A stretch of 59,519 nt of DNA, counting the filler, from Nemertoderma westbladi (Eukaryota; Animalia; Xenacoelomorpha): assembly GCA_032718475.1 (NCBI GenBank). It is 3 parts of 3 records of this genome, joined end to end, with 100 filler letters (N's around TTAATTAATTAA, not from the genome) between each part and the next. Parts side by side here need not be neighbours in the genome. Positions count along the whole stretch, not along the records: positions 29,864 to 59,519 come from JAUCBJ010001726.1; 2 more parts are not named here. One strand, given 5' to 3'. Positions within the stretch are counted from its first letter, which is position 1. Each line of letters starts with the position of its first letter. The notes beneath the pieces were generated by a model. That model did not search any database, was not told where the DNA came from, and saw nothing but the letters and a program-made list of their open reading frames with translations. Below, in pieces: positions 1 to 59,519 of this stretch. The position numbers and the translations under genes were made by a program.

Positions 1-610
1 GGGTTACCGTAACGACGCAGGTTTCGAGGTATTTTTAAGGAATAATAAAGCGGCTTTGGAGGGAAGCCAACAAAGACATTGGCGACCCAAATATATTAAT
101 AATGGTGGATCAGTCGGTCATGAATTTACCACAAAGTAAGGGCATAATCCTTCACTCAATATCACATGGGGAACTTCAGTGCAATTTGTATTATATACGT
201 ATCTTATGTGGTTGTTATTATGTAAAGGCAGGCAATGGGCCAGGTGGATATTAACAGCTGAGCTAGGCGCTGGACCAATCAGAGCCTCGACTTATGGGGC
301 TGCCTGAACACATATTAGTCATAGGTATTTAAACCAGTACAATCCCATTATTCAGTTAGTTGTGTGGAAAGTTATTGATAGATAGGCTAGGTTAGTGAAC
401 TAGTTTTTACCAGTTTGTTCAGTACGATTCAACATGCAGACATGTTAGTAAACTCTATGACATTATTTTTATCAGCAATTAATACAATTCAGATTATCAA
501 CAAACTCAGTTCTTTTGGTTATACAATAACGTCTGACAGACCGACTTACGGAACTTACTATCTTACGGAGCGACGCGGCCAAGTCGCACAACTCCGGCGC
601 TACCGTAACA
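1..610 (+). mobile_element. Probable LTR (right part; left end outside the window) inserted in the intron of the duplicated PLEKHG5-like segment
   Basis: Ends in ...TACCGTAACA (CA terminus) exactly where similarity to the paralogous intron (11740 onward) begins. CCAAT and TATTTAAA are present internally. The left end and TSD cannot be seen. Confidence 0.5.
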
Positions 611-668
611 TATCTTATGTATTGAACTATTAGATTTTGATGAATGAAAATATATGTTGTCCTACTCT

Positions 669-1238
669 TGTGACGGGATCCACCGAGGATCCCGGTTTAT
701 CCGGTGTCTAATCTACGCGTCCCCGCCGTGTGTATGTGAAAAGAGTTCTGGGTTGTTGATTGATCGATGTATATAGACGTAAGGGTATGATATAAGATAT
801 AAGATATAGCACAGTTAAAGTGAATGATAGAATGTACCGGTAAAATGGCTTAATATTGCAGACAGTAGACGGAGATGGTGATTAGAGTTCCGGTACTGCC
901 CTAACTAACTGACTTACTGAAGTGAATGAATTGGCACAACGAATGATAATATATATTGCACTGGTTGGCCGCATTACGTTACTCAGTGGATGCCTTCCCC
1001 CCATTGGCTAACAACTCACTTCTCGCCTTCCACCTCTCTGGGAGTGTTTTCCCTCCCCACTGCTGTTATTCTCTCTCTCGGAGGTATAACCTCTGACCCC
1101 CTTTGTGTGTTCCCCTGGGGCCTGTTGTCCCCGTTTATTGGGGTGACACGAGGTTGATTGGTAATCAACCTCGTGCTCCCAATATTGCTTAAAACCAACT
1201 TTGTGTGGGCCTGGTTAGCGGAATTGAATACGCTAACA
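669..1238. mobile_element. Solo LTR, 570 bp, with 5-bp TSD ACTCT
   Basis: Starts TGTGACG and ends CGCTAACA, flanked by ACTCT at 664-668 and 1239-1243. The paralogous locus near 11800 shows the empty site (CCCTACTCCTACAAACGTATTC). Internal 13-bp-stem hairpin at 1147-1175. Confidence 0.85.
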
Positions 1239-1308
1239 ACTCTTACATACATATTCATTTCTGATTGTTAATTGTGTAGCAGTGTGTATAAGAATAGGGC
1301 TCGCCTAT

Positions 1309-2016
1309 CTAAAATGTTTTCAATTTAATTTTGTTTTGAACCAGTTTTGTCTGATTACTAGGCTTCCTTCCATTACAAGAAATTTCTGCTACAGGGAGAT
1401 CATGAATAAATATTGGTTTGTCGCCAATATCCAGATCATTATCAATCCCATTCTCGCTACCTTTGTCGAGAATATCAATACCACTTTCGCAATCTTTGTC
1501 GCCATTATCAATACCATTCTCGCTTCCATTGTCAACATCATTCCTGCTTGTTTCACAATTATCTATCTCATTATCAATGATGCTGTTGCAATTGGCATCT
1601 ATGTCGTTGACATAGTCGTCAATGTCAGAGACTTCGAGAGCATCATCAGTTATCTCTGGTTCGTTCTGTATCATGTGGATTCTTCTACCAGCTAGTAGAT
1701 TCGTTTTGTAATTTTTTGGCAAAGGGTGCCTTCCATTTTCCAAATATAATTCAAGATTATTAGCTGTAATATTATTATCTAATAGAAATTTTTCTAAAGC
1801 TTCAATCAAATCTAAGTCATTAGCTGGCAGAATTAAAGTTTCCTGCTTGTCAGGATGTATTATGTTAGAATAAACCAAAGTGAATTCATTGTAATTTTTC
1901 TCTCTTGGTTTCCCCTGGAAGGATTCAGCAAATATTTCCTCAATTTCATCCCCACTTGTATTGTTGTCATCGATATCACTTACGCTTTCAGTATCTGTTG
2001 TATGACTTTCTGTCAT
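1309..2016 (-). CDS. Duplicated first exon of the PLEKHG5-like gene (RBD/ubiquitin-like domain plus acidic D/N-rich tract); paralog or pseudo-exon
   Basis: About 13 substitutions in ~750 bp relative to 11832-12575. The ATG lies at the homology breakpoint. Any downstream exon would be left of the window. Confidence 0.6.
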   Translation of the reverse strand: MTESHTTDTESVSDIDDNNTSGDEIEEIFAESFQGKPREKNYNEFTLVYSNIIHPDKQETLILPANDLDLIEALEKFLLDNNITANNLELYLENGRHPLPKNYKTNLLAGRRIHMIQNEPEITDDALEVSDIDDYVNDIDANCNSIIDNEIDNCETSRNDVDNGSENGIDNGDKDCESGIDILDKGSENGIDNDLDIGDKPIFIHDLPVAEISCNGRKPSNQTKLVQNKIKLKTF

Positions 2017-2559
2017 AGTTAATCAGTAGGTACAGAATAGATAGACGTATAATATAATATATAGGCCTACAGCGGCACAATCAGACAGTACAATTCCAGA
2101 CATAAGACAGAAAGACAACCGAATAGCACCACCTAAAACACCGAACCCAATATAAATCCTACCTACTATCCAGACTCCACCACTACCGGCACAGAAAATA
2201 TATGTCCCTTTCTTACTATGTATTATTTTTCCCCTTGCACGATCATATCCTTACATATTATATATTTATATCCTTAAAAAGCGTTCTTGCCACAGAGTGT
2301 AAAAATATAATGATAACAACAATGTCTAACAGCACAAAAACTTTAAATTTCAATTATTTAAAAATAAACTATTTAATTAATTCCAACACATAAAAGAAAC
2401 AATATATTTTTTTCCTTATTCATTTAACCATTCCCCGTATAAGACTGGCTTGGCACTTCCGCTTTACAATTTCATAATCTGTCAATATTTACAAACGATA
2501 TCTTATCTTGCGGCTTGTCAATCAATCAATTGTCAATCAATTTCTGAATTATGGTTGAC

Positions 2560-3200
2560 ACTTTAAAGAATTCTATAAGGCCCGTGAAATGGCCTAGTGA
2601 GTTTGTAATACTTTCCCTTTACCAAATCTGGCCGGTGAAGAAACACCCTATGCCCGTCTCGATATGTGACTGGTTTGCGTTTTTTATCGAACTGTTCTAT
2701 ATATTACACCGCGATTTAAAAATGTTGCGTCGTGCAATATCCCAGGCAGTGGACAATTTATCAGACAACTCAGTTCTATAATAATCTAAATTCACTTGGT
2801 AGACTGTTCGAGGTCTATTTGAAGCCGTTTCCGTTAGCAACATATAACCAACAAATAAGTGATTCATTTGTACTTGAGTGTTGTGATGTTCTATACGCAA
2901 ATAATACACAAGGTAACATCCTATCCCAGTCATTATTGTGTCTGCCAGCCGTTTTTGCTAACATGTCTAAAAGCGTTCTGTTAAAACGCTCTATCATTCC
3001 ATCCGTCTGAGGATGAAATGCACTTGTATTTATTTTTCGAATACCGCACAAATCACACACAGATAAAAAATACTTGAGACTTAAAATTAGTACCCCTGCC
3101 TGATAACAACTATATAATACCTGCCAATAAAATCTATGAAACAATTTGCTACTGGCTCCGCTTTCTCGTATGGTACCGCATAGGCCTCTATCCATTTTGT
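2560..3200 (-). pseudogene. Decayed Ty3/Gypsy integrase fragment
   Basis: rve C-terminal motifs TSAFHPQTDGMIERFNRTL and WDRMLPCVLFAYRTSQHSST, continuing through frameshifts. Confidence 0.85.
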
Positions 3201-4232
3201 TAAATAATCCCCGAATTAAATTCACTTTTTATTCCCCGATTCAGTTAAAGGTAAGGTCATTTCAGATGTCAGTTTTAATCACGTTTTTGTCACGTTTAAT
3301 AAATCTAGTCTGTCTGTCTGTCGGTCTTACTGTCAGTCTGTACTACTGTACTGTGGTTGGCATTAAGCCATATACCTAACATTGATAATACAGTCTACAA
3401 TACAGCCTATCTACAGTACAGAATGGATTTTTTCCCATGAAGAGCACTAAATGTCTTTAATACTGTCCACCAGTATACCTAGACCAAAGTTCTAGAACAT
3501 TAGTAGATATGTTATTTATGATAGCTACCGGTAGTGTTTTTTTGCTAGCTGGTATTTTTAGAAATTATAAAAAATGTGAAAGTCCATGATATTTCAGGTT
3601 CAACTGTTGAAGAATATATTAATGATCAAAATAATTTCCAAAAATTACTAGCTAGTAAAAAATACTAGCATTATACATTATACATATACATTATATATAA
3701 AAAAGCACTCAAAATCACAAAAAATAAAGGGACCCTTTTGCTTAAGGAGTCAAAATTGTAGAATAAATTCGCGATGTTTGCGACGTTTGCGAAATTCGCG
3801 ACGTTTGCGAAATTCGCGAAGAATCCGTCAGTTTCTGTGCCCTAATGGGTTCGTGCCAAAACAATAAAATCTTACACACTTAACACACGCGAACTAATTT
3901 AAAGTGGGTATTAGTATGCCTGAATAATTAAATAGAAATTAAATTAATGAACGCTATTTCAACATGAAATCTACGGAATCTATACACAACACACGCACAC
4001 TACTGAATTTAAAAATGTATATAGATTGCAACTTATATTTGGCTACCTTTTAATGGGTGACTAATTTAATTATTCACCCCTATATATTTGTAGCATTTTT
4101 AATTTGTGCCTTTAATTGAATCAAACATTAAACTAAAATATATGTCACAATATTGATCTGTCTGTAGCTGGTCAATGAATCTCTCATAAATGTGTTAATT
4201 AGTCGCTGCTCAGTCATTGAACATTTGAACAC

Positions 4233-4878
4233 GTGCTGCTCGAAGACCCCACAACGTGTTCCATTCCGCTTATTGACTTCATAACTAACAGTACATTAAA
4301 ATCATTACTCCCACTTGAAAGTCCTACAAAACCAGTTTTAGCATATGGAGATAAAGAAATCATATGCGTTGGTTCATTCGTTGGACATATTTCCACTCAC
4401 AAAGCATTGAAGCAAAGATTATGGTTGTTAAGGGCCAAGTAACCTCGAAACCACTCCTGGTGAAATTGCTTTCCAGCTAGGAATACTAGCCATTGCTTTG
4501 CTAGATCCGAGCATTGTTTTGCGAATAGTCCAAATGGTAATTTCTTTGATTTTAACAGTCCAAATCAAGTCAAATCAATATCTATTAATGGGATGTATCC
4601 GGAGCTACAAGATGTTGCAAAAGATATTCCATTATGCATCCAACACTGTCGAAGTATATTTCGACTATAATTGGGGAAGATATCAACAATCACCATTAAT
4701 CTCATGATAAATGAAGATATTAAACCTATTGCTCAAGTGCCAAGAAAGATTCCTTTTTGTTACGAAAAACGCCATGAAGAACATTTGGCGTGCTTAGAAT
4801 GCAATGGCATTATTGAGGATGCCCCGGTTGATGTTCCTACTACTTGGGTATCAAATCTAGTGTTTGTGCATAAATCAA
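4233..4878 (+). pseudogene. Decayed Gypsy pol, 5' part (protease region and RT N-terminus)
   Basis: PIAQVPRKIPF...LECNGIIE...WVSNLVFVHK is the usual Gypsy RT N-terminus. Frameshifted, and interrupted after 4878. Confidence 0.75.
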
Positions 4879-5447
4879 GAGAGAGGGCTGTTGCGCTGTC
4901 AGTCAGAGAGGTAACAGCCCGTGGGCGTGGGGTAAGGATTTACCTCTGGGACCTGTATTAGGCAAAATAGCAGTAGCTGTGTAGGCCCACCAGTACTGTG
5001 CATGGTACATGACCCGAAATTTAGCCTACATCTGTAAATAATACACGGTTTCGCGGTACAAGACCATATAAATTAGACCACCATCTGTAAAATGCTTGCG
5101 TGAGTTCAGGAGTTGCACAGTTGTCAGGATGTGCTGATTCTATATCATGCACTAGGCCTACGGATTCTGGTAGCCTGGAGCTAGACCACTACAAAAACTG
5201 ATGCGACAGAGCGAGGTGCCGTTAGCCTAACATTTCTTGGCGGCTGGTCCGATAACACTCAACGCATTGTTTGGTTGGACATTGACATTACCGGTATTGC
5301 ATTACAGTGTACATTATTACATACTGATTAGTATGGATTGAGAAATTGGATAGCCTATATTTGGACGTCAATGGATGGATAGGTTTGGTTTGAGAAACTA
5401 ATATCACGTAGGCCTACCTAATCATATCTTTGCGTTAATTATTACTA

Positions 5448-5762
5448 GATCCACTGGCCCCAGCCACCTTCAACAAACCATCATTGCTGGGGGACACTCA
5501 GCTGAGGGGGTGGAGCGCATTAAAAACTCTTAAGTATCGCGACCTAATGGAACGGGCCATTTCTTTCACCCCGTGGCCTTTGAGACCTTTGGCCGCCCTG
5601 GTCCAGAGACATCCACCTTCCTCTGGGAGATCAGGGCTCGTCTCCAGTGCCACACACGAACCGTGGTCACACCAGTTTCTGCTCCAGCGCCTGGAGATGG
5701 CAATTTTGGTTGGTATTGCAGCCTCAGCAACCATGCCGACCATCGGTCTATTCGGGCACTGA
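5448..5762 (+). pseudogene. 3' end of a CRE-like (restriction-like endonuclease) non-LTR retrotransposon
   Basis: Across frames it reads K..KYRDL...FTP.AFETFGRPGPETSTFLWEIRARL...FLLQRLEMAILVGIAAS, which fits the C-terminus of CRE-clade proteins. Confidence 0.65.
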
Positions 5763-6220
5763 AGAGCCGAAACCAATCGAAACTGTCGAAATGGTTGCCA
5801 ATGGAGTCACCAACGGGATGACGGCCGAAGATATTCAATACTCTTTATCTTATGCAATCTCAAATATTCAATGTTTGTTCCCTAGATGGGGCAGTACTGT
5901 TTGGGCACAGTGCTGTAAATGCTGCAGCCTAGCCCAACTCCGGCTTTCATCCTTCAGTGGTCGATTGGGAACCAAGGCAACTTGGGAAACAGAGTGGAAG
6001 GATTTACTATGGAAGATCACCCATGGTGGTGAACAGGCATTCCTTGGCTTAACGAGTCTAAAAGATTCTCCCATTCAAATATTCAATTCGGTACTGTACC
6101 TTCAATTCAATATTCAATCTTAGTATTATTTCTGTGCTTCGTTATTTAATAATGTGATTAGATAAAAAAATAAATTAATGAAATATAATTAATCTGTTAA
6201 TTATTACAAAAAAAATCCAA

Positions 6221-6332
6221 CATTATATTAACATTTATATAGTTTTGAATTAAATGTTTTGAAATCAACAGTCATTCATTATATTAACATTTATATAGTT
6301 TTGAATTAAATGTTTTGAAATCAACAGTCATT
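6221..6332. repeat. Perfect 56-bp tandem duplication
   Basis: CATTATATTAAC...CAACAGTCATT occurs twice in tandem. Confidence 0.95.
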
Positions 6333-7519
6333 CAATGAACTTAAACAGCAGTGTCATATATCGCGTATCCCTTGGTTTAATCACTATATTCAAGTATAAC
6401 TGAATCCTGGCCCACCGCCTTTACCCTCCACTGATAATTTAAAATCGTAACTCATTCAATCTTTGACTAAATTATACCAAACTTGGTAAACATCTAAACA
6501 TGTAATCTTGTCTATCGGCTAAAATAAACACAACTTGCTCAAGTTTCCCCTATAAAGTTTTTTCCTATAGAACAGGATGCATGCAGTTTTATTTTAGTAG
6601 TAAACAAGCTGTTATTTGCGTCGATTTTCACCTGGAGAGGGAAGAATATTGATTGCGCCCCCCCCCCCCCCCCCCCCCCTACCTGCAGTTAAGTGAAAAT
6701 ATTTCGACACATTTAATTTTATTATCACGGTCGCGCATCAAGTAGTCTGTCAAAAGATACAATTCATTATAAACATAACAAAATTAATTATAATAATTCT
6801 AAAAATATAAGGCAGATTTTCCTAAAGTTAGCTCTTTAGTCTTTAGCAATCTTATACATTGACAAGACTTATAAAATAATTGATGTTGAATAATTATTAT
6901 TAAGATTAAAATATATTATTAGGAATTCGAAGAAAGCAAATTGTATTGAGTTAGTATTGGCAAGTTAATCTCACAAACCAGTCTAGTCTAACTTTACAGT
7001 ATCCTTGTTCGCATTGTTCCAGGTTTAGGCCTATAGATTCCACCGTCTTCGTTCCAGGTTTAATACTGTAATAGACTCCGTTATCCGTCTCGATCGCTTC
7101 GCTATGCACCATCTTACTGGGTTTAATAAACTCCATCGCCTTCCTGTCGTTCTCTGTTTTGTAGATTACTTCGCCATCGTCTGATTGCTTTGGTTGCGTG
7201 TTTAATACTGTAATAGACTCCATCGCCATCGTATCGTTCTGGATACATTGAATAGACTCCATTGTCCATCGCGATCGTTTCATTGTTTACGTGTAATTGA
7301 CTCCGTCGCCTCCTCGGATTAGGAATCCGGCCGGGTTTCGTAGATTCCGCCATCGTTCAGCAGTTCAGTGTTTTTAATCAAAGCCAGAATTCCGGCAACG
7401 GCACCACGATCAACGATTTCGGAAGTAACAGACTCCGTCAACAACACTCGGGGTTTAAAAAATACAACTATCGGGCAACTTGTAACTGGGCGATCATCTA
7501 TCTGATAGTTGAAAAAGCC

Positions 7520-9395
7520 AAGCAGCAAATACAGCAATTATGCGTAATAAGAATGATCTACCCACCCTAGATTATATCTTGTTTGCTGTCAATGGCGCCC
7601 ATATTTTTAGTCATGTTGACCTCAATAATGGCTACCATCAACTAAAGTTATCTCAAGGAAGCCGACCAATCACCACTTTTATTACTCATATTGGTAACAA
7701 GAGATACAAATGTCTTCCTTTTGGCATGGCATCAGTCCAGGACGAATTTGACAGAAATACGCGAATACGCCGAATAATATATGGAATTTCTGGGGCTCGA
7801 AACATATCTGATGACATAATTAGTTATTGTAAAACAGTTGAAGAGCATGATCGTGCCTTAAAATAGGTCTTTGAATGGTTATTAAAGGCTGGAGTAACCC
7901 TGAAACGTAGTAAATGTGAAATTAATCTCCCAGAAATACAATTTTTTGGGGTTATATTAAGAAATCGGGGCGTAAAGCCTGACCCATCAAAAGTTCGGGC
8001 AATCTGTGAGATGGCTCACTTCGCTCAAAGGAAGATGTCCGTTCACTATTAATTGGCTATGGTTGGGGTATCACATCTGTTTATGTCCCTGAACTTTCCC
8101 GCACCACTAAGAGACTTAAGAACTGAGGAAATACCAGTTAGTTGGGGACCTAGGGAAATAGCAACTTTTGAACTACTGAAGAAATCGATCAGTGATCAAT
8201 GCTTGCTTGGCTACTATATGTACCAATGGCACCAACAGAATTCCATGTTGTTTTCCACAAATCTGGTCTTGGTGCAATTCTCGTTCAGTTTGACACGAAT
8301 ACAAAGAACCTAAAGAACATAAGTTCCAAAGATGTTTGCTAGTCGTGCTACTACGAGGGCTGAGTCCCGTTATAGTCAGACTCAAGGTGAGTGTTTGCAG
8401 CGAAATGGGGCTCTCAGCATTTTAGAATGTATTTATTGGAAGCCGATATACAATTATAACAGACCTCTTACCACTTCAATCACTTTTATCAAATCCACTA
8501 AAACAAGTGCCCCTTCGGATAGAACGATGGTTTATGTATCTTCAGGAGTTTGATTATTCAATACTTTACCGATTTTGAGGAAGATATAACCAAATCAGTA
8601 ACTATGTAGTTTGTTTGATGGATCCTTAAATCAGGCAGTGAAACTTGAGGACGTTTTAAAGGAATCTGAAATTTCATTCAGCAAATTGAGTGTTGTTGTA
8701 AAGCATGGACGATGTGAGTTACACAGAAATAACCCAGACATTTCACAATTTTTGTTCATACGTGATGAAATTTCATTTTTAGATGGAATTATGTTACAAG
8801 GAAATAAAGTGATAATACCTCCTCAGTTGGAAAAGAGAGTTCTAGATAATGTAAACATTGGGCACCAAGACATTTCGAAAATGAAGACATGACGTTCATG
8901 CTACAGTAGTTCCCTGGATTACACAGTAAAGTAGATAAATTAGTTCGCCAATGTTTGGCTTGTCAGGCCGTGATTCCATCCACTCACCGTTCGCCAATGT
9001 TTGGCTTGTCAGGCCGTGATTCCATCCACTCACCGTTCGCCAATGTTTGGCTTGTCAGGCCGTGATTCCATCCACTCACCGTTCGCCAATGTTTGGCTTG
9101 TCAGGCCGTGATTCCATCCACTCACCGGGCATCACTGGAAATGAGTTCATTGCCGAAATATCCTTTCCAGAATGTTTCTGTCGACTTCTGTGGACCCTTT
9201 CCAATAGGGAATTCTGCCCTGGTAAAGATTGATGAGTATTCCCGATATCCGGATATCGAATTTACGACAAGTACTTCATTCCATCCAAAATCAGATAAAT
9301 TAACTAAGATGTTTGGACAACATGGACACGATTATCCGGTCCGGACTCCCATTGACACCCAGAAATGGTAAAGACTGACAATGGACCCCCTTTCC
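7520..9395 (+). pseudogene. Decayed Gypsy pol, 3' part (RT, RNase H, integrase)
   Basis: RT: FSHVDLNNGYHQL, LPFGMAS, NISDDII. RNase H: FASRATTRAESRYSQT. Integrase: VSVDFCGPF, IDEYSRYP, KTDNGPPF. Many stops and frameshifts. Confidence 0.9.
8943..9126. repeat. 46-bp unit x4, perfect tandem
   Basis: GTTCGCCAATGTTTGGCTTGTCAGGCCGTGATTCCATCCACTCACC four times, covering the integrase CxxC codons. Confidence 0.95.
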
Positions 9396-9744
9396 CCGAC
9401 ACCGAGAGGTAAAAGCATAGGTACAATGTTAATAATCATTATTATCAACGATAATTATTTATTAGTTAATAAATAATCTAAGTTTATTGTATTGGTTAGT
9501 TTTTTAAATAAACAAACCTAACTATAATGGGAGTTTATATACTTTGTTAGAAATAATTATAGGGTGGGGGTTAATATTGTTAGAATTAATTGAAAAAATA
9601 TGTTTTTATTATGGGGGAAGACGGAATAATTAATAATATTAAATCAAAATACACAATAATACTTAATATTAATAATATAATTAAAGTCTGGTTAAGCGAG
9701 ATGGGCATTTATATAATTAAGTAAATCAAACAACACGAAATATA

Positions 9745-11462
9745 TTACGTCATCATTGTTACTGTAACTTTAGGAATATCAAATTGTTTAGAATCTTGGT
9801 TCGTTAACTTCTGACACGATTGCTTTGCTTTTTGTATGGCTGCAACCCAGGCTCCAGCCTGTCTGCTATTAGCGGTCAGAACTGTAAATACCTCTTCAGG
9901 TATCCTATACGTTGTGTTGCTGTACACCAAAAGGAATGTACTCTTATCTTGGAGTTCGTGCAAATGGAGCTGATTCAATATCATTAAGGGTTTAATTAGT
10001 TTTATCTTGTCGTCCCGTTTGGTACTTTTAGAAACTAGGAAAATATCGGTAAATAAATAGCCATAGGATTCAACCTTTCTGGTACCCTCTTTGATTTTAA
10101 ATGGGCCATCCATTAAAATATTGCGTTTTTTCCGCGTGTTTGGGATGGGGTTGATTAAATTAAGTGCGGGATATCTTTTCACAATATCACAAACCTCATC
10201 GCTATAATCAATAATGTTTGGGTAAGATTCAATCTGGGAATTCAATTTCCTCAACACGTGTAACTCTTCATTATTATTAACCTCTTCATTAACTTTACCG
10301 ATAAATACATTAACTTCACTAACAATGTTCTCTAGTATCGAATATTCATCTTTGGTTGCCAATTTTCCCTGCATTGTCTTTAGTAAAAGGGGATACTTAG
10401 TAAGTCTTTGCATTGGTTTAACCATCATATCCGATAGCAGTAGTCTATTACATTCGGGCCAGGATTCGCCCCATTCCACAAACCGTTTAAATATTTCGTT
10501 TTCATTGTAACACATTTTCATGTATTCAATGCTGCTCTGAGCTTGTATACCTTGTTCTATGTAGGGTTGGAAATTTATTTCGAATTTCTTAAACAATTCA
10601 GCAATGAGAATGGCGTCGACACAATTACCTGTCTCGCGACTAACTTCCACTATTTTCTTCATATTAGTCCAAAGATTAATGTGACATTTCCTCACATCCC
10701 TCATATTACTAAAAAGTACTATAGTATCTACTTCCCGCAGTATATTTAGTGAATGCAAATGTTCTAGTGGAGACAAAAATAGATTAATTATTACATCTAA
10801 ATGTCGAATATGCGAGGATTCTGTTGTGAACAATTCCCATAGAGCGGATTGTTGGGTAAACAGTCTCTTACTAAGGTTGCTGGCATCCTCCACAATATCG
10901 GCCCAGTCTCCATCTACGCGCATATCCATTGACGTATCAGGCGTATCAAACATTTCATCTGAACTTCGGGAATTCAAGGTTTTGAAGTTGTTCAGCAGAA
11001 GTTCCAAATGTTTAATTTCTTGCTGCTGCGAGTTTGTCGTTGACGATGTTGCTTTGCTTTTTTCCTTTACACCCGAGGAACCCTTTGAGAAGAGCCGACG
11101 TCTCGCTATAGTTGATATAGAGTTGGACCTAATCTTTGATCTTTGTGGTCCTATTGCTAAATCAGCGACTGATGCTGCCCTGCTTCTGTGAGAGGAGTCT
11201 GGATGCAGCATGTACAGATTATTTGGATTTATCAGAGAATCATAATTAGCAACTTGTGAAATATCGGTGCATGAACTAGATCTGCGATGGCGGGATTTCG
11301 ATTCAACTACAACATCTGCTTTCTTATAAATATTATAAGTGGGCGACCCACTCAATTGGCTTGGCACGCTATCCCATTTCTCCACCACCCCCCTGTCGGA
11401 AGATTCGTCGCATTTATTACTCGCGATGTCGGTGGATTTTTCGTGATTTTCCATCTCGCACC
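9745..11462 (-). CDS. PLEKHG5: RhoGEF DH-PH exon of a PLEKHG5-like gene
   Basis: DH motifs QQSALWELFTTESSHIRHL and LSDMMVKPMQRLTKYPLLL, followed by a PH domain (YLFTDIFLVSK...WVAAIQKA). Proposed acceptor TTTCTGCTACAG ends at 11463; the ORF is open to 11544. Confidence 0.85.
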
Positions 11463-11660
11463 CTGTAGCAGAAACCCTGCAGGTTGGTAAGGAGCTTATC
11501 AGCCAAAATACAGAAGCCAATACGTAAATGAACGCGGCATACATTTATTAAACATGCTTTGTAATGAAAATGTATGTATATGGAATATGGCATATATGTG
11601 ACGAACATCGTGATTCTGTAATGTAATGAATGAATGAAAACGGTACACAATGAACGGTAC

Positions 11661-11729
11661 AGTGCATGCAATGCGGTGCATGCAATGCAGTGCATGCAAT
11701 GCAGTGCATGCAATGCAGTGCATGCAATG
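11661..11729. repeat. 14-bp tandem repeat x5 (AGTGCATGCAATGC) in the putative intron
   Basis: Read directly from the sequence. Confidence 0.9.
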
Positions 11730-11870
11730 AACATACGTGTATCTTATGCATTGAAATACTAGATTTTGATGAATGAGTATATAAATATTGTCGTAGCCCT
11801 ACTCCTACAAACGTATTCGTTTATGATTCTTAATTGTGTAGCAGTGTGTATAAGAATAGGGCTCGCCTAT

Positions 11871-12620
11871 CTAAAATACTTTCAATTTAATTTTGTTTTG
11901 AACCAGTTTTGTCTGATTACTAGGCTTCCTTCCATTACAAGAAATTTCTGCTACAGGGAGATCATGAATAAATATTGGTTTGTCGCCAATATCCAGATCA
12001 TTATCAATCCCATTATCGCTACCTTTGTCGAGAATATCAATACCAATTTCGCAATCTTTGTCGCCATTATCAATACCATTCTCGCTTCCATTGTCAACAT
12101 CATTCCTGCTTGTTTCACAATTATCTATCTCATTATCAATGATGCTGTTGCAATTGGCATCTATGTCGTTGACATAGTCGTCAATGTCAGAGACTTCGAG
12201 AGCATCATCAGTTATCTCTGGTTCGTTCTGTATCATGTGGATTCTTCTACCAGCTAGTAGATTCGTTTTGTAATTTTTTGGCAAAGGGTGCCTTCCATTT
12301 TCCAAATATAATTCAACATTATTAGCTGTAATATTATTATCCAATAGAAAGTTTGCTAAAGCTTCAATCAAATCTAAGTCATTAGCTGGCAGAATTAAAG
12401 TTTCCTGCTTGTCAGGACGTATTATGTTAGAAAAAACCAAAGTGAATTCATTGTAATTTTTCTCTCTTGGTTTCCCCTGGAAGGATTCAGCAAAGATTTC
12501 CTCAATTTCATCCCCACTTGTATTGTTGTCATCAATATCACTTACGCTTTCAGTATCTGCTGTATGACTTTCTGTACGGAGTTGCCACATACTGAATATC
12601 TTTTCCTTTATTTTACTCAT
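11871..12620 (-). CDS. PLEKHG5: Probable first exon of the PLEKHG5-like gene (RBD-like domain)
   Basis: ETLILPANDLDLIEALANFLLDNNITANNVELYLENGRHPLP...LAGRRIHM resembles the N-terminal RBD-like domain of PLEKHG5. Same strand, ~400 bp upstream of the DH-PH exon. Phase-1 donors GTAATG (11938) or GTAATC (11920) join in frame to 11462; the true donor is inferred. Confidence 0.7.
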   Translation of the reverse strand: MSKIKEKIFSMWQLRTESHTADTESVSDIDDNNTSGDEIEEIFAESFQGKPREKNYNEFTLVFSNIIRPDKQETLILPANDLDLIEALANFLLDNNITANNVELYLENGRHPLPKNYKTNLLAGRRIHMIQNEPEITDDALEVSDIDDYVNDIDANCNSIIDNEIDNCETSRNDVDNGSENGIDNGDKDCEIGIDILDKGSDNGIDNDLDIGDKPIFIHDLPVAEISCNGRKPSNQTKLVQNKIKLKVF

Positions 12621-13704
12621 TATTACGTTTCTAAGTTGAAAATCAACTAGGGATAAATAATTGTTCTAATAACATAGTAGTGATAGTAAATAAATATACT
12701 GTTTGAGTGTCAAATAAATTAGTTATTAACGAGAGAAGCCAGTTGGAGAGTGAAAATATTGAAACGAGTACCGAAGTGGGATAAAGGTACTACGTACCTT
12801 ATACTTACTTACAATGGTATTTTTTTTATCATTTATAGACTTACTTATTTTAAATAACCTGAATTTATCGCGAAAAAATGCTTCAATTGTAACATTTTGC
12901 ATTACTGTAAAAAAAGTAAACTTTTCACACTCCCTTATCACTTTAATGCCCCCAAATTGGGTAAAGACCTTTAATGCCGTTAGATCAATTTATTTTATAT
13001 GTACTAAATTACATTTTTATCAGTGTATCAGTGGTTGGTTAAGAGTACCATTAAATAGCCCTAGCATAAGATTAATTTATGGAGACAGGGTAATTGCATG
13101 TATGAAACCCGTTATTTGAGCCAAACTACTGTACACTCAATGTTATTAGTTTCTTATAATGAGCCACAAAGGTTTGCCTTTGTTTCCTACATAATTTAAC
13201 AACAGTCTACCCTTCAAATACAAGTCGGATTTTTCATGCCTATTAGTTACGAATGAATATAAAGCGGTCGTCAGAATAGACAAAGGATTAATTATATAAC
13301 TTAGGATATATTCTACTGACTGAAAATAATTCAATTTCAAGTCCAATGCCAAAAATATGTTTGTTATCGAGTGTACAGTGGCCCTAGTGTATGTATAGCT
13401 AATGAAGGTCTGTGGAATTTGTTACCTGGATTTAAACCGTGTTCCCACTTACCACCTCTATGTTGCTGGCAATTCAACCTCACACTACGGAATTATTCAC
13501 TCTAAAAATGTGTTTATGAGAATCTCCGGTTATAAATTACTTGATGCCGTTAAGTGAACTTCTTGACCTTTGACTTGAAATTAGATATGAACTTGCTCCT
13601 TTCAGTGGCCATCGTGAGTATACCATATATGGGCAATATGTAGTTAATGGCTTAGTACATTTAGTACATTTATTGGTATTGGGTTTCGTTAGTTCTAGAG
13701 CGGT

Positions 13705-14170
13705 TTAGTTCTAAATCGAATATCATTAGTTCCAATCGAGCTGTCCTTAGTTCTAAATCGAATATCATTAGTTCCAACCGAGTTGTCCTTAGTTCTAATC
13801 GAGCTGTCCTTAGTTCTAATCGAGCTGTCCTTAGTTCTAATCGAGCTGTCCTTAGTTCTAATCGAGCTGTCCTTAGTTCTAATCGAGCTGTCCTTAGTTC
13901 TAATCGAGCTGTCCTTAGTTCTAATCGAGCTGTCCTTAGTTCTAATCGAGCTGTCCTTAGTTCTAATCGAGCTGTCCTTAGTTCTAATCGAGCTGTCCTT
14001 AGTTCTAATCGAGCTGTCCTTAGTTCTAATCGAGCTGTCCTTAGTTCTAATCGAGCTGTCCTTAGTTCTAATCGAGCTGTCCTTAGTTCTAATCGAGCTG
14101 TCCTTCGTTCTAATTATAAAAGCACAAACGTCCTTAGTTCTAATTATAAAAGCAAACGTCATTAGTTCCA
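13705..14170. repeat. 21-bp minisatellite (GAGCTGTCCTTAGTTCTAATC)
   Basis: About 15 perfect central units with diverged flanking units. Confidence 0.95.
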
Positions 14171-14611
14171 ATGTAAATGGAATAATCGGTCACTTTTAAT
14201 CCAAGTGTCAGTAATTCTAAACTTATTTCCAATGCAATACACCCAGTTTGTTAAATTTTGCTATAATAATAATAATGGTAGTAGTATGTGTCACAACCAC
14301 AGCGGTAACGAAACATAAGGAGACCCCGATGAGTGCTGACGAGACAGCATAGAAACTGTAGAGAACGCCTTGGATCCCATGTAACACAAGATAACTGTAA
14401 TCATCATCTTGTGCTTCGATATTTAATTATATTATAAATTAATATGAATGTTAGTTGTTTTGTTTAATTCTACAAATATGTTTGGCTGTCATTTATTGAG
14501 AATATTATATTTATGTACATTTGAAGGTATTTACTACTTAGTAAATAAAAAGTGAATATTTCTTTCAATATTGCCGATTAATTTCCGTACTGCGGGTTGA
14601 TATAGACTTAA

Positions 14612-14876
14612 GGCCCGTTCACAGTCATCGGGTTTCTTTGCGGTAACTGGTCGTCTATCTGGGGTCACAGTTAAGGTTAACATTCTAGACAATCATTTTA
14701 TTAACATTATTACAACGGGCTGCGGTAAACCGCACGGTGTACTGTACCGCACAACTACCTGTTGGGTCGTTTACAGTCAACGGTAATCAAGATCAATTAC
14801 CGCTCAGACACCGCAGGGTCGTTCAAACTCAGCGGTGTACTGCTGCCCCTGTAGTACACCGCGCGGTGAACGGGCG
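14612..14876. mobile_element. PIF/Harbinger-like MITE
   Basis: TIRs GGCCCGTTCAC / GTGAACGGGCG (10/11 match). TAA on the left; the right TSD is degenerate. Confidence 0.5.
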
Positions 14877-15206
14877 TTCAATTTTTTCTTCTTTTAGCTT
14901 CACAAAATTGAAGGTTCACTTATGTTTATCATAAGTGAACGTTGAGTATTGTATTATCAAGGGATGCTACTATTTTTTCCTTATTTTGTGTTGTGGTTTG
15001 GTGACATTTGAACGACTTAGACTGACAAAAAGAATAATATTAGATAATAAACAAAAATTTAATACTTAAAAAATAATATAATATTAAATCTGAAGTCAGT
15101 CAGTTGACATTGACATAAATGTGCCAAAAGTGTCATATTTTAATATTAATACAGTATTAACTGAATTGCATCATTATAGTTCATTAATTATTTTTTATCC
15201 ATTGAT

Positions 15207-17801
15207 TCATAAGTCACTTATAATTCTCTCGTCATCTTTTTCAGCAACATTCCCACCATTATCAGTTTTACCTTCACTTTTTCTAAATGACTCCGTCTTG
15301 ATAAAATTCCTCAGACTAATGTCTTCGAAGGAAGATATACTTAAGACATCTTTGCAATTTTCTGAGCTCTTGTCATCAACATTTGAGTCCTCTTTGTCTA
15401 AAACAGTTTGCGTTCCTTGGAGCTTCCCTAAACTAATGTCGTCATAAGAAGAAATACTTGTTATATCTTTGCAATTATCTGTGCCATTATCACCATCATT
15501 TGAGTCCTCTAGCTCTATAAAAGTTAGAGTTCCTTCCAACTTTCTTAGACTAATTTCGTCATATGAGGAATCATTAACATTTTCATCAAAATCTTGTTCC
15601 AATGTTTTGGGTTCACAAAGTTCATATATATTTCCCATTCCATCACCTTTTCTGGATAGTTCTAATGTATCAGTTTCTCCGACTATTGCTAATGTTTCGG
15701 TGTTTACAGTCCTCTCGATTTCTTTTGTTGATAACTCTGGCAACAAGGTGTCACCCTCAACTGGGTTGTCTGCTAACAAGGTCTCACCCTCAACCGGGTT
15801 GTCTGCTAACAAGGTTTCACGCTCAACTGGGTTGTCTGCTAATAAGGTCTCTCCCAAAACTGTGCTGCCTGCTAACAAGGTCTCACCCTCAACTGGGTTG
15901 TCTGCCAACAAGGTCTCACCCTCAACTGGGTTGTCTGCTAACAAGGTCTCACCCTCAATTGGGTTGTGTACTAACAAGGTCTCACCCTCAACTGGGTTGT
16001 CTGCTAACAAGGTCTCACCCTCAACTTGGTTGTGTACTAACAAGGTCTCACCCTCAACCGGGTTGTCTGCTAACAAGGTTTCACGCTCAACTGGGTTGTC
16101 TGCTAATAAGGTCTCTCCCAAAACTGTGCTGCCTGCTAACAAGGTCTCACCCTCAACTGGGTTGTCTGCCAACAAGGTCTCACCCTCAACTGGGTTGTCT
16201 GCTAACAAGGTCTCACCCTCAATTGGGTTGTGTACTAACAAGGTCTCACCCTCAACTGGGTTGTCTGCTAACAAGGTCTCACCCTCAACTTGGTTGTGTA
16301 CTAACAAGGTCTCACCCAAAACTGGATTATCTGCTAACAAGGTCTCCCCCTCAACTGGGTTGTGTACTAAAAAGGTCTCACCCCCAACTGGATTATCTGC
16401 TAACAAGGTCTCCCCCTCAACTGGGTTGTGTACTAACAAGGTCTCACCCTCAACTGGGTTGTGTACTAACAAGGTCTCACCCTCAACTGGGTTGTGTACT
16501 AACAAGGTCTCACCCTCAACTGGATTGTCTGCTAACAAGGTTTCACGCTCAACTGGGTTGTCTGCTAACAAGGTCTCACCCTCAACTGGGTTGTGTACTA
16601 ACAAGGTCTCACCCAAAACTGGGTCGTCCGCTAACATGGTCTCACCCTCAACTGGGTTGTGTACTAACAAGGTCTCACCCAAAACTGGGTCGTCTGCTAA
16701 CAAGGTCTCACCCACAACTGGGTTGTCTGCTAACAAGGTCTCAACCTCAACCGGGTCGTCTGCTATCACAGTCTCACCAACAACCTGGCTGTCTGTTATC
16801 AAAGTCTCAACTAAATCGGTATTTGCATATGTCTGTCCCGTTTTCTCTAAAAAATCTTTCAGTGATGTAGAGTTTTGCAACTTTTCGTCCGAATCACTTA
16901 GAGTTCGATTCGATTTTATTGCATCTGCGATATGACAATCTGGTGCGCTCTCTATGGATACTACATTAGGCAAGTTCGTTACTTGTGCAGATATTCCAAT
17001 GGGATCCGTTTCCAATGTGGATATTGCTTCTGGTACTCTATTTAGTACTTCTTGAATACCTTCATCTGGTACATTAACATCTGCAACTGTTTCAACCACT
17101 GTCCCAGTGCCCACTTCTTCTGCTACTTTGGCTGTAGCATTTGCTGCCAAAGGTGTTGAACATGATTCTCCTACCGTAGTTATAACCTGCGGTACTGTAG
17201 TTGTCACTTGTTTTCCAGTTGGTATATCCTCTGTTACAGATGTTATTATATCTTTTTCAAACGCGTTTGACTGTGGCTCTGTCACACTACTAATATCTTG
17301 TTGTAAATCTTCTGTAACATCTGATTTTGCATTAGAATTTTCCACAATACATCCCACATCTGTATTAATAGATTTTTTCTCAGACCCCGCCGCACAGAAT
17401 CCCTCAGTCTCGTTTTCTGATGAACAATCCTTGGTATTCTCCCGACTCTCTGACGCCATATATGCAACATCCCAGACGTCATTAGAATTTCCAACATCGT
17501 CTCGGTTAGGACAATTTCTGTCGATTTCCTGTGTATCGGAATCGGCGTTTCGTGGTATTTTGCTCGCATTGAGTTGATTCTCACCTGGCGATTCAATATT
17601 TGGTAAAACATTGACATTCACAGGTTCGTTCAGATCGTTTGTGGGTTGTGATACAACAACACTGTCCACTTTATCAGAGTTGTGTGCTCCAGTAACTGTT
17701 TCATCGGTGGCAGCTACTGATGAACTCCCATTACTCGATCGATCTCGCTTAGTAAGAATATTGAGGCATGACCTTAAGCTGCACATTACTTTAATCGCCA
17801 A
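15207..17801 (-). CDS. Acidic, probably disordered 864-aa protein with 11-aa tandem repeats; function unknown
   Basis: Long ORF whose non-repetitive parts on both sides are also open. It opens right after an acceptor-like TTACATTTGTCATAG; first ATG at codon 6. Confidence 0.75.
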   Translation of the reverse strand: MAIKVMCSLRSCLNILTKRDRSSNGSSSVAATDETVTGAHNSDKVDSVVVSQPTNDLNEPVNVNVLPNIESPGENQLNASKIPRNADSDTQEIDRNCPNRDDVGNSNDVWDVAYMASESRENTKDCSSENETEGFCAAGSEKKSINTDVGCIVENSNAKSDVTEDLQQDISSVTEPQSNAFEKDIITSVTEDIPTGKQVTTTVPQVITTVGESCSTPLAANATAKVAEEVGTGTVVETVADVNVPDEGIQEVLNRVPEAISTLETDPIGISAQVTNLPNVVSIESAPDCHIADAIKSNRTLSDSDEKLQNSTSLKDFLEKTGQTYANTDLVETLITDSQVVGETVIADDPVEVETLLADNPVVGETLLADDPVLGETLLVHNPVEGETMLADDPVLGETLLVHNPVEGETLLADNPVERETLLADNPVEGETLLVHNPVEGETLLVHNPVEGETLLVHNPVEGETLLADNPVGGETFLVHNPVEGETLLADNPVLGETLLVHNQVEGETLLADNPVEGETLLVHNPIEGETLLADNPVEGETLLADNPVEGETLLAGSTVLGETLLADNPVERETLLADNPVEGETLLVHNQVEGETLLADNPVEGETLLVHNPIEGETLLADNPVEGETLLADNPVEGETLLAGSTVLGETLLADNPVERETLLADNPVEGETLLADNPVEGDTLLPELSTKEIERTVNTETLAIVGETDTLELSRKGDGMGNIYELCEPKTLEQDFDENVNDSSYDEISLRKLEGTLTFIELEDSNDGDNGTDNCKDITSISSYDDISLGKLQGTQTVLDKEDSNVDDKSSENCKDVLSISSFEDISLRNFIKTESFRKSEGKTDNGGNVAEKDDERIISDL
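15742..16810 (-). repeat. 33-bp coding repeat (ETLLADNPVEG), ~32 copies
   Basis: Read directly; includes a duplicated 8-unit block. Confidence 0.95.
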
Positions 17802-18554
17802 CTATGACAAATGTAAAGTATGTAACAATAATGTATCCATGGCAGATTATATACCCTCATAGTCGTTATCCTGTTACGTTATCTTGCAAACTATTCTGAA
17901 AATTGACAAAATATAATTCCTTAGACGATTATTCTTCGTAAATGAAGCATTTATAGTAGAAGTAGTTAGAAGTAGTTGAAACTAAAATTACTATAATATA
18001 GGGTAACATATGACTTAATATTGTAACATAAATCACGATCTATTATATATAGATATCCTTAGTAGATCAATATCAATAATTTTTGTAGGTAAGTATCGTA
18101 TGATGATCAACTGATTTTATGAGTTATTTGATAAAGTTACACTGCAATATACTACTGACTTACTGCACATCGTATTATATAGGCCTACAGTACATGGTCC
18201 AATACTTATAACACTAAATGGGAACTTCGCGCGTGTTTATTAATTTTTATACAAAATTTATCGATATTCATGGATGATATATGTTAACTAACATATAAGT
18301 AAGTGGGACGTGTCGCCATGTGTGTTTCTCTCCTGTTTACTGACTTCTAAGTTTGCAGCAGTACTTTGCCAATTCATAGGCCTGCAGCTTAATGTAGCAG
18401 GTTACTGGCATATGCTCCTTTAATTCTTATTAACTGAATGAATATAAAAGCTGATTACAACTTGCCAATTCACGTTGTATAATAAATATTAACACGTGAT
18501 TGACTGAAACATTACGGTGCTTAGGGGGTGGGGGGGGGGTGGGATTGGGTGGCT

Positions 18555-18654
18555 NNNNNNNNNNNNNNNNNNNNNNNNNNNNNNNNNNNNNNNNNNNNTT
18601 AATTAATTAANNNNNNNNNNNNNNNNNNNNNNNNNNNNNNNNNNNNNNNNNNNN
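18555..18654. other. Artificial contig spacer (N44-TTAATTAATTAA-N44)
   Basis: Six-frame stop linker, exactly 100 nt. Confidence 0.95.
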
Positions 18655-18659
18655 TGGCC

Positions 18660-19593
18660 GAGTGGTGCAGCATGCAGACAGTGGTGCAGCGTGCAGACAG
18701 TGGTGCAGCGTGTAGACACCTGGTGCGGACAGTGGTGCAGACAGTGGTGCAGACAGTGGTGCAGACAGTGGTGCAGACAGTGGTGCAGACAGTGGTGCAG
18801 ACACTGGTGCAGACAGTGGTGCAGACATTGGTGCAGACAGACATGCCGACACTGGTGCAGACAGTGGTTCAGCCACTTGTGCAGACAGTGGTGCAGACAC
18901 TGGTGCAGACAGTGGTGCAGACACCTGGTGAAAATACTGAAATACCAGAGTACCACAAAACACAATACCACCAGGCACTATTATATTATATTTTATCATA
19001 GACTGATAGACTTTATTATCTACAAATATGCGAGTAACTACTGAAAGGTTCTACATGAAGTAGGGAGGACGTATGTGTAGTACAAGTCGAGGTGCGTGCG
19101 GGTGAATGTGCCCTGATTACAAATAATTATAAGAGGTGTGTACGAAAGTAATTAAGTGCAGACTGCACCAGGTGCCTGCACCACTGTCTGCTCCACTGCC
19201 TGCACCAGTGTCTGCACCACTGTCTGCCCCAGTGTCTGCACCACTGTCTGCACTAGTGTCTGCACCACTATCTGCACCACTGTCTGCACCACCGTCTGCA
19301 CCACTGTCTGCACCACTGACTGCACCACTGTCTGCACCAGTGTCTGCACCACTGTCTGCACCAGTGTCTGCAACACTGTCTGCACCAGTGTCTGCAGCAC
19401 CGTCTGCACCAGGTATCTGCACCACTGTCTGCACCAGTGTCTGCACCAGTGTCTGCACCACTATCTGCACTACTGTCTGCACCAGTGCGTGCACCACTGT
19501 CTGCACCAGGTGTCTGCACCACTGTCTGCATCTCTGTCTGCACCACTGTCTGCATCTCTGTCTGCACCACTGTCTGCTCTGCACCAGTGTCTG
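18660..19593. repeat. Two arrays of a 12-bp satellite (GCAGACAGTGGT) in opposite orientations around a ~230-bp spacer
   Basis: Left arm ~18660-18930; right arm ~19160-19593 is the reverse complement. Confidence 0.9.
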
Positions 19594-21047
19594 CTTAACG
19601 TTTACACTCCAAAATTAATTAGTACAACCTGACAACGATGGACAGATTGATTAGTCTTACTGTCTTCTGGTCTTAGCTCAATCAGTCAATGTAATATTTG
19701 GAATATTTAGCAAAGTTTGCTCCTGGCTTCTGCAGTATCAATTGCAGAAGCCGAACCGAACAGAAATTGCCAAACTTCGGCCCGAACCGAACCGAAGCCG
19801 AAGCTTCTGTTGAGCCCTAGTCAAGTACACCCTGAAGTATACCATTGCATTTCCAATAAGCATAAAATGAGTCAAGTACCACCACTAAAAGTCAACAAAG
19901 TGATATATATATACAGACAGACAGATATATCATCTCGCAATAGCACAAGATCTTGAATTGTAATATGAAATATACACCATGACTGCAAAAGTACTGATGA
20001 TTTGGTCATAAAATGTGATTATTGTGCAACTAAATTATACATTGCTGTTTCAATGAACCCAAAATGAGACTCAAAAGGCCAGAACACCTCTAAGAAAAAG
20101 AAAGCCTACAATAAGAATTATTCACATATACTTAGCAATCTATCACATCGCGATTAGGACGAAGTCTTGGCTTGTGAAATACAGGCCATAACCAATACAG
20201 TAGCTTCATAATACTGATAATTTGGTCTTAAAAGTCAAAGTTAAAACATGCCTCTAGCTGTCTAGTACAACTAAATCGACTATTGTGGTTCCAATGAAAC
20301 CAAATTAAAGGAGCAGGTTACAGACAGACAGACAGACAGAGGCGTGCTGGGCAGTTGGGGGAACCAAAACAATAAACGAAAGTTAACACATGTTACAAGA
20401 TTATGCAGGTTACTTAATTCAGTAATCAGGTAATTGGGTCTTCGTTCTTCAGTTCTTTGTTTTGTACTCACCAAAATGTTTCTTCCTGTAAATAAAGGAA
20501 GCATTTCATCTGAAATAAATATATGTTACATTTGGGCTTAGTAATTTGTAGATCGAATGTAACATAGTTATAGGATCCAACTGCTGAACTGTCAAATGTA
20601 ACATATTTTAGGTTACGATCGATTCGTAAATACTATGTTACATTAGATCCTGACCTGATTGCTGATTACGTTTGGTCTTTCACCCGACGGGACAGCCAAA
20701 TAGTACTATGACTAGTAGGGCCTACAGTAGTAGAAGAGAAGTAGCCCTACTAACTAAATGATTATTAGGCAGTTAGGATAAGACAATAGGCCTATTATTA
20801 CAGTATTAGGAAATATTATTTAAGTCTTCTGGTCTTAAGTAGGCCCAAGGCCAGGCCTAAGTACCTAGGTAGTAGGCTGGTAGGTACCGGTACCTGTAAT
20901 AATATTTCTAGAAAATTTGGTAGCTAGCAAAGAAATTGTAAAAATTAAGCTGCATATCCTACCTATCTAGCTAAGTGCAGTAGTGACGACCTGTCTTAAT
21001 TCAATGTATGTCTGTATGTTACTGTTGAATGTTTCAACTACACAATA

Positions 21048-22937
21048 ATGTCTTCGATTGCTACAGCGTCTCTACAATCTCATCTAGAATTCGATTGGCT
21101 CTTTCTTCGTCGTTTTTTTGTTATTTTTAGGATTACATTTCCTACCATATTTTCCAAAACCGGGATCATCTACGGCTGCCTAATGGCTATGATAATTCTA
21201 GAACAATTTGCTGTATACCACGTGGGCCTTATACCCAGCAAGTATATCAGTTTCTTAGCTAACCCCGTCACAATGCATGGCCACCGAACTGAATTCTATT
21301 CTTTATTAGCTTTATCGACTGCTTTGGTGATTGTCACTTCCATATTGATCTCTTGTAAGACATATATTATGGGTTTAGCTTATATTCAATTTCGCTACCT
21401 GCTATCTGTTCGACTTCATAAAGACTATTTATCAAACTTGCTATATTTTAAATTGAATGTCAGTTTGTTAAACTCGAGTATTGATAATTGCGATCAAAGA
21501 ATTACTCAAGATGTTGAGAGATTCTCCAAAGAGTTGAGCAACTCAATATCTGATTTATTAGTTTCACCTTTCATTATTATTTTTTATTCCTATCAATGTT
21601 TCACAATTACTGGTTTTATTGGGCCATTATCTGTATTTGCCTACTTTGCTTTGGGATCAATTGTAAATAAATGTTTGATGTCTCCTATTGTGAAGCTACT
21701 CTTTAACCAAGAAAAGCTTGAAGGAAATTTCCGTTATCAGCATACAAATCTACGGAAGTATTCAGAACCTATTGCTTTTTATAAATCAGAAAGCACTGAA
21801 GAATTTAAGCTGAATGCCAGATTAATTTCTCTTGTTTCAACTCAACGCAAAATAATTAACCGTGAGCTATTACTCAATATATCAGTGAACTCCTATAATT
21901 ATCTTGGAGGAATATTCAGTTATCTTATTCTTTCAATTTCCGTTATGAATGGTTATTATGACAACCTAAACGCATCTGATTTGGCTGTTTTGATATCTCA
22001 GTATGCTTTTATATCGATTTATTTAATATTTTCGTTTTCAAAGTTGATTAATCTCAGTCTTGCATTTGTTGATATAGCGGGATACACTCACCGCATAGTG
22101 CAAGTGTTGGAAGCTTCAAAGAATAATGTTTATGAATCTAATAGTAGGACTGATAATTGTTTTGATTCTTCCAGCATTCGTCTTAGTGATAGTTCAACTT
22201 TCTTTAAATTACATAGTGTCAGTTATGGTCCACCAAATACAAGCCAACCACTGATCAATGAACTAACAATTTCATTGGCAAGTAAGAAAAATGTGTTGAT
22301 TAAGGGTCCAACTGGGTGTGGCAAATCCTCATTGCTTCGTGTTATCTCAGGACTATGGCCAATTCAAGGAGGTTCTTTACAAAACCACCCTAACATGAGA
22401 GCCGACTCTGTCTTTTATCTCCCACAGGAGCCCTATCTTACAGATGGATCCTTAGCCGACCAAATATATTACCCTAATAACTTCAATGCTGGTAATTTAG
22501 ATGCAGCTACCAACGACGTCATTTGTAACCTACTCAATAATGTTGGTTTGAGTTATTTAATGTCGCGTTTTGGAGGATTAGACACCGATCTTGGGTTTCA
22601 GTGGGCGGTGATTTTAAGTCCTGGTGAATCTCAGCGTTTGTCATTTGCTCGAATGTTGTTCCATAGACCGTTATTGGCACTGTTGGATGAATCCACATCT
22701 TCTGTTGACTTGGATACACAGGACCTTTTGTACAATCTTTGCCACAGCAACGATATAACCTTGGTTAGTGTTGGGCATAAAGTATCTCTGTTGAAACACC
22801 ACCAGGAGTTGCTACAGTTCGATGGGCAGGGCGGGTGGAGTCATAGTGTAATAGATGAAGGACGACCTTCCACAGTCATTAATTCTTCCGTATTATATTC
22901 ATTGTCATTGAATCCGTCAATCAATGATGCTGATTAA
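21048..22937 (+). CDS. ABCD4: ABC half transporter, subfamily D member 4-like (lysosomal cobalamin exporter family), intronless
   Basis: TM domain with DNCDQRITQDVERF and an EAA-like SEPIAFY. Walker A GPTGCGKSS, signature LSPGESQR, Walker B LLDESTS, SVGH. Short N-terminus as in ABCD4. AATAAA downstream. Confidence 0.9.
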   Translation: MSSIATASLQSHLEFDWLFLRRFFVIFRITFPTIFSKTGIIYGCLMAMIILEQFAVYHVGLIPSKYISFLANPVTMHGHRTEFYSLLALSTALVIVTSILISCKTYIMGLAYIQFRYLLSVRLHKDYLSNLLYFKLNVSLLNSSIDNCDQRITQDVERFSKELSNSISDLLVSPFIIIFYSYQCFTITGFIGPLSVFAYFALGSIVNKCLMSPIVKLLFNQEKLEGNFRYQHTNLRKYSEPIAFYKSESTEEFKLNARLISLVSTQRKIINRELLLNISVNSYNYLGGIFSYLILSISVMNGYYDNLNASDLAVLISQYAFISIYLIFSFSKLINLSLAFVDIAGYTHRIVQVLEASKNNVYESNSRTDNCFDSSSIRLSDSSTFFKLHSVSYGPPNTSQPLINELTISLASKKNVLIKGPTGCGKSSLLRVISGLWPIQGGSLQNHPNMRADSVFYLPQEPYLTDGSLADQIYYPNNFNAGNLDAATNDVICNLLNNVGLSYLMSRFGGLDTDLGFQWAVILSPGESQRLSFARMLFHRPLLALLDESTSSVDLDTQDLLYNLCHSNDITLVSVGHKVSLLKHHQELLQFDGQGGWSHSVIDEGRPSTVINSSVLYSLSLNPSINDAD

Positions 22938-23817
22938 ATTCAATACCGAACATTTATAAATAAATACACATATTAGATAATGCATTTCATACAAATCTTC
23001 GGAACGACAAATGGTTTAATTAGTGCACGTCATTAAGTATAGCTAATTAAACCTCTGAAATTCTGTGAAGATTTTCTATAATTGCATTATTACTGACTGT
23101 GTTTTTTTTACAATTTCTTATAATTTACCGCTATATGTCGTTTTTTAGATTGATTTTACACTACGTTACCACATTTTAATCAACGATGAGATGAAGTGGT
23201 ATGGTCTAGCCAATGGTGTCATAGAGTAATTCAAATTCATATTATAATCTAATTATTAATTAATATTTTAATCAAAACTACGGTACTTTACATGATTTAA
23301 TTACTTGATTTAATTAAGATAATATAGGATATTCTAATATGGTGACCTGGATCAACCTTTATTAAAGATGATGCATTATTATAGCGCTTATGATTGTGAG
23401 CTATAACTGCGAGGTTTTATTAATTTACATACTTTTTAAAGAGTTATATATTCTAGATGCAGATAATCTTGCAAAAGTCGTGGATGATTTTTCGATAAGC
23501 CGTCATAACATCCTCAATACATCTGCAAAGGATCATTCCGATTATTGATAGATGGATAGATAAACTAAAAACTTTACTACCAGTTTGGTAATTATTCGGG
23601 TATCCAACTGATAATTATTTATAATGTAGTTTTTAATTTTTTTATGAAAATATTGTTTGCATTATTTATATATATATTTATTTGTGTGTATATATATGTA
23701 TATATATATATACAATATACATACCCTAGTACTGTACCGGTATATATACTAAAATATGTAATCATTAATCATATATATATAGTATATGTAATACTGGATA
23801 TGTAAAGTAGTGTATAT

Positions 23818-24655
23818 TAAGGATGCGACAGAGCTAAAATTTCATTCGGAGCCAGAACCCCGAGGTTCCTCCAGGTTACAATATGAGCTCCGGTTGGAGC
23901 CGGAGGTTTGGTGATTGATAATTCCAGTGTAGTATTGTAATAGACATAGACTAGACAGATATGTGTTAATGAGACAGGGGGGGCGGGGATTTAATGCAAA
24001 TTCTTACGCGGCGAATTAATATCTTGCCTCAATGTTAAATTATCAATTAAGGGAAATGAGCAGTTTACAGTCGCATGCTATTCTGGCTTCTATAAACTAC
24101 CAACAACCAAACAACAAACATGTATCAGAAGTACTGCATCGTTAGGTCACTTCGCTGCAGATATCGTAATATTTTGTAGTTCTATTGGAGAAACAATGGC
24201 TGCTGCAAAATGGTACATCACCCAATGGCTATCTGTGACGAAGCCAAAAAAACTATATTTGGGGGGGGGGGGGGTGCGGGTAACTACTCTACCGATATCA
24301 AAACAACACAGGACATAATTATGACCATCACTAATTATGTCTATAATTTCTGTCAGGTAATGCGTCATAGGTCCCTTCAGCCCTTGGTCATGAATCGTTT
24401 CAATGTTTTTGTTCAAACATTTAAACCAGTTCACAAGGGGGTTGGCGATTTTTCAGGAAACTTAAAAAAAAACAAGCTGTAAATTACTTAAGAGTTATTA
24501 TGTTAATTACTTTGATATTTACATTATTCATACATCAGGATAACTTCAAATTCAAAAATTTCAACAATATATGTTCCGGATTGGCTCCGGGTTAATTTGC
24601 CTGGACCAGAAAATTGGCCCGGATTTATGGAGCCGGAGCTCTGTCGCAATCCCTA
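23818..24655. mobile_element. Non-autonomous hAT-like element
   Basis: Imperfect TIRs TAAGGATGCGACAGAGCT / AGCTCTGTCGCAATCCCTA, subterminal GGAGCCGG/CTCCGG repeats, 8-bp flanks GTGTATAT vs GACTATAT (6/8). Confidence 0.65.
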
Positions 24656-25544
24656 GACTATATATTATACCGGGGACCGATTCGGTCACCTTCTACATTT
24701 GTTATCGTCATGGTGTATTTCAGTTTGTAGTAAATCATATAATAAACATCAAACATTATACGCATTATGTATACCGGTATTTAAATTATTATTTATTATA
24801 TATTTAGAAATCATATATATTAATAATTTAAGTATTATATAATTTTTTGTAATTTTGTTACGGAATTATTATTGTATTATGTGAGATTGGAAAAACATGA
24901 TTCATGTTGAAATCAACATTAAATCCCGATTCTTTCGTATTTTTCAATATCACATCATTAGGCGTACGCATATTCTCTTGATTCTCTCTCTACTATATTA
25001 TTATCAAATACCATAAAATTGTTGCAAGAAATTAATTTAATGGAAAAAAATATATGTTATTATTATATCCTAACAGTTTGAAATCGTTAGGTCACATTTT
25101 CTGCCTGCCGTTAATGAGTTAGTTATCAACCCACCACCATGTGAAAGTGTCTTCTAAAATGAATTTAAAAAAACGTATTGCACTTTTTTAATATTTTTTT
25201 CTTTACCTTTAATGATGAGAAGATTATATTCGTAATACATTGGTGCGAACCAATACAATATGATGTCCAAAATAAGAGTTATATAAAAGTCACAGAGCTA
25301 TAATACCTCAGTTCATAGTAGTCTCACATGAATTGCATTCTATTTTCCTATATTGCCATTAATCATAAATTGTTTGTGTAGCCCTGTATGTATATGTAGG
25401 CATATCCCTCTATTGGCTATTGCTATACCTACCGATACCCTAGAGTTATACAGTAATTGTCATAACATCTGGCAATTTTGGTTAGACTTTTTCATGTTGG
25501 ATCTATTTATTATATTTAGGCCTATAGTATAATGTGATAACTGA

Positions 25545-28433
<2,889 letters not shown>

Positions 28434-29763
28434 TAACAGTGGGTCTTTTCTTACCAACATTATAAACTTCAGTTAAAGATTCCCTCACTATAATAGCGCC
28501 GTAAAGCTAGAAATATCGGCCTAGTGAGTGCTTGACTCACTTATTTGGGATTTTAAAGACAAATTATTTTAATTGTTTTTCTTTAGACTCAAATCTGTCG
28601 TTGATGGCATTGGAAAGTTTACCGTTGCTCAATAATTTATCTTAATTCTGATATTTTGTGCATTAAAATTTTATATGATGTGCAATTTGTAAAGCTATGT
28701 AGTATTTTATATTACTAAGATTTCAGCATTGAGTCTGTCTGTACAAACATTGTTAAACCGCCGGATAATAATTTACAATGGATATTTGAGAAATAAAGTC
28801 TTTATTTTACTACATAAGTGTTTGGAGTTTTTTAAACGGTTTATTCGTTGAAATTCCTTGAAACTGGTTTACCAAAGTAAAAAGTTCCGCCCTGTTAAGC
28901 CAGGGATTACACAAAAAGTCTGGCGACTTCCCCCCCCCCCCCCCCCCCCCCCCCCCCATTCTATACCATTCAAGGATGCAAGGCAGACCTGCGACCTGTG
29001 AAGGCAACGTGTTTAACCACTAAGTGGGAACTTCAACAATTAAAATATATCTGAACATTAATGTTATTATTGATTTAAGTTATTTAATTTTCGTATAATT
29101 ACTTACACCGTACAGATTACCGGTGAGAGGTTTAACTGATTTAAGAAAGTTCATTTCATTTACGCACCGGCCAATAACCGTAGAAATCTTACCACCACAG
29201 CTATCTAACTCCTACAAATAATATACATATTATAATTATAATAACAATAATAAGGTAAATACATAATTGTATACATAGTATTTATCTTAGAGTTTAAACA
29301 GGATCCCGAAAAACCGTGCTCATCCCGGCGAACAATGCAATCCCGGTCCAGATCCCGAATTTTTTGGAACGGGAGTATAAATAGTGAAGTAAATTTATAG
29401 AATATCTGATAAAATAAAAAGTTCCAGCAGAACAAACGGAAGTGATTTGATTTTATCGAATTTTGATGTCAGTATAATTTTAATATAACTTTATCTTACT
29501 AATACTTCAGAAGTGGAAGATAAAGTGAGTGTTACACAAAACCCGACACATATATTATTAACTTTTAGGAATTTAATCCCGTTTAAACACTTATTTATTT
29601 ACCAACACGGCTATCTCACTTACAACAAATAATATGTATTTCCCATGACGGCTGTCTAACAAACTATAAAATAATGTATTTTTGCCGTCTTGTCTATATC
29701 GTAAATTATCGTCTAATTTTAAATATATTTTTATTGCTCGATTTCTAATTTACACAAATTACG

Positions 29764-29863
29764 NNNNNNNNNNNNNNNNNNNNNNNNNNNNNNNNNNNNN
29801 NNNNNNNTTAATTAATTAANNNNNNNNNNNNNNNNNNNNNNNNNNNNNNNNNNNNNNNNNNNN
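29764..29863. other. Artificial contig spacer (N44-TTAATTAATTAA-N44)
   Basis: Identical to the first spacer. Confidence 0.95.
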
Positions 29864-32017
29864 ATATTTCATAACTTGAGGAAATTCGATATGCATTTAC
29901 TACTAAAAGAAGGAATGACCGATAGTTCTAGAACACACTGGAAAATGACTGTAATACCAAAAAACACCGAAACTTATATTCACCTTAAAGTTAGCTTCCC
30001 AATCGATCCGAGTACACCAACAGCCAACGCTAAAGAAAGTATCTCCATTAATTTTCTAGATTCCTATCAGTTTATGACTGCCAGCCTAGATAATCTTAGT
30101 AGTTATCTCACTAAAAATAACAGTAACCTAGCAACAGCCATACCCCATACACTAGCTCAAATGACCCGACTCTACCCCAGCATTAGCGATAACACAATAA
30201 AAAACAAGGGCGTATTCCCATATTCCTACATTCAAAATATTTCAAACCTATACGAAACTACACTCCCCCCATTAGAAAGCTTCTATAATGATCTCAAATT
30301 GGAACAATGTAGCGCAGAAAACTATCAGCGCGCGCTTACTACTTGGGATGAATTAAACTGTCTAACAATCTTCGACTATATGATTGGCTATTTGGTTCTA
30401 GACGTTACCCTATTGGCTGATACTTTCGAGCAGTTCCGATCCCTCTGTCTTACTAATTATGGACTCGAGCCCGTAATGTACTTCACTGCCCCTGGATTAA
30501 CTTACGACGCGGCGCTGAAATTCACGCAATCAGAAATTCAATTACTATCAGACGCTTCCATCTACTCGGACTTTGAAACAAATATTAGGGGTGGTCTAGT
30601 ATTCTTGAATACACATTCCGTAGACGCAAATATCCCCGATAAACCCGACTATGACTCCAGTCTCCCCGAGAAATATCTAATTCCCATCGATGCGAATAAC
30701 CTTTACGGCTGCGCCCTGAGCCAGAAACTTCCCTACGCTAATATTAAACTCGTAACTACCCCCATAGACCTAGCTACAGTAGACGCGAGTGGGGATACTG
30801 GTTATTATTGCATAGTTGATCTACATTATCCGAAAGAAATTCATGATTTGACCGCCGATCTGCCTCTAGGAGCGGAGAAGATGTCAGTCCCTAAATCCTT
30901 TCTTAGCGAATACATGGAAGATCTTTGGGAGCATTACAATCTCACCGATACAGCTAGCTGTAGACCATACAACGATACCTGTACTAAGCTACTACTACAT
31001 CAGTTTAATAAGGTTGAATACGGTATCCATATTAAGCTACTTCAACTCTATTTGAAGCTCGGTCTTAAACTTACACAAGTACATAGGGTCTACTCTTTCT
31101 CACAAAAATATATTTTCAAGGACTACATTAGTTTTAATACAAATAAAAGACAGTCGGCAAATAACCCATTCGAGGTCCTATTTTATAAGTTGATGAACAA
31201 TGCCTTGTATGGGAAATGCCTCCAAAAGGTTAGAGACCGCGTTTCTTTCAGGTTATGCAATAGCGACGAGCAATGCGATTTGCTCTTAGCCAAGCCCAAT
31301 CACGAATCGTTTGTTGTATTTACCCCCAACTTGAGTGGTCATACTTTCACTAAAGAGGCTGTTTGCCTAAATCAGGGCGTGTTCATCGGTTGCACTATAC
31401 TAGATCTATCTAAGCTACAGATGTACGACCTATTTTACAACAAACTGAAGCCTCTAGAACAAAAACTGGATTGCCAGATTCGCTGTCTAGCCGGTGACAC
31501 GGATTCTCTAATGCTAAGCGTAACTAATACACCACAGCTAACCTTTCTACGGGCAATGTTTGAGGGTGGTTTCCTAGATACTTCCAACTACAGTACAACA
31601 CATCCACTCTATACCATTAAACACAAAGCGGCTCTCGGCTTCGTAAAAGATGAGAGCTGCGGTTTGCAGTATAAACAGTGGGTTTTCCTTAAACCAAAGG
31701 TCTACAGTTTTCACTCCTATGATGCCCCAATCAAGAAAACCGCCAAAGGTGTATCTAGATCGGTTGTCGCTAAGCAACTAACACACGAGGATTATGCAGA
31801 CTGTTTTGTAAACGAGGCAATGCTCTTCCGCTATAACTCTACCTTCACTTCTAGAAAGCATCAAATTTTTACTGGTCATGTCTATAAGAAGGCACTAACG
31901 CTCTGGGATACGAAATCATATTGGAGTAGTAAATATAGCAGCAAACCATATGGACACTATAGCACTAAGCTTGTTAGACCGGCGAAACGAGTAGTAATCC
32001 CCCCTACTAGAATTTAA
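29864..32017 (+). CDS. polB: Protein-primed family B DNA polymerase (Polinton/adintovirus type), 5'-truncated by the gap
   Basis: ExoII FHNLRKFD, FLDSYQFM, KGVFPYSY, ExoIII Y...DVTLLAD, IRGG, motif A DANNLYG, motif B YKLMNNALYGK, motif C GDTDS, KKTAKGV. No stops. Confidence 0.95.
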   Translation: MFHNLRKFDMHLLLKEGMTDSSRTHWKMTVIPKNTETYIHLKVSFPIDPSTPTANAKESISINFLDSYQFMTASLDNLSSYLTKNNSNLATAIPHTLAQMTRLYPSISDNTIKNKGVFPYSYIQNISNLYETTLPPLESFYNDLKLEQCSAENYQRALTTWDELNCLTIFDYMIGYLVLDVTLLADTFEQFRSLCLTNYGLEPVMYFTAPGLTYDAALKFTQSEIQLLSDASIYSDFETNIRGGLVFLNTHSVDANIPDKPDYDSSLPEKYLIPIDANNLYGCALSQKLPYANIKLVTTPIDLATVDASGDTGYYCIVDLHYPKEIHDLTADLPLGAEKMSVPKSFLSEYMEDLWEHYNLTDTASCRPYNDTCTKLLLHQFNKVEYGIHIKLLQLYLKLGLKLTQVHRVYSFSQKYIFKDYISFNTNKRQSANNPFEVLFYKLMNNALYGKCLQKVRDRVSFRLCNSDEQCDLLLAKPNHESFVVFTPNLSGHTFTKEAVCLNQGVFIGCTILDLSKLQMYDLFYNKLKPLEQKLDCQIRCLAGDTDSLMLSVTNTPQLTFLRAMFEGGFLDTSNYSTTHPLYTIKHKAALGFVKDESCGLQYKQWVFLKPKVYSFHSYDAPIKKTAKGVSRSVVAKQLTHEDYADCFVNEAMLFRYNSTFTSRKHQIFTGHVYKKALTLWDTKSYWSSKYSSKPYGHYSTKLVRPAKRVVIPPTRI

Positions 32018-32031
32018 TTTTATTTTTCTAG

Positions 32032-32547
32032 AATAAGAAATTGAACAACAAAATAGAAATAACCAATAAACAGTTTACCGGAAAAAACATTGCCAAATTT
32101 GAACTAGAGAAAATTTCACAGCAAATTACAGGTCAAAGATGCTTAAAACCAAACATGTTTATCTACAAAGGTGACGATTCAACTATAATGCTATTTCCCA
32201 GCGGCGCGGTAACAATTGTAGGCCTGTGCAATAATTTAGCTAGTGAATTGCTTTATTTAAAACAAACTATCGATATGCAATTACAAAATTTGAACCTTAA
32301 TACCGAAACACGAACTATTATTTTTCCAAGTGTTAATTTTAAATTATTAATGAAAAAATGTGGACATCGTACAATTAATAATAAAGCAATATTTATTAGC
32401 TATACCCCTGAATTATTTTGCGCGATTAGAATATATATAGGACGTGCATATTTCAGTGTATTTCATAGTAATAAAATTGTTTCCATGTGTCCTGCCGGTG
32501 AATTCCCCGGATCATTATCTATTTTACAAACTTTATTATTAAATTAG
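32032..32547 (+). CDS. Divergent TATA-box-binding-protein-like protein
   Basis: Two TBP repeats by eye: ITN..KFELEKI..STIMLFPSGAVTIVG (TBP LQN..KLDLKTI..TTALIFSSGKMVCTG) and ISYTPELFCAIRI..FSVFHSNKIVSM (TBP SSYEPELFPGLIY..LLIFVSGKVVLT). Length is about one TBP core. No N-terminal ATG; the frame opens right after TTTATTTTTCTAG. Confidence 0.8.
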   Translation, partial: NKKLNNKIEITNKQFTGKNIAKFELEKISQQITGQRCLKPNMFIYKGDDSTIMLFPSGAVTIVGLCNNLASELLYLKQTIDMQLQNLNLNTETRTIIFPSVNFKLLMKKCGHRTINNKAIFISYTPELFCAIRIYIGRAYFSVFHSNKIVSMCPAGEFPGSLSILQTLLLN

Positions 32548-32589
32548 TTTATTTACTATGGTATACATGAAAGTTTACTATATTATTTA

Positions 32590-33130
32590 TTTTGTGTTGG
32601 TTTTTATTTTTCCGTGAGTAGGGTTTGAATCCGTGACCATCCGTGTTACCCACTTTTTATAATTGCATTAGTAGGATTCGAACCCTGGTTTAACTTATTT
32701 TGTGTTGGATTTATAATGGTCGCGAGTAGGGCTTGAACCCGTGACCAGCTGTTTTTCCTATTTTGTGTTTACTTTTTATATTTTACCATAAAACGGGATA
32801 CGAGAAGGGGTCGAGCCCGTGACCTTCTGTTTTTCCTATTTTATGTTTAGTTTAGTTACTCTAGTTATTTTATGTTTAACTTATTTTGTGTTGGTTGTAT
32901 ATTGGTCGCGAGTAGGGATTGAACCTATAACCTCCTGTTTATTTTCCATAAAACGGGATACGAGTAGGGATCGAACATGTGACCACCTGTTTATCCTATT
33001 TTATGTTTAGTTTAGGTACTCTAGCTATTCTATGTTTACTTTTTATATTTTCCATAAAACGGGATACGAGAATGGGTCGAACCTATGACCATCTGTATAT
33101 CCTATTACATGTTTAGTTAGTTACTCTATG
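32590..33130 (-). repeat. Array of seven tRNA T-arm/B-box-like motifs in modular repeats
   Basis: Minus-strand units such as GGTCACGGGTTCAAGCCCTACTCGCGACCA at about 32613, 32670, 32717, 32794, 32903, 32954 and 33060. Confidence 0.75.
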
Positions 33131-34888
33131 TTAAAGTGAATTTTCACATTATATTTATGTGAAATTATAAATTTATGCTACAATCATTATTTATATTATA
33201 AAAAACAGAAATATTCGAGTTATATTGCATTATATATTTTGCATTGAAGTGTAATACTTTAGATGTTGGGGGAATCTGGTTTGCGAGGGATATTTGAATG
33301 GTGAGTATAACTATCCTTGAGAGCTAGTGCAACGCTATCTCACTATGGATGGGCTTTACCACTGTACTCGCATCTGCTCTCTCATTGGCTGCTCGATGCC
33401 TCCGATTAAGGGTCTAAGGCCTTCAAGCTGATTATTTGCTTAGTTTTCTAATTAGAAGGTCGTGAGTTTGGACCCTAGAAGAGCATTATTCTTTTTCCTA
33501 GCTCTTGGTTAACTCTAGCATATACTCTAGCTTCGACTCTCCCAGCTATAGTGATAGTATGCAACCTTGGGAGTTAATGGGAGTAAAGGCCAAGAGATTA
33601 GACTTCAGGCTCCCTCTATTGGTTCATTCTTCTTAACTTTATAAAATAACTCAACCCATATTTAAAGTTTTAAAAATTATGACTTAGTCGACTAATTTTC
33701 CAAAGTATATTATAAAAACATATAATTTCTTGAATAAATACACCTAATAGTAATAAATATTGTGGGGTAAATACATTTATAATTCTAATATAATTATTAT
33801 GGATAAATAGTCCTAATACTAATATAATTGTGTAATAGTAAGCAAAATTTTGATGCGCAACCATCAGAGATTATTTGGATATAAAAGATCACATAGCAGG
33901 AGGCTAACTTGCTGGGATCGACAAAGGCTTTGTGTGCGGTGGACCTGTATGTCTGATATCAGGTAGATGAGAGAGCCCCCTCGGGCGTAACATTGCGGAC
34001 ATGGGCTATAATGGTAGAGAGAGAACTACATACAAGACCACATGGAGGTTCATGGAGTGTATAGGAGTGGATGGGATACGTGAATGGAGGACCCTAGAAC
34101 ATTGAATAATTAATTTAGTGTAGGAAGATGTTACGCCATTAGTCTGACACCGAGAGGGCACAGAGAAAGACCAGAACATGCCTTAACATCACTAACTATA
34201 GGCCTACTAGACACTATTAACCGCACACTTTAATAAAGGTAAACAAAATCCTTATCGCATTTCCAGCTGCAGTGAGTGACAGTTCGCTGCAAACTATAGA
34301 GAGTTTCCAGATTACTAAACGTTTCAAAACTATTAATTTTTATCCTTTGTCGGAAAATTATGTTCAATTGTCCCGTTCAACAACATTACATTACACTGGT
34401 ACACATTTGATAAAATTGTTCACAATTGTACAAATCTGGGTTTTCTGGTGGCCTATACCGTAGAAACAATAAAATAAGTATGGATAGCTAAAGTATAATT
34501 AAACAAATAAAGTTCTTTATGACTCTTTTTTCTCCACTCCATAGAATTATATCTCATCAGCCCCCCATTAGTAACACTAATTTATTCGTTTTCACAGTGA
34601 GGTCCAACTGTCACCCCTCTACTGCGCTCCCAATCCTCCCATCTCGCTCGCTCCAGCGAAAACTAACTCTGAGCCCTCAGCGATAGAATATAATTTAGCC
34701 TATGAGAAAAGAAATAATTTATTTTATAAGTAAATAATAATTTATTATTTAAGTAATTGCTTTATAACCATCTTGGTAATTCGTATAACTTTATAATTAT
34801 TGTAATTACTCAAATTAATTTCTACTCAATCTGCTTATTGCTTTAACCTATTTTATTATATCATATTATAAAGGAATGTTAGTATTAA

Positions 34889-35308
34889 TTAAAACTTACA
34901 CCATGGTTCCTCCCTGAAATCTTCTGTTTCCTCCCAGTTTTCCTGGGGAAAGGGATGTTTATACCTGCTCTCCTCAGCCGCCGCTATCTCTTCCTCGAGA
35001 AATTCTTGATACAAATATTGATCGTACCAGTTGGAGGAGGTCCGAAGTCGCTCCAACCTCTCCTCCTCCAATGCTCGAATCTCGAGCTCCCGATCAAACA
35101 AATCTTCCTCCCACGCCATTTCCTCTTCCTGGTCCCTCATAAAACGGCCATAGGGAGTTACCGCTTCCGACCTGCTCTCCGTGGTCTGCGTACCAATGCT
35201 TCTGGATGTGATGGTGATGGTAGCGTTGGATATGGTGGTGACGGGTGTAGCTGTGGTGGAGACCGGTGTCACGGAGGCGGCTAGCTGGGTGCTGGTGGTG
35301 GAAGCCAT
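34889..35308 (-). CDS. 139-aa orphan protein: Thr-rich N-terminus, TQT motif, acidic/aromatic C-terminus
   Basis: GC-richer than its flanks, ATG in ATCATGG context, TATA/Inr upstream, AATAAA just after the stop. Confidence 0.75.
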   Translation of the reverse strand: MASTTSTQLAASVTPVSTTATPVTTISNATITITSRSIGTQTTESRSEAVTPYGRFMRDQEEEMAWEEDLFDRELEIRALEEERLERLRTSSNWYDQYLYQEFLEEEIAAAEESRYKHPFPQENWEETEDFREEPWCKF

Positions 35309-35394
35309 GATAAATAGTAACTCGATAAATTGTAAACGCAAAAGTTTAAAAATGAAAAAAGTTTACAATAACTTGTGAATTATTCGAGGTCAAA

Positions 35395-35431
35395 ACTGAT
35401 GACGAATGAAGGTCCCAACTCGGTTTATATA
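35395..35431 (-). promoter_or_regulatory. TATA box plus initiator for the 139-aa ORF
   Basis: TATATAAA (35431-35424) with TCATCAGT about 31 nt downstream. Confidence 0.65.
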
Positions 35432-35786
35432 GCATCAACGCAGAGGGAGCAACGCAACAGTTTCAACGAGCGGCGGCTTTAATTAAAGGGCTCCCAGTGA
35501 TAAGTCGTTAGGAGCCAGTAGTAATTATATATCGGTAATAACTATGGGATATAGCATATGAATGTTAGCCTTATTTGGGCCCTCAAGCTTATTAGCAATA
35601 GAGATATCTCGCTTACCGGCCGGCCCTCATGCAGATTTAGCGGCGCCAAGGCTAACGGGGCACCTCAAAGACAGTCTGGCTATAGTAGAGTAGAATGGAT
35701 ATACGAGTCCATAGCTAAAATACATCTGCCATGGAGCCTTCGCGTAGCACTATGCTCACCAATTATATTTATAATTCTCTATCCGC

Positions 35787-36440
35787 GAAATTTTCAGGAA
35801 TTTTAAATTTTGGCCGTCGCTTCACGGAAAAAATAAAAAGTAAACACAAAATAGGATATACAGATTGTCATAGATTTGATTCCCTACCCCCGACCAGGGT
35901 CATTATGACCCTCCCCCCGGTGTTTGTACAACATTTTATAGGCCGGTAGTATTGGGGTTATTATGTGACTCATGAAAATAAATCTTAAATACAATACAAA
36001 TGCTCCATCTGGGTAAAAGTGGATGCAATGTATTTACAAATCGAGTGTGGATCAGGATAGTTTTCGTTAAGGTTTCACCTTGGTGAAGTGGAAGCATTGT
36101 ATTCACATTTCGAGTACCATTTTTATTGAAACTATGGGGCATTTTATATTAGCCGATTTTTCAAAATTTGTAAAGTTTTGAGGGTTTTTATGAAAAATAT
36201 AGGGATTTAGGGATTATCATTCAAATTGACTACAAAGAAGGCATAGGGATCATTAATGGTGTGCTGAGACTCAGAAATTTTCAGGAAATTTAAATTTTTG
36301 CCCTCGCTTCGTGGAAAATATAAAAAGTAAACACAAAATAGGATATACAGATTGTCATAGTTTCGATTCCCCACCTCGATCGGGGTCATTATGACCCTCC
36401 CCCCCGATATTTATACAACATTTTATAGCCCGGTAGTATT
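35787..36440 (+). repeat. ~165-bp direct repeat pair (35787-35953, 36274-36440)
   Basis: Similar copies, each with the unit seen inverted in the 32.6-33.1 kb array and the palindrome GGGTCA-TTA-TGACCC. Confidence 0.85.
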
Positions 36441-37601
36441 ATGATTAAAGCTACTAACCTAAAACATAACAAAGTGCAATTATCCTATCTGTTCCAACTC
36501 GGTGTCACTAGTTTAGATAATATACTATAATAATAGTAATAGCAGATGCTTTTAATTTCGCGATGAAATAATATCAGCAAACGAGATATAGTGAATACAT
36601 CATAGATAGAATTTTAAATTTTGCAGTTGCAAGGAGTGATAACCCTTAGGTGAAAGCTAAATTTGCTCTACTTTAATCAAATGGGGCATTAAAGCTACGA
36701 GTATATTTTCCTCTACATCCTCCTTCGAACTTACACAAATCTGGGCAAAGGCAGTTGAAAGGCTATCATTTCCCATCATATGCGGTCCTCCCTTTAATGT
36801 TTCATTGTTCTATTCATAGTCGCCTTTAAGAATTTCTCGGGAAAATAAGGATGAGGGGCTATCACTTTCAACCCCATGCGGCTCTCCCTTTCATGATTTC
36901 ATTGAACTATCCATAGTACGAACAATCAAACCAAAGCCTTTGAATATCCTCGCGGCTTATCAGCGGCGCCATGGCTAACGGCTTAATATTAACAGTGAAG
37001 CATCTAAAAGACAGAGTGTCTATGATAGGACAGAACAGCGTACTTACAGCCTAGAGGTGGTCGCCCTGAAAACTTTGCTCGCCATCAATACATACAAAGC
37101 ATCGCTTGATGGATAGAGTAATAGGGTGGATATTTTCATTTTGGTGAATATAATTTATAGCATTAATCACGAAAATCGCTAAATAATATATTTTAATTAA
37201 AATCAGCTCTGATAAACAACTTGCATAGCGAGTTTGTAAAGAATTCATAGGGATTGGCTGTTTATTTAGGGGTTAACATGCAAATTGATTATGAGCGAGC
37301 AATAGGGTCATTAATGGTATGCTGAGACTCACTTACTTCATGGCTCGCTCTCATAGAATAGATTAACTAGTAGAGAAAAATGAAAAATAACCGGTTAAAC
37401 ATCTTATATTTTTTAAACAATATGGGGAAACAAGAATAAATAATTTACCGACAACATCAATATTAAATAATATAACAACAGATAAATAATTTACCAACAA
37501 CATTGAAAATAAATAATATAAGAACATCAACAATAACAAAAGATATAATCAGAACAGTTTTTAATAAATAGAGACTGTTTATATTAATAGGGTTGCTGGT
37601 C

Positions 37602-39293
37602 TCAGAGAATAACTGGTTTAACCCTTTTAGGGTCCGATACTATTAATGGTTGCGATAATTTTCTCTTTAATAGATTGTTGAGATACCCTTTTCTTGGGGG
37701 GTGAGATAGATTAAGGTGTGTTTGCTGCGGGAGAAATATGCCTTCTCTGAGAGAACGTTTTAGTAATTCGAAAAGGCGCGCGATGGTAAAGTCGTTGGAT
37801 AGGGTGATAGTGTTGGTATTTTTCGTATTGGTGAATATAATTTCTGCTGGTTTGTTCTCGATATGAATGTAAGGACTGAGATAGTAGTGAGAGTTGGGTG
37901 GGTTGGTTATATTTATCGCGAGAAAATCACTGCCCCTAATATTGAGACCGTTGGTGAACTGAAAAGTGGTATTCTCTTCGTCTTTCATTAAAATGGGCCA
38001 GATACCAACATATTTTTCGGATTTGAACTTATAGATAAAGGCTGCGATACTGCTATTTATGAGATAGCGCTGGTGATTGGGGATTGTAATCTGCTTCGGT
38101 TTGAAAGCAAATTGTATAGCCATAGCCTTGAATCTGATTAGAGCCTCGCGCGCTTGAATTGTGTTAGCTATAGTAAAGGATTCGTTAAATTTTCTCTCGG
38201 TTATCTGTAAATCAATTTCTGAATCGCTGATACAACTTTGTAACGATATTCGCTCGGAAATGTTGTCTTTGTATACGTTAAGTTCATCGTAGCAGACACA
38301 TTCACTATCCTCGACGGTTGAATCGAACCATTTCAATTCGCCGACCTCGGTTGGTGTAAGAAGAATCATACCCCTAGAAGAAACAATAGCCTTTCCATCG
38401 TCAACCTCGTAGCCATTGGTGATCGCTAAATTGCGCTCGTTCCGAATATTTGTAACAAACCCAAAAGTGCAATAGTCAAAAGCAACCCAATTTCCCGGTT
38501 TTAGGACAAGGTGAGTAGTAGGATTAATAAAAGGGCGACAGATGTTTACATATTGTTGAAATAAATTGGCGCAGGCGACGGAAAATGTGATCCATGAACT
38601 GTTTACCGTGTCTTCCAGCTTTATTAACTCGAGTGGTTTCACTGGGTTAATACTTCCATAGGTGCCAACTCTATAATTGAATCCAAAGTAATAGGAGACT
38701 TTATTGGCGAAAAAGCATGTGAGCTCATTCAATTTCTCGCCGAAAGCGAGAACATCCTTGTCGAAAAGTTTAAAGAAACGAGTCTCCTCTTCCTCGGTCG
38801 GAGTCGACGAGTTCCAGATGAGAAGAAGAATCGAGTTTGCGATACTATGAAAATCAAATAAGCGATCATCGGAGAAGAAGGAGGTTACGAGAGTGGTTAA
38901 ACCCAGTAGACGATTTGCCACATCTTGGTTGATGTTTTCTCGAATAAAATCGACTATACTAGTTGGAATCGTAAACGTCTCGGGCGAAGTAGTTAGATTG
39001 AACGTGATTTTGTTGTCCCTTTTTAAAAGTTTGAAACCGTGGTTGGAGGAATGAAGTTTATTATCGTCGAGGGTTTGATATTGTCCATCGTGAAGTTCGT
39101 AGCAGGCGCGGAAAATAAAGTGCGCGTAGTTTGCCGGAATCGGGATGGGTTGGTTTAAGGTTGTATTTATCGTTAACGGGAAGAGTTTGTTCGCCGAATC
39201 GAAATATAGACCAAACGAGTTGTCTTGTAGCATAAACTGATTTTCGTTGCAAACCAGATCGTTGCTTGAATAGCTGATTTCTGAATGTGCCAT
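37602..39293 (-). CDS. 563-aa orphan protein with a C-terminal bipartite NLS-like motif
   Basis: Uninterrupted 1.7-kb ORF; KRKLSQPLIVSDPKRVK at the C-terminus; no family recognised. Confidence 0.85.
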   Translation of the reverse strand: MAHSEISYSSNDLVCNENQFMLQDNSFGLYFDSANKLFPLTINTTLNQPIPIPANYAHFIFRACYELHDGQYQTLDDNKLHSSNHGFKLLKRDNKITFNLTTSPETFTIPTSIVDFIRENINQDVANRLLGLTTLVTSFFSDDRLFDFHSIANSILLLIWNSSTPTEEEETRFFKLFDKDVLAFGEKLNELTCFFANKVSYYFGFNYRVGTYGSINPVKPLELIKLEDTVNSSWITFSVACANLFQQYVNICRPFINPTTHLVLKPGNWVAFDYCTFGFVTNIRNERNLAITNGYEVDDGKAIVSSRGMILLTPTEVGELKWFDSTVEDSECVCYDELNVYKDNISERISLQSCISDSEIDLQITERKFNESFTIANTIQAREALIRFKAMAIQFAFKPKQITIPNHQRYLINSSIAAFIYKFKSEKYVGIWPILMKDEENTTFQFTNGLNIRGSDFLAINITNPPNSHYYLSPYIHIENKPAEIIFTNTKNTNTITLSNDFTIARLFELLKRSLREGIFLPQQTHLNLSHPPRKGYLNNLLKRKLSQPLIVSDPKRVKPVIL

Positions 39294-39382
39294 CGTGATT
39301 GTGTACCGGTAACTCGTTTAGGAAATAAAAATAAATAAATACTTTTACGAAAATAATTAAAACTTTTCAGGAAAACAAAGAG

Positions 39383-39511
39383 ACAATGATTGGGAATGTG
39401 GTGAACGGGGGCTATTATAGAGGGGGGCTAGAATGGGTTAGCCAATCAGGGAACAGGAGGGAGAAAAGACTGTATAATTAAACCAATCAGAGAGCAGCTT
39501 TGATGACGTCA
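39383..39511 (-). promoter_or_regulatory. Pol II promoter for the 563-aa ORF (CRE/ATF site, two CCAAT boxes, TATA, Inr)
   Basis: TGACGTCA 39504-39511, CCAATCAG at 39442 and 39483, TATAATAG from 39419, TCATT about 32 nt downstream. Confidence 0.65.
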
Positions 39512-39944
39512 CATCAGGCGAGATAATGATTGCCCAATGTTATTCAATGGTAGACAGAATGGCGCCATTGAATAACGAAGACAAAGGGGCCGCGAGAGGA
39601 AAGATTATAAAGTTAACGATAAGGGATCTATAAACCATAGAGCTAAAAATAGACATTATGTCATAGTGATCTCATTGGTAATATAAAACCAAATTAATCT
39701 AAAAATAGAAATCAATATATAAAATAAAAGTAATACAATTAATTAATTTAAAATAAAGTACAAATGAATAAATAAAGTCAAATAGAATACAAATAATTAA
39801 TTAAAATTAGGTACAAATAAATAGTTAAATATGTATAATATGTTAATTTTCATTAATTTAGAATTAAATACGAATAAAATAAAATGCAAATAATTAATTA
39901 AAATTAAATATAAATAAATAGATATTAATGAATAAAAGAGCTGC

Positions 39945-40280
39945 GGTGTCACTTATGACACCCTCTTGAGCCGGCTCTGTGACACTTGGACCTAACTGAT
40001 GACCCATTGTGTGTCAGGGCGCTAATCAGTCTGATTAATTAGGATAATCAATTAAACCCTAATTAGGAGTCATATGACACCTGTTAGGGTTTAATTGTAC
40101 TAATTAATTGATGACACCTGTCAATTAGGGTCTAATTAGCCTAATTGGGAGGTGTCACCCAGACAGTCTGGCGCCAATGACACCCAATGACACCCATAGG
40201 GTGATAATTGGGTGTCATATGACACCCAATGGGTGTCAGTGAGGTCCAAGTGTCACAGAGCCGGCCAAGACCCTACTACT
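39945..40280. repeat. Putative terminal repeat of the Polinton-like element; fold-back structure
   Basis: Perfect 24-bp inverted repeat 39970-39993 / 40242-40265, many TGACACC/GGTGTCA and TAATTA palindromes inside, ends CTACTACT. Confidence 0.7.
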
Positions 40281-41099
40281 GAGATATCTTGATTTTGGGA
40301 TCTGTCTCCCCTTCTACAAAACATGTTTTAAACATACCCCTAAGACAGCTACAATACCTGTGCCAATATATCTGTGAGACCCTTTTTGATAAAATAATTT
40401 AATGTTACAGCCTCCAGATGTAGTACTCCAATCTTTTTGACACAAATTTAAAGTTAAATAAATCAACTAGTTAAAATTATTTAACTTTTTGTAAATATAT
40501 CAGGGAGCGTGTGAGCTGCCTCCCCCTCAATGCCCCCCCGGACAGCGCAAGATCCTCAGCGCTGATGTACTGTCGCCGCTGTGCCTCTCGCCAACGTAGT
40601 AGCTACACAACGACAACAATAACCAGCGCGAGTCACTCCACTGTCCGTCCCAAGGGCTTAGAATTACTTCAGGTTCTTGCTACAGAGGTAGGGTAACTTT
40701 CACAACTGCGACTCGCTACTGTAAACACACTTTAGTAGTAACATTTTTTAGCAATATCATTTTCGAAATTCATATGATTTTCAAATTCAAATGGGATGTA
40801 ATAAATAATAAAAAATGTTGTCGGTATTCCAGTACACAATAATCCGCTCCTATGTGTAATCGGACGTAATCCGAAATACACATAACAGACACTGGAATAT
40901 CGAGCAATAGAACACCACAGTAAAATAAAGTACACTTTATTTTACTTTGTCTTCTTGGAGGTTTTTACATTTCCTATCTCATATAATTTGTGGGAAGTAT
41001 AATCACTGGGTTTTTTAAAGATTTTGTAGTCTCCAGTCTGACAACGTGACTCTTCTAATAAAACGAGATGTTGCACTGGTCTAGTTACTACATGTTTGT

Positions 41100-44000
41100 C
41101 TATAGTGTTCTAACTGTCACAGTTCGAACTGTTCCGTCTGATCCTGGATGAACCGCTATTACAACACCTGTTAACCAGTGACGCCGTTTTAGGTTCGCCT
41201 CGGCTAAGAGAACAGAATCTCCTTTACAAAGATTCCTTGTTGTTTGATACCATTTACTTCTGGCTGAAATAGTGGGCAAATAGTGTTGTCGCCATATTTC
41301 CCAGAAGTTATCTGCTAACAATTGTACGATTTTCCACGCTTTCCTGGAGTACAGATCGCTGTCATCTGGGACAGAGATTGGTACAAGTGGTGCGGGGGAT
41401 TGCATTAATATATGGTTTGGTGTCAGGGCAATAACGTTGTCTGACCTGTCTGGCACCAGTGCAATCGGTCGAGAATTCAAAGTATACTCGATCTCTGTGA
41501 AAAGAGTCACTAGTTCATCGTCTGTGAGTACTTTGTTCGGTGGGATGGTCTTATGGAACGCCAATTTTATGGATCGTATAAGACGCTCCCAGCTACCGCC
41601 TCTCCAGGGGCTGTCAGCCGTGTTAAAGTTCCATGTGATACGACTGGGTATTAATTCGGCAGCAATTTTATCATGGTCAATAGTATTAAGAGATTTATTA
41701 ATCTCGTTGTCCCCACCGACAAAGTTCGTACCTTGGTCACTATAGAAAGCCTGAACCAACCCGCGTCTGGCTATGAACCGACGCAAAGCAAGTAATAAGG
41801 CATTTGTGGACATGTCTGTGACGCGTTCAATGTGTACCGCACGGGATGCCATACAAATGAATATGACACCCCAACGTTTTACCATCGACCGTGCACGCTT
41901 TGTGAGGATTGGACCAAAACAATCCAGTCCCGTATGGGTAAATGGTGATTGGTGTGACTGCACTCTAGCTAAGGGTAGTTCACTCATTTGTTGCTGGGTA
42001 ATGCGTGCGTTCAACTTTTTACAAACTATACAGTTTGATAGAACTGTATTTAATGCCTTTGTTGGTTTTATTAAAATAAAACGTTGTCTTAACAAAGAGA
42101 TGCAATGTGAACGGCCAGCATGTTTCAGCTTCAAGTGAGCATCCCATATCATGGCGCATTGTAATTCTAAGTATGCCGGGATTATAATTGGATATATGAA
42201 GTCTCGTGCTAGGTCTGTAGCTTGTAATCTAGACCTGTGACAAAGCAGTCCTTTGTGTATGGTCGGGCTCAACCTGACTAATGGGGAAGAAGTAACCGCT
42301 TTCTTAATCATAATGGCGTTGTACTCACGGGTGTAACTTCGCAGCTGAAAATGAAGGATGATCTTCAATTCCGCCTGGTCTATTTCCTCGATAGATAGTC
42401 TCCTGGGAAATCCTCTAATAACCCTTTGTCTCCAATCAGATAGTGAGTATTCCTTTGATTTACCCAAGAATTTACTAAGTCTACTGATCCAAGCGGCTTT
42501 CCTACATAGCTTTAGCCAAGATGAACTGGAATTTACTAACCTGTCAAAGAAATTCCTTAAATCACTGTTAAGTGGTTGTGTTACCATAACATTAGGCGGT
42601 GGCTGTGATGCCACACTTTTTACAAGATCTTGCTTACTATTGGTCAAGGGTGATTCTAGAAATATCGCTTTTACTTCATCGAATTTTTCATCACCAGGAA
42701 CTGGATGCATGTCATTATATTCATCGTCGTCTGATATATCTAGGGCTAGGTCAACTTCGGACTCAATCTCTAAATTAATATCTGAATCTGGCGGATTTGG
42801 CGGTGGTAACGACGCAGGAACTATATCACTTGTATGTGTCACTCGCGATCTTAGATTATATAATGTGGTACGGGACGTAATCTCATTTGTGTCTAACATC
42901 TGTTCACTCATGGCATTTCTCGGCCGCTCCATATAATTATTTGACATTACCTGATCAGTCAATGATGTTGGTATATGGGATAAACCTGTGGCCTTCGCCT
43001 TTGACTTCTTTACTTTCTCGATCTTAATCTCCGCTTCCTCTAGACTCATACCTAAACCAAACTCCTTATTATCTTCTATTGATCTGTTTACATAATGTCC
43101 AGGTTTAGTTCGTTTAAAACCTACTATAAAGTCCTTTGGTGACCTGGTATACCAACCTAAAATGGTTCGAGTAGCATAGGGCTTACCTGGTTGAGGTGGA
43201 TGTGGCCTAGTATCCCACGCATGATGAGCATCAAAGACATCTAATCCGATCAACATTGCAATATTTCTATAGTTAACATTACATTCCGGGATACCTAAAC
43301 ATCCGAAGTATTCTCGTTCTTGTTTAGTCAAAGCAGGCACTCCCCCCAAAAGTCCAGAAAATTCTTTCAAAGCAATGAAGGATACATTCTTTATTGGTAG
43401 TAGACTTTGTTCTGGTAGAGTGTGATGATTTCGTGGTAATAAGGAATCTAATGAGAGGTTTATCGATTTACCATTTAGTTCTCCTTGTCCATGCATAGAT
43501 CCTAAATCGATCTTACGGCTCTTCGCACTCAAAGTGTCCGTAACAGCGCTGGCTACTTCTAAATCTACATAGCTACGGGTAGAGGCAGGATCTAGTATGA
43601 CATAAATTCTCTTCGTTCCATGTTCTCCAATAATCTTAATGGGAATTACGCTAAATGAAGCAGATTGTACTGATGTAAGGTATGTATTTGCACATATGAT
43701 GTCATCAATATTAGTGGCATCAGTTTCTCCTACCTGACACTCATCCTTTTCATCATCCTCATCTGAAGAACCGGATTGATCAGCATTGACTGAAGCAAAT
43801 GTAACCTTATTTGGGATTGGGTTAGGATTTCTAGCAATCCTACTTGGATGGTCCATGATATATTGTTTTGTAGGAGTGTGCTGACTAGTATGTAGCAACC
43901 GATGATGCAACCTACCACAATCTTGGCATCCTTTCTTTATGGTGTCTGGACATTCTCGGCGTTTATGACCAGTAGAAAGACACTTCCAGCATGCATCTAA

Positions 44001-46841
44001 AGATCGTATTGCCAGTCTTCTCTTATCGACGTCGAGTTTTGTAAAGAAATCGCAACAATGCAATTTATGATCCATATGTTTTTGAGATTGCTGATAACAA
44101 TATTGGCAACCGCGAAAGTTGGAGGGCAGCTCCTGACGCTCCAGGGTCACTCCTATGGGGGCTGAAACTTTACTCTTCTCCAATTGGTATCGCGATTTTG
44201 ATATATTCGAGTCAGTCCCAGTTGGTCCTAAAGTGTTGTAGGTTAGACACGTCCCCTCTGTTGTCATCAAGGATTTAGGTTTTGCTATTGAGCGCCTTTC
44301 AACCTGTAAATATTCTTCAGAGTAATTTGAACGGGAATCTGCGAGTGCTTCTCTAGCGATTAACTCATGTAAGTGTCGTAACTTTAAAGTCTCTCCACGT
44401 TCTTCTATTTTGCTCTCTAATTTCCGCCACTTTTGACGATGACGGTAACTTAACCTTCTAATTATATCTTTCAAGATGTCTGGTCTATCTCCATAGTTTT
44501 CACAACCAATATCCGGTAATATTGATATTGCATTCTTTATTTCATCCGCTAGTTTTAATAATTCATGAGATGTAGAAATAGGACCACCTTTTCCAAGTTC
44601 ATCTACAATGGATTGAGCCACCCTGGTGTTACTTCCATATACAGAGGTTAATCGCTCATAAGTAAGCTGAAATGCATTTGGGTTTCCTGTAAAAGTCCCA
44701 GCTAACCCTCTAGGTTCCTTCTGTAGTAGTTGTAACAGGTAATTGAATTTCTCATTTGAACTGAAATCCTTTTCTTTTATTTGGGAGTCAACATAATTTA
44801 TAAAGGTGCGCCAATGTTTTGCATTACCATTAAAACGTGGAGGTTGTTGGGTTGGCAGACTCTGGCGAGCAGCAAAGCGAGCAATTTCGGTAAGGACAGC
44901 CGTAGTCTCTGTCTGTTTTTCCTTCTCCTTCACCAAACTAGATTTATTTCCTCTTTGAAATTCTCTACAGAAACTGCTAGAAGAGCTCTCAACAACCTCG
45001 GAATATAAATTTTGCTGTGGGGTTGAACGACGCTGTGCATACGTCGAATTGAAGTGAATCTTCTTTGACAAACTTGGCTCTCTAACTGGATTTTGTGATA
45101 TTTCCTCCATTTCTGAATCAGTTTTTAAGTTTCTCCGGACTGGTGTGTCCATCCAATCAACTTTTTCTTGAACTTCCTTCAGTTGTTGTAGTAAAGGTGC
45201 ATTGCATTCTTGCATAGCAGCTTTCATTTGCTCAATTGAAACCTTCGGTTCTATGGGAGTCTCAAAATCAAATAGATCGAACTTATCGGCTCTGTGTGAA
45301 TGTTCCCAATTCTGTGAGTAGGGCTCATCGCCACCAGTTCTATACCTCTCCCGAGATCTATTACCATAATGATACCAAGGATTCTGGGGAAGTAGATATC
45401 TTTCCCTACAAACGAAACATGGGCAATCTCTTTCATGAGGCTGTGGTCTGTGCTCGCCCTCACATTGCCAACGTTCGTCTACAAATTTGTCTGGGGTATA
45501 CAGCGGTTGGAAGGGTTTCTCGTATGGCTTTGTCTCAGGCTTCCTCACTATGTTCTGGTTTAGTCGAGGAATGGGTCGTTCTTGGTGAACTTCTTGTGCT
45601 CTCCTGCCCTTATGCAATGACGATACATATGCTTCTGTTAGAGGGAACCTTCTTTGGGCGGACTCACATATGATTGGAGCTTCCTCCACTTGGTCTATAA
45701 TACTACTGTGCTCTTCTTCATACTGCTGCCTATCATTTACCAACTCAAGCCGTGCATCCTGCAACTGAGCTCGCTTATGTTCCATTTCAATCTCATGGAT
45801 ACGCCTTCGTTGCTTTAATTCTAATTCTCTTCGCTTTTCGTCTACTTGTGCGCGTCTCTGTGCATGTTGATGCTCTAAATTTGCCGCTGCTTCACGCTGT
45901 TGCCTCTGCAATTCATCACGCAAATGCTCTGCTTCTTGGGCTGCAGCTTGTGCTTCACACCTAAATTTAGCTGCTGCTTCCTCATGCTGCTCTTGCTGCT
46001 TTAAATCTGCTTCTTGTGCTGCTAATTTATGTATCTCCTCTTCAGCGAGTTCAACTTCCTGCCTACGCGCTTCCTCTACTTCGAGCTTTCTCTCTTCAAC
46101 TGCAATTAGTCTATCTCGTTCTGTGAACGCTCGCAGGGCCTTTTGTGATTCTGTTATCGAACTTCGACTACTTACTACACTCGTACTTCGTCGCGACCTT
46201 GTTGTGCTTTGGCTGGCAACAGATAAAACTTCCGCTCCACTGTTTAACCCACTCACTGTCTCTTGGTTTGCAGTTAATGGCAATGGTAATCCAATGATAA
46301 CTACTCCTCTCTTACTTAAGTAACGGGTTAATTTAGTAACTCGATGCTGAGTCTCAACCACAATACGTTCCTCTGATTCTCTAAACTCGACTTCATTGAC
46401 TGTTAGAGATTCACAAACTGCTTCGCTCCATCGTGTATTACGAATTTGGGAAAAGTGTTCAATTACTCTTATATAACTCACTCTTGCCTTTTTCAATTTC
46501 TCGAATAAGAAAGTCAGGGTTTTATTCTCTTGATATTTTTCTGCTCTATCCACAAGAGCTTGTAGTTCAGCTACTGGATGGATCATCTGGGTGTTAAACT
46601 TACCTTGTAACTCCAAAAGTTTTTGTCTGTCTAATGTAGCACCCTCTTGTAATAATAATGTAATTACCTTGTTTGTGCACTTTGTAATTTGTGCCATATA
46701 CCCACCAGCACTCCTACTTATCGGTGGCCCTCTTTGTGAATCTAAACTACTTACTCTCACCACCTCCTCTATTTCGTCATCGTTTGAGTCAGAACCTACT
46801 AGAGTTATGTCCTGTATAGTCGATGTCCTATGTATACTCAT
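41100..46841 (-). mobile_element. BEL/Pao LTR-retrotransposon polyprotein (Gag, Zn knuckles, protease, integrase) lacking RT/RNase H
   Basis: Gag PPRFNGNAKHWRTF, three Cys/His knuckles, protease ILDPASTRSYV, integrase HHCC, TGLDCFGP, SDQGTNFVG, GGSWERLIRSIK, FWEIWRQHYLP. A terminal frameshift precedes RPVQHLVLL. Confidence 0.92.
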
Positions 46842-49109
46842 GGTCGGTAAATTTTAATTCTGTATTTCTGTATAACCTTCCGGTCAGTATATATCTAAAT
46901 ATATTTTCTAATTTTACTTGAAGTTGTGCTGCTTCTACAGCGGTAAACTTTCTAAAATATTTTTAATATTTCCTTCAAATATTATATTTTTTATACACAA
47001 ATATAATAGGCGTAACGGTTTCCCGGCACGGCAAAGATGTGGAGTTCTTAAAACATAGTGGACAAACTGGAAGCATTTAAATAAATCATAAAATTAACTT
47101 GCCGCAAAACTTTCACAGGTCTCACAGACACAGAGATACAGGTAATGCAACTAACCCCAGGAGCAGTTTCAATTTTCCTCGCGTCCCAATCTGAGCTGCA
47201 GATTTTCATTCTGCGAACTTCTTTTTGTACCAAACTCGTAAACATCAACAGATCCCAGAATCAGTTGGAAAGTCTCCCTCTGTACCTGAAAGTCGTATAG
47301 AAACTTTAAACGGCGCCTACTAATTTTATTTCCTGCAAATAAACTTTAAATTTAAATTTTTAACCTTTTTGGCTACCTAATATCTATTCAACCTCCTTTA
47401 CATAATTTTGGAGCTGATATTTTAATTTTAGAAAATATTTTGTATTTCTGCAAAACGGAATAATTACAGAAAGACTGATTATTTTCTAAAAAATGTTATT
47501 TGCTAAGTATTTTGTAAATCAGCTGGGATTTACAGCTTTGATTTTTTATATTGATTTCTGTTAAGTGCAATCCCAAATCCCCCGAAAGGGCAGAATTAAC
47601 CGAGATCAAAACTGAGGGAAAGCTATCGCTATTGCGAGTAAATGTTTTAATTCAATGGTGGACACCTCAACACCTTTTTACAGCAGCGCTCACAATAAGT
47701 AAGTTCAATAGATATTTGTCGTTCGATTTTGGCAGGCAGTAAATGCTAACATATAAAGTACTGTAAAACACCAGCAACCAAAACAATAAACCAAACCTAT
47801 ATCAGAATGTACAGCAATTATGGCTGAAAATTCGTAATTCATGCTAGACCAGTAGGCTCTTCTAACTAATCCCAAAACGAGCAAATACTAATTTTTTATC
47901 TTTCAAAATATGTATAAACAAATAAATTTTATACTTACAACAGTTTGGTTGTCAATCTATACGGAATTTAGGATACTAGGGCTGAGAAAGAAATAATTAA
48001 ATGGCCTAACTATTTTACCATCCCAAATGTTCCCTCAGCGCTATAATAACCACCAATTTATCCGTAGGGCCTAAGAATGATCACAAACTATCTAAAATAA
48101 TTATTAGAAAATTAGTAAGTTAGAATTCCTAACGTGTTATGGTAGACCTAGCTACCGGTCTGCCGGTACATGAATTAGAAATCAATATAGGGGCCTCTGA
48201 AAACTATAATCTAACCCCTTCACCAATTGGCCTACAGCCTTAGCACTTAGGGGCAATTGATTGACAGTTACTAATCCAATTTTAGCGAGCCCAAACTTAT
48301 GCCTAATGGTTCGATCAACTTCCCTGATAGTCCAATTTTGCTTCCGTACCGCCACTGATGTCCCACATCCCATTGCCGGCCTCACCGCACCGCAGCTAAT
48401 CTTAGCCGGACATCGCGAATGTTTTCGATAATTGACTCATGTCAGAATGCGATCTGATCCGTTAATCAGGAACAACAATGTTATTGAACGTGTTCTAATC
48501 GACTAAGACATTATATTGAATATCGTATCACAGTATCACAGTTTTATATCAAACACATCCAGACATCAGACATCTGAATGCAAAACAACAAGGCTGATCA
48601 AAATTTAAATACACGTCCAAATGTAAAAGATTAAACCATATAACGTACCGGTACTGCGGTACTTAATGCAGTAACAGAGTAATGAATGAATATATATAAC
48701 TTCAATTCTATATTGAAACAAGCATAAAAAGAATTCAAAGGCTGTCATTGGCTAATCATGTTTAAAAAGCCTTAATTTGAAATACCTCCAGCAGGGCTTA
48801 GTTATACTGTACTGTATAATAATAATAATCTGGAAATAATTATAGATACTGGACAATTAACCGACTGGTGATTTATCATATAATCAGGTAGTATTTCACA
48901 TAATGAATCGTACAGTATTTCTACTGCAGTAAGTAAAGGAACTGAAACAAACTTAACTTTAAAGAGAATCCATAAGATTTTCGTTAATTAATATAGTAGA
49001 ATATAGGTATAGAATATAGGTTTTATACTTTAAACGTACAGTAGAAGTTATCGGAACAATATAACGATTATAAAATAAAATTTTTATACTCTTACCAAAT
49101 ACAATACAA

Positions 49110-49141
<32 letters not shown>

Positions 49142-49930
49142 CACAAAATGTAGCAGAACCGTCACTAATATATATTTCAAAGACATACATATGGTTTTAT
49201 ATTAACATTTCTTATATTTTAATTTTATTATCTAATACATTTTATTTAACTATTTTATTATTAAATAAATCAAAATGTCTAACATTGGAAACAAATTGCT
49301 TTTTGCAAATCATCATGGTTCGGCTGCTATGGTCAATATACATATAATTTTTGTATTCTGAAACTGAATATACAAAAACCCTTCAGTTAATGGGAAGATT
49401 TGACGGCTATGCTACTTATATATATTAAACTTTGGGAGTGGTGATGGTAGCATTTCGAGATATCTTTAAAAACACAGATTATTTCTATATATAGAATTTG
49501 TACATATAGCGAATATGCAAACCGCTATAAAATGCTACATTTTGTTATCCTTAATTATATTAAATAATACTGTAGCCCATTAGTAGCAAAGTGAAATTAC
49601 TATATGGAATTTAGTGATGATATCTGAAAATGTAAGGAAACATATGTAAGACTGCTATTGAGAAATATATAATGTAGTAGAATAATTGGGGGTCCCTAGC
49701 TTCTGTATGTAGGACGTAGAAGGCCACTGTTATTATAGTAGTAGAGTACGCCGTGCTATTTCAGTATTTAGTCTGTGCGATTTTGTGCTAGTTTTATTCT
49801 GCAATTTCCAGTCATTACAAATTAGGCCACTTATTTTCGTATTTCGATAGAACTATGTGTAGTATGCATTGATAATGACGCAAATTACGAAATCTATCTA
49901 TCGAAATCTATCTAAAATTATTCGAAATAT

Positions 49931-50556
49931 ATCCATCCAACATCCATGATGGATCCGTCCAACATCCATGACGGATCCATCCAACATCCATGACGGATCC
50001 GTCCAACATCCATGATGGATCCGTCCAACATCCATGACGGATCCGTCCAACATCCATGACGGATCCGTCCAACATCCATGATGGATCCGTCCAACATCCA
50101 TGATGGATCCGTCCAACATCCATGACGGATCCGTCCAACTTCCTTGATGGATCCGTCCAACATCCATGATGGATCCGTCCAACATCCATGACGGATCCAT
50201 CCAACATCCATGACGGATCCGTCCAATATCCATGATGGATCCGTCCAACATCCATGACGGATCCATCCACCATCCATGACGGATCCGTCCAATATCCATG
50301 ATGGATCCGTCCAACATCCATGACGGATCCGTCCAACATCCATGATGGATCCGTCCAACATCCATGACGGATCCGTCCAACATCCATGATGGATCCGTCC
50401 AACATCCATGACGGATCCGTCCAACATCCATGACGGATCCGTCCAACATCCATGACGGATCCGTCCAACATCCGTGATGGATCCGTCCAACATCCATGAC
50501 GAATCCGTCCAACATCCATGACGGATCCGTCCAACATCCATGATGGATCCGTCCAA
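49931..50556. repeat. 22-bp satellite (CCAACATCCATGAYGGATCCGT), ~28 copies
   Basis: Read directly; contains the palindrome GACGGATCCGTC. Confidence 0.95.
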
Positions 50557-51434
50557 TATAAAATCTCTGACTTTAAGTCTTATAAATCTCAGTCTGTCTG
50601 TCTCGCGATACAATAATAGAAAGCTAACTTGAGCAACGTCACTATCTCGTCATATTTTAAGTATTTGTTTGCGTGAATCGAATGTGGTCAAAGTGGATTA
50701 TTTTGCATCGTTTTAGGCCAAAATATATTACTGGTCAGCAATCAGGACTCAGGCGACTTTGTAACTGCAGTTTCACCATTAGACTAAGAGCTGTTCTAAC
50801 TGAAACTTTGCAGGTATGTATGTATGTATGTATGTATGTACCACAGAGATCTTACGCTGCCTGTTTGAGTGAGAGGACGCCGACCAGCCTACAGTTCTTC
50901 AATCTGCTGCTTGGGTGTGTAATCTCTGAGAGTGAAACCATTCCCATCACCAATTTTATTGTTTTTGAGCTGATACTGGGGAAATATCTACTACAAGATT
51001 GGATTCGTGTTTGGGAGGAAGCTGAAGTTCTCTAGTCTACCGGTAGTAGGTGGAATGTCTGAAGGTGAAAAAGTCCTGCGTTTTTGTTGTTTTTAATCTT
51101 TTCGAGCTGATGCATGGCATATATAGATTACACCACAGGCGGTTGCGTGTTTGGGAGGACGTATATTATTCGGCAGTTCACCAGCCTGTCGCTAAGGGTC
51201 GACATGCCTGAAAGTGAAAACCGTAAATACTAATCAAATTATACACCAGAAAAGATAAGAAAAACAAACTAATATTTTAACCAGAGGGTGTTTATCCCCC
51301 CCCCCCCCCCCCCCCCCTACTTATCTGACCTGTTTCGAAACAGATAGAGTAATTGTAATTAAAACAGTTATCGTAAAAAAAATATATTTGTATTTCGCTT
51401 CTAATATAAGCCAATGTATAGTATTGTTGCTGGA

Positions 51435-54400
51435 TCGCTTTCCCAAATAAGTATTAGTCAATAACGCTAAATAAAACAACAAGGTAGCATTTTGCGACGG
51501 TTTGTATTTTAAACATATATATAAATTATAAATATATTGAAACACAAATGTAACATACATGTCAGCTACTCTTACAAGCCATATTATTTTCACGAAAAAT
51601 TTCACAAAAATAACATCCTGATAATTTTAAATCAACCCCATCTATTATAACGGTTATTAAGGTGTATGAATATTAAATTAAGTCTTGTTAATTTTCCAAT
51701 GTATTTCAATAGTAAAATAATTAAAATATTTAAATTTCAAAAACTATCAAAAAGATAACTTCCCCTTTATTTTAAAATATATTTGAAGTGGATTTATAAG
51801 TTTAATATATGGGAGAATCAAAGCTAAAAATTACTTATCAACCTACTTAACGATTAATATTATTAAATTTTGCATATGTAGATTCAAAATACAAAGGTAG
51901 CAGTACCGACAATATATAACAATTTCCCAGGTTGCGGATCAGGATGTGATTGTGAGTTGTCTGCTTAGGCGACTGTGTATTACATTAGACGGCAGTTTGT
52001 TTGGTTGATGTAAGTCATTATTGGTTTTTATCCTCCAATCCCATCTGTTTCGTGGAGTCTGTGTGATGCATGTTCGTTACGGCGGCGGCGACAGAATCCA
52101 TATGCTGAGAGGTCAGCCTCCGGGCCGATCAGTATACGTGCGTATACGTTTATTCCAAACACTCAATCGAAGAAATTATCTTTAGTTTAAAATTATTATT
52201 AAAAATATGAAGAAATTATCGGGAGGGAGTGGGCCACCACGCTGTTGAACTACAGAACTGTTCTGTAGTTCGCGAGAAATCGTAGATAAATTGTTACAAT
52301 TTATCTACGATTTCTCGCGAACTCTTCCAGTTTCTCGAACTCTTACAATTTGCTGTGCGCGATATAGCGCTCTCTAACAGCGGAGGAACTCAGTCAGTCA
52401 GTTGTTTACTTCAGTTGTTCTTCTCACCGGAGCTGATGTTTCCTTTACCAACTTCGATTCTAAGACGCCAAGACCACATTTTTTTTGATAGCGAAGTCTT
52501 ATTCAGGGAACGGCAGGTCGTAGAAGAATCGTAATCAGATGTCTCGAAACAGTTGAAAAGTTCAGCATTGGGTATGGGTATTCCGAGTGTGTTTCGCCAG
52601 AGCGAAAGGCAGATTGTAAGTGAATCTCACATTAAAGTAGCGCCAAAAGTGCCTTCAGTGATCGCCTGCGCTTCAACATCGACTATGTACTACAGTATGC
52701 CTACTACCAACAAACTGTAAATAAAAAAACTAATACCAACTCAAGCCCATCTGTTGATGTGTGGTAGTGGTAGTAGAGGAGAGGCTACTACTGCTGTACT
52801 GCATTTGGTAGGCCTAACAGGTTGTTTATTTATTCGAGTTTATTATGACTGTATGTGGTTGCTTGTCAACGAACAATTGGACAGAATGCACAATACAATG
52901 CATAACACATAAGGTGTACGTAGGCCCTACACCTTGATAACACAATACAATGAGTCAACCCACCTTTCCTTAAATGTCTTATACGCCAACCATTTAATAG
53001 ACGTCTGGTCTCGCCAAATCAGAGAACAGTAAATAAGCTGCATTTAATTAACCAAATGTTGTTATGTGGTGTGTAGTAAGAAAAATATTAGCTTGGGAAA
53101 GGAATTTATTAGCACGTAATGTAAATATTGTACTTAAATATTATTTGTAACAGCTTCATATTGGATTACTAATTATTTATTATTAATATTATTATTAAAA
53201 TATGTTTGCAATCAATTTGCACCATTAAATCAAACATATACATTGGCGCAAGTAGTCCTCATTTATATTTATATCTTGTTGCAATGTTAAATTATCTACT
53301 AGGGAAAAGAGCGGGTTGCAGTGATGCGTTATTCTAACCAATACAATAAACTAAAGTCATTAGTACAGGTGACAGATTTAATTTTGGGAGTAATCAGCGC
53401 CGATTTTCCACTAGGAGGAGGGATGATTTCTGTCGTCGCGTCGAAAGTCTGCCGTATCTGAATTATTATGAATTAATTATTTCGTTCTAGAGTAAGTTTA
53501 ATAATATATACAATGTACAATTAGCCATTGTCAGCTGCCAGCCAACCTTTATACAATCAAAATATAAACGTTTTAAAAGAAAATAAATAAAAGTTAAAAC
53601 AACTATTATTTAACCTGTTGGAAGTGGAATTATCAGCTTCAGAGAGGACCACGTCTGTAAAGAAAACCACGAAGTTTCTCCGCGGTTCGAGAGCTGATCT
53701 TCGAGAGCAATATCGCGCACAGTAAACTGTCACAGAAAATGAAAGAGTTCGCGAGAAATCGTAGAGAAATCGATCTGTAGTTCACACCAGTGCGGTCAAA
53801 TCAATCCCTTGCAATAGAATCCAAGTTTGGAATAAAATAATTGATCTTTGTTGCCAATTAATAATATAATAATTGACTTTATTGCTTGATATACAAAGAC
53901 GATATACAATTCGTAGTCATGTAAATTGTTTAATATTTTTGTTTGCAACTCATATTACAGTATACTGTATATTTCGCATACCCACCCATTAATTGTTTTA
54001 TTGAGAAGTTTTATTAAATATTAATTAATTTAATTAATTAAATTATGAATAAATCAATTATAAATTGTTAAATAGTGACGGTATTGCTACCTTTGTATTT
54101 TGAATCTACATATGGAAAATTTAATAATATTAAACGTTAAGTGGGTTGATAAGTAATTCTTTGCTTTGATTCTCCTATGCATTCAACTTATGAATCCACT
54201 TAAATTATCTTTTAAAATAAAGGGGAAGTTATGTTTTTGATAATTTTTGAAATTTTGATTTTTGAATAATTTTGCTACTGAAATACATTGAAAAGCTGCG
54301 GAACTTATATATTCATACACCTTAATAACCGTTATAATAGATGGGGTTGATTTAAAATTATCAGGATGTTATTTTTGTGAAATTTTTCGTGAAAATAATA

Positions 54401-54547
54401 TGGCTTGTAAGAGTAGCTGACATGTATGTTACATTTTGTGTTTCAATATATGTATAATTTATATATATGTTTAAAACACAAACCGTCGCAAAATGCTACT
54501 TTATTGTTTTATTTAGCGTTATTGACTAATACTTATTTGAGAAAGCG
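51435..54547. mobile_element. Long nested inverted-repeat structure, probably non-autonomous DNA transposon(s)
   Basis: ~470-bp arms 51435-51910 / 54078-54547; inner imperfect arms ~52150-52372 / ~53705-53836; no ORF. Confidence 0.7.
52267..52323. repeat. Perfect palindrome with 28-bp arms and a 1-nt centre
   Basis: AGTTCGCGAGAAATCGTAGATAAATTGT-T-ACAATTTATCTACGATTTCTCGCGAACT. Confidence 0.95.
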
Positions 54548-55197
54548 GTTTTGTTGATTCAGGTGAATCAAATACATGCCAGGCATCAGTATAATGTGCA
54601 ATGGTAAATTGTGCCAGACACAGAAGCATAAGGGGCGAGTCATGCGTTAGTGTAAGCCTTCAGGGTATGGCTATCAGTAAATTTAATTCACCTCGATGTA
54701 GCTCTTCTCTCTTTCAGTTTGTCTTACCTTTTTTTATTATGGGTAAACTGGATAGCTACTACTGGCGTTCCATACATTACGATTTCAAGGAAAAGCAATT
54801 ACCTTCTATGCACCATTGCCATATCCCCAGATTTTCATACTTCAATAATAAATTGGCTGTTTGAGTAAATAAATAATTTGAATATGACTTGAATAATTTA
54901 ATAGAAAGTAGCGTTGATTTTCTAATAGCAGTTAGAGATGTAAAACGTTTTATGCTTTAAATTAATAAACAACAATTTAGGAAATTATCATGAAACTGAA
55001 AGAAATACCTATTAAATACATAATCTGAAAATTTACTTCTGGAAAAATTATAAAATATTAATGTTTCAGAATAATAGCTTCTGTTACATTTTTATGGTTA
55101 ATATGTTTCCACGGGGATAAATAATACTATTTCTATAAAAAAGTTGTGATAATAAATTGTTAGATTTCGAATAAATCAATTAATATTTGTTAAATAA

Positions 55198-55642
55198 TGA
55201 CGGTACTGCTACCTTTGTATTTTGAATCTACATATGCAAAATTTAATAACAAGAACCGCTATCTGCATTGATAAATAATTTTTAGCATTGATTCTTCCAT
55301 ATATTAAACATATAAATCCACTTAAATTATCTTTTAAAATAAAAGTGTAAGTCATTTTTCGATAATTTTAGAAATTACATTTTTTTAATTATTTTACCAT
55401 TTAAATACATAGTAAATTAACAAAACTTAATATCCGTACAACTTAATATGTCTTCTAAGAGATGCGCTTGTTTTTAAATTTTCAGGATGCCCAATTTCTG
55501 TAAATTTTTGTCAGAATAGTACAGCTTGTATGAATAGCTGACCCCTATGTTACATTTTGTGTCTCACTATATGTATAATTTATATATATGTTTACAATAC
55601 AAACCGTCACAAAGTGCTACCTTATTTTCAAATTATATTTAG
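55198..55642. repeat. Third, more diverged copy of the 470-bp arm, in the same orientation as 54078-54547
   Basis: Begins GACGGTACTGCTACCTTTGTATTTTGAATCTACATATG like the 54078 copy and stays collinear. Confidence 0.8.
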
Positions 55643-57087
55643 CATATGGGACTATGATGTAAGTCACTCTTCTATAACGTTTAGTAAGCATAAAATCCTT
55701 GTGCGATGTCCGCCTATCTGTCTAATTCAATGTTTCAACATCAATATTACAGCAATTATTTCTTTTATCTGTGCTCATGGATGAGAAAGATGTTCGGTAG
55801 ATGACCCCCGCATCCGCAAAATGAAAGCATCCTTAAAGCTCTTTAAATTGCAGCTTTTCCGTGCAGCTGTGGAGGAAATTACAACTAGTAATTTTGCGGC
55901 TCTATGGCAATCCTTGCTGCGCTCTTGCAGATTTACAGATGATCCTCTTAGATAGTGTAGCTGAAAACAGAACCTTGAATTGGAAAAAAAAATGCAGTAC
56001 CAAACCAAATACTACATCATTTTGAATATGCCACGCAACCCGCAATAGTAAATACGGTCCATTTTCATGAGATTTCACTCTCTCTTTGGCACAAATTAAT
56101 CCTAAATTAATGTAATTATTAATTAATACATAGATATTTTTATGAGAACCGATATTAATTGACTGCTTTCATTATACCTGTATTATAAAGTAGCACTTTA
56201 CTTAGTCCTTTTCCAAGTGATCCAGAGATCGATAGTGGTAAAGTACAGTAGGCCTACATATAACAACTAGGTATAATTAGTCAGAAACTACATGAGTTAC
56301 TTAGCGAGGTAACCAAATGGTAAAGCCATGTAAAGAAGATTCAGGTTTAGGTTCAGTTTCATTGTAAAGCTCCCTAGCAATGTATCGTCTCTCTTGAATT
56401 TACAAATATATTATATTAGGCCAGTGCTACTCTTGTGCTACTGTACAAGTAGTGCTATATAACAACAACAATTCATTGTTAACACTAACGGCGCTAAGTA
56501 AAGTTAAAATTTTTATTACTTAAATGAAGTACATGTAAATTAATTTAAAAATTCGACAATGAAACTACAGACTGTGTAATCTACCTGTTTAGTGTTTATA
56601 TCGTCGGTGATATGGCGAACAGCCAAAGTGCTAAAATGAGCTGTTGGGTAAAATGAGGTTTTAACTGAAATTTGTACTAGAGTACCTTAGGGAGGTGTGA
56701 TATAAACGCCAAAGTGATACTCACATCCACTGCTTCAGAGTGTCTTAGCCAAAGTGAGAATTGCAAATTAAGAGTAGGAGTTGAGGTAAAAACGCCAATC
56801 GCTTCTGTCATGTTACTGTACAAGTGTATTTTTTGCTAAGAAAGCCCAAACTTGGTATGGCAAAAAAGCCAAAGCGATGACTTAACATAGTTTGCCAGTG
56901 TAGGCCTATATTCCGGCTGTAGTCCGGAGAATAAATGGTTGGCTAAACTTTCAGTTTGTATTGAAATTCATTATAAAACATCATACTGGCTGCTACAATT
57001 CCATTGTAGCATTTAGCTCGTGTTCCTGTAGCTATTATTAGTTTGTTTGTTGGTGGCTGAATGCCTGGGTTTGTGGCTAGTTTGTAA

Positions 57088-57830
57088 CATGGTGCGTAAC
57101 TAGAGAAACATGGTGTAACTAGAAAAACATGGTGTAACTAAAGAAACATGGTGTAACTAGAGAAACATGGTGTAACTAGAGAAACATGGTGTAACTAGAG
57201 AAACATGGTGTAACTAGAGAAACATGGTGTAACTAGAGAAACATGGTGTAACTAGAGAAACATGGTGTAACTAGAGAAACATTGTGTAACTAGAGAAACA
57301 TGGTGTAACTAGAGAAACATGGTGTAACTAGAGAAACATGGTGTAACTAGAGAAACATGGTGTAACTAGAGAAACATGGTGTAACTACAGAAACATGGTG
57401 TAACTAGAGAAACATTATGTAACTTGAGAAACATGGTGTAACTAGAGAAACATGGTGTAACTAGAGAAACATGGTGTAACTAAAGAAACATGGTGTAACT
57501 AGAGAAACATGGTGAAACTAGTGCAACATGGTGAAACTAGTGTAAAATTGTGTAACCAGTGTAAAATGGTGTAACTAGTGTAAAATGGTGTAACTAGTGT
57601 AACATGGTGTAACTAGTGTAACATGGTGTAACTAGTGTAAAATGGTGTAACTAGAGAAACATGGTGAAACTAGTGCAACATGGTGTAACTAGTGTAAAAT
57701 GGTGTAACCAGTGTAAAATGGTGTAACTAGTGTAAAATGGTGTAACTAGTGTAAAATGGTGTATCTAGTGTAACATGGTGTAACTAGTGTAACATGGTGT
57801 AACTAGTGTAAAATGGTGTAACTAGTGCAA
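57088..57830. repeat. 19-bp satellite (GTAACTAGAGAAACATGGT grading into GTAACTAGTGTAAAATGGT)
   Basis: About 39 units in two variant blocks. Confidence 0.95.
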
Positions 57831-58642
57831 TGAAAAAATAATTAGTGTATGAAAAAAGAATTATTTTCTGAAATATCATCTTCATGCTGCCATTTTTGCA
57901 AAAATTAAACACAAAAATGTGATTATCTCGAAATTATATTTTTGCACCTTAGTTGATTTTCCATATCACAGCACCGACGATATTGTTGCGCTCTTCACTA
58001 TGAAATCCTCGTTTCACTTGGATTTTAAAACAACTTCCACTTGAATTTATTTCTAGATTACTCTACATGAAATAAAAATGTTAATTAAAAGGTCAGTTTC
58101 TTCAAGCACTACTTCTTACAATACAGCTCATATATTCGGAATAAATACTTTGCAGCTATTTGTAATATTCCTAGTAATTTAAGGGACAAGCTTGTTTTAA
58201 ATTAATCAGAAACAATATTTTTGGAAAATTTTGCACAAAATTCCGTACGCAAGTAGCTTGTTTTAGTTGTTTTCATGTAATAATTCAAATTGCCAGAATA
58301 CAAACCGTCAAAAAAAGCTACGCAACATTTGGGCTTGTATACCTGTTAGTTAGTTACTTAATTACTCGATTATATGATTACTAATTAGCTTTATTATCCA
58401 GCTTGTATAACCATATCGAAATTTAATTGTTTTGCGTTATTGTATCACGCTTAATGGGCTTATCAACTAGCTTGTCAGATTATGGTAGCATTGTAGCCAC
58501 TTTGTCACCATTGCTACCTAAGTAGCAAGGGTGCCACTCATGGTAGCTGAACCGACAGTTTCATATTCTGCATAGGTAGCAAGGACGCCAGTCCCTTTTT
58601 AGTGAGAATGGCGTCCTTGCTACGTTTTGTGTCCATACATAT

Positions 58643-58676
<34 letters not shown>

Positions 58677-58689
58677 AGGCATATATAGA

Positions 58690-59519
58690 GCTACCCAAGC
58701 CTTTGCTTTCCTAACTTATATGTCCTTTTTGCTACTCTCTATCCATGATCCAAGGTACTGGAAGTCATCGACCTTCCTTAGTTGATTATTATCAATGGTT
58801 GTCAAGTTTCCATCAACATTAAAGGTCATTAATTCAGTCTTGGTAGCATTTATATGCAATCCAACCTCCTTAGCAGCCCTCTCCACATTATTTAGTAGAC
58901 GCTGTGCATCTGCTAGCGTATTAGAGAGCAGGGCGATGTCATCCGCAAAGTCGGTGTCTGTGACTGTAGTTGCCGGATATCTACTACTTCTGCGTTTTTG
59001 AAGTGTGAATCCCAGATCTTCACCCTTTGTGGCCGTCCGCATTGCGTAATCCATCACAATTACAAATAGTAATGGTGCTAATGTGTCACCTTGCAGTACG
59101 CCAGCCAGGATTGAGAAAAACTCAGTTTCACCATCTGGTGAGAGTACCTGCGCTTCGGTGTCACAATATAACAATCCAATGCCAGCAACAATTACTTCTG
59201 GTATTCCATAAGCTCTTAGGATTTCAAGCATTTTACCTCAATGGATGGAGTCGAATGCCTTCTTTAAGTCCACAAAAGTCATGACTGTGGGGAGATTCTT
59301 TGACTTAATTCCTTCAATCAGTCTCCGTAGTGCAAGTTTCTGAACTATTGTTGATCTACTTGGTCGAAATCCGTTTTGGCCCTTACACAGTAGTTTCTCT
59401 ATGTGAGGCCTAATCCTATATAGAATAATTTTATTGTATATTTTGGCAGCTACCACAAGCAGACAGATCCCACGATAGTTTGTTGGTATGCCGAGGTCTC
59501 CTTTCTTGGGGAGAAGCTT
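58690..59519 (-). pseudogene. LINE (RTE-like) reverse transcriptase fragment
   Basis: QNGFRPSRST, FVDLKKAFDSIH, GVLQGDTLAP, DFADDIALL, FQYLGS. One frameshift near 59235, a premature stop at 58716, truncated at a (TA)n tract. Confidence 0.92.

Follow-up and report, generated by a model that had tools for sequence, protein, structure and literature searches.

The window analysed here, a stretch of 59,519 nt, consists of three contigs of Nemertoderma westbladi joined by N-linkers. The third contig, which begins at position 29864, carries a pPolB gene and, on the same strand, a second frame that is confirmed below as a homologue of the TATA-binding protein (TBP) spanning both repeats. A degenerate repeat array and an orphan ORF lie further along (Table 1).

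Table 1. Features of the third contig and of the linker that precedes it (window coordinates).
Feature	Position	Strand	Basis or remark
Artificial N-linker between two contigs	29764..29863	.	DNA left of the linker is unrelated
pPolB frame, 716 codons	29867..32017	+	Pfam PF03175, E=7.7e-17
14-nt spacer, pyrimidine tract ending in TAG, splice-acceptor-like, in phase 0 with the TBP-like frame	32018..32031	+	Sequence; acceptor use putative
Divergent mini-TBP frame, 171 codons, first ATG at codon 42	32032..32547	+	Pfam, ESM Atlas, family profile, model, Foldseek
Repeat array of seven degenerate units, every unit with a word resembling the Pol III B box	32621..33083	-	Seven matches in 463 nt; alignment
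Orphan ORF, 563 aa, multi-copy	37602..39293	-	Depth of pPolB order; one low-depth joint

The catalytic motifs of the polymerase are intact (DANNLYG, KLMNNALYGK and GDTDS), and 656 homologues were found at E<=1e-20, with identities of 33–42% among the 120 listed; the PolB of the Parasteatoda adintovirus is 36% identical. The 5′ end of the gene is cut by the contig edge at 29864. A motif at residue 2 of the window pPolB falls at residues 482–569 in six homologues, relative to which roughly 480–570 N-terminal residues are absent, and the 5′ part is therefore missing through assembly. PF03175-type PolBs are termed Alpha in the available text of PMC8502044, and judged by its sequence the window pPolB is an Alpha-type Polinton/adintovirus polymerase. 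The contig starts inside pPolB, and the remainder of the element lies outside the window. A tblastn search with the ORFs of 36 loci detected no integrase, ATPase, capsid or protease gene in the window, and thus the assignment to a Polinton rests on the polymerase, on read depth and on the relatives described below. Only one end of the element can fall within the contig; the repeat array lies 3′ of the TBP frame, and no terminus was fixed.

The pPolB-TBP element is dispersed and multi-copy, as seen from read cover taken from contigs of four runs in four studies. Depth, a rough guide to copy number only, was about 1200–1900 for pPolB contigs and about 1600–2100 for TBP-frame contigs in runs X1 and X2, where divergent contigs reached about 6–50, and was 56 for pPolB and 72–118 for the TBP frame in X4. 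Run X5, whose RNA nature is a guess, had no cover over most of the TBP frame. The junction between the two genes is bridged by the window's assembly and by none of the run contigs listed. One opposite-strand joint of low depth, 31565/38286, leads to the region of the orphan ORF and is present in two runs; this ORF had no match in Pfam, PHROGs, the PDB, the ESM Atlas or viral contigs, and it is possibly, though uncertainly, a gene of the same element family as pPolB.

From the sequence alone, an ORF of some 170 aa just behind the pPolB stop had been aligned by eye with both halves of the TBP saddle, and both the ORF and the alignment hold up. When the 1 kb around it was shuffled 2000 times, no frame as long as the 171 codons open here appeared. 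Its match to Pfam TBP (PF00352) has E=0.0011 and 19.3 bits, below the gathering score of 22.9; the relatives P0003, P0124 and the proteins of loci L001 and L002 pass that score. All 30 ESM Atlas matches to the window protein are TBP clusters (top score 0.95), at a recognition value of 1849, under the guide value of 2300. P0003 (153 aa) was the single match among 1.84 billion representatives, with P0124 the next relative after it, and both are Pfam TBP positive. Single-sequence searches with the window protein returned nothing from PDB sequences, a 5.8-billion protein set, viral contigs or PHROGs. When the window protein, P0003 and P0124 were combined in a profile, 35 of 35 PDB matches were TBPs (best E=8e-13). 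Conversely, when 62 archaeal TBPs and a single giant-virus TBP were made into a profile, it scored 10.3 bits on the window protein (best of 1000 shuffles, 7.5) and aligned collinearly over positions 8–158, through both TBP repeats. A profile of four relatives, with P0001 and P0003 excluded, scored 42.3 bits (best shuffle, 10.6).

AlphaFold gave no usable model from three sequences (pLDDT 33.8). From a 48-sequence alignment that included 41 archaeal TBPs, drawn from 62 extracted, it returned TBP topology with five strands and two helices per repeat (pLDDT 84.5, pTM 0.64). Among the Foldseek matches listed for this model, ranks 1–44 are all TBPs, at TM 0.66–0.79 and 14–19% identity to solved TBPs, and viral TBP-like proteins were also returned. 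The structural comparison thus agrees with the fold proposed from the sequence, but because this confident model was built on a TBP-rich, mostly archaeal alignment it is partly circular and speaks for compatibility rather than as independent proof. The TBP core of hosts is strongly conserved, and since identity to solved TBPs is as low as 14–19%, the sequence argues against a recent copy of a host TBP.

The window protein resembles P0003, P0124/P0128 and the L001 and L002 proteins, and we call all six mini-TBPs (144–171 aa); they represent four independent sequences and share a polar or basic DNA face. Their common origin is likely from sequence but not firm, because a giant-virus TBP reaches 47.1 bits with the same four-relative profile and tree support for the group is 81/59 with long branches, the window sequence having the longest end branch of the group (4.8). 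The tree took in no eukaryotic cellular TBP and so is silent on nesting within host TBP. L001 and L002 came from a metagenome scan in which 2 of 23 pattern matches were confirmed as mini-TBPs. Neither a motif scan nor a three-sequence profile scan found a mini-TBP in viral contigs, where a five-sequence profile retrieved only L004, a giant-virus TBP-like gene; a relative had no match in phage records.

The TBPs of L001 and L002 are near-identical and lie directly upstream of an ATPase-integrase block, in the order TBP, packaging-type ATPase, 97-aa ORF, zinc finger and rve-chromo integrase. The same block occurs in L129, a complete but TBP-less element of 12.3 kb with terminal inverted repeats, pPolB, A32 ATPase, integrase and adenoviral-type protease, and after the integrase of L001 there begins an ORF similar to the gene 3′ of the integrase in L129. 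The mini-TBP family is therefore Polinton-borne in two independent elements. This accords with the carriage by a Polinton-type element that had been claimed for the window from its pPolB, and the likeness to Alpha adintoviruses and Polintons (Mavericks) extends to a polymerase of that type present in many copies in an animal genome and to relatives that carry an ATPase and an rve integrase. The tight coupling to pPolB proposed in the sequence-only reading, by comparison, did not survive. In L001 and L002 the TBP gene precedes the ATPase, and the 238–263 nt upstream of it hold an acidic frame and no pPolB, so the position of the gene is variable and its adjacency to pPolB is not conserved. Moreover, a search of 32 related pPolB loci from viral contigs (385 kb, with many of the loci partial) turned up no TBP-like ORF and recovered 5 of 5 controls; the TBP gene is thus accessory. 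Between L001 and L002, dN/dS is 0.33 for the TBPs (9 non-synonymous and 7 synonymous changes) and, from small counts, 0.05–0.22 for three neighbour genes.

For residues outside Table 1 of the ORF24 paper, the usual yeast TBP numbering is used. For positions given in that table, its numbering was followed (PMC12529657). The motifs MLF, ELF, SVF and YTPELF picked out by eye are all present in the window protein, and three of the four intercalating Phe residues are kept, as had been stated: F55, F129 and F144 are found in every one of the 48 TBP-family sequences that were aligned. The first one (F99) is most likely replaced by Lys39, which occupies that column in the hairpin register of the model and by comparison with P0003, although one alignment places F43 there; the residue is likely Lys in the window protein and four relatives, and Phe in P0003. 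Asn12 is invariant as well; in yeast numbering, the invariant positions are N69, F116, F190 and F207. For the second base-reading Asn (yeast N159), the counterpart is N86, N90 or T93 according to which alignment is used. In the window stirrup, YTPELFCA, which stands for YEPELF, one of two Glu residues is kept and Pro191 has become Cys; both Glu residues are present in 5 of 5 relatives. All six mini-TBPs, and none of the 42 canonical TBPs, have Cys-Ala at positions 191 and 192 (Pro191>Cys, Gly192>Ala), and the polar substitutions of the mini-TBPs are likewise absent from all 42 canonical sequences aligned. On the DNA face the window protein has V71>Q, V122>T, I194>R and L205>S. The five relatives all have Arg at position 122 and Asn at position 205, where the window protein has Thr and Ser respectively, and Arg occupies position 194 in 5 of 6 mini-TBPs. 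Gly210 is also changed in the window protein, which has no N-terminal extension and a helix 2 with one basic residue.

The sequence-only reading had offered two conjectures for such a gene, a private transcription programme or a decoy of host TBP. To us, an element-encoded promoter-recognition factor that would bring TFIIB and RNA polymerase II of the host to the genes of the element seems about an even bet (probability roughly 0.5), on sequence and by analogy with known viral TBPs. It is the simplest account for a small DNA virus of the nucleus that has no RNA polymerase and yet keeps a TBP in which the DNA face is re-coded and the TFIIB stirrup retained. Residue P191 of TBP fixes the first TATA base. 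DNA specificity would be altered, because the DNA face is polar or basic where that of cellular TBP is hydrophobic and P191 is Cys, and the protein is predicted to bind a TATA-variant box. TFIIB would probably be recruited, because the YEPELF stirrup is the best-kept motif. Given the missing N-terminal extension and the single basic residue in helix 2, the protein may also escape TFIID-type control. Late virion genes are conceivable targets by analogy with herpesvirus ORF24; the presumed target genes, with their promoters, lie outside the window. Against a promoter factor, the frame has no ATG before codon 42, and TBP-less pPolB elements do without a TBP.

TATAAAC, nearly a canonical TATA box, stands 31–49 nt before 3 of 6 starts in L001, 2 of 5 in L002 and 2 of 327 in TBP-less loci. 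One of these last two belongs to the complete, TBP-less L129, at -42 of the ATPase and with the same spacing. TAAGA at 32034 was considered as a signal and set aside, as it precedes 32 of 327 TBP-less starts.

Alternatively, the protein could be a decoy that binds TFIIB or other TBP partners, or occupies TATA boxes unproductively, and so dampens host transcription or defence. The retention of the TFIIB stirrup while the DNA face drifted would fit, as would the loss of one Phe and P191 and the accessory nature of the gene. Yet three Phe residues and Asn12 are invariant, the window stirrup itself has lost a Glu, and the DNA-face changes recur in relatives (Arg122 and Asn205, each in 5 of 5), which has the look of a new specificity and not of decay; we consider a decoy rather unlikely.

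The window TBP frame is defined from stop to stop, with its first ATG at 32155. Both the TBP homology and the model set in near codon 8, and a start at codon 42 would lose strand 1, helix 1 and the invariant Asn12; in the relatives, a Met stands 3–6 residues before the invariant Asn. At the frame edge, 10 of the 11 bases before a TAG are pyrimidines, and the frame continues in phase 0. Only 19 of 1751 YAG sites in the third contig have at least 10 pyrimidines in the preceding 11 bases. T-rich spacers could yield such a tract by chance. Four readings present themselves: cis-splicing to an upstream exon, trans-splicing, a near-cognate or other non-AUG codon, or a decayed copy. If the protein is a promoter factor, its start would come from cis- or trans-splicing at 32031 or from a near-cognate codon; otherwise this copy would be defective. 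In flatworms, according to the available text of PMC9851317, spliced leaders terminate in AUG and are able to provide the initiator, and by analogy a leader of this kind might conceivably give the start here. We rejected the idea that frameshift or readthrough fuses pPolB to TBP, as the frames differ and stops lie just upstream in the TBP frame; we also rejected a frameshift near the TBP C-terminus, where the other frames close within about 25 codons.

The fourth of these readings would make the gene a passenger, an old captured TBP decaying in this lineage and no longer making protein. The lack of an ATG at the 5′ end suggests as much, and so do the long end branch of the window sequence, its changes at otherwise fixed positions and a GC content of 0.30 vs 0.41 in pPolB. 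However, the 171-codon frame is unbroken, its depth equals that of pPolB in three DNA runs, the rare acceptor-like site falls exactly at the frame edge and the relatives are under purifying selection. Of the 375 differences between window and run contigs, 40 were listed; the TBP frame holds three of these and pPolB seven, and in each gene two are synonymous. Taken together, these observations make a decayed passenger unlikely.

The repeat array begins 74 nt 3′ of the TBP stop, and one public contig (X4 record 18) spans 32276–32707 gap-free, linking the TBP frame to the first repeat units. The array includes all three perfect B-box matches of the window. The units resemble the 3′ half of a tRNA, no convincing A box was seen by eye, and neither a tRNA search nor Rfam gave a match for the array. 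The seven B-box-like words are copies of one repeat unit, inverted relatives of which occur at 35818–35883 and 36305–36370, and 32 control pPolB loci, all TBP-less, have at most 2 such words in 500 nt. The array probably represents subterminal repeats of the element, though it may instead act as insulators or be unrelated to the TBP. Helix 2 of TBP is the Brf1-binding surface. A role for the TBP at the array with host TFIIIC, in making small RNAs or insulating the provirus, or in bending terminal DNA for protein-primed replication by pPolB, would suit the linkage of seven B-box-like words to a TBP gene that adjoins pPolB and their scarcity at TBP-less loci, but is unlikely given that the words are one unit copied and not independent, that A box, tRNA and Rfam matches are missing, that helix 2 has no basic patch, and that the L001 and L002 TBPs adjoin an ATPase with no B boxes in their short flanking DNA.

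Among known systems, the promoter-factor reading finds its closest parallel in KSHV ORF24, the vTBP of beta/gamma-herpesviruses, likewise a TBP fold encoded by a virus without its own RNA polymerase and, in the available part of PMC12529657 (Table 1), likewise polar on its DNA-binding face, with Ser at L205. In that part of the paper, ORF24 measures 752 aa, has domains for Pol II binding and additional ones for DNA binding, and works with five partners; it keeps and needs all four Phe residues and the Pro, and is without the TFIIB acidic residues. The window protein, by contrast, is a bare saddle of about 170 aa in which the stirrup is retained. One Phe and the Pro are missing from it, and these losses, with the changed stirrup Glu and Gly210, count against a promoter factor. 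Herpesvirus vTBPs (ORF24/BcRF1/UL87) are large proteins whose several domains include ones for Pol II binding and, C-terminally, for DNA binding, whereas the 171 codons of the window protein form the saddle only in our model; it would at most work like ORF24 and is not a member of that group. With cellular TBP/TRF (PF00352) and giant-virus TBPs it shares the two-repeat saddle, Asn69, Phe116, Phe190, Phe207 and YxPELF. It differs from them in its 14–19% identity to solved TBPs, its score below the Pfam cut-off, the absence of an N-terminal extension, P191C, G192A and the polar substitutions.

The sequence-only reading knew of no description of a Polinton pPolB paired with a TBP; the pairing is not wholly undescribed. 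In Starrett 2021 (PMC8502044) and its preprint, a 'TBP' gene is named in the legend to Fig. 5 for at least one virus whose PolB is adintovirus-like, the one occurrence of TBP in the available text, as a label and without analysis. Beyond that legend, the literature searched, which for this paper comprises the available text, yielded nothing on the pairing. Neither TBP nor TATA is mentioned in the full text of the Polinton papers PMC10748475, PMC11161782, PMC8097293, 10.64898/2026.06.19.733378 and 10.64898/2026.10.13.758929. As far as the available text of PMC8097293 goes, TBP is not among the eight genes counted as core in vertebrate Mavericks, and those genes are intronless, unlike the window TBP frame, which is possibly spliced. 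New here are the ATG-less, acceptor-fronted layout of the TBP gene and the B-box-like array behind it.

In conclusion, the TBP gene is a real, accessory and little-described feature. Joining the promoter-factor reading to the putative acceptor, we tentatively picture an animal Polinton lineage with its own early-to-late switch. The switch would be thrown by the smallest TBP known from any virus, reduced to the saddle, re-coded on its DNA face and still able to dock host TFIIB; in this element, splicing by the host at the acceptor that lies behind pPolB would give the gene its start, perhaps from an AUG-ending spliced leader as in flatworms. As a whole this picture is doubtful. The mini-TBP family is a natural mutagenesis of TBP, in which one Phe and Pro191, to our knowledge never lost from cellular TBPs, were dropped and the TFIIB stirrup was kept. 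A start codon supplied by splicing, if true, would be a novelty among elements whose genes have been called intronless and would tie a transcription switch to host RNA processing. These findings bear on how Polintons time their genes and make particles without their own RNA polymerase: a self-encoded TBP would be a testable switch, and would extend the TBP mimicry of herpesviruses and giant viruses to integrating viruses of 15–20 kb.

The 563-aa orphan ORF closes with a basic NLS-like motif, as does the Polinton-type protein-primed polymerase (pPolB), and had no match in Pfam, PHROGs, PDB, ESM Atlas or viral contigs. An opposite-strand joint (31565/38286), of low depth and present in two runs, connects this ORF to pPolB in some copy. 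No family match was obtained for the 139-aa ORF, which has a TATAAA-type word ~120 nt upstream.

In the array downstream of the TATA-binding-protein (TBP) frame, CCA ends two of the seven repeat units, and tRNA and Rfam searches returned no match; the inverted relatives of the unit could represent the opposite end of a second element copy.

TATAAAC words lie 31–49 nt upstream of ATPase and virion-module starts, and are common to two TBP-bearing metagenome loci (L001, L002) and one TBP-less element, L129, whose positions 1-12321 form a complete TIR-bounded Polinton-type genome. In L129, the segment 11376-11885 (-) gives a weak hit (E=0.003) of the PC4 coactivator/SSB-like kind.

Features of the window and, where named, of other loci
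Feature	Position	Strand	Remarks
Near-identical ORF-bearing segments (two)	1309-2022, 11871-12665	-	97% over 300 nt
RhoGEF-like gene (by eye)	9745-11544	-	one uninterrupted ORF
ABCD-type transporter gene	21048-22937	+	one uninterrupted ORF
KH-DEAD helicase gene	25548-28433	+	one uninterrupted ORF
Seven repeat units, tRNA 3'-half-like	32621-33083	-	B-box-like word in each
139-aa ORF, Thr/Glu-rich	34889-35308	-	high GC3, moderate depth
Inverted relatives of repeat unit	35818-35883, 36305-36370
563-aa orphan ORF, intact	37602-39293	-	multi-copy, depth similar to pPolB's
Very high-copy unit, about 300 nt	39970-40281		30-nt inverted arms 39970-39999, 40236-40265
BEL/Pao-type retrotransposon ORF, 1913 aa	41100-46841	-	DUF1759, integrase, DUF5641
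TATAAAC words	L001 731, 1389, 3309; L002 759, 1395; L129 5598

The very high-copy unit, which ends in CTACTACT, similar to a Polinton (ACT)n terminus, is read as a MITE or non-autonomous derivative. Pfam reported no reverse transcriptase domain in the BEL/Pao-type ORF, which may thus be internally deleted. The two near-identical segments are spaced 10.5 kb apart. Because each of the three host genes is a single ORF, the data suggest that the animal genome is intron-poor.
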